Below, piece by piece: positions 1-64,000 of a DNA stretch of 64,000 nt (positions are counted from its first letter, which is position 1; each line of letters starts with the position of its first letter). The position numbers and the translations under genes were made by a program. Source of the stretch: Takakia lepidozioides (Eukaryota > Plantae > Bryophyta); assembly GCA_030704615.1 (NCBI GenBank), contig CM060733.1, forward strand, positions 9,052,001 to 9,116,000, written 5' to 3'. The notes beneath the pieces are model-generated. The model saw nothing but the letters and a program-made list of their open reading frames with translations, had not been told where the DNA came from and searched no databases.

Positions 1-9
1 TTGAAGTTT

Positions 10-470
10 TTGAAAATGAAGCGACCGCCTATGTTGGCGGTCACTTATTTATTTTAAAGTTCTTGAAAATGCAGCGACCGCCTATGTTGGCGGTCGTTTT
101 TTTTTTTTAAATGTTTTGAAAATGAAGCGACCGCCTATGCTGGCGATCGCTTATTTATTTTATTTTATTTTATAATGTAGCGACCGCCTATGTTGGCGGT
201 CGGTTTTTTTGTTTTAAAGTTTTTGAAAATGCAACGACCGCCTATGTTGGCGGTCGCTTATTTATTTTAAATGTTTTGAAAATGAAGTGAACGCCTATGC
301 TGGCGGTCGCTTATTTATTTTAAATTGTTTTTAAATGAATCGACCGCCTATGTTGGCAGTCGCTTATTTTTTTTATTTCTGGAAAATGGAGCGACTGCCT
401 GTTCTGGCAGTCGTTTTTTTTTTTTTTTTTTTCCGGAAAATGGAGCGACCGCCAAGTTGGGGGTCGCTTC
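10..470. repeat. Tandem array of ~53-bp units, each with a GCGACCGCC-N6-GGCGGTCGC palindrome (9 copies; may extend left of the window)
   Basis: Palindrome cores start near 21, 74, 127, 180, 234, 287, 340, 391 and 445, separated by similar A/T-rich linkers (ttatttattttaaa...ttttgaaaatg). Confidence 0.93.
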
Positions 471-857
471 TAGAAGATTCGCCCTGCACGTGGCCCGAGA
501 AATGATGGCGGGGGGGGGGGGGGGGGGGGGGGATATATAAGCCAAGGGTAGCTTATTCTCACGTCACTTGCACTCCACACAACTTCTGTGTGCGTGGCAT
601 TTCATTATTCCACGACACGTAGTCACGTGCAGAAGGAGGTCATTGGTTGGGTGGGGGGTATTTTTTCCCGCGATCTCTGTGAGGTCGTTGCAGAGTTGCT
701 CCCATAGGCCCTCCTCTGGCTTCCAGGATCATTTTATTCTACAAAATTAGCTTTTAGGAACTATTTTGACACCTACTCAAACCTACTTAACGAATGAAGG
801 GTTTAGAGTTACGTCCTTTTAGAAAACCTTGTTTAGTGTTGTTTCGATTGTTGTAGA

Positions 858-2606
858 ATGACAAAGGGCCAGGACAATGACCGTCATGGAAGAGATGATT
901 CCAATGAACATAGACCGCCCCCTAAGAAAATCAAAGGGTCAAGGCAAGACTTGAATTGTGAAGTATTTGGTGACCCTAGCATACTAGCAGAAGAGGGCTG
1001 GGAGAATGTTCCAGAAGAGTTCCAGTGGCCGATGGCGAGATGTAAAAAAATCGTGAAATGGTACCACATCAATCGATTGTGGCCTTTGGATAGGCATGAC
1101 GTGCAAACCAGAAACAATTACGCAGAGTCCAGGTCTTGCACGAACTTGCATTTTCAGCATAAGGCGAATGAGATGCATTGCACATTGTGGGGTCAACATC
1201 TCTTACAGGGTCAAATCCCGTACACCTTGGCAGCCATGTTGTACGTGGAGGTCATACTCTTGCGTCCAGTGAATTGACAAACTGCTAGTAAGAGGAACGC
1301 AAGGTTGCTATACGATTTGGAGTACATCCCGGACACGTTCGGAATACAACCGGCTGCAACGTTAGAGGAATAACTAGCGGAAAGAGACCAGCGAATCAGG
1401 ACCCTGCAGGACCGACTAGACTGGCAAACATTGCGCATAGCCGAGTTGGAAGCTAGATTGCAAGACATGCCTCCAAACAATGAAGGCAATGTTGTCCACA
1501 ATGAGGATCGAACAAACGTCGTGGACATGGATGCGGAGTTTGCGATGCCCGATCGTAGTATTGACCTCATCATTCAGGAAGTTACGGACGTCCTTGACCT
1601 TGTGGCCGATGAAACCATGGTTGAGGAACAACGAATTGCGGATGAAAGAATGAGGAAAGGAAAAGAACCAGTACTGGAAACCGGGGAATGCTCGAGGGTC
1701 GCCATTCAATCGGAGATGAACCCGATATTATATGTCGATCGCGTTACAAAGGAGCGGGACATTGTCATGGCAACTGCATAGCGCTTGTCTAAAACGCTGG
1801 AGATTCAGGCATGGGTCCCATTGAATGGTGATTGGGAGAATTGGGTACAATGGACGACCCATTTGGCCTGCAGAGAAGCACGGGTAGAGCGGGCACTGTC
1901 AGGCTTGCAACGTGTCGCACGTATGTCGAACCGTAGCATGGATAGCATTTATGCCAACATGCAAAGGTATAACGATCTCCGCATCGCATCAAGCGTGTTC
2001 GCCGGGTATACCAATTGGGCAGATGTGGATTCTATGTTCGATCGATGTGAGCACAGAATTTCGGGGTCGAACAGAAGCATAAACTGGAAAATGGAGATAG
2101 AGGAAGAGAGTGACATCACAACAAGGATGACCAGCCACATCAAACCGGCCCAGAAGGAGGAGATACCACGAGGCGTTTTGCCGTCATGGATATCAGATGG
2201 CACAGTTTGTTCGATGTGTAGGAATCCATACGGCCCAGAGGGATGTCATGTGCTTGGATCATGTGGACATATGTTCCATCTCACATGTCTTATCCCGCAA
2301 GCATTGCGGAAGAGCGCTTGCCCAGAATGCCGTACACCAATCCATCGCTGTTTCTATGAGCTGGTGGGCTTAGAGGATCGGATGCCCATAGGTTTTGAAT
2401 ACAATCGACACAACCTCCCATTAGATGGGCTACCATACAAATTTCTGAATTGGGTGCATTGGGGCAAGAACTTGGTGTGGGATGCAAACGGAGAGATGCA
2501 TGGCATACATGCCGGAAACCCGGCATACATCAAAGATCCCCAGTATTTATGGGTCACATCTGACTGGGAGATAACCATACGTGCGGGAGGTATTCGAGAT
2601 TGGTGG
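858..2606 (+). pseudogene. Intronless RING-H2 finger protein pseudogene, 5' part
   Basis: ORFs 858, 1431 and 1785 share one frame, separated by single stops (about 1275, 1371, 1779). Contains a coiled-coil-like stretch and the RING motif CSMC...CGHMFHLTC...CPEC. Cut at 2606 by an LTR. Confidence 0.8.
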
Positions 2607-3319
2607 TGTCGCGCACCTCACTTCGGTAAGCTCCCCTTCAAGTTAGAGTTACTCGTTTGATGCGCGCGCCTAACTCCCAAACTGGCCGCCGGGCCAACTC
2701 GGAGCTTCGGCTGCTCACCGGGGCATAATGGTCCCCCTTTACTCCTCCACTAGACCCTCTCACAATTTGGGCCTAGTGGAAATTCCCTTTGGTCGATGGC
2801 AGTCCGGAATAGCTCCCCACGCCTTGGTCGCTTTCCGGCTCGCACGCTTACTCACTAGTTTTTGGACACCAACGGGCTTGCACCGTTCTCGGGGTTACTA
2901 CTCCCTATATATACTTTTGTGATTGTCCGCGGGGGTTTCACAAACAACACCACCATTTTATGGCGAACCACCACGAAAACCCTCGATTCCCGGTGAGTCT
3001 TAGCCCACCCGCCACGGTCCCCTTGGACCGTGATGAGTCCCAAGACTCCCCACGACTCCGATCACAAGGTCTCCGCCCCCATGGTGAGTCCTATGCCACC
3101 CCCACTAAGTCCCACTAAGCTACCACCAACCCTTGTGGAGCCACCCCCACTGCAACCCGGTGTGCGGGGCTCCACCTAGCGAGTGCCTCCGCCTCCTCGA
3201 GTGCCTTGGGCACTCGAGGTTGCTTCAGCCCCCCGTACCTATTGCTGCCACCGCCCCCACCACAAGGGGCAGCCCCTCTGCGACCCGACCCCCTGCCCTC
3301 AAGGCAAAGGGCCGCGACA
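2607..3319 (-). repeat. 3' LTR of chromovirus copy 1
   Basis: TGTCGCGCAC...GCCGCGACA; near-identical to 8841-9567, with mostly C/T differences and a ~13-bp indel. Confidence 0.95.
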
Positions 3320-4223
3320 CACACCCTACCAACAGGGAGTCGATGTCCTCATCGACTTGTCCATTTTGTAGAAACGAACATCCAAGTTGTGGCGTCCCAC
3401 ATCAAGGAGTTTGTTTCCGCACCATGGCGTCCCATGGCTAAGAATCAAACCCCCACTTGACTCTTCTCTCCACTAGCTAGTTCGGCCGACTTCCTCCAAG
3501 TCCCGGCCAAGGGTGGAGCATCTCAAGCTCCACCCAGTGCACTCTTTTTGACCCACTTCAGGGCCAAGGATTGATCCTCCCCGAGGATCGAATCGCCTTA
3601 CTGCAACAACATTTGCTTACGACCGCTCGAGTTGTCGCTTTTGGCACCACCTTGAGCAAGGGTTTGCCTTGAACCCTTTTTGACTAGGAAGATAACCTTG
3701 AACCAACTGTGCGCCTCAATCACTACAATTGGGTCCGCTTTGGAATGATGGCCTGAGGTACGGGAACACGCCGAAGCCGCACTATGACTTCGTCCCGAGG
3801 CTATACGATTATAGTACGTGAACGGAAGCACGTAGCTTCCGCATTAGCCCGCACTACAAGGCAACCCCCTCGATAGCGCAGTTATAGTACGCGCACGCGC
3901 CAGGTGCGCACTAGCACGTGAACTCCCAACGAAGGTGCAAGTTTCCTTGCCCCTTGGGTGGGAGTCACCCGATTTCGGCACTACACAAACACACGATTAA
4001 TCCAATTTACCTCTCCCACTTTGTAAGCTTAGCATGCATTCTACACACTAGCCAACCATACCATGCATCACCATTCCAAACAAAATAGGACGCACAACAT
4101 TTGGAAACCATTTCTTTTATAACAAAATTTGTACAATACAAGTTTTTGCAATTGGATTCCTGAGCTAGCTAAGCCGGGCTATGCATGCATTTCCTCCCCC
4201 ACGCTCTAAGGTTGATGTCCCCA

Positions 4224-7200
4224 TCAACGCTTCTTCCGCTTTTGAGGTCGCCCTTTGAAAGCTGCAACCGCCTCGGATGTGTTTCCCATTTCTGAGGCAC
4301 GCACCCAAGATGCCTCCACATGATGAAAACCCTTCCATTTCACGAGATACCCCGTTTCTCGATTCTTGAACCTCCTCGACTTAAGCACTGCCTCCACCTC
4401 GTACTCAGGTTCATTTTCATGATCCAACAGCACAGGTGGCGGGCGCAACACTTGAGGCCGATTCGGACGCGCTTCATCTTTGAAGTAAGGCTTCAAAAGG
4501 GAGACGTGGAATACCGGATGCACCTTGCTGTTTGCCGGCAGCTCCAATTCATACACATCCTCATTCATAACCTTCCGGATGCGAAAGGGTCCCGCATACG
4601 GAGGTACAAACTTCGGACTCACTTCCGGAGGTAGTCAAATTTTTTTGATGTTCAACCAGACCTCCGTGCCTGCCTCAAACTTAACCTCCCTCCGCTTCCG
4701 ATTCGCCTGCCGTTCATACCATTTCCTAGCTTTGGCAATGTTGTACTTTGCGAGCTTCAACAAACACTCGCATTCTTCCAGCACTGCCCCTGCTGCCGGT
4801 TCCTCAAGGTCTTGGGCGGCCCAACTTGTCGGCACCAGAGGTGCTTTTCCATAGGCCAATACGAAAGGGGAAACTCCTGTTGCGGAATGTTTTGTGTTAT
4901 TATAATAGAACTCTGCCGCATCAAGTGCTCCACCCAGTCCGATTGGTCTGCCGACACATAATTCCGCAAGATCTGCTTCACCACGGAATTCACCCTTTCT
5001 GTTTGGCCGGCCGTTGTAGGTCGGAAGGCGGTGCTCATTTTGAGCCTCGTCCCCATTTTCTTCCAAAGTACCCTCCAAAATTTACTAGTAAACTTTGGAT
5101 TGCGGTCCGAGACAATATCCTTCGGAAGTCCATGATGCTTGAAGACGTGGGCGAAGTAAAGTCCCCCCGTCTCCTGCGCCGTTGCCGTCTCCTTGGTGGG
5201 GATGAAATGACCCATTTTACTGAACCTATCCACCACCACCATGATTGCGTCGAATCATTTTGACAGCGGCATAACAGTCATGAAGTCCATCGAGACACTT
5301 TCCCAAGACCCCTCTGGAATCGGCAAGGGTTGTAACAGCCCCGCTTGCTTTTTATACTCGCTCCGGTTTTGTTGGCATGTGGTGCATGTCTTGACATACT
5401 CCTCGGCCTCCTCCCTCAGTTTGGGCCAGAAATACTCTTTCTTCAGGAGTGCCGCGGTGCGCTTGGCTCCGCCGTGGCCCGCAAGCGGGCCATCATGGCA
5501 TTCTCTCAAGAGACTATCTCTGATCCCTCCCATTGGCACATAGAGACGTTTTTGCTTATACCGGAGCAGTCCATTTTGCAAGTGGAACTGCGATTTAACC
5601 CCCATCCTCAAGTCCCGCGTCACGGACTTTGCCATCTCATCCTTCCGGTAAGCCTTCCGGAGCTTCCTTTGGAGCATCGTCTCGCCCCTGTACACCATCA
5701 TGAGCTGCTGCTTTCTACTTAAAGCATCGGCCACCACATTGTCCCGTCCCGGTTGGTACTGGATATCCACATCGAATAGTGCCAAAGTGTCTTGCCACCT
5801 AATTTGTTTTGGGGACAACTTAGGCTGCGTGGCAAAATACTTCACTGTGACATTGTCCGTGAACACCTTCACCGGGTTGGAGCCAATATAGTGGCGCCAA
5901 AGCTCAAGGCAATGCACCACCGCCTTCATTTCTTTCTCGTGCGTTGGCCACCGCCGCTCCACTTCATTCAGTTTCTTACTTTCGTAAGCCACCGGACGTC
6001 CCTTCCTGCATGAGTACACCTCCAATCGCGAAGTTCGATGCATCCGTATGAATCTCAAATGGGCGGTCGAACTCCGGGATTTTCAGGACTGGAGCTTCCG
6101 CCATCCGCTGCTTCAACTCGGCAAAAGCTTGGGCCACAAAAGGTGTTCCATACCCAGACTTTGGATTTACACAGGAGGTCTGACAGCGGCCCCGCGATCT
6201 TGGCGAAATTTCTCACATACTTTCGGTAATAGGAGGCGAGTCCTAAGAAGGATCGCACTCCTGGGATCGAAGTCGGAGGCTCCTAGTCCAAGATTGCTCT
6301 CACCTTTCTGTCATCCATTTTGATCCCATCCTGTGTAATCACATGCCCCAAGAACTCCACTTTTGTGACCCCGAATTCGTACTTTGAAGCTTTGGCATAC
6401 AGCTTCCCTTCCCGTAATTTCGGGAACACCCTTTTGAGATGCTCCAGGTGCTCTTCCTTTGTTTTCGAGTACACCAAGATGTCGTCGATGTACACGATCA
6501 CAAAGTCGTCCAACCACTCCTAGAAAAGGCTGTTCATTAGCATGCTAAAGGTTGCGCGTGCGTTGGTGAGCCCAAAGGGCATCACCAAGAACTCATAGGA
6601 ACCATACCTTGTCCTGCACGCGGTCTTTTCCTCATCTCCTTCCGCCACTCGAATTTGATGATATCCGGAGCGCAAATCGATCCGGCTGAAATACTTCGCT
6701 CCTACCAACCGATCGAAGAGGTCATCGATCCTTGGCAAAGAGTATCGGTTTTTGATAGTCACGTTATTCAGAGCCCTGTAATCGACACACATTCGCAATG
6801 TCCCATCCTTCTTGTCTGCGAATAGCACCGGGGCTCCGTAAGGTGACTTACTCGGCCGGATGTACCCCTTTGACATTAGATCCTTGAACTGAGTCTTTAG
6901 CTCGACCAACTCTCTGTGGCTCAACCGGTAGGGTGCCTTGGCAGGCGGCTCCGATCCCGGTATCATCTCAATTTTGTGGTCAACTCCTCTTCGCGGTGGC
7001 AAGCCGCTTGGTAAATCCTCCGGCATCACATCCTGATATTTCTCCAAAATCCCGTTGATCCAATCTGGGCTCGGCTCCCCATCGCATTTTTCCTTCACTT
7101 GTCTTACGTAAAGCAAAAATTGGGGCTCGTGTGGCTCCTCCACGGCCCACTCCCTTGCTGACAGAAGGTTTATTCGCCCTCCCACGGGGTTGGGCATTTC

Positions 7201-7841
7201 CGACACTCGTAAAACTTCGCCACCATTACACACGGTAGCGTGACTACTCTTTTGCGGCCATCTATGACCGCTCCGGATCTGCTCAAAAATGTCATCCCCA
7301 AAATGAGATCCACTCCATCGATCTCGCAAATGGTGAAGTTCTCACGTCCCTCCCAACTCCCGAACTGAAGAGGAACATCGAACGCCAACCTCGTCGCCAA
7401 TTGTGGTTCTCCTTTAGCAGAACGCACCTCAATTGAGGCCCCCACATCACTTGTCGGGAGTCCCAGCTTTCGTACCGTTGCCGGTGTCATGAAGGAGTGC
7501 GACGCTTCTGTGTCCACCAACAGCGATACGTTAGTTCCGGAGATTATCCCACTCACAAACATTAACTGACTCCATTTACACAAGGCACCAGTTTCCTGAT
7601 ACAACTCACAAGAGTAGTTGCCTACCTTGCAAGTCTTGGCGACCACCGCTTCCACCAAGCGGCTGATGGAGGCTTCGGATAACTCCGTGGTTGCCCGAGT
7701 CATGTTCAATTGTCGGGGATTCATACACTTCTTGGCCATGTGCCCGGGCTCCCCGCAGCTAAAGCACACTCCATCGAAGGTCGCCTTCTGTCCGCCATAA
7801 GCCGCCGCACCTGGTTTTCCTTTCAGGGCACCGGGTGTCAT
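4224..7841 (-). pseudogene. pol of chromovirus copy 1: Zn knuckle, protease, RT, RNase H, integrase, chromodomain (frameshifted, with stops)
   Basis: CFSCGEPGHMAKKC; LVDTEASHSF (DTG mutated); YIDDILVYS; CHDGPLAGH...CTTC; SMDF, IVSDR and GQTER catalytic motifs; PYAGPF; EYEVEAVL...YLVKWKG chromodomain. Confidence 0.93.
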
Positions 7842-8785
7842 CTTGACGTGTGAGGGCCCTCCCTTTGATTTCCATGTGTCATTGTTGCCGCGTGGCCTAT
7901 CCCACTTCTTTTCCGGTCGGAAGGAGTCACTTCCCGCCGGACCTTCTTGTGGTTCAGCTCCGTACGGCCTTGTCTTTCGCCCCTAGGGACATCCGAGAAA
8001 CATTCAGCCCTTTCAATTGCCTCGTTCAAAGTCTTAGGTGGCTTCTCCTCCAACTTCCGTTTGGCCCATGGGGCTAGTCCCGCCACAAAGTTGAAGACCA
8101 TTTCTAGTTCTGCCATGTCCGCGACTTCGAGCAACAGCACATTGAAAGCCTGAACATATCCCCGAATGTCATCCGTTTGCTTTAAATTCCTCATCTTGTT
8201 CCGGACGAGCCAGGACACGTTGAGGGGCACAAACTGTCTCTTCATGAGTTCCTTGAACCCACTCCAGTTCAAGGTCTCCGGGTTTGGACCTCGGTCGTGA
8301 AGGCGTTTCTGCCACCATTGTTGAGCATAGCCCCTCAAATAGGTGGGAGCCACTTCCACCCGATCCTCGTCATCCAACTTGGCCGCCCGGAAGTACTGCT
8401 CTAGCTCCAAGAGCCAGGTGTTGAGTGCCTTCCGATTTTGGACGCCCTCAAAGGTGTCGGGTTCCTTAGGCTTCACCTTAAACTTTGCCTTAGTGGAAGT
8501 GGCATTAGTCGCCTTCAACACGTCTTTCAACGTCCCACCAAACTGCGCCAACAACCCTTCCCAAAGGGCTACTGGCATGGGAGGCATCTGTTGGTCTGTC
8601 GGAGCTCTCAGGGATTCCTCGGGCTCCGACTCCTCAGATTCCTCCCGTCCTTGAGCGGCCTTGCTTCCAAAGGCATGCATCGCTTCCTCTAATGGCCGCT
8701 TCGGTGACACGTCGCCCCCATCGGGCTCACCAGGATCATCATCTTTCGGGCCGTTCCGCTTTCGCTTTGGCTTGCCCGACCCCAT
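7838..8785 (-). pseudogene. gag of chromovirus copy 1
   Basis: KPKEPDTFEG...WLLELEQYF...YLRGYAQQWW retrotransposon gag. A 1-nt lesion near 7930 separates it from the Zn knuckle. Confidence 0.9.
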
Positions 8786-8826
8786 GATGAGGTCGATCCC
8801 AAGGACGATCGCGTACTGAACTCTAA

Positions 8827-8838
8827 GCTCTGATACCA
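8827..8838 (-). promoter_or_regulatory. Primer binding site complementary to tRNA-iMet
   Basis: Minus strand reads TGGTATCAGAGC, 2 nt inside the 5' LTR. Confidence 0.93.
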
Positions 8839-8840
8839 AA

Positions 8841-9567
8841 TGTCGCGCACCTCACTTCGGTAAGCTCCCCTTCAAGTCAGAGTTACTCGCTTGATGCGCG
8901 CGCCTAACTCCCAAACTGGCCGCCGGGCCAACTCGGAGCTTCGGCTGCTCACCGGGGCATAACGGTCCCCCTTTACTCCTCCACTAGACCCTCTCCCAAT
9001 TTGGGCCTAGTGGAAATTCCCTTTGGTCGATGGCAGTCCGGAATAGCTCCCCACGCCTTGGTCGCTTTCCGGCTCGCACGCTTACCCACTAGTTTTGGAC
9101 ACCAACGGGCTTGCACCGTTCTCGGGGTTACTACTCCCTATATATATACTTTTGTGACTGTCCGCAGGGGTTTCACAAACAACACCACCATTTTATGGCG
9201 AACCACCACGAAAACCCTCGATTCCCGGTGATGAGTCGCGGTGAGTCTTGGCCCACCCACCACGGTCCCCTTGGACCGTGATGAGTCCCAAGACTCCCCA
9301 CGACTCCGACCACAAGGTCTCCGCCCCCATGGTGAGTCCTATGCCACCCCCACTAAGTCCCACTAAGCTACCACCATCCCTTGTGGAGCCACCCCCACCG
9401 CAACCCGGTGTGCGGGGCTCCACTTAGTGAGTGCCTCCGCCTCCTCGAGTGCCTTGGGCACTCGAGGTTGCTTCAGCCCCCCGTACCTATTGCTGCCACC
9501 GCCCCCACCACAAGGGGCAGCCCCTCTGCGACCCGACCCCCTGCCCTCAAGGCAAAGGGCCGTGACA
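8841..9567 (-). repeat. 5' LTR of chromovirus copy 1
   Basis: TGTCGCGCAC...GCCGTGACA; adjacent to the PBS. Confidence 0.95.
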
Positions 9568-9572
9568 GGTGA

Positions 9573-10045
9573 GTGAGAGAGCAGTTTTGCCGCAATCTGG
9601 GAGGGCATTGGAGTCAAAGAAGGTCCAGGTTTATCCGGCTCCCATAGGTTCCATGGGTGCCGGAGGATAACGAATTGTATGACCGACAATCGATTGGGAG
9701 ACATTTGTTGTTGTCCGAACTGGAAGATGCTATAATATGTCAACGCCGAATGAATTATTCGTACGAGGCGGCTTATCGTCGAAACGACACAGGGACAGGG
9801 CCCGCGAGAGGCAGTTGGAAAGTTTCAAAAGTACCATCAAGGCACTTGTAGAGAAATGGAGGCGATTATGGACAGACCGTTATCATCGTGTTTCGGGGGC
9901 TGTATTGCCGGATGTGGACGGCCTCGTTGCTGATTTGCATGCAGCCCGAGCACTTGTTCTCGATCCACCTCCGCCACGTCGTGAGAGTGAAGAAGAAAGT
10001 GTTCGCCGCAAAGTAGGCGGATGCAGGCCAGAATTGATCACATGA
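9573..10045 (+). pseudogene. 3' continuation of the RING-H2 pseudogene
   Basis: Removing the element plus one TSD copy restores the frame (..GIRDWWVREQFCRNLGGHWS..). One further stop follows, then a probable frameshift near 9790. Confidence 0.7.
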
Positions 10046-10587
10046 CATTGGGCCCCTCATTGACCACGAGATCACGGTCGCAAGCTCTAGCAATTGACAG
10101 TGCAAATCAGGCCACAGCATCAAATTTCACATCCTCGGACAGTGATGACTAGGCTTTTAATGACTGGCAGCGTAGTACATATACAATATGCATTTTTGTT
10201 GTATCTTGAATATTGTTGGAAAACACAGTGATGGCATTCCGCCAAGTTTGTATATCACCAATTTTGTTAATACACAATGCACATGTGCGGCACCTGACCA
10301 AAGTTTTCTTCACATTTACACTCGTGTGATGGGGAAGAAGTAGTTCACCCTGTAAACAAATTTACAATGGTGTCATATTTGGTCATGACGTGTATATGGG
10401 TATTTGCAATGAACTCCGAAAGCTGGAGAACAAGGAAAATTGATGTTAACAAATAAGTTATAACGAGTTACGAACGGTCCTCTTCCAAACAAATTTCGCC
10501 TGGTCCCTGCGTATTTCATAATCATTTCGCAAAATCTATGATCTTTCTACGTACATACCCACAAAGTTCTCAAAACACAAAATAATT

Positions 10588-12995
10588 TCGATTGATCTCA
10601 TATTACACTGGGACGTATCAAAGGGTACATTGAACACATTGGCCAAGTTTCAAAGCGAACAAAAATCATTTGGATGGGCAAACATCCGTTGGCCCATTGA
10701 ACGAATTTCGATTGATCTCATATTACTCTGGGGCCTCTTACATGGCACATTGAACATAGTGGCCAAGTCTCAAAGCGAACCAAAATCATTTCGATGGCTA
10801 ACCATCCGTTGAGCCATCGAATGAATTTTGATTGATCTGATATTAGTCCGGGACCTGTGAGAGGATGTCTGCTGGCAAAGTTTGGAAGCTAACAAAAATG
10901 ATTTGGATGGGCAACCATCCGTTCACCCGTTGAATGTATTTCTATTGGAGCTGCTATTGCTTTGGGACCTGTTGGATTGTCTTTCGCGTGCTCACGATTT
11001 TTTTGAATAGGGCGTGTAATGTAGCCATATGCAACGTGCGTGCCAAATTTGGGAGCGATCAAAATTCATTTGGACCCAAAACCACAGCTTATTCCCTGTT
11101 TTGCACTCCAAATTTGATTTGTGTTCTACTTCATGCACTCTTCATAGAGAGTTCTGCAATAGTGAGCGAAGAGAACACTTTTTTTTTGGGGCATTTTTGA
11201 TTGGTCCAAATTTTGGCGGGGGAATAGCCGTGGGATGGTGGAAGCCACAGAACAAAATTGAGCCAAAAACAAAATCGATACGTGCCAGAAACCCCCACTG
11301 AAAGGCAGTGCAAAACCTATTTATTGGCTTAAAATAATTTTAAATTCAATTAAATTGTGGAATGGCTTAAGGGGGGAGCGCGTCGATGGGGAGGCAAATG
11401 ATTAATTTGTCCGTTGTGTCTCTGCACATGTGTCGCACACATATTCAAGCACATGTGGGCAAAAGAGGGGGCTTCAACCACATCCGTTCAATGGGTGCAA
11501 TAGCCGTGCACGCATTGCAAGATTTCTTTTTCGCATTGAACAAAAACCAGATGACAAATGAACGCCTCATTGGACAATTGAACGATTTTTGATTGATCTC
11601 GTATTACACTGGGACATATCAAAGGGTACATTGAACACACTGGCCAAGTTTCAAAGCGAACAAAAATCAATTGGATGGGCAACCATCCGTTGGCCCATTG
11701 AACGAATTTCGATTGATCTCATATTACTCTGGGGCCTCTTACATGGCACATTGAACATAGTGGCCAAGTCTCAAAGTGAATCAAAATCATTTCGATGGCC
11801 AACCATCCGTTGAGCCATCGAATGAATTTCGATTGATCTGATATTAGTCCGGGACCTGTGAGAGGGTGTCTGGAACGTGTTGGCAAAGTTTGGAAGCTAA
11901 CAAAAATGATTTGGATGGGCAACCATCCGTTCACCCGTTGAATGTATTCTGTTGGAGCTGCTATTGCTTTGGGACCTGTTGGACTGTCTTTCGCGTGCTC
12001 ACGATTTTTTTGAATGGGGTGTATAATGTAGCCATATGCAACGTGCGTGCCAAATTTGGGAGCGATCAAAATTCATTTGGACCCAAAACCACAGTTTCTT
12101 CCCTGTTTTGCACTCCAAACTTGATTTGTGTTCTACTTCATGCACTCTTCATAGAGATTTCTACAATAATGAGCAAAGAAAACACTATTTTTTGGGGCAT
12201 TTTTTATGGTCCAAATTTTGGCGGGGGAGTAGCCGTGGGATGCTGGAAGCCGCAGAACAAAATTGAGCCAAAAACAAAATCGATACGTGCCAGAAACCTC
12301 CACTGAAAGGCAGTGCAAAACCTATTTATTGGCTTAAAATAATTTTAAATTCAATTAAATTATGGAATGGCTTAAGGGGGGAGCGCGTCGATGGGGAGGC
12401 AAATGATTAATTTGTCTGTTGTGTCTCTGCACATGTGTCGCACACATGTTCAAGCACATGCGGGCAAAAGAGGGGGCTTCAACCACATCCGTTCAATGGG
12501 TGCAATAGTCGTGCACGCATTGCAAGATTTCTTTTTCGCATTGAACAAAAACCAGATGACAAGTGAACGCCTCATTGGACAATCGAACGATTTTCGATTG
12601 ATCTCGTATTACACTGGGACGTATCAGATGGTACATTGAACACACTGGCCAAGTTTCAAAGCGAACAAAAATCATTTGGATGGGCAACCATCCGTTGGCC
12701 CATTGAACGAATTTCGATTGATCTCATATTACTCTGGGGCCTCTTACATGGCACATTGAACATAGTGGCCAAGTCTCAAAGCGAATCAAAATCATTTCGA
12801 TGGCCAACCATCCGTTGAGCCATCGAATAAATTTCGATAGATCTGATATTAGTCCGGGACCTGATATACGGTATGTTGAACATAGTGGCAAAGATTGAAA
12901 GCAAATGAAAATCATTTGGATGGGCAACCATTCAATCGCCCATTGAATGAATGGGGTTTCGTCTTCGATTATATTGGGACCTGTTACATGGTATG
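10588..12995. repeat. ~1.0-kb tandem repeat (~2.4 copies) with internal ~120-bp subrepeats
   Basis: GATTGATCTC.TATTACACTGGGAC recurs at ~10590, 11591 and 12596. Each unit opens with three ~120-bp subrepeats. Confidence 0.92.
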
Positions 12996-13677
12996 CCCTT
13001 TGAAGCTCTTTTTGTAGTGTCTCCTGCCTCGTAATGCGGTGCCTCGTAATGCGGTACTACCATGAGTGGCATGGATAAAAAAGTAATAGGTGTATATGCG
13101 ACCTCTGCACGTTTAAGTAGAGACCTAGTATCAAACGTTCGGAGGTCGCATGTGCACCTATTACTTTCCGATCCATGCCTCTTATGTGTCGCACAGGTGA
13201 ATGAGAGAAGACGTTTGCTGTCTAACTCCTACGGAACTAATACATCGTTTTCTCATAACTCTATCCGAAACTTTGGAACATTACAAATATAAACAGTGAG
13301 CCAGTACACAACCATTTATGTTGCGATGACAGGTGCTAGGGTCGAGCATATGCAATGTAGTATTTACAATGAGACTTTATTTATTACATGCACGATCAAA
13401 ATTGAGTTATGTCTTCATAAAAGAACCATTGTACCGCCAGAAATCTCATATCTACGAGACTATGGTCTACTCCGTCCTATATACATCTTTCGGCTCAGGC
13501 CAATTGAATGGCTTGCCCATGAACCGAAGTACTACATGGGCTAATGTGACTCTCTCATTCTTGTTGTTGTCGTACAACCTTTGTAGCAGTGAATGCCAAC
13601 AACCTCCCGTAAATTGGTCCTGGAACATACTTTGATCATAATAAGCGCCGCCATTTATTCGTATCGCTATCTTCCCA

Positions 13678-14720
13678 ATGGCAAAGGCCTCCGACGTCAT
13701 GTCCTGGGGGGGGGGCGTGACATTCGCATTGAAAACCGATGCAATATCTTTTTCCACCCACCATCTTTTGCAACAACAAATTTCAGAGTTAAGGGAGTCG
13801 AACAATGGATCTTCAACCATACGAGTCCCTACTGCAACAGCTCCTACTGTAACGGTTCATTTTCAACAGATTACGAGATAACCAAAGATCAGTATGCCCG
13901 AAAAATTTGATGGGACGAGATCAAGATTTCGCGGTTTTGATCAACAAGTACGATTGTTCCTACGACTATATCCACAACGCTACCCCGATGAAGGTATTCA
14001 AGTGGGATTCATTGGCACCCTTCTATCAGGCACTGCCATATCTTGCCACTTGGTTTGCACCGCTATTAGAAAAAAATTCGCATTTACTATACAATTTTGA
14101 AACGTTCATGTCCGAGTTCACTGCAATGTTTGGAGAGAATGACAGAGAGAGAGTTGTAGAGACAAAGATGCGAAATCTTCAACAAGGAGCACGTCCTGCT
14201 TCCATTTATGCTGCAGAATTTCGACAACTTGCGTGCGACCTCGACTGGAATGAAAAGAGTCTCATTAGTCAGTTTCGATGTGGGCTACAAGATGATGTAA
14301 GAAAATTGTTATTGACAATGTCAAACGTGAGTACATTGAGCGAATTCATCACCCAAGTCATTGCATGCGATAATCGTTTGTTTGAAAGACGTCAAGAGAA
14401 GCGATTTGGATGGTCGACGACGCACCATGTCGCTGCTACTACGGCACCAAACACAACGATCCATCAGACATCCAATAGTGATCATATGCAGATTAATGCT
14501 ATCCGATTCAAACCATTGACACCACAAGAAAAACAAAGACGGCGTTCGAATGGATTATGCCTCTATTGCGGAGAGGAAGATAACATAGCATTAAACTGCT
14601 CCAACAAGAGAAGATTCAAAACTCGGGGCGCAACTCAAATGTTCGATACGAGGAGGTCGGAAAACGAAGTTGTCCAGTCACAGTAGGGACCATGCGGCTG
14701 GACATCACAAATTCCTTACA
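13678..14720 (+). mobile_element. Truncated Ty3/Gypsy gag remnant (Tcn1/sushi-ichi, PEG10/RTL1-like gag)
   Basis: MPEKFDGTRSRFRGF..., LQQGARPASIYAAEFRQLA, MQINA...EKQRRRSNGLCLYCG. Stop at 13879, frameshift ~14040; pol is lost after a poly-A run at ~14720. Confidence 0.88.
14659..14703 (+). promoter_or_regulatory. Putative -1 ribosomal frameshift signal at the gag/pol junction
   Basis: In-frame G GAA AAC heptamer, 6-nt spacer, then the stem GTCCAGTCACA/TGCGGCTGGAC enclosing the gag TAG. Confidence 0.6.
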
Positions 14721-17700
14721 AAAAAAAAGTCTGGCACAACTAATTATAAACCAATGGGGTTGGTCACTTTGCCCATTCATGTTAGTAGATATAGTGTTGT
14801 GCTAACCTGCATTCTCACTATGGGAGAGCAGATGCTGCTTGACCTTGATTGGATGAAGGGTGCAGAGGTCGGCATTGACATCAATCAAAATCCAACTACC
14901 AGATCTGAAGATTATAAAGTGTAGAGTGAAGACAACACTAAGAAATAGGTGCCAAAAAAGCATTTTTTTGCTCATTTTTGGGCAGTTTTAATTTTATTTT
15001 CTTTGAGAGTCTCAAGAATGTTGCTCGATACTTGATAACACATATTCTCATAAATTTTCAGTTTTTTCTGAAATGTTCTCAAGTGGGCTCCTTTGTAGTG
15101 ACAAATTGGGGGGTCAAAATTTGCTATTTTCTCTAGGCAAGCCAAAATCTCTCTTCTGAAAATCATACAAAAAAATTGTGCCGTTCAATTCCTAATCCCT
15201 TCGGTAGAAATGTCATGGGCATCCATATGAAGTCCCCAACAAGCTTTGGGGCCAATTAGGCAATGCCATTGCATCTTTAGGTTCCCTGCCCAAGACTTCA
15301 AATGGAACACCTATGTTAAGCAGGGCTGGTTAACCAGAGGGGTTCCCAAACCCCGTGCCCTTCTGGGCTATGGCTCCAAATATCCTAGGCCTGCAGGCTC
15401 ATGGGGGGCCACTCCACCCTCAACCTTATCAAACCCCCGCCCTAGGTTTGGCCCACCCCTCATGGGAGTTTTCTTGAGCTGCAAGCTGTGCCGCCATCGC
15501 GGCTGTACCCTCCAGCCCGCCCTGCTATGGGCCCATGGTGTTGGCCGGAACTGCCATCGCCGTCGATTTCAGGTTAGGGCGCAGGCCTGGGAATGCCCAG
15601 ACCTGCACTAGCCACCATGTCCCCGCCGGCAATCAAGGGGTTTGGGGAAGCGTGCCGCCTGCTCCTTTATGGGGTAAGTTTCATTCACACTAACCCGACC
15701 GCAACTGCCATGTCAGCAACTTGGGCAAGTTAGGGGGGGTCAAAATGGCCTCAAAAAGCTGAGTTGGCCCCCTTCCCATTGGTCTAGACCCGTACCCCTT
15801 CATGCTTTGACCAATGCCATATGGGAGGAGACCCGATTTTCTATCAATTGAGCCCAAAAAAGGTCCAATCAACCTTAACCACAGGAAGTTATGGTTGGTT
15901 AAGCAAACCCAACCGACCCAAAATGGGTCGTTTTGGCACTTAAGGGTTAAAAGATAATATAAGGAAGACGGCGGGGGAGTACTGGTATTGTGGCTGGTAT
16001 GAAAAAATTGATACCAGCCTGGTCTGATATATGACCAAGTATTCTCCCACATGATACCATACTGGTCTGGTATCTAATACCAGTGCATATACCAATATAT
16101 ATACAAGTCCTTCACCTATATACCATACATATTGGTATTGGTATGCTCTTCTCCCCCTTCCCTTGGGCGGTGTCCCATTTGGACGCCTTCATGGCGAGGT
16201 TACCGTGAAAGAGGGTTACCGTGAAAGAGGTTACCATAGAGGCCGCTCTATTTCGACGGACCCCTGCCGGAATTATTAAATACATGCAGGTCGCCAGGTT
16301 CGGCAGGCTTAATGACAATATTAATTTTTTCGTCCAAGCTTCATCCAATTTTTCTGGAATTCGGCACCCCGGGTACTTTTCATTAAATTAGGTGATTCAC
16401 GGACAGTTGACATTCTATGTGGCAAGTCATAGTGATGGTTAGCCATAACTCTATGTGGCAAGCCATAATCATGGTTAGTGGTAAACGCTGCATTTTTAAT
16501 AAGTCTCAAACTTGACGTTTAGGAGTTGACTACAGTATTTTTGTTGCATTGGACAGTTCCCACCTTTTTTCTCAAAGTTCATTTTTTTAAATGAAGATTA
16601 TTCCCTATTTCGTCTATTCCCATGGCAGAATTTTAAAATATTCGTCCTCTCTTAAAATGAATTAATTAAAGTCGGAATAAAAACGACATCTACGGTATTT
16701 GTTATATTGTCTTCTCACTATTGAGGGGCCTGATTGAGGTTACTGTGAAAGAGGTTATTTTCTCCTCTCACTATTAAGGGGCCTCATTTGTGAGCTGTCG
16801 CTCCCAAGTGTTTCCCTTTTTTTAAAACAAAATGTTAGGGGAAAGAATTGACCCACAAAGGTCCTCAGGTTGAACGGCATTGAGATGTCATAAAACAGTA
16901 AGAAATTCGACAGAAAAATGGAGGTTTTAGCCTGGGTGAGTCCATGCAAGCTCAACGCCTCATGAAACATGCTCGCAGAGATAGGTCCAACTCTCCAACT
17001 CATTCGAGGACATCCATACAGCAAGACTTGTCGCCAACTACAGGGTGTTAGAGTGATTCTTGACAGACAAGCTGTTATTCTTATGACTCTAACAAAGGAC
17101 CCTAACAGCTTTGCCATGGGAGTAAAAAATTCTGGATAGGTAGAGTGTTGTGTCAGACACACTCCCAACAAAGGAGCGCAAAGCAATGCTATGTCTCTAC
17201 CAGTTGTGAATATAAAATCTGGACACATTTATGGCTAGAGTTGGAGCTATCACTTCACTTGCCATGAATGCAATAAAATTTATGTCGCCTCCATGTGGTT
17301 CTGTTTGTGCAGATTCAAGCCTCATCAGATGCACTAGTCACCATGATAAGCATTCCAAATCTGCAGTTACATGGCAATTCTTAGTTGACCCTACTATATG
17401 GAACCCCCTGCTATGTCAAACTCATTTTGGAGTCATTAAATAGGGTCTTTTGAAGGCTTAACTCAAAGGGCTAAAGTCTTAACATATCTTCCAAGTTCGA
17501 CAAAAGGGTTGGAGTACCGTCTGTATGTCTCATTAGACTTAGTTTGTTGCTGTCCTTCATGGACTGGAAGACAATAGTCACCAAGACAGCGTTCATAAAT
17601 TATCAACATACAGATTCACCATCCTATGTCCTGCAATAGGCATACAATCCAACTCTGAAACACAAAAATGCGATGTACTCGCTTTTGACCCTGTAATATT

Positions 17701-17867
17701 TTAGGCCTAGACATCATATTACACTGAATGAATTACTGCCCAGGCCTCAGTTTGTGCCTTCAAAAATCCAAAACGCTATTGCAAACTATATCAGCAACCC
17801 TAGGGTTCAGACTACAATTTCATTACCTCCAAAATCCATGTTACATGTAGTCCTTATTGATCATGAG

Positions 17868-27680
<9,813 letters not shown>

Positions 27681-28097
27681 CCCCTCTTGTGAAACTGTCA
27701 AATTCTCAGAACCAGGAAATGTTCAACCAGCTGCTCCCCCCATAACCTTCACCGAGCATTGCCTGTCATAAAAAGGAACGCTGACAAGCAAGGGCAGGAG
27801 CCTGCCGTCTTGGCTCACACCATGGCCTCTTGCTTGCTCTGACTGAAGGAGAGAGACGACCCCTCTGCCGATACGGACCCATTCTGCCTTTTCTCATTCG
27901 TTCAAATATAGTTGGACTACATCTGAACCATAGGATTTTATTTAATTAATGGTATTTATAAACCGTCGACTATTTTCACTCCAACGGTTGAGATATGTCA
28001 GGTGTCAACGAGGTGAGTTAGTAAGCAAGAAATTTTAGAGAGTGATCCGAGACACAATCCGGGGTGGCAGAGGAGTGTGGCGAAGAGAAGGGGCAAG
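27681..28097. promoter_or_regulatory. Short divergent intergenic region (probable bidirectional promoter)
   Basis: CDC48C ATG at 27680 (-) and Clot ATG at 28098 (+) are 417 bp apart, with an AT-rich core at ~27930-27965. Confidence 0.55.
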
Positions 28098-29340
28098 ATG
28101 CCTGCGGCTATGTTGGATGCTGGGGTGGGCGATTTTGACACCGTGCTGAAGGTACCCTCTTGTATTTTACTGAACTGTCCATTACATTTTACTCAAACAA
28201 TTCTGCAGAGACCATGAAGGATAGTTAATAGATTGCGATCCTGTGCGTGTGCTTCAGAATCAACTGAGTACGCTTTGGGGAGGTTCTTATGTTAATTAGC
28301 ACACTAGGTACTCGTCTTTGGGATCTTGCGAAGTTCATTCTTCTTCGTCCCTGGCGCGGACTCGCACATTCTCACACTGATGCAGCCGATTACATGACAT
28401 GTGTGGAAGGTCCAGGACTGCAGTAGTATCTAGTATGATATTAATGCCTGCAACTAAATCAACCCTATAGGTAATTGGACTGTGTTTAGCTGTGCGCGAG
28501 TAATCTTAGGATCAGTTTCTTATCCGGTGGGTTGACCCTCCACATTAGAGCTACCTGATTTCTTGTCTACTTTTCTTTGGCCCAGAAAAGAGAGCTGTTT
28601 TCAGTATCTCAAGGCCCTTAGAAGTCTTGTGTCTGAAAACGTCTTTGAGTTGCTTCAAGTCTACTTCCCTCCCTCATCCTTGGCGACTATCTTCAGAGAC
28701 ACTTCAGAGAGAGTAGCTCAAATGAGATCCAGGAAGCGTTGCAGTACTAAGTCCTATGATGTCAGGTTCGGAATTAGGTCTGTGGAGTTGGATCACCCAG
28801 TCCTAATCAGAAAATGGTGATTTGCTGCAGGCCGCCGAGTTGCAGGGTCCAGGCCTTTTGCTGCTTCTATTCTTGGGTGATCGCCTTGCTTCTGTTGGCA
28901 AAAGCTGGTGTCCGGGTACCCCCGCGCCCCTCTTCCATTCTCTTTGCCTCATTAGTGTGGTGTTTTGAAACCAGCCAGGTAGAATGAATCTCACAATGGG
29001 GCCAAAGGCTATGAAGTGCTATGATTGTCATAGAACTGGGAGGGGAGGAGAACTATAGGTGATTTTGATCTTTTGTGTGATGGGGTGTGCAGATTGTGTG
29101 AGAGCAGAGCCTGTAATTTACAAGGTGGTTGACGAAGTGAAGAGGCCAGTGACACTCCTCCGTGTGTATGTTGGAGATAGGACGACATGGCGCTCTCCGG
29201 ACCATCCACTGCGCAAAGATGACCACTTTCAGTTGAAGGGAGTTCCCACATTGATTCGGTGGGAGGATGGAGCAATTGCAGGTCGCCTTGAAGACCATGA
29301 GGCACACCTGGAGGACCACGTCAAGAAGCTTGTTAGCTAG
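28098..29340 (+). CDS. CLOT: Thioredoxin-like protein Clot (TXNDC17/DUF953), 3 exons
   Basis: Exons 28098-28151, 28831-28915 and 29093-29340. Splicing yields the SWCPDCVRAEP active site and YVGDRTTWR..HPLR...GVPTLIRW. Confidence 0.92.
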
Positions 29341-30954
29341 TCAGAGAGAAGCTTGTGTACTGTTTGTTGCAATGACTGTAATTTGATTATGTCAGCAAGA
29401 GAGCTATCAGATTCCATGCCTCAGGTATGTACATATAGAGAGAAGACTCTAGCTGAACGTAGCATAAGTAAAAGCCACTTCAACAAACGGCTACTTACTC
29501 CTTGTCGGGGTGGGTCTACTAAGTGTAATTCTTTGGTCCAATTGTGTCTCTCTCTCTTCTCCCCTCCATCCTCTTTAAGGCCGTAATGTTGCTGATAGAG
29601 AGGAAGCGCAGTTAGGAATGGTTGAGTTTTGTGCTCATTGTGCACATCCAACTGAGTAAAGTACACTCTTGCTCTTGTTCTAGGAGAGATGGGGCAGCTG
29701 AGATTGTCAAATGTATAGGAAGGGTCAAATTTCAATGGGATAAAGAGTGGGGTGATGGGTTGGCATCACTTGAGGCTTTTGGGATTGGCCAGTTTGCACT
29801 CTGCAAGAAAACTCGCTGGCTTCCGTCTATCTTCATCATCCCCTTGTGTGAAGCTTGCACTGTGCGTGCTCTGTAACGTGGATGTATAGCTCGTAGAAGA
29901 TCCCACAATTCAAATCCTTTCTCACATCCCATTGTGTTAAGCTTGCCCTGTGCATGCTCTATAACTTGTATGCATAGCTCATTGATGATCCCACAATTGA
30001 GATCCTTGTGCAAGCAACCAGGCTGCACCTTCTCCCTCATTTCTCTGACGTCTCTGAAACAGTTTGAATCTTTGGAAGGATTGCTTCCAGTCCATTTTTA
30101 AGTTTGATTGGCCACAAGGATACCATCTTCAACCTTCACCATACTGGAGATTTGTGGACTACTTTTTGTGGATACTCAAATCCAGTAGGTCACAAAAACT
30201 TCATCTTTCATTTACCCTGGATAAGATTTATGTCGCACAACCCAATAATTCCACAATACCTTGCATCCAAACATCCCAATTGATCTCAAAACAGAGTAGA
30301 TGGATGGCAAAATTCAACTCTGCCTCAATGCATGTGTATTGTCCAGAATTTCAGTTATCCAGATTTGAAACTATGGATGAACCCCTCCAAAAAAATTGCT
30401 CGTCTCATAACTACATATCATTTTTGCCGACAGTCTAATTACTCATTTCTAACTACCTGAGAATTAGCCACCATATCCATCAACGAGCTGTATAAGAACA
30501 CTGACGACTTGCAAGCTAAAGAGTTTCTGAGAAAAAAATGCGTACGGGAGACATAGACAAAAGGGAAAAGGGAAACCTAATCTTCACCCACTTGTGCAAA
30601 CCACCTTCCCAGCGGTCAAAGGTTATCCCTCAATCTTTTGAGAATACTCGCAGCCGCCAATCTATACCATCCCATGTGTGCCGTTCACCACAACATAGAG
30701 CAACTTTAGGATTGGGACCATCAAATATGACAAGGCTTCAGCAACCTCCCAGAAACCACTTCACATAAAAGTCTTCATATAAGACTTTCCACGGCATTCC
30801 CAAAATATTGGATTAAACTGTTCGGTGTTTCTATAAACACCTACTCTGTCGAACTATTTTGATGATGTGTAGGGGGGAATTAACCATAAATTAACAATCT
30901 CCAGTCCAGATGTCATCGTCGCTTCATGAAGTATGTAGAGTTCTGAGTTTTTGG

Positions 30955-33900
30955 CTATCTACTGCGAAAGGATGCCAATCTAGCAAGAACCCAAGAGAGG
31001 AGTCTAATGACAAAGGGGTAAAGCAAAAAGGCAGCAGCTAACGAGAGTGACATGATCACAAGAGAGGGGATCAAAGCCTGGGGAGTTTTTGAGCAGGATT
31101 TCCCAACAGAATGGGACCTCCCTTGTGAAACGGACGCGTGCATACTGGTGGCTCCGAACTTGGGCCCTGGACTTTGTTTCCGCCTGATGCATGCCATGCA
31201 CCCACACCCCAAGGCAGGCCAGGATCAACGGACATACTTCCTCTTGGCTGGGGTGTTTTTTCAATGATCAAGTGAACAGCCTTTCTCGGCTTGTGGTCCG
31301 AGCTGAGGCAACATTGGAAGTGAGCATGCCACAGGGTTAGGACTCTACTGTGCCTACTGGTTGGGCTTCTTCATGACCATTAAGTAAAACTCCCTGCACA
31401 ACAGGATGCCATGCTTCACAGGGGCATTCAGCGTGGGCATGGGTAAGTTCCACCTTTGATGCATCACAATTGTTTGACTTGCAATGGTCACCCCGAAATG
31501 GCCATAAAGGAGACATGGCAAAATTCCATTCAGAACAGCCACTGCCTCAAACAGTCTAACTCTTGAAAATATGATGGCGAAATACAAGCCAGCCCTCACA
31601 TGGTAGGATGCCCTTGATGTTCCCCATGGGCATCACATTTCAGTGTACTGTCCATATTTACCTGTTTAGACAGACACCTCAGAGGACTGCAAATCCTTCA
31701 ATCAGAGAAAGAATCCACTTGAGATAAAGATCGATCATGTCCACCAAAGAAAAAACCACCACTAAGTAATGGGTTTCTGTATAGTTTACAGTCAACCAGT
31801 CCAGCAGTAGTGTCAGGAGCGAATAATGATCACGATATTTGTCGTTCACTGACAACGTGATGTAGAACAGGCTGTGGCTAGGAACAGACCTACAGACTCT
31901 TATACTACAAGAGCAGAAGCCCTTCAGCATAAAAAGAGAGATCTGAAAAGCATAGTAACAGAGGCTCCATGAATAACTTTCTTCATGAAAGCCTTCCCCG
32001 ACACCTTGGATACAGAAACTTTTAAGTGCTATCCCAGACCATTTCTGAGACTGACATTTTCAGTTGTTTAAAAGTACAAGCTCTCACCACATGCCCATGG
32101 TTTTATTTTCCATCATTTTGGACATAGGATCAATGTATAATGAGAGTATCAAAATGCAACAAATACAGAAAGAAACTTACCCAGCAAAGTCTTTAACGGC
32201 TCTCCAGATTCCATCACTCCCTTTCTCTTTCTCTGACGAGTCTGCCAACTCTGTCTTCTCTTCCTCCAACACTGGGCCCCTGCCTTCTTGAACCCCTGCA
32301 ATACATGATCACACCACAATTGATGTTAAACACCTGCCCTATTACAGTTTATGGTGAAAACCTCAAGAGTGGCAACTAGAACAATCTCATGAATCCTAGA
32401 ATGAGGGGAGAGGGAGCCAAGAGACCACATTAAAAGGCCCAATGAGGAATGTTCTGAGGTCATTAAATCAAGAAAAACTACCTACAGAGGGTTCTGAGGC
32501 TATTAAGTGCTAACTGCCTGTGTAAAAACATAACAATCTGTGACATCATGTGACATGCTTCAGCATTTCTCAAGACCAAGCACATATCTCAATAGCAAAA
32601 TCATTTCCTTGCCAATTGACTTTCTTACAGAAACTCACTGTTGAAGTATCTTCACTCCTAAAACACCTGTCTTTCATCCATTGGGATTGCCACATGCTTA
32701 ACTCTAACAGCGGAGTGAAAGAGTGAGAAAGAGAGGTGGAGGTGATGCTCAACTAGTCCGTGTTTGCGACTTAGAAAACAACAGATCAAACAGAGGCAAA
32801 AAAATTCCTTCCGCAGAAATGGTTTCTCCACAATTCAATCCCAGTTTCCACCCACAAAATATCTACCAATATTCTATTGGCCTCTCAGGTGAGATGATGA
32901 AATGTGAGAGCAGAGGTCATTCATTACAAAAGTATCCAAATGTCTCTGTCTCTCTCACTTCTCATATGCATCTGTGTTGACACTCGTGTGTCTCAATTCC
33001 TGGTCTGGGGTCTCCATTTTTGATCCTGTCTGGCCCCCCCCTGTAAATTACACCATAATCTTGTGAGCTGAAACCCCTGACCAGCTCTGGGAGGTTAGTA
33101 TCCCATGGGACTATGCCATCAAAGGTGCGTCCTAAATAAAGTTTGCAGGGAACGGCCAAAGAAATCATCTTGAGATACCCACAGACACGACAATACACTC
33201 TATGCAAGGAACATGGACACAATGCCAAGTAATGTATACAGCACACACACATGCAAATTAAAGAGGAAAACCCTCCCCACTCCAATCCGGCTTGCACACT
33301 GAACATAACGTAATCTTTTCAAGTCACTGCAAACAACAAACTGTTTTCAATGCACGAAAAACAAAGAGACCAACATGCAACATAGTGAGTGAACAGAGGT
33401 GGGTGCATGGGAGGCCTTGCCAACTACTCAAGAGAACCAGGGAAGCCCTGGGAGACTTGCCAGAGGTCCAAAATCTCTCTCTCCTGGTCTCCCAGGACTG
33501 GGGGCCGGGGCTAGCCAAAGCCACATGTTCCAGCAAGGTCGGAACTAGGAGGGGTTTTTTTGCATTTGGCTTTTGCAGCCACACTCTTCTTACGCTGAGG
33601 CCTGCCAGTAGAACGCATTCTGACTGATCCACCACGCCCCTTGTTCTTCTGGAGCTGTGCAAGGTCTTCAACCAGCTCACGCTCCACTTCACTGCCATGT
33701 CATAACTTGTCAGCCAGTATCCAAAAATCTTATTAAGCTAAATATTTTGATGCACTACACTCACTATCTTTCTTGCTGGCAAGCATGAAAGTGTGATAGG
33801 CACTTTCGAGTTACACTGTTGGATGGTCTGGTATCAGAAATGTCAGATGGTTAGTAATATTATGCCAGTGAGTTGAGTGTAACGCTCCCTTTCACACTTC

Positions 33901-36900
33901 ATAAAGGAGTGGCAGGAGAGAAACAGGCAGATAGAGGAGCTTCGCAACTGTCAAGTAATGTCACTATGTAGTATCTTGGTGACTGAGACCCTATGGGATA
34001 CCTACAACCAGGTTGGATGACATTGCAGTACGGAATTGTCATTGCTATCTCCGAAAATGTCCTCCAATTAGCACATAAACATTCATTCTAGATTGTCTAT
34101 CCTACATCAACCAACCTCACCTCAATCGTGACGGAATTGTAACCTTAATTGTGATAAAGTGGTCACCCCGAGCCGAGGGCTTGTTCAATTTGGGCACACC
34201 TAGTTTGGAAAGCACAAGGATATCACCCGGTTGGGTCCCAGCAGGCACTTGGAGTTCTGTGACACCATCCACTGTTTTGACCTGCTCTCCGGCACATTGA
34301 ACAGTTCGCTCAGTCCATGTTATAGTTGAGCTTTTCAGATACACAACCTTCCCAATGTAAAATGCCACACCTGTATGCAACTCTTTCCCAAATGACTACT
34401 CAATATCTCACATAATACAGAAAGAGAAATCGAAACAGATATGTTACGTTATAGACCAGGAACAAATGGAGATAGTCTGTAGGACACAAGCAAACAACCA
34501 TTCTAGCAAGTATAATACTTCTCAATTCAAAAGATTGTGTATGATGTGCCTCTACAGACAACAAAGCCATAGACAATGTGCTCATATTGCAAGAGGGACT
34601 CAGAGGGATGTAACGTTGGAAGTGATAACCACAGAATTATCATAAAGGCCATCACAGCAGCACTTAGTTGCACAGTCACTGGCCCCATAACTTAGCTGGA
34701 AAGGGCAGAGCTCTGATCAAATACCATATCCACCACAGAAAAGGAAGAGCACCTGTGCCACAGTGCCAAGGATAGCCTCAGTGTAGTTGACCGAAACAGT
34801 TGAGTAAAGGTTGATACCATCCCTCTGGATACCTGCCATCTCCTTCACATTCAAAAACACATAAAGATCCCCTGCTGGGCCCCTGCATAACAAAGGACAA
34901 CAGCACACGCAGAAAATTACCAGAAAGGAATAGCTGTTCTCTCTCTCATGAACGAGCACTATCTTTCCATGCAAAGTTGGGGGTTCATTTGTTCTTTTGG
35001 ATTCTTTTGTTGTGCTACAATTGAGAATGAGGCAATCTTCAAGATCATCAGCTTCCTCCACCAGCTCCAGTCGCTACCACCACATTGGTGGCCACAAGGT
35101 ACTTTTAAGAACTCAAAGATTGACCAATGCAACCAAGTTACGATAGCAACCATGTCCTACATACGAAACTTTGCAGTCATACCCTCTGGGACCAGCATCG
35201 CCCTCCCCACGAACTCGAAGAGTGCTGCCACTGTTGACACCTGGTGGAATCTTAACTTTGATATTCTTTTTGACACGCATACGGCCCTGCCCCGCACACT
35301 TGCGGCAATACTCACCGATTACCTCACCCTCCCCTCCACAGGTTGTGCAAGTTGAAACCTGCCAATGATGCCATAGAGGTGCCATTAGGCCAGTCATGGA
35401 TCCCATGTTAGCAGAATTGTGTGAAATCTCTCATCACTATCATGAGCCGCCTCCCATAACTTTCTTGTCCTCCCTCTCCCTCTGTTCAGCAGGATTAGAG
35501 GTGTAGAGACCTGGGAGAACGTGCCAAAGGGGGTCTCTTGAGTGCGCATGACTTGGCCCATGCCACCACAGGTGGAGCAATTTTGTCGACTGCTGCCTGA
35601 CCGTGCACCACTTCCAGAGCATGTCCCACACATCTCCAAATGAACAGTCTCAAACTCTTTCTCTGCTCCAAAAATAGCTTCAGTGAACTCAACGCTCATG
35701 TCATACCTGTACCCCACAGCATCGCAACCCTAGTAACTCATCATACAATCAGAATCAACATAAAAGACTGATATCATCCTTTTCTGCCAACGCTCTTATA
35801 TTGACCACTTCATCAAAAGCAACTGACTGGGCTGACCTCTGACAAATTTTCCTACTACAAGACAACCAACATTTAGCCCATGGTAAGGGCACAAGCCGCC
35901 TCACTAGTGGTTGTGGGTTCAAACCACATGACAGATGTCATAAAGGTGTCAAGTGACACCAACACGTTCACATATTATTGTATTTCCCTACTACAACTTC
36001 CTCTCTCACACATAACACCCACAATGCCTATTGAGTATATCCAGTATTGCCCCCTTTCCTTCCCTTGCTTGGGCTCTCCCTCTGTGCATGTGCATTAGGC
36101 ACTGACCTTGATTTTCGACACCTCTTTTGGTTCTCTTGACTGTCCCACACACCATTCATATGGAGCTACAATACATCTCTTCCATCCTCTTCTCTCCAAA
36201 TGACCCAAACATGTAGATTACCGGATATCTGCACCCTGAATGGTAGTAGTGCGTCGAGAAGTACCGAAGCCAGAACCCATACCGCCCATTCCGCCCATGC
36301 CTCCCATGCCTCCCATGCTTCCTCCAAAGAAAGCCTCAAAAAGATCAAAAGGATTTGTCTGCAAAAACACTTCTCAGAATTTTCAGGAAACGTACAGGTA
36401 TTACTCCACATGATTCTCTGCAGAGAGATGGTGCATTGGAGTCAGCATAATTGAGAGCCTCTTCCCCTTGCAGGTAATGTACTCCTTTGGGGATGGGCTT
36501 TGATTCACTGCATATCCATGACAGAAGGGAACATGCCACAGGCAAGTGAGTTGTATGCATACCGCATAGGCTCCTGCCCTCCCACCTGCTGCAGCCCCCT
36601 TCACGCCTGCCTCTCCAAATTGATCATACAAGGGCCTCTTTTCATCATCTGAGAGAACCTTCATCCTCAACAAACAAGCAAGCTCAACAAAAGGTTAATA
36701 CTGATTCAGCCTAGAGGGCCTCCCTCTCTCTCCCACAGTACTATGGCTCCAGAAGTACTTGTCAGAATAAAGCCAATGAGTCTATCTTATCAACACAACA
36801 AATTCTCCTTCTAATGGTTAGTTTATCACCATAATTGATCAGTTCTATGCTGCAGGTTTGAGGAGGGCCATCCCTCGGGGTAACAATACCAAGGTTTACA

Positions 36901-38762
36901 GAAAGCACTCAGAGAGTATATCTTTAAAGACTCCAAATGCTATTGCGATTAGAGTTCTCACACAGAAATCACCCTTCTGCTGTTTAACTCATCACCATTC
37001 CTTAAGAGTTCCGCCCTTTAGTCATGTTCAAAGATCTTTAAGAACCTCAATCAAACAAGGGCCACATACTTTAAGCTTAACGAGCTTGACCTCAGAGTTT
37101 CTCTAAGAAAGAGATGTGATTTGAGCTACACCTCATAAGCGTTACTGATCTCTTTAAACTTCTCCTCAGCTCCAGCCTGCTTGTTTACATCCGGATGATA
37201 CTGCACCCCAACAACAAAATCTTGGACTAAGTCAAAATGTAAGAACACAGTCACAATTTAGTCGTCCTTCAACTGTGCCAGGAGGCGCTGTACTCCTTCT
37301 GGCATCTAGACCATTCATATTCGCACAAGTGCAGCTGAGCTGTACACCATGAACCCCGCGAGGCACCCATCTTGATCATTTCTAGACCCCAAAACTTCAC
37401 ACTAAGCACAGCAGTAATCAAGAAGCTTCACAATGAGGAGGCAAAGGATCTACCTGGAGTTCAGACGAATTCTTAGCATGATAGTAACTATGGCTCCATA
37501 GCTCACCTCTAAATGAGGTTGAGGAGAAAAAGGTTCCCTTCCATCTTGTAGAGTGGGATCCAAACAACAAAGGGAGTGCTATAAACTAACCTCCAATGGT
37601 TCAGTCGTGTAATGTGGTTGACTTGCAACTTAGCTCTTCAGTAAACTCAGCCCCAGATCAGAGCAGAGCGTGGTGCTGGATTTACAATGAGAAATGTACC
37701 CCATCTTCACTATTTTGGGAGCAAGAGAGGAACAGAAGACATGTGTTGCCTGGTGGGTTCCATAAAGCCCCTGAATTATATTCCGGGAGTAAGACAGCTA
37801 CACCCCCTACACAAGCTGTATGAAAAAAAAAAATCGCCACCAAAGTCATACATTAATGACATGATAGCCTTGCTATTCTTCAGGCTAAAGGAATTTAATG
37901 TTTACATTTCAAAGGTTTGCTGTTAACAGCTTGCAGCTATGGTGCTAAGCTCTGGTCACTCAGCCATCGGTGGCCAATGAATAAGAAACGTTACCAAATT
38001 ACATTCCTTGAAAAAAGAAATATTATCCATCCGTCTCACATGCTCAAATACCCTCTCACTGTAGCACTCTATGCGCATATGGTTTAGTCAAAGGCTGTTT
38101 TACTCAACTAGTGCCACTCCTGGGTACCATTACCGCCCCCACAAACCGATACCAGACAATCTCCCATTTACCTTGCGTGCGAGTTTGCGGTAGGCATTTT
38201 TGATCTCTTGCTTTGTGGCAGTTTTCGTAATCCCCAAGGTGACGTAGTAATCAACCGCCATACTTACAGACATCCTCCCTCCTTTCCTGAGACGACCGTC
38301 TCCATGAAATTGAGACACTCTTTGTCTGAGAGAAGACCATTGGTACGCCTCTCCAGCCAAGAAGGATACCCCATCTCCAGTAGAAAACCTCCCTCTCTCC
38401 CCCTGCAAGACCCTCTCCTTTCCCCTGGCTCTTGACAATAAAACTTTTACTCTATCTACTCTTCTACCTGGCTTCGCCCAGGCAAAGCACACTCTTTCCT
38501 TTCTCCCAACTTGAATCCCTTTACCAATCTCTAACCTTCCCCTACTCCCACTCAACTGAGTTTTTCGATTTAAGCAATGTAACGAAGACCTCGAGACATC
38601 ATGGTTCCAACTTCTACAAGTAGCCGAACAAATCGACGAAGGTACAGATGATTGCAGAGGACTGATGGACGACGATGATCCACACAATGCAGACGATGGA
38701 GCCTGCGGAAAATTGATCTGCGACTTCCAGGTAACGCCAGGCGAGAATAACGACGCTGCCAT
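30955..38762 (-). CDS. dnaJ: Plastid-type class A DnaJ/Hsp40 chaperone, 11 exons
   Basis: Exons 38762-38172, 37200-37132, 36658-36563, 36358-36222, 35706-35511, 35358-35183, 34882-34753, 34281-34121, 33691-33594, 32295-32181 and 31183-30955 (last exon less certain). Ser-rich transit peptide, J domain with HPD, G/F region, four CxxCxGxG repeats, C-terminal domain. Confidence 0.9.
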
Positions 38763-41700
38763 GGCCCTGCTGTTGATTCTTCTCTTACACCATGCCACCC
38801 AAGCTTCGTCTCAGGTGTCTGTCAACACTTGGCTAGTGTTAGGTATCTCGAGTGGTCACTCCTCCATCACATCCGCTAGGGCTCCATCGCGCTAACTAAA
38901 AGAGACGACAGCACCACCTTTCTTCCTATCCTTCTCTGTGCCATGCATCCGTTAGGAATCTAGACCCCCATCTCTCGAATCCGTAGAGAATCAGAACCTG
39001 GAAATCCCATCGTTTTGGTCTGGTTTCGTAGAATCAAACACCTTGAACTGGAATCTATTAGGAATCCAAGTCTCGGATCTTAGAATCTTTGATATCGGCT
39101 TTGGATATCCAAACGATCTCTTCCACAATGCATGCTCTGCCGTGCAATACTAAATTTCAATGTATCACATTCATCCATCCGAGGCTCATACTTTAGGTCT
39201 CGATACTGATCTTGGCAAGATTCTTTTTAGAGCTGCTTGCTGAGGCCATCCATGGGAGACCATCTCTGTACTGCAGTCCTTTTCAACTACTATCTATACT
39301 CTCAGGTCCCCTCTCCTTGCACTTGCTGCTGGAGTTCCATGACGATAATCCTTGTGCGTTTTGAGGGGCATGGATTGCCCCCAGGAACACCTCCTTCATT
39401 CCAAACCCAAGCTCAGGCTGTTGCACGCGACGATCTTGAAGCCTTCGTCGACTATTGGGGACGGCGCGGCGCTTTACGACCTGTCCAGAATCCGCAGAAT
39501 CCGGACATGGTTTTAGTGGGAGGATAGTCACTTCAAGCTGGTCAATACCTTTTCAGAATGACCCGCTCAATGATCCCCTCCAACAAGTTTGTTATTCTCC
39601 TTTCGCCTTCTTTACATGGTTTACATTTTTACAATCTCTTTTCCCCGTACTTCTGTGCGTGCTTCTGTCGCCTGCCCAAGGCGCAGGCTGCAGCAGGTAT
39701 CATGCATTTTCCAGATCTGTTGGAGTCGTTGCTCTTCTTGCTTTTTATGATCACGATAAGGCTTTTGTTTGCGCCAAATATGCTTTCTTCACTTTCATGC
39801 ATGTAGCTTTCTGGCTAAGTCACAAGCCCTAGAACTTCCATTGGTTACCTTTTGGTTTCTCAGTCAGTTTATTTCTCTGTTCTTTCCTGGACACGATCTG
39901 GAGTATGATACTCTCCTGATTCGCTCTCTTCTTCTGTCTGAACATGTGGGTTGAAGTCAGCCTAATTAGGGTTTTTTTTTCCATAAATGACTTCTGCGTA
40001 GTGAAAAACCACATGGTGACTAGATTTATGATTAGGAGCAAAGTCATTGACCTGTTGTATCCTTTGAATGTAATAATTGTGTCTCCCAATGAACAAATTG
40101 ATATCACTTAAGGAGCATGGCACATGTGAGTTTGTCTTCACATGAATATGTCAAATTTTCACTCAACAAGAATGGAGAGACATAATGGAAGAGCTCTTTG
40201 ATGCCACCTCATCTTTTTTCCTCAATTGGCTTATGACGTAGTGTCGATTAAGGGATCATTATTGAAGGTGGTGATGGAGTCATTTAACTTCACCACATTT
40301 TGTCCTCAAGTTTTCGATCATTCTTAGGACAATGTTATCATCAAGTCTGCTTCCATAAATTTGCGTTTAGAGGTTGTGTGTTGTGTTTCTCCATGTTTCT
40401 GGATGATCCTGATGTCCTTGGATGTGAGTAGGGTCTTACATCTGAATCTGTACCCACAGTTGTACATTGACATAAAGAGTCTAGCGTTGGTCTTACTGAG
40501 TATCTTGACCAATGTCTTGTAGGAGAAAGCTCAAGAGAACGGAAGCCAATGGATCCATGGATGTTTACAAGCATATCAGATCAGGACAGGTGTGAACTGC
40601 TGAAGCCAGTGGATGATCTACCTACCAATGATGAGCTCAAAGAGCGGCTGCAAGCACATGGAGAAAAGTCTAGATTTCCAGGTGATGCGAGCTCTTCTTC
40701 CGGAAAAAGAGAAACATGGGAGGAACATATTGCTACATGTATCGGTGCTTCCTCTTCTATGGACAGTATATGTCCTATCGGTTGAATAAATTTATAGGAC
40801 AGCTGCTAGACTTGTTCGATGAGCAAGTTTCACTACAAGAAAGGTTGTCCAAGCTTTTGGAGAAAATCTGGAAATGCACATGGTGGTGTCAGCAATGTCA
40901 AGTACTTTGTAAGAAAGTACTGGTAAGAAGATGAGATGTTTTCTCCATCTCCTCTCCCTGTTTTGTAGTGCACTTTCAATGCATTTCTTGTTCAGGACCA
41001 TTCATTGCACTACCTCTTTCAAATCAACTTCAGTTACACAAACCAACACATATGTGTGTGAATATCCATCTCCTAATTCAAACATTGTGGTGTTGGTGTG
41101 CACGGTCAGAATCCTAGGGGTAATAGTTGGTAGTTCTGTGTTTGGAGGTGTTTCAAGTGAGTTATGTGCTGGGTGCGTGAGGGGGGTTTGGGGTAGCGGA
41201 GTTTGAAATCTTGTGGAGTAATAAAAACGAGATTTGGTGTTCAAATCCTGTCAGGTTGTATTGCGGCAGTAATGTGTGTTATTAAATATATATTTTGTCA
41301 AAGGGTCTGCCGGTCTGCTGGAAGGTGTGCCCAGTCCGGTCGTCGGTCTACTTGGAAGGTCTGTTGGAGGAGGGTCTGCCCAGTCTGCTCGTCGATCTGC
41401 CTGCCTGTCCGCTAGAAGATTGGAGTTGGTCTGTTGGAGGGTCTGTCGAGTCCGCTAGAAGGTCTGTCGCGGTAGATGCACAAGGACTTAGAAAAATTTC
41501 ATATATTGCAACCGCAATATTGGCGGTCCATATATATTTGTTTTCTTTTCTCTCTGTTTTTAAATAAAGTAAAATTTTATCTACATGGTCTGTCCACCTA
41601 GGCCGCCACATCGTATCTATGATAAATAATCAATAATAAAATTAAAAATTAAAAATTAATTACACATGGTAATGTGCTGTTTGGATGTGACATGATGTGA

Positions 41701-42722
41701 CGAAGTCCGGACGTGACATCCGACGTCCCAACACCACGTCACATTCTTATGTGCAACAAAGCTCTCGATAGTTGTTGAAGACAGAAAGTTTGAGGTATGC
41801 CAATGACAACCTCTGCCAAGACTCTTTTTAGAACCTATAAGAGCTCGAATTTTGTTGTCTGATGTCTTCCCTACGTTTGCAAGTTTGGCTTCACGCCAAT
41901 CACAAAGTTTTATCACCATGGATTGCAACAATGTTGTAGGCATAATATGCTCAAAGGATGATCATGTCACCACATCTAATAACTGGTTGAAAGACATATC
42001 TGTAGCGGTAGTGTCATCATTGAGTACTAAATCAATCTCATCCAATCGCTCCCAATCTTGAATTGCATTATCCGAAAAACAAGCAGCGACCATAGCTACA
42101 TTGTAAGTTAATAACTCTAGTGAAGAAGAAAGCACACTGCTTAACTCATTGTCTATCATTTCTGGAGTTAATCCACGATGTCTTATGCGTCGTTTTGCAA
42201 GAATGTTGTAGGAAAGTGCATAAGTGTCGTCCATGTTAGAACATAATGATTGAATACAACCCTAAAAAATCCTCCAAAAGCTATGGTTGGTTCTTTGCAT
42301 AGCAACTCCGTGTCAGAGGGTATAACATCCTCAAACTTGAGTGCATTCTTTATGAAGTCAACATACACATCTTGAGCTACCACAAATTTACTCTCAAGCT
42401 CTGCCAACTCTTTTCTTTCATCGTCATAGTAAATGACTGTTGGGGCTGACGATTATTAATCACCTCATGTGTATGCCTCTCGTCTTCCCATATTGTGATG
42501 TAGTGCCTCGAATTATAGCCTGCAACAATTGGATGGTTACTTGAGTGTCCCCCAATATATCAATTCGTTCATCATTGAACATCAACCTTATACTTCAAGG
42601 TGACTCATGATCAATATATGGAGAAATGTTCTCTTGGTTTTCACATTATGTTGGTGAGTTGGGCATTTGTCGTATAGTAGACCGAAAATCAATGTGAAAA
42701 TCCACATCCGATACATTTCACG

Positions 42723-43218
42723 GTTACAAGTGTTTTGATTCAACGTTGAAGTTGCAGCGTGATTCAATCCCCGACGTGGGGGCCAGTAAAACCCCTCAGT
42801 ATCTTGTACCTGAATCCATTGATGGTTGTATTCATGGATCACCGGGGTCAAGTACATCATCGACAGCTCCTGATGCTGGAGAAGAAAAATTGCCAGCCAC
42901 TCTGGCTAGGCTCCAGCTGCAAGAGACTAATGACCAAGCATGTGTACAACATATTGATTCTAATATAGAAACTCTGGAAGCTTTCGGTCGAAAGGCTTTG
43001 TCTTCCTTTGACCGAAGTGTTGTCGAAGCTGCATTTGCCACGGCCACACTCCTAGAGCAACATGTGCAGAAAGCGCTGATGCAGTTTCTGAGATCAAAGA
43101 CTGAGGTCGTCATTGTGGGACCAACCAATTCAGACGTGACCACCCGTGTCCCAACCATCAGTTTCGTTCACATGACAAAGAGCTCCTCGGGGATTGTGCT
43201 TGAACTTCACAAGGCAGG
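42723..43218 (+). pseudogene. Cysteine desulfurase-like (class V aminotransferase) exon, C-terminal part
   Basis: EQHVQKALMQFLRSK..V.IVGP....RVPTISFVH...S..IV..L. Confidence 0.7.
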
Positions 43219-43285
43219 GTGGTTCGCAATGTAAATGCGTATATAGAAGAAGAAGACTCCGGCCAAAGCCATATCATACTATATA

Positions 43286-43552
43286 CTTAATAAAACGACC
43301 GTACAATATGTGCTCATGAAGGGCCAATATTTCAAAAGAAACCCACTGATTTGCTATTTTTTATGAATTTTCAGTGATGAAAAATTCAATATCACCCACA
43401 CCGTAGGTCCAAAAATGATGAAACCACCTGGATGCACCCCTACTCATCAAGAGCTTTCCAGGGGCATCAAAAGCCCAGGGGGAGCCTTGCAATTTGGGAG
43501 ATCTCAATATACATAAACAAAACAAAACAAACTACCTTGCTTAATATATTGA
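43286..43552 (-). mobile_element. Possible short non-autonomous Helitron-like repeat
   Basis: Minus strand begins TCAATATATTAAGCAAGGTAGTTTGTTTTG (TC start) and ends in a degenerate hairpin-like, TTAAGT-type terminus. Boundaries are approximate. Confidence 0.35.
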
Positions 43553-43886
43553 TGTCCTTCAGTTATTTCCTTTTTCCTTAGGACTGCTTCTCATTTTGTG
43601 TCTCATTCGCTGTGTCTGAGAGTGTCTGCCTGATTCCCATTTGCCATACCCTAGCTCATCATATGTCTGCATGTAAATATATTTCTACTCACCTCTTTGT
43701 CCCTCCATGTGTTCAATTTCTGAATTCGGGTCCTGTATTTGAAAGCTGAGGTGAGGATCACTGGGTCAAGATGGAGGTGATTTCGCAGACACCACTGGGA
43801 GAAACAGAATATAAGTTCTCAATGTCAACAGTCAACTGCAGTCAATAAACTTTATTTTTAAAAAAAGGAAAAAAATGCCACTCATA

Positions 43887-44262
43887 CCAATTCGGGCCAA
43901 AGCTTCCAAATACTCTGAAATTGCCAGAATCCCAGCACAACCCTCGTGAGAAGCGCCACCGAGCTCAAACTTATAAGGCAGATCACTGGGGGAGATGAAG
44001 CCAAAATTGGGTCCTTCCTCTTTCACATCATCAAAGTCGTCAAAAGTTCCAAACAGGGCAGCCATATGAGGCCCATAAGTTTTATATGTACTGAACACAT
44101 ACCAATCTACTCCCCATTTTGCAACATCCAGAGCCCTGTGGGGCGCATAAGCGACCCCATCGACGACTACTCTCACTTTTTTCGACCCTACCTTCTCCTT
44201 CACAAATTTCACAACGCTTTCCACATCAAGTATCTCTCCCAAAACATTTGAAACATGACTTA
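43887..44262 (-). pseudogene. Cysteine desulfurase-like exon, central PLP-binding part
   Basis: HVSNVLGEILDV...VDGVAYAPHRALDV...FSTYKTYGPH (PLP lysine)...FELGG; GT donor at ~43886; 5' side truncated. Confidence 0.85.
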
Positions 44263-45881
44263 CAATACAACAGATTCCGGCTTTAACATCTTCCACATTT
44301 GCCCAGTCGTAGCATATATGTCTACAAAATGCAAAGGGGCAGTCCTGGTTGCCATTTGTGACCAGCAGAAGTCGTATATGCCACCTTGTACCTCCGCCAC
44401 GTCCGGATCTGCGGTCAAACACGTTTGACCAGATAGGGGAAGATGGTAGATACGACTAGGAGTCATGGCCAAAACTGCAACAGGATGACGTGGGCATGGG
44501 AATGTATGACTGCCAGTATTCACAACTGCACGTGGCGATTGCCGGTTGCCCAAGGAGTGTCTACGTGGACGATGCAAACATAAATGGATGAAACATATGC
44601 AGGATGTGATTGCAAATGACAACGTGTCAATCTACCATTGCTCACAGGGTTGGACATTCAGCTGCATTGGATGCAAGTGCATCTAACGGCTGCACACGAT
44701 GCATGTTACTAACGCGTGGGCTTGGTGGAGAACAGAGACAAGTCCCGAACATGCGTATGAGAGGCGACCATGCAGGTTCTATGATGGTTAAACCTGTGCA
44801 TTGCATTTTTCGAAAATCGGCAACACAATTGAAAGACAAAGGCTTGAGAGAAGACGAAACGATGCATTCAGTGGATACGCACCCTGGTGCAAAACACCGG
44901 CTAGTCATTCACATTCACAGTGATGCAAAATATGTGTAGACAAAAAGACCCAGCGGGTAGTTCAGGGCACCCAAAAACGAGTGGTGTTCGCTATACCGCA
45001 ATCTGCAAATGCACTGGCCTACTCAGAATCATGGCACATTGTGTGCGCAATGACTCTCATTAAATATTACAGGATGCCTTCACACACAAGAGCAGCAACA
45101 AACTTCATGACTGACATCCTCTCACAACTCCTCTACAGGGAGAACCCAATTGGACAGGGAAGCTTAGTGATGTGGTACCACGCCGCGTAGCCATATAGGT
45201 AGGGGTACCGACGCCCACAGGCGTCCAGCCTTTTGCTACAAGCAGATCTGTAGAAAAATTGAGGCACGGCCTCCCTTCGGTGAATGCTGCTGGTTCCAAG
45301 CCAGTGAAGCACAATTAAACAAGCCTCTTCCGCATGACGGCTAATTCGCTGTGCTTCTGCCTGCTCTGCAGCATACTGAATTGAATGCTCCCTCTGAAGG
45401 CGCTCCATGTTGCGGTGCCATTGAGTTGTGTGCGCAGTTCTCCTGAAGCGGGATCGCATGGTAGTCGTGTGATGATGGGGCAAGTTGGCCCACAACTATG
45501 ACCACAGCAAATGCGTTTGCATGCTAACCGTGTGATGCAAGGGCGACTTGCCAAACGACGAAGTGAACAGGGACGACGTAGACACTGTAAAGAAGCAAGA
45601 GCGATGAAGAGCGAGCAGAATGAAAGGCAAGTGGAGCGAAGTGGAGATATAATTTGCGCTCCCGCCAACCTGCTTCCCGCCAAATTCTAATGCAGTGGCA
45701 AAACGGGGGCACCGTTGCGAGCCAGACTATCAATGCATCATCAAACTGCCATGGACTGCAAGTTTAGGGGGGTGGGAAACACAAGGGAAAAAATTCCGAG
45801 TCAAGCTAACCGTCTACCAGCCTTCCTGACAAGGCAAACTGACCACCTTGCATGTCCACGATTCCGTGTTTAGGCCACAGA

Positions 45882-47137
45882 TTGTACTCATAAGACGTTG
45901 TTTGCCGTAGCCTTGTTGCCATTGACCCCTCACCCAGTTTGAGCGGGAACAAAAGGGACAAAACCTACCTCTGTTAGGGGCTGACGTTGGTAGTAAGACT
46001 TACCTTCATATATAGAATTAATCCGGGTTTTCCAGATATCCTCTAGAAATCCCTTCACACAAGCATCAATCTGTTGTGTGTGATTTGCCCAAAAACTAGG
46101 CCTCAGGAGGGCCTGGGCTTTTGGCTCAGCCCCGAGACTTTCAAAGTTGGTAAACAGGGGTACAGGCACAATTCCCTTGATAGATTTGAAGAGAGCGTCT
46201 CTTTGGTGAGAGAACCCCGGACAGTGTATCAGAAAATGAATACTGTGTTCTGATTGCCCACACAACGGGCAATTGCACTCTCCCTTTCCTCTCTGCTTAT
46301 GTTTGCTGTTCAAAGGTAGGCTTCCTGCCCTGAGTTTAAATTTCAGTCTAGTGCCGAGAGTGGGTAGACCCTTGAGTTCATCCAAGATGTCCTCCCCCAT
46401 GTCACTGACTGGAAACAAGTTCAGGGAAGTTTTCTGCGTAACTTCATTTTCATTAGACAATCTCATGGCACCAGACATGGCTTTGGACACTATAGCCTCT
46501 GCCAGGACTTAGCCTCTGTTTCCAAGATATAGAGTCGATTAACTTAGGATATCTGGTGTTGGGCATATGTTGCAGCTGACCCCACCATATGTGCTTGAAT
46601 TCATCTCATCGGGAGCTTAAGGACGGAATGCCAAACTCACCCCCACCAGGTTTTGGAGCATGCTCACATACACTCTTTAAGCACCCCCACTGCAATGGAT
46701 TCTAGAGACTTAGCTTGGTTGGAGTTATCAACCCATATTGCAGATCTGTACTCCAAGGCAGGTCTAATAACGCGACAAAGCATGGTTTTCTTAACCTCGG
46801 AGTTGACCTCTCTGCAGTGGAAAAATTCAGTGAGCCCCAGAGCTTTGCCCTTGCCAGTTTGAACAACTTTCCGGATATGTGCATCCCAATTACAATTGGA
46901 GAAAAACTCAACGCCCAGGTAAGTGTAAGAAGGGAGGACCGGGATCTCTTGGCTACCCCACTGCCACTTAAGATCACTTCCTCCCTCTCCTCTGTCGTTG
47001 AATGCTACCACTGCACATTTGTTGTCATTAGCCTCTAGCCCCCAAAGATCAAAGTATCTCTTCGTGCAATCAATCAACTCTTGGAGATTGGTTTGAGTCT
47101 CCCCTATGCCTGCGAAGTCATCCGCAAACATAAGGGC
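45882..47137 (-). mobile_element. 5'-truncated non-LTR retrotransposon (RTE/L2-like RT plus C-terminal CCHC finger)
   Basis: FADD, YTYLG and CPLC...HFLIHC motifs; perfect 15-bp TSD TGTTTAGGCCACAGA at 45867-45881 and 47138-47152. Confidence 0.92.
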
Positions 47138-47604
47138 TGTTTAGGCCACAGAATACGCTATTGGTTACAAGCCTAACGCTGGATTGTACAGCCAGTGTTC
47201 GCCATGGGTATGACGAGTGCAGAAAGGCAATTGCGACTATGTGAGTGTAGCATGCATGATGCAGCAAAGTAAGAAATTGCATACTGCTTCTTGTGAAAAT
47301 TGAAGTGGAGTGGGTACTTCTGCAAAGCCTCCATACTGGTGGCATCGTGACATGGAAACATCATCCGACAAAAATGAGGGGAATGGGTAAGGGTTCTTCT
47401 CAACAATAGCACAGAATTGCACAAGCCATGGTGGTGGCTCTGCCAGAAGTTCAAACCAACATTAACAGTCATGGTAATGGCGTGCTAGTCATAGTGCATC
47501 CTGCAAGAAATCTTAGCCCCTCTACACTACAGGTGAACTTCACTACCACCCATGGACCTCTTGAAATCTGGATGGCAGTGAACAAGCATGCTGCCATAAA
47601 AGCA

Positions 47605-50600
47605 TTACACATCAACGTCAGGCAGCTCGTCCGGGCTGTCATCTTCTTCCTCATCGGTACTGTCATTCTCCACCACAATGGGGGCCTCGTTGCGCACATC
47701 CCTGTATAGTGAGGCAAGAACTTCGGGAGTCACTTCAATTGTCTGACCCAAATTCAGGCCTGCAACATGTGTCTCTTCGACTCGTTCAGGGGCTAAGAGG
47801 CCTTCCACACTACGAAGATCATCGTTACCAATTGACACATCACAAACCACCCGAGAAGATCTGGGGCTTTTCTCAAGGACCACATTCCACTGAGGTTCAT
47901 GAACACAAGTGCTGAAAAATACCTGCTCCATTTGTGACAGCAGCACGAATGGCTGCTCTTGTGGAGCCAACATTTGGGAGAAATTCACCAATGTGAACCC
48001 ACAATCATCCTGCTTCATGGATGCATGCTGATTGCGGCTCCCCTTCTTTTCCCGAACCCAAGAACACAACATCACAATGGGCCTTGTCTTCCCATAGTCA
48101 ATTTCCAGTATCTCCCTAATGACACCCACGTATCGCAGGCTTTCTACCACCTCCTCTCCTGCACTATTTGTAGATACATGGTGGAAAACAGATGACACCC
48201 CTGAGTCATATGACACTCTACTTGTGCCAATATTGGTTGAAGACACCCTGTAGTGGTTTCCATAACCTGACATGCTATTGTATGAAGTTGCAATGATCGA
48301 GGGAGGCCTGGACAAGTCCAACATTTGGCAATACATGGGATCAGATTCAGAATTGGGAATCCTTGCCACATGTGAGCGCATAGCATCAACCAGCCAGTCT
48401 GCATATTTGGGAGGAAGAGCCAAGTCAGGTGGGTACTCATAGTCCTCCCCGTGAGCTGCCCTCCCTTCAGCACGTTCTTCCTGCAGAAACAACCAGCAAC
48501 TTGCCTCCACACGTGCTCGAATTGTTTCATACATCCTGACATATATGAATGTGTCCCTCCCGTGAGAACCAACACGTGCACATAATGCAATTACATGACA
48601 ACCAACAACTACAAACAGGCATAAACAGGAAGGGAATGAACTGTTGCATTGTCACCTTTGTTAATGAGCTTCTCACTTACTCGAACATGGCGCGCGCATG
48701 CTAAGATAGTTTTCAATGATGTACTGGTGGAGAACTGAACACAGATCTGCCGTGAATTTGCGGGGTTTCCCTGCTCCTTCCAACACGCAGCCAGACACGG
48801 ATTCCTCCTCTCTTGCATCCCACACTCTCCGTCTAGTAGCATCAAAACTGGCCGTGTACTCTGTGCAAAAGCCAAGAGCCTCCTCAAACATGTAGCCCTC
48901 GGCCATACTGCCTTCGGACTTTGCCATGTTGTGAACGTACCCTTTGTAATCCTTCATAGCCCGCTCCACAGGGTACATCCACCGGGAGGTCACAGGGCCA
49001 CACAAATCCAGCTCGTCAACTAGGTGAATAAGCAAATGCGTCATTATATCAAAAAAAAAAGGGTGGGAACTCTTTTTCAAGGAGGCAGAGTGTGGCAGTC
49101 GCCTCCTTCTTCAGCTCTTCGTGCTCGCTGGGATCAACCACTTTTGCACAAAGTTTGCGAAACACTCGGGATACTCGCAATATGGCATTTCGTACGCCCT
49201 TAGCCATTAAACCACGTAGAGCAAGAGGGAGAACTTGCTGCATAAGCACATGGTAGTCATGTGACTTTAATTGTGAGAGTTTTTTTTTAACAACATGTTT
49301 TTTAAAGGCAGATGCATACCCCGTTGGCACTTTCAGCTTTGTGATTGTGTTCAGGAACACCCTCAGCTCATCTCCTATGAGCACATAGGGCGCTGCGGGC
49401 ATCACGAATGTGTTCTCCCTCGTGGGATGCCTTTGCAACCACAGGTGGGGATGAATGCCTTGTAGCTCAAAGTCACGACGCACCGTCATGGTATCCTTTT
49501 CCCCAAAAATTGTCTTGATGATATTTTCTGTGACATTCTTCTCGCAATGCATCGTGTCAATGGTGTGGCGGATCAGTAGGTGCTGCAATTCATGTGCCAA
49601 AACAATTCACAATAAAGTCAAATGGTGACACAAATATGCCAACACACTAACACACATATGTGAATAAAAAACAAATGCACAAATATGCGAAATAGACAAG
49701 CATGAGTGAGGAGTCCCCGTACCTCCCAATAAGGCAGACGATACAAAATGGACAGCCGCTTGACACCATGGATTTTTGAGGGATCAGCCTCTGCGATTGA
49801 TTCCTCTTCCTCAACCCATTTTGAGTATTCCTCAGCACGCGTCTTGATTTCACTGCCTGTCAGGAGCAGTGAAGCATGTCTCATTTCTCGTTCGCCATTG
49901 AAGAGCCTAGATCTCCTGTATGCATGGTCGGTGGGAAGAAATCTCCGGTGCCCCTGGAATATAATTTTCTGACATGCTGCTGAATACCACAAATCAACTC
50001 TAGAGCCACAGGCAGGGCAACCTACATAGCCTTGGTGAACTTGACCTGCTAGCAGGCCGTACGTTGGGAAGTCGTGTATGCACCACATTAGGATGGCCCG
50101 CATGTTGAAAGCCCGTTCATCATGAATGTTGGCCACATCATGGGCTGGGACTCCCACCCACAATTCCGCCAGCTCCTCCACGAGGGGTTCGAAATACACA
50201 TCAATGTTCTCCATCTTCACGGACTCCTTAATGAGCAGCGACAACATGACAAAGAGTTTCTTGGTCACCAACCAAGGAGGTAAATTGTAGTTGAGTAGTA
50301 GGATGGGCCACGTTGACCAACTCGTGGATTTTGCACCATAAGGATTCACCCCATCCAATGCCAAACCAAGATGCAGGTTGCGTGGATCTGATGCGAACTC
50401 CGGCCAAGTGTTGTCAATGTGCGACCAGGCTTTGCTGTCTGCAGCATGACGAACGAGCCCATCCTTGCTTTTGTGATTGATATGCCAACTCATGAGCTCT
50501 GCCACCAATTTCACTCTAAACATTCGTTTCAACCTGGGTATGAGAGGGAAGTGCCGCAAAACTTTCTTAGGCACCTTCCCACGACCTGCAAAATACCTTC

Positions 50601-51957
50601 CACTTTGGCACTTTGGGCAAAACTCCGCTTTTTCAAGCTCTCCACGGAACAACACACAACCCTGTTCGCAGGCATGAATCTGTTTGTATGCTAGCCCCAT
50701 CCCGGCGATCATTGTTTTTGCCTCATAATGTGATTTCGGTAACGCATTCTCTTTATGCAAAAACGAATCATTCAGTAATGACAGGAGCTCATCCACAAAC
50801 GCATTTGTACACTTGTGGGTCGTGCAACAATTCAGCAGCATCAAAGTTGCTGTCAATCTACTGTGATGACACCCTTCATACAAAGGAATCTGTGACTCAC
50901 TGAATATTTTGTCGTAGTCTCCCTCATATTGTTGCCTCTCATACTCCGTCGCCATCCCACCTCCGTCGTGCAACCCAGTCGAATTTGTGGCATTGTCTGG
51001 TTCCTCAGTGCTTGCATGGGGAATGTCAAATTCATCTTCATTCGCTTGACAAGTCGCGTCCCTTCTGATTCTGTCAGTTGTTTCAAAAGCCTCTTGCAAA
51101 TCACGTTGCATCTCCTGTTGTAAAAGTTGTTCTTGGTCAGGTTCACCCACATCCCTCGTTTCAGGTGTAGGACTGGACGGTCCTTCCTCCCCGTCCGAAT
51201 CTTCATCATACATAATGTGAGCCTGCAATTTGCATTTGCAGCACTAAAGCATGACTCAGCAGTGCAGATACATCAGTAAACGCGAAATGACAAATCAATG
51301 TGTTAGCTGGTATGCCTTGGGCCAGTTCAAATATTGTTCAGGAATGAAGCCATTTTTTGCTTCTTGGAATTGTGCTTGATACATTCACTTCAGTAGTTCA
51401 ACAATGCGCTTGGCTATTATCAATACTTATCCTTGCGGATCCAAGGTTGTCTTTGAGGTTCATCCTCGAATTCTAATCGCAACGAATTGAAACGCCCCCG
51501 TTAATCTTGAAGTGTTTTGGGTGCATGTGTGGAGGTTAGGACACACGTCATGCGATCGTGAAATTAGGTGTAGCCATGCTTAGGACTACCAACGGCATAA
51601 AGTGTAGTCACGGCCATGACTACCCACGGCCCCACAGCCAACGTCTGTGAGACACGTGTTTTGTTAGGCAGTCATGGCGCTCCTGACTAGCGGTGATTTG
51701 AAAAAATGGGACCCCATCTTGAGCAGAGACATCAGGTCGGAAATGCGTGTGGAGTAAGTTGTAGGGTACCTCAGGTTCGGGTCCCTGCGATGCAAGAGGA
51801 GGTGATTCTTTACTGTCTTGCATAGCTTCCACTTGCCACCATGGCACTCTGAGCAACTACACAACATTTTCTTCAGGTTGTTTGCTGTGGCGTAGGCATC
51901 CTCAAACCTCCACAGGTTGTGGTCTCGCAAACTCATTCTCCGCCTATCCCCTGTCAC
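47605..51957 (-). mobile_element. CACTA/En-Spm transposase gene (transposase-associated domain, Transposase_21, DUF4218, DUF4216), spliced and degenerate
   Basis: CSCSEC..VKNHLL; YKQIHAC..GCVLF; RHFPLIPRLKR; ALDGVNPY; IDTMHCEKN; LKSHDYHVLMQ; RWMYPVER; EQPFVL. Introns near 49583-49721 and 48537-48680; frameshift ~49055. TIRs not found. Confidence 0.92.
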
Positions 51958-52209
51958 ACTCGACCCCCCCCCCCCCCCCCTTCTTACATCTTGATCGTCG
52001 TGCTACGTTTAGGGAGGCGATGTGCTCATGCGATGGTCAAGCACGCGGCCACTGCACCCATTACCGACTATGAGAGGCTAAGAGAAGCTAACATTGCTCG
52101 CATCAAGCTCGTTGAAGCGGAGCTGCTGAAAGACATAGCACAGCGAGTTCACTTTTGAACTATCAAAGTCACTCTTTCCGCAGAGGTTTGCAGCTTGTGG
52201 AGCTTGATT

Positions 52210-53280
52210 TCATGCAATGTAGGTAGCTTTGCGAGTTCCTAAGACACCATGAAGAGGATGAGATGAGTGAGAATGGGGGATAGGTGGGTGGTGGATGATG
52301 GACTTTATTTTATGAGTAACGGTTAGTAGATGTTCTAGTTTGTGATAGAAGGTTGTGGGTATGTCAGCGTAGTGGGGGTTTTGGACGTGCATGATGCGGA
52401 TTCGGGTGGGTTCTTTTTGCCTGAGGTATTTGGGAAAAGGGGGGGTATGGATATATTTAAGCTGGTTTGGGTCAATTGTGGCTATTAGCTTGACCTCCGC
52501 AGGGAGGCGTAGAAGTGGGTGGGAGGTGGTAGGTGTGCTTTGATGTGTGAGGATGATGACGGTTGAAGCATAAGAAGAGGAATGTGCAGCAAATTTGGTC
52601 CATTGAAGAGCTTCATGGGAGGTCCAGGTGGGGGGTGAGCGAGACCACGGCCTTCCCAGGTATGCTGGGTAGCATTACCAGAGGCCCCGAAGATGCAATC
52701 TCTATTATGCGGGTTGGCAAAGGTGTCGAGTTCCATAGGGCAGGCTAGTGGGTTGGAGTAGTATGAATGAGTGATCTGAAATGTTTGGATAAGTAAGGTG
52801 AGAATATCTTGGGGAATAGTATGATGTGCGCTTGCCGTTTCTAGTCGCGCAAGGGAACGTGGTTTTTTAGGCGGAGTGTCTTTGAGATAGCGGTCGATAA
52901 GCCAATATACTTCTGTGCCAAAACCTTGTTGAGGTGGAAGTAGCTCATGTGAGTATGTCTTTGGGGCAGAATACTTGCTCCATAGCCATGTTAATCTATT
53001 GGTGGGGATAAGCCCTATGTAATGGCCGTTTTGTGCATATATACTAGAAAGGCGAGGTCCCCTGCGGATTAGAGGTTGGGCATGTTGGATATCTTTGTCC
53101 GGGTTGCAGCTATGCATATGTGTACGTTGGGGCCGAGATCGGTTTATAAACGTATCTATTGTCTATATGTTGAATGGGGGTGGCATGTTGTTGGTGAATA
53201 TGTGTTAGGTAGTCAATGTTAGTGGTTTTGTAGAACGTGGTGAGAAAGGTGAGATTGTGGTCGGGGTCACATTCATCATA
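52210..53280 (-). mobile_element. Degenerate retroelement-like fragment with a PCIF1/N6-adenine-MTase-like segment
   Basis: YSNPLAC...HNRDCIFGASGNA...WEGRGLAHPP resembles the FASPLN...D..FG..G...NPP pattern. The coding strand is A/C-rich, as in LINEs. Confidence 0.45.
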
Positions 53281-54063
53281 TGGGCCAAATAGATCATCTT
53301 CTATTTGCCATGTATTGTCTTCATCAGAGTAGCCGGCCCACTTGCAATGGTAGTAGAGCGCAGTGTAGGTTATGCTCGCATGGTGGAGTGGGCGGGAGAT
53401 CGCCGCATGACGCGGGTCGTGAAAGTGGCTACACTTTTAGGGTTGAGGGGTGCATTAGTTCGTCATCTCCTCCATTATGTTTTCTTTGTCATGTTACACT
53501 CAGGGAACTAGTGGTTGCTTTAGGGTTTACAACACCTTCCATGGGGCGTCCAATGCAGGATTGTGGGAGAGAAGCCAAAGCGTGCAAGACGACGGCCACC
53601 AACCCGCCCCTCTGGTCCCCCAAGACGCAGTAGAAGAATAGAGTCCATGCCCCCCCCCCCCCCACACGGAGATATGCAATTGATGATGACGATGAGGACG
53701 ACCTCTGTGTGCCTGCGATGGAGCACCTCGGGGACTCCGACGAAGACATGCCCGGCGGTGATCCTGCCCCAGCCACCATCTCGCACAAACGCCCAGCAGC
53801 TGCAGAATCTCCATCTGTAAGTACCCAGCTCAGTGTAGGTCATGTGTAAGAATCCAGCCAGATAGGAAAACTGCCCGTCCACAGTTGCATTGCACCAATT
53901 TTGAAAGTACTTGCCAAGTACTATATGGAAAGGAAGGAAATGAAATGAAATGAAATGGTATTTTATAACGTCTGCGGAAAGCTTATAGAGCTTGTGGGAC
54001 AAAATGGAAGAAAACATGAGAGATGAACAAATCCAGAAACCACAATTAATGTTCTAGCGATTG

Positions 54064-54788
54064 TGTCGCGCACCTCACTTCGGTAAGCTCCCCTTCAAGT
54101 CATAGTTACTCGCTTTGATGTGTGCACCTAACTCCCAACCTGGCCGCCGGGCCAACTCGGAGCTTCGGCTGCTCACCGGGACATAACGGTCCCCCTTTCT
54201 TCCCCCAACAGACCCTCCACCAATTTGGGCCTAGTGGAAATTCCCTTTGGTAGATGGCAGTCCGGAATAGCTCCCCACTCCTTGGTCGCTTTCCGGTTCG
54301 CTCGCTTACTCACTAGTTTTTTGTCACCAACGGGCTTGCATCGTTCTCGGGGTTACTACTCCCTATATATACTTCTGTGACTGTCCGCGGGGATTTCACA
54401 AACAACCATGTCATTTTATGGCGAACCACCACGAAGACCCTCGATTCCCGGTGATGAGTCGCGGTGAGTCTTGGCCCACCCACCACGGCCCCATTGGACC
54501 GTGGTGAGTCCCAAGACTCCCCATGACTCCCACCACAAGGTCTCTGCCCCATGGTGAGTCCTATGCCACCCCCACTAAGTCCCACTAAGCTACCACCACC
54601 CCTTGTGGAGCCACCCCCACCGCAACCCGGTGTGCGGGGCTCCACCTAGTGAGCGCCTCCGCCTCCTTGAGTGCCTTGGGCACTCAAGGGTGCTTCAGCC
54701 CCCCGTACCTATTGCTGCCACCGCCCCCACCACAGGGGCAGCCCCTCTGTGTCCCGACCCCCTGCCCTCAAGGCAAAGGGCCGCGACA
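54064..54788 (-). repeat. 3' LTR of chromovirus copy 2
   Basis: TGTCGCGCAC...CCGCGACA, homologous to the LTRs of copy 1. Confidence 0.93.
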
Positions 54789-57700
54789 CACACCCCTACC
54801 AACAGGGAGTCGATGTCCTCATCGACTTGTCCATTTTGTAGAAACGAACATCCAAGTTGTGGCGTCCCACATCAAGGAGTTTGTTTCCGCACCATGGCGT
54901 CCCATGGCAAAGAACCAAACCCCACACTTGACTCTACTCTCCACTAGCTAGTTCGGCCGACTTTCTCCAAGTCCCGGCCAAGGGTGGAGCCTTTCAAGCT
55001 CCTCCCAGTGCACTCTTCTTGGCCCACTTCACGGCCAAGGAACGATCCTCCCCGAGGATCGAATCGCCTTACTGCAACAACATTGCTTGCGACCGCTCAT
55101 GATGCCGCTTTTGGCATCACCTTGAGCAAAGGTTCACCTTGAACCCTTTTTGACTAGGAAGATAACCTTGAACCAACCGTGCGCCCCAATCACTACAATT
55201 AGGTCCGCCTTGGAATGTTGGCCTGAGGTACGGGAACACGCCGAAGCTGCACTACGACTTTGTCCCAAGGCTACACGACTATAGTACGTGAACGGAAGCA
55301 CGTAGCTTCCGCGTTAGCCCGCACTACAAGGCAACCCCCTCGGTAGCGCAGTTATAGTACGCGCACGCGCCAGCTGCGCACTAGCACGTGAACTCCCAAA
55401 GAAGGCGCAAGTTTCATTGCCCCTTGGATGGGAGTCACCCGATTTTGGTACTGCGCAAACACACGATTAATCCAATTTACCTCTCTCACTTTTATAAGCT
55501 AGCATGCATTCTACACACTAGCCAACCATACCATGCATCACCATTCCAAACAAAATGGGAGGCGCAACATTTGGAAACCATTTCATTTATAACAAAATTT
55601 GTACAACACAAGTTTTTGCAATCGGATTACTGAGCTAGCTAAGCCGGGCTAAGCATGCATTTCCTCCCCCACGATCCAAGGTTGATGTCCCCATCAACAC
55701 TTCTTCCGCTTTTGAGGTCGCCCTTCGAAAGCTGCAATCGCCTCGGATGCGTTTCCCATTTCTGAGGCACGCACCCAAGATGCCTCCACATGATGATAGC
55801 CCTTCCATTTCACGAGATACTCCGTTTCTCGATTCTTGAACCTCCTCGACTTAAGCACTGCCTCCACCTCGTACTCAGGTTCATTTTCATGATCCCACAG
55901 CACAAGTGGCGGACGCGTTTCATCTTTGAAGTAAGGCTTCAAAAGGGAAACGTGGAATACCAGATGCATCTTGCTGTTTGCCGGCAGCTCCAATTCATAC
56001 ACATCCTCATTCATAACCTTCCGGATGCGAAAGGGTCCCGCATACGGAGGTACGAACTTCGGACTCACTTTCAGAGGTAGTCAAAAATTCTTGATGTTCG
56101 ACCAGACCTCCATGCCTGCCTCAAATTTGACTTCCCTTCGCTTCCGATTTGCCTACCGTTCATACCGTTTCCTAGCTTTGGCGATGTTGTACTTTGCGAG
56201 CTTCAACAAGCGTTCGCGTTCCTCCAACACCGCTGCTGCTGCCGGTTCCTCAACGTCTTGGGCAGCCCAATTTGTCGGCACTAGAGGTGCTTTTCCATAG
56301 ACCAATACGAAAGGGGAAACACCCGCTGTGGAGTGTTTTGTGTTATTATAACATAACTCTGCCACGTCCAAGTGCTCCACCTAGTCCGATTGGTCCGCCG
56401 ACAAGTAATTCCGCAAGATCTGCTTCACCACGGAATTTACCCTTTCCATTTGGCCGTCTGTCGTAGGTCGGAAGGCGGTGCTCATCTTGAACCTCGTCCC
56501 CATCTTCTTCCAAAGTGCTCTCCAAAATTTACTTGTAAACTTTGGATCGCGGTCCGAGACAATATCCTTCGGGAGTCCATGATGCTTGAAGACATGGGCG
56601 AAGTAAAGTCGCCCCATCTCTTGTGTTGTTGCCGTCTCCTTGGTGGGGATGAAATGACCCATTTTACTGAACCTATCCACCACCACCATGATTGCATCGA
56701 ATCTTTTTGACGGCGGCATAGCAGTCATGAAATCCATCGAGACACTTTCCCAAGACCCCTCTGGAATCGGCAGGGGTTGTAATAGCCTCGCTTGTTTTTT
56801 GTACTCGCTCCGGTTTTGTTGGTATGTGGTGCATGTCTTCACATACTCCTCGGCCTCCTCCATCAGTTTGGGCCAGAAATACTTTTTCTTCAAGAGTGCC
56901 GCGGTGCGCTTGGCTCCGCCATGGCCCGCAAGCGGGCCATCATGGCATTCTCTCAAAAGACTATCTCTGATCCCTCCCATCGGCACGTAGAGACGTTTTT
57001 GCTTATACCGGAGCAGTCCATTTTGCAAGTGGAACTGCAATTTAACCCCATCCTCAAGTCTCGCATCACGGACTTCGTCATCTCATCCTTCCGGTAAGCC
57101 TTTCGGATCTTCCTTTGGAGCGCCGTCTCGCCTCTATATACCAACAAAAGCTGCTACTTTCTACTTAAAGCATCGGCCACCACATTGTCTTGTCCCGGTT
57201 TGTACTGGATATCCACGTCGAAGACCGCCAAAGTTCTTGCCACCTAAGTTGTTTTGGGGACAACTTAGGCTGCGTGGCAAAATACTTCACCGTGACACTG
57301 TCCGTGAACACCTTCACCGGGTTGGAACCAACATAGTGGCGCCAAAACTCAAGGCAATGCACCACCGCCTTCATTTTCTTCTCATGCGTAGGCCACCGTC
57401 GCTCTACTTCATTCAGTTTTTTACTTTCGTAAGTCACTGGACGTCCATCCTGCATGAGTACACCCCCTATAGCGAAGTCCGACGCATCCGTATGAATCTC
57501 AAATGGACGGTCAAACTCCGGGATTTTGAGGACTGGAGCTTCCGCCATCCGCTGCTTCAACTCGGCAAAAGCTTGACCACAAAAGGTGTTCCATACCCAA
57601 ACTTTGGATTTACACAGAAGGTTGGACAGGGGCCCCGCGATCTTGGCAAAATTTCTCACATACTTCCGGTAATAGGAGGCGAGTCCTAGGAAGGATCGCA

Positions 57701-59402
57701 CTCCCGGGACCGAAGTCGGAGGCTCCCAGTCCAAGATCGCCCTCACCTTTCTGTCATCCATTTTGATCCCATCCTGTGTAATCACATGCCCTAGGAACTC
57801 AACTTTTGTGACCCCAAATTCGCACTTTGAAGCTTTGGCATACAGCTTCCCTTCCCGCAATTTCTGGAACACCCTTTTGAGGTGCTCCAGGTGCTCTTCC
57901 TTTGTTTTCGAGTACACCAGTATGTCGTCGATGTATACGATCACAAAGTCATCCATCCACTCCTGGAAAAGGCTGTTCATTAGCGTGCTAAAGGTCGCGG
58001 GTGCATTGGTGAGCCCAAAAGGCATCACCAAGAACTCATACGAACCATATCTTGTCCTGCACGCGGTCTTCTCCTCATCTCCTTCCGCCACTCAGATCTG
58101 ATGATACCCAGAGCGCAAATCGATCCGGCTGAAATACTTCGCTCCTGCCAACCAATCGAAGAGGTTGTCGATCCTTGGCAAAGGGTACCGGTTCTTGATA
58201 GTCACCTTATTCAGGGCCCTGTAATCGACACACATCTTGTCTGCGAATAGCACCGGGGCTCCGTAAGGTGACTTACTCGGCCGGATGTACCCCTTTGACA
58301 TTAGATCCTTGAACTGAGTCTTCAGCTCAACCAACTCTCTGTGGCTCAACCGGTAGGGCGCCTTGGCAGGCGGCTCCGATCCCGGTATCACCTCAATCTT
58401 GTGGTCAACTCCCCTTCGCGGTGGCAAGCCGCTTGGTAAATCCTTCGGCATCACATCTTGGTATTTCTCCAAAATCCCCTTGATCAATCTGGGCTCGGCT
58501 CCCCATCGCCTTCCCCCTTCACTTGTCTTACATAAAGCAAAAACAGGGGCTCGTGTGACTCCTCCACGGCCCACTCCCTTGCTGACAGAAGGTTTATTCA
58601 CCCTCCCACGGGGTTGGGCGTTTCCGACACTCGTAAAACTTCGCTACCATTCCCACACGGTAGCGTGACTACTCTCTTGCGGCCATCTATGACTGCTCCG
58701 GATCTGCTCAAAAAGGTCATCCCCAAAATGAGATCCACTCCATCGATTTCGCAAATGGTGAAGTTCTTACGTCCCTCCCAACTCTCGAGCTGAAGAAGAA
58801 CATCGAACGCCAACCTCGTCGCCAATTGTGGTTCTCCTTTAGCAGAACGCACCTCAATAGAGGCCCCCACATCACTTGTCGGGAGTCCCAGTTTCCGTGC
58901 CGTTGCCGGTGTCATGAAGGAGTGCGACGCTCCTGTGTCCACCAACAACGACACGTTAGTTTCGGAGATTATCCCACTCACAAACATTAACTGACTCCCT
59001 TTACAGAAGGCGCCAGTTTCCTAATACAACTCACAAGAGTAGTTGCCTACCTTGCAAGTCTTGGCGACCACCGCCTCCACCAAGCGGCTGATGGAAGCTT
59101 CGGATAACTCCGTGGTTGCCCGAGTCACGTTCAATTGTCGGGGATTCGTACACTTCTTGGCCATGTGCCCAGGCTCCCCACAATTGAAGCATACTCCATC
59201 GAAGGTCGCCTTTTGTCCACCATAAGGCGTCGCACCTCATTTTCCTTTCGGAGCACCCGGTGTCGTCTTGGCGTGTGAAGGCCCTCCCTTTGATTTCCAC
59301 GTGCCATTGTCGCCGCGTGGCCTATCCCACGTCTTTTCCGGACGAAAGGAGTCACCCTCCCGCCGAGTCTTCTTGTGGTTCAGCTCCGTACGGCCTTGTC
59401 TT
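54064..59402 (-). mobile_element. Second copy of the chromovirus (3' LTR to gag C-terminus), interrupted by a nested element
   Basis: Colinear with 2607-7976. Intact protease motif LVDTGASH, YIDD, IHTDASD, integrase and chromodomain. Homology stops abruptly at 59402. Confidence 0.95.
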
Positions 59403-59920
59403 TGTCGTGCGCATACATATCGCTACACAACTACATCGCTGTCCAAACCACACCACACATATATGCACAATAAAGTAGTCTGCCACAATCGCACATACAC
59501 TTCCAACACAAGAAATATGAAATCCATCGCTATCACTCATTGAAACTGAAGTCGAGCCAGGGGCACCCCAAGCTATGGGGACTCCACCCCACAACAACCT
59601 GTATCCCTACATAAGCACACTAAAACCTAAACACATGCAGGAGCTCGGTCGCGCAGGCTCAACTCGAGAAAGATGAGCCGCGCGACTGCCGCTCTCGTGA
59701 AGATAAGACGGACCAGGTGTCAAACTAAACTTGACACCTGATTTAACACTTGACCTAAATCCAAGTGTTAAATACAAATAACTAGTTTTATTCTAGCTGT
59801 TTTCACACTGTGCTTATTTAACTTGACAGCTGTCGTGCGCATACATATCGCTACACAACTACATCGCTGTCCAAACCACACCACACATATATGCACAATA
59901 AAGTAGTCTGCCACAATCGC
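59403..59920 (-). repeat. 3' LTR region of the nested element, with a 90-bp perfect direct repeat
   Basis: 59403-59492 is identical to 59831-59920. The LTR inner boundary is either 59828 or ~59916. Confidence 0.8.
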
Positions 59921-60175
59921 CCCCCTAGCTGGTGGATAGGTCCCTCTACCTCCAGATAGCTACAAGATGTAATAGCCACAGCCGTACTAAGTCCTCTATC
60001 ACTGTCCCTATTGTACTCAAACTCTATAGACCAAGAGGCCGGGTACAAGAGTAGCCCCATCGTTAGTCGCCGTCTTGCAATCTATGAACTTGAGCCAAGA
60101 TCTCGTGTGTTCAAGGTCTCCTAGTAGCTGGGTCTTGCGTTTCTTGTTAACCTCCCATGGTTGTATCCACTCCCA

Positions 60176-61440
60176 CTATCCAATGCAATGTGGACATAAC
60201 CAATCCCCATCCGGAACCATCTCAAGAGGTGGAGTCAAGCATCCCATATGCCAACCTCTAGAGCACCGATCACATACCAGCATGGTGGCTGCCCCTTTAG
60301 CAGACCCACACAACATGCACCTCAAACCTGCAGATACCACTGCCAGGTTTGGGTCAATCCTGCCATCGACATTCGGAAGGTGACATGGCGCACAATTACG
60401 CACATGGTCCTTCCAAGTGATGCCATCCCGACCCTCCAAGACCAAGACGCCTGAGGGCAAGACCTCTCGAACCCTCAAAATAACACGTCCTGCAGTCACA
60501 TCCAGGGTCGTAGGAGCAGTCTGCTGCAGATAGACATAGTCACCAGGGTTGAATCTCCGAACCCCAGGACGATAGCCCCCACCACGTATGGTAGCATACC
60601 TCAACGTATCACGGTGTTGTGCAATGGCAAGGTTCTCGAAAGCCATGGGCATGACTCTCTTGAACAACTCTGCACGCTGCTCACATGCACGTGCCCACAC
60701 GTCCGGATCGTCAAGGTTAAGAACTGTAGCAGCTTCTCTGCGAATGGATGTAGGCAAATCCGGCTCTCGGCCAAAGAGAAGAAAGTATGGTGAGAAAGAG
60801 GCAAGTGATGCTTGCTTGCTGAACCTGTAGCCCATGGCTAACCAGGGTAACTGAAGGTCCCAATCTCCTAGGTGTCCTTTCTGCAAGCCATACTTGCGCA
60901 AACCCCTCTTTACTGTCTGAACAACTCTCTCTGCCAAGCCATCAGCTTCAGGATGATCCCGAGAAGTGGTGCGGTGGTCTATCAAGGCTTTGTCACACAA
61001 AGCCTGAAACTCCCCCAAGAACTCTCTCCCTTGGTCCGTGAGTACCTCAGCTGGAGCACCGAATCGGCTAAGCACACAATCCAGGAATGCATACGCAGCT
61101 CCCTCACTAGCCTTATCAGGCAATGGAACTAATTCAATCCACTTGGAGAAGTGCTCCACCATCACCAACACGTACTTGTTGTGGCGCATGGTCAGTGGCA
61201 ACGGCCCTGCGAAGTCAAGACTCCACCTGTAGCCCAATCCCATGATCGGAAGAGGGTGCAATTGTGGAGTAGGGGCGTTGAATGAAGCACGCACCCTGTC
61301 ACACACCATGCACCTAGCCACAAATTGTTGCACCTCTGTGTGCATACCACGCCACCAATACTGCCCCTGCAGTAGACTATGAGTGCGTCGCACCCCAAAA
61401 TGCCCCAACTCCTCATGGGCATGCCGCACTAACCGGCCCG
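60176..61440 (-). CDS. Integrase with C-terminal PHD finger
   Basis: HEELGH...CMVC Zn finger; SLDFAG, LTDQG and LAER catalytic DDE; C4HC3 PHD CMLC..CDRC..WHMGC..WLCPHC at 60185-60319. Confidence 0.92.
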
Positions 61441-63309
61441 CTGTGTTGGGTGAGGCACAATCCTCACTCGACCATCCTCCCACACTCGGAGCAGGTGTGT
61501 CCCCTCCCACCTGAACCTCTTGGCTCGTTGTAGGATCCGATCCCTCTCCTTGGCAGTCATAGTGGCTGCCGTGTCTCCACTGCGGAGGTAGTCCAACACA
61601 ACTGAATCCTCATGTATATCTTTGGCGCCACCCTGCTCATTGCTGGCCTCAGGGTCCTCAGACACTTGATCTACAGTCATCCCTGTTGTAGGTCCAACCT
61701 GGCCTTCCGCTGCCAAGATACACAGAAATGCAGATGCATGCCATCCGGGCACCATCTCCTCGTCCGTCTCACCATGCCACCGAGCTCCAGTGTCATCCTG
61801 CTGGCTCGTGCATGGATTGCGACTCAACCCATCTGCATTTCGATTGACCAAACCCGGTCGATGCACCACCTGAAAGTCATACTCTTGAAGGATGAGTGCC
61901 CACCGTGCAAGCTTCCCCGTAAGCTTGTCTGACTCCATCAACCACTTGAGTGGTTGGTGATCCGTGACAAGGGTGAAGAGATTGCCGTATAGATAGCACC
62001 TGAAGTGTGCCACGGCCCACACTGCAGCTAAGCATTCTCCCTCATATGAGCTATACTTAGACTCTGCAGCATTGTTCGAGCGACTAGCATAAGCCACTAC
62101 GAACTCTCTTCCCTCATCATCCACCTGTGTGAGCACCGCTCCAAGCCCCAGCATGCTCCAATCTGTATGCAGCTGAAAAGGACGCCCCCTGATAGGTCGT
62201 CTCAAGATGGGCGCCGAGGTCAACCTCGCCTTGAGCTCTTGAAAAGCTTGTTCTTGCTCATCTTCCCACTGCCACTCCTGGTCCACCTTGGTCAGCTTGG
62301 TTAGAGCCTTTGCAATGGCACTAAATCCCTTAACAAACCGTCTGTAATAGTTTGCTAACCCCATGAAAGCTCGAACTCGGCTCACATCCGTGGGACGTGG
62401 AACCTGTGCAATGGACTCTACCTTAGTCTGCTGTACCCCCAATCCTCCAGGATATATCATGTGACCCAGGTACTCAATCTGGTTGTGGAAAAACTTGCAC
62501 TTGCCCGGATGTAACTTCAATCCGTGCGTCCTCAAGCGCTCAAATACCCCCTGAAGGTGTCTCTCATGCTCCTCCACCGCAGCACTAAAGATGATGATGT
62601 CATCTATGTAGCACCGAGCAAACTCCACCCCTGCTAGAATCCTGTCCATGACTCTTTGAAACTCAGCGGGAGCGTTTTTAAGCCCAAATGGTAAGAACCG
62701 CCATTGGTATAGGCAATCCTTCCCGTGCTCATTGATCCCCCAGAATGCCGTCTTTTGCTTATCCGCCTCCTTGATCGGCAACTGGTGATATCCGGATCGT
62801 AAATCCAACGTGCTAAAGACCTTGGAATGCCCAATGGCATCAAAGATCTCCTCTGGTGTTGGCATGGCATACCTATCGGACTTGGTCTGACGATTTACAG
62901 GCCGGTAATCACCGCACATACGTCTCTCCGTCCAATTGCCATAGACATCCTTCTTAGCTGGCATCACTGTGGCTGAAGCATACTCTCCACCAGAGAGCTC
63001 CACCAAACCTGCCTCCCAGAGATCTTGAGTCCTCATCTGAATCAAAGACCTCTCCATGTCACTGTATCTATAGGGTCTCCGAAAGATTGGCGTATCAGTG
63101 GCCAACTCAATACGGATCTCTTGACCCTTCAGTGCTCCCAAGTCCTTCAAACTGAAGGCAAAGCAATTCCTGTAAGCCCTCAGGAACCGCCGTATACGTC
63201 GTCTCTCTCCTCCGGTGACAATGGGTCCAATGTCAGGCTCCCAATTGTCCTCCGTAACTGCAACCTTAAGTCCAGTGGGCTTAGAGGTAGAGGACCCGTC
63301 CCGTGGTTG
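61429..63309 (-). CDS. Reverse transcriptase and RNase H of the nested element
   Basis: RMCGDYRPVN; LDLRSGYHQ; LPFGLKNAP; CYIDD; LHTDWS; YSSYEGECLA; NADGLSR. Confidence 0.95.
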   Translation of the reverse strand, partial: QPRDGSSTSKPTGLKVAVTEDNWEPDIGPIVTGGERRRIRRFLRAYRNCFAFSLKDLGALKGQEIRIELATDTPIFRRPYRYSDMERSLIQMRTQDLWEAGLVELSGGEYASATVMPAKKDVYGNWTERRMCGDYRPVNRQTKSDRYAMPTPEEIFDAIGHSKVFSTLDLRSGYHQLPIKEADKQKTAFWGINEHGKDCLYQWRFLPFGLKNAPAEFQRVMDRILAGVEFARCYIDDIIIFSAAVEEHERHLQGVFERLRTHGLKLHPGKCKFFHNQIEYLGHMIYPGGLGVQQTKVESIAQVPRPTDVSRVRAFMGLANYYRRFVKGFSAIAKALTKLTKVDQEWQWEDEQEQAFQELKARLTSAPILRRPIRGRPFQLHTDWSMLGLGAVLTQVDDEGREFVVAYASRSNNAAESKYSSYEGECLAAVWAVAHFRCYLYGNLFTLVTDHQPLKWLMESDKLTGKLARWALILQEYDFQVVHRPGLVNRNADGLSRNPCTSQQDDTGARWHGETDEEMVPGWHASAFLCILAAEGQVGPTTGMTVDQVSEDPEASNEQGGAKDIHEDSVVLDYLRSGDTAATMTAKERDRILQRAKRFRWEGTHLLRVWEDGRVRIVPHPTQRAG

Positions 63310-64000
63310 CTATGCTGCAACCTCTTGAGCAGTACCCCCTTCCTGCTCAGTCAATGACAAGGCCTCCTCCTGCCCCATCATTTCATCCTTGAGAACCTCC
63401 TCATCCCGAGAAGAATCCCCAACCTCATCCATCACAGCTGCCTTCGCTGCCAACTCCCTCTGAACCTCGAGCACCTCCCACATGTGCCATGGATGTCTAC
63501 ACCTCGTGGTCCTCACCGGCTCGCCCCCACTCGCTGCCTGTACCGTCTCGGTAGGCAGAGAGACCGTCAAGGGAAGTACACTCCGCACTCTACGTTGCTC
63601 AGCCATAGCCAAGCTGACAATCCAGGTCAAGCAATTGAGATCCATTGCTTGCCCCAACACCTGACGACGTGATGCCTCAGAAAGAGAAGGCACCGCCGTG
63701 GTCCCAGTGGAAAACCCCATAGCCCGCTCTCGCTCGTCGGCATTAGGCTCCACTAACTGCTGCAACTGAGCATCCCACAGGAGGCCAGGTCCACCATCCC
63801 GAAAAGCATGGGATCCTGGGAAGCTGAGCAGTGTAGGTAATGCTGCTCGTGGTTGACCCACCCTGTTGACCACTGCCAAAGGCGAACGGTCATCGTGTCT
63901 CACACGTTGAGACTGCCTTCCTGTGTCCAAAATGCCATCCACGGTGAGGTGTGCTGGCCGCTGCACCCCATCAAATGCACGCTTGAGCAGTGCGGGTGGC
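63310..64000 (-). CDS. C-terminal part of a DNA (cytosine-5)-methyltransferase-like domain plus linker, in frame with RT
   Basis: PTL, ERERAMGF (motif IX-like) and SRRQVLGQAMD (motif X-like), spaced like the DNMT3-type E.ER.FGF...T....S...R...LG. 159 nt (53 sense codons) separate the TAG at 63310 from the RT ORF. Confidence 0.75.
   Translation of the reverse strand, partial: PPALLKRAFDGVQRPAHLTVDGILDTGRQSQRVRHDDRSPLAVVNRVGQPRAALPTLLSFPGSHAFRDGGPGLLWDAQLQQLVEPNADERERAMGFSTGTTAVPSLSEASRRQVLGQAMDLNCLTWIVSLAMAEQRRVRSVLPLTVSLPTETVQAASGGEPVRTTRCRHPWHMWEVLEVQRELAAKAAVMDEVGDSSRDEEVLKDEMMGQEEALSLTEQEGGTAQEVAA

Follow-up and report, generated by a model that had tools for sequence, protein, structure and literature searches.

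The window analysed here, a 64,000-nucleotide stretch of the Takakia lepidozioides genome (contig CM060733.1, positions 9,052,001 to 9,116,000), ends within a retroelement encoded on the minus strand. An open frame at 63310-63999 (-) contains the peptide quoted in the original prediction (ALPTLLSF..EPNADERERAMGFSTGTTAVPSLSEASRRQVLGQAMDLNCL), and its frame is shared with an ORF for reverse transcriptase (RT) and RNase H at 61429-63309. The upstream part of this open frame, 63580..63999 (-), encodes the C-terminal portion of a C5 cytosine methyltransferase of DNMT3-like type (the target-recognition region with motifs IX and X) and continues past the window edge. Profile alignment places the motif IX region, EPNADERERAMGF, at 63712..63750 (-) and the motif X region, SRRQVLGQAMDLNCL, at 63628..63672 (-). 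A variable linker at 63313..63579 (-), in which an HPW motif is kept and the length of which varies by family, forms the end of ORF1. It is closed by a conserved in-frame stop (the TAG itself at 63312-63310) in the readthrough-type context TAG-CAA-CCA, or UAG-CAR-YYA (63304..63312 (-)).

Beyond the stop lies the Pol region. Reverse transcriptase and RNase H (61432..63309 (-); Pfam matches RVT_1 at ~62455-62925 and RNase H at ~61879-62268) are read in the DNMT frame and are followed by a DDE integrase at 60320..61432 (-) with Pfam matches to Integrase_H2C2 and rve. In the window copy a one-base gap near 61435 shifts the integrase out of the RT frame; other contigs are without this gap. The polyprotein ends with a C-terminal PHD finger and stop codon at 60176..60319 (-), assigned by Pfam and by structure neighbours, a feature on which the original prediction was silent. 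Taken with the complete relatives described below, the Ty3/Gypsy domain order PR-RT-RH-INT with a DDE integrase is present. The tyrosine recombinase that is the hallmark of DIRS and Ngaro elements is absent, an rve integrase being found instead, and the C-terminal chromodomain that is the hallmark of chromoviruses is likewise absent, its position being occupied by the PHD finger. The solved PHD fingers nearest to that of the element are those of CHD4, PHF12, KDM5A/B, ATXR5, DPF3 and PHF21A, most of which are readers of unmethylated H3K4. The finger is also without the aromatic-cage tryptophan typical of H3K4me3 readers.

The element interrupts a chromodomain-bearing Gypsy element at 54063..59402 (-), of which an uninterrupted sister copy lies at 2607-9567; the two copies are 92% identical and their CHG depletion exceeds that of the DNMT element. 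Elsewhere in the window there is a CACTA-like element (Transposase_21, DUF4218, DUF4216) at 47608-51243 (-) and, adjoining CACTA-like transposase genes, a decayed coding stretch at 52200-53440 (-) with a chromodomain-like segment and a match to PCIF1_WW (CAPAM-like adenine methyltransferase) that falls below the Pfam cut-off (E 4e-4). Atlas clusters for this stretch carry PF12237, and it may represent another transposon equipped with a methyltransferase. An NVL-like host gene, coding for an AAA ATPase that has a nucleolin-binding domain, contributes exons at 16700-27700 (-). Related pieces of a non-LTR-type RT element, 79% identical and in opposite orientation, are found at 23390-23958 and 45883-47140, and tandem arrays with units of ~53 bp and ~120 bp at 1-469 and 10584-12995.

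The 229-residue methyltransferase fragment encoded in the window is not identifiable alone, having no PF00145 match in a Pfam scan and no meaningful match among PDB sequences, and its identity is therefore established via its relatives. A search with the first 140 residues of the fragment returned 102 relative proteins at E<=0.01, many with PF00145. These include named proteins of Marchantia polymorpha, Calypogeia fissa, Riccia sorocarpa and Sphagnum at 60-81% identity, the remainder being JGI, ENA and Logan proteins. The match to PF00145 envisaged in the original prediction is thus missing from the fragment itself and present, above cut-off, in 16 of the 19 relatives scanned. Motifs IX and X are the only ones within the window, motifs I, IV and VI of the Takakia copy being outside it. 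It had been proposed that the catalytic motifs would lie beyond the window edge and in the relatives they do lie upstream. In the closest relative (96% identity) motif VIII is found immediately upstream of the point where the window stops, and the closest complete relative, a Calypogeia protein (P0004, 77%), has motifs I, IV (GWPC), VI (ENV) and VIII. All four were matched in eight relatives that are either named or long (P0004, P0007, P0009, P0013, P0016, P0017, P0051 and P0055).

A profile built from 36 relatives aligns ERERAMGF..RRQVLG of the window with EMERVFGFP..RQRLLG of DNMT3A, the second stretch of this alignment being weak by itself (9.7 bits). The best match of the profile is DNMT3A (7.5e-22), followed by DNMT3B, DRM2 (2e-8) and bacterial enzymes including HhaI. 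The uninterrupted domain of one metagenome locus (L001), which is 72% identical to the window tail, gave a predicted structure of pLDDT 87 and pTM 0.88, and when this model was submitted to Foldseek all 33 of the listed matches were to DNMT3A/B/C (best E 3.4e-18). The motif order in the DNMT3-related domain of the relatives is normal and the catalytic residues are conserved. Judged by profile and model, the domain is real, DNMT3-like and conserved, with DNMT3 its closest counterpart in sequence and predicted fold. The claim that a DNMT3-type domain resides in a Gypsy-type element is accordingly borne out by the PF00145 matches of the relatives, the profile ranking and the DNMT3 fold of the L001 model.

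When the window tail was compared with 12 loci, synonymous sites were found to be near saturation (pS 0.68-0.82) and pN was 0.18-0.33, similar to the values for RT in the same comparison (0.13-0.32); these loci are decayed copies and pN is consequently inflated. In the five pairs for which it could be computed, omega for the DNMT tail was 0.07-0.21. The dN/dS comparison suggested in the original prediction thus indicates that the methyltransferase domain is under purifying selection. CpG depletion was considered as a mark of self-methylation and rejected as non-specific: observed/expected CpG is 0.64 in the DNMT element and 0.84 in the neighbouring chromovirus, but the DNMT-free CACTA-like element, at 0.63, equals the DNMT element and the measure therefore does not discriminate. 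This non-specificity, together with the inactivity in yeast of the comparable KnitGypsy-Dnmt3 enzyme, a result that its authors judged inconclusive (PMC5890265), could be taken to favour a methyltransferase that catalyses little or nothing and is kept for DNA binding or as a decoy. Such a role appears very unlikely to us, as the SAM-binding motif I, the catalytic PC and ENV are retained in relatives down to ~35-40% identity.

The original prediction explained the TAG between the DNMT frame and the RT-RNase H ORF as a CAG>TAG-type mutation in a single polyprotein. It is the only stop separating the two, and the coding sequence is open on either side. Of 80 metagenome loci, 59 extend from the DNMT tail into the start of RT. 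In 48 of these 59, TAG or TAA is followed by CAA-CY at one fixed offset, whereas CARYY directly follows only 3 of the 602 stops that these loci have acquired through decay. Grouped at 80% nucleotide identity, the window and the loci yield seven families, the largest of which accounts for 47 of the 48 with the stop motif; several of these are duplicates of one insertion. The linker of this family matches that of a named Sphagnum protein, and its context is CAA-CCC, which agrees at five of six positions, with an ATG two codons later. TAG-CAA-CCA is found in the window, L033 and L053, and TAA-CAA-TCA in three of the six loci of the L066 group. The contexts in L062 and in the L068 pair fit only if one decay change is allowed, and the stop has been lost in two loci (L038 and L058). 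Counted by family, four of the seven have an exact CAR-YYA, one has CAA-CCC and two fit after one decay change. The linker flanking the stop differs in both sequence and length. Among named ORF1 proteins, seven from Marchantia, Calypogeia and Sphagnum terminate 96-99 residues past motif X, as against 113 in the window. Conserved in position and context, the stop is on this comparative evidence a feature of the elements and not a lesion.

These data also bear on whether the window preserves a fragment of a host DNMT3 that was captured just once, the TAG having arisen by decay. The lack of a Pfam match for the isolated fragment and the presence of a second lesion in the window copy, the integrase frameshift, would be in keeping with such an event. 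The domain, its position and the stop are all family-wide, however, the domain being found in 102 relatives, 80 loci and the 83 long proteins described below. A one-off capture, which the original prediction had held open in case other family members lacked the segment, is thereby refuted and retains virtually no probability.

Plant viruses use UAG-CAR-YYA as the signal for type I readthrough (PMC3542737; PMC2754532). The conserved stop places the DNMT in ORF1 together with Gag and protease, and its context suggests that the methyltransferase is likely made at the Gag level, with Pol produced by predicted readthrough. A stimulatory stem-loop behind the stop was considered and dropped: no conserved RNA structure was found 3' of the stop (z -0.6 to -1.8, no compensatory pairs). 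Type I readthrough requires no downstream structure. The same element might alternatively reach Pol by splicing (as in Ogre), by reinitiation or from a second promoter, in which case CAR-YYA would be incidental. Reinitiation would be permitted by the ATG that stands two codons after the stop in the largest family, but this ATG is missing from the window, L033 and L053, and the coding frame is open both before and after a single stop. Moreover, CCA and TCA are both found, which fits YYA rather than a single amino acid, and the gene models that would document splicing are mutually inconsistent, every one of the eight that fuse DNMT to RT having a different junction, as expected if predicted introns dodge a stop. 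We regard these other routes to Pol as quite unlikely and readthrough as the likely one.

Complete relatives are ~9.2 kb long and have the order A - gag - zinc knuckle - protease - DNMT - stop - RT - RNase H - integrase - PHD - B-A-B. In place of two ordinary LTRs they thus have split repeats, an arrangement not mentioned in the original prediction. The B-A-B part is seen in the window and the full A..B-A-B arrangement in L025/L030 and L076. In the window a purine-rich tract that is conserved among relatives (59918..59930 (-)) adjoins the upstream side of the 90-bp repeat B1 (59831..59920 (-)), which ends ...GACA. Repeat A2 (59493..59828 (-)) starts TGTC, its partner A1 being the 5' end of full-length relatives, and repeat B2 (59403..59492 (-)) forms the 3' terminus of the element, ending ...GACA at 59403. 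B1 and B2 are 100% identical, which points to a recent insertion. The loose ends of other contigs coincide with the junction between the element and the chromodomain Gypsy element. The elements have the ends TGTC..GACA (TG..CA), and 4-bp target duplications are exact in four of the five distinct main-family insertions that have both ends, the fifth having one mismatch. Termini and duplications agree with the Ty3/Gypsy superfamily, in which TG..CA ends are accompanied by duplications of 4-6 bp. Copies with a single B at the end also exist. L049 and L055 have a common flank, with B-A-B in one and B in the other, so shortening can follow insertion; L005 (5416-14053), L055, L064 and L049 are A..B-reduced insertions with the target duplication intact, apparently through B-B recombination. 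Two named groups of elements were compared on these features. Identity with Troyka was rejected, as Troyka has CG..CG termini and a 3-bp duplication and is described from animals only, in contrast to TG..CA and 4 bp here (PMC12440569). The target preference of Phygy is NCGN (PMC6317226), to which the duplications TACA, CATA, TGTG and TGTT do not conform; the portion of that paper available to us mentions neither a methyltransferase nor a PHD finger.

Unlike canonical Ty3/Gypsy elements, which have a complete LTR at either end and a primer-binding site for a tRNA, these elements have split repeats, and inspection by eye of the sequence 3' of 17 5' repeats revealed no TGG-type primer-binding site. 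As no such site was seen, we propose, more tentatively than the coding functions, that the B-A-B end may rebuild the termini as in split-repeat DIRS-like elements. The internal B1|A2 junction (59825..59834 (-)) is a palindrome, GACA-GC-TGTC, with a shape like that of an end-to-end circle junction; it is intact in the window, L002 and L006, the spacers of other copies having decayed. With the same reserve, processed ends might arise if the integrase opens this CA-GC-TG junction by cuts offset by 2 nt: cleavage behind each junction CA would leave recessed CA ends with 2-nt overhangs. Recessed CA ends of this kind are the substrate shape used by integrases. Palindromic circle junctions are cut by foamy virus integrase (PMC1180852) and, by analogy, a circle route of replication is plausible.

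The domain is not confined to elements with the stop. With a distant relative as query, 83 long proteins were retrieved and, among proteins of at least 800 residues, three layouts are seen: ORF1 stopping after the DNMT (26 GAG-PR-DNMT proteins), a direct fusion of DNMT and RT, to which named Closterium proteins belong, and the DNMT sited between RNase H and integrase (30 RT-RH-DNMT-INT-PHD proteins). In a large clade formed by P0129-P0179 the same DNMT has moved to a position between RNase H and integrase, and almost all members have a PHD finger; EukProt and algal-like metagenomes are the source of some of these proteins. In an RT tree of 36 of the 71 RT rows, with one long-branch outgroup and with an L025 row that combines pieces of a second RT, the stop-type elements are monophyletic (12 rows, support 100/99) and a starred group (96/94) unites the named Closterium relatives with the land-plant clade. 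A DNMT tree of 98 near-full-domain rows, comprising element DNMTs only and omitting both Closterium proteins and nine others that are near-duplicates or gene models, also recovers the stop-type elements as one clade (0.993) with the exception of P0118, which terminates after the DNMT but groups with single-ORF elements. The nesting of the stop-type clade among fused forms makes a single origin of the stop likely. The occurrence of the DNMT in three architectures across many polyproteins suggests an old family of the green lineage rather than a capture confined to Klebsormidium. No named vascular-plant, hornwort, Physcomitrium or Klebsormidium protein was among the relatives, an absence that is weak given that the searches were word-based, and no relative was found in viral contigs.

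Taken together, the sequences lead us to favour, as reasonably probable, a cycle in which Gag-protease-DNMT is made in bulk and Pol by occasional readthrough, the packaged DNMT methylates new cDNA and the integrase delivers the product to silent chromatin. Most ribosomes would terminate after the DNMT and a few percent would proceed into RT-RNaseH-integrase-PHD. The methyltransferase would be packaged at capsid level as part of the Gag-protease-DNMT ORF1 and released within the particle by the protease. The cDNA of the element would then likely be methylated before integration, probably in the CG context, such that new copies arrive pre-marked, and the PHD finger may steer integration toward H3K4-unmethylated chromatin. 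A DNMT3 carried by a DIRS element performs de novo CG methylation in yeast (PMC5890265). Production at the Gag level would also yield a surplus of enzyme, and an active methyltransferase might instead act after integration or in trans, entering the nucleus to methylate inserted copies or neighbouring chromatin and so damping its own family or reshaping the host methylome. This option was named by de Mendoza et al. (PMC5890265), and in heterochromatin plant DNMT3b methylates CG and CHH sites de novo (PMC6453930). In all three architectures, however, the DNMT is either in frame with capsid and protease or within Pol, which fits packaging, and we consider action after integration unlikely in comparison with methylation in the particle. 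A still broader proposition would join all of these elements: an ancient green-plant lineage of integrase retroelements, present in liverworts and peat mosses, that makes an active DNMT3 at capsid level via a leaky stop, replicates through a tRNA-primer-free split-repeat circle opened at CA-GC-TG and sends PHD-guided, pre-methylated copies into silent chromatin, as a class distinct from canonical LTR elements. In its entirety this is possible but doubtful.

No description of DNMT-Gypsy elements in land plants, or of their stop, was found in the searched literature, most subscription journals and Repbase lying outside it. DNMT-bearing elements have been attributed only to 'streptophytes' in the available parts of two accounts (PMC12344493; bioRxiv 10.64898/2026.05.21.726589), and, according to a further paper, land plants 'such as tracheophytes' lack methylase-encoding transposons (PMC6338049), an absence that, as printed in the section seen, is contradicted by the bryophyte elements. 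The question of why transposons carry their own silencing enzyme has stood since 2018, the known hosts being hard to manipulate. The Marchantia polymorpha relatives are annotated genes (Mp_4g09160 and Mp_8g17980), so activity, readthrough and cDNA methylation could be tested directly in a genetic model. Split repeats combined with an integrase would represent an unexplored replication route, and counts of DNMT genes in bryophytes may be inflated by DNMT-carrying elements.

Several known systems share individual features with the elements described here. The stop resembles that of type I readthrough systems (tobamoviruses, the SIRE1 env-like gene and the RIRE2 candidate) in having UAG-CAR-YYA followed by an in-frame ORF, but here it lies between Gag-protease-DNMT and RT, and its readthrough is predicted. 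Chromoviruses also have a histone-reader domain on the C-terminus of the integrase, although this is a chromodomain and not a PHD finger, and the RT of the element is ~39% identical to the neighbouring chromovirus-type RT row. EpiLTRs, likewise LTR retrotransposons, combine a DNMT with a chromatin reader; their DNMT, however, is DNMT4-related and accompanied by DAM and a chromodomain, and their authors call them distinct from the streptophyte Gypsy-DNMT3 elements (bioRxiv 10.64898/2026.05.21.726589). SymbioDIRS-Dnmt3 of Symbiodinium has a DNMT3 in a retrotransposon with A-coding-B-A-B repeats but employs a tyrosine recombinase, whereas the bryophyte elements have a DDE integrase, TG..CA ends and 4-bp target duplications. 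The elements are of the same kind as KnitGypsy-Dnmt3, described from Klebsormidium nitens by de Mendoza et al. (2018; PMC5890265), a Gypsy-type element with a DNMT3-related, non-rearranged domain under purifying selection and with DIRS-like repeats combined with Gypsy domains. Its acquisition was regarded as specific to the K. nitens lineage in a study whose survey table, in the version seen, includes Physcomitrella and Selaginella but not Marchantia or Sphagnum, genera that the text seen does not name either (PMC5890265). The hosts here, by contrast, are land plants; the bryophyte elements have a PHD finger, a term absent from the text of that paper as available to us (PMC5890265); and the DNMT of KnitGypsy-Dnmt3 lies within the Pol ORF (PMC5890265), whereas in the bryophyte elements a conserved readthrough-type stop stands between DNMT and RT. 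It is on account of this stop that the element is counted as a variant of the KnitGypsy-Dnmt3 type rather than as a member of it.
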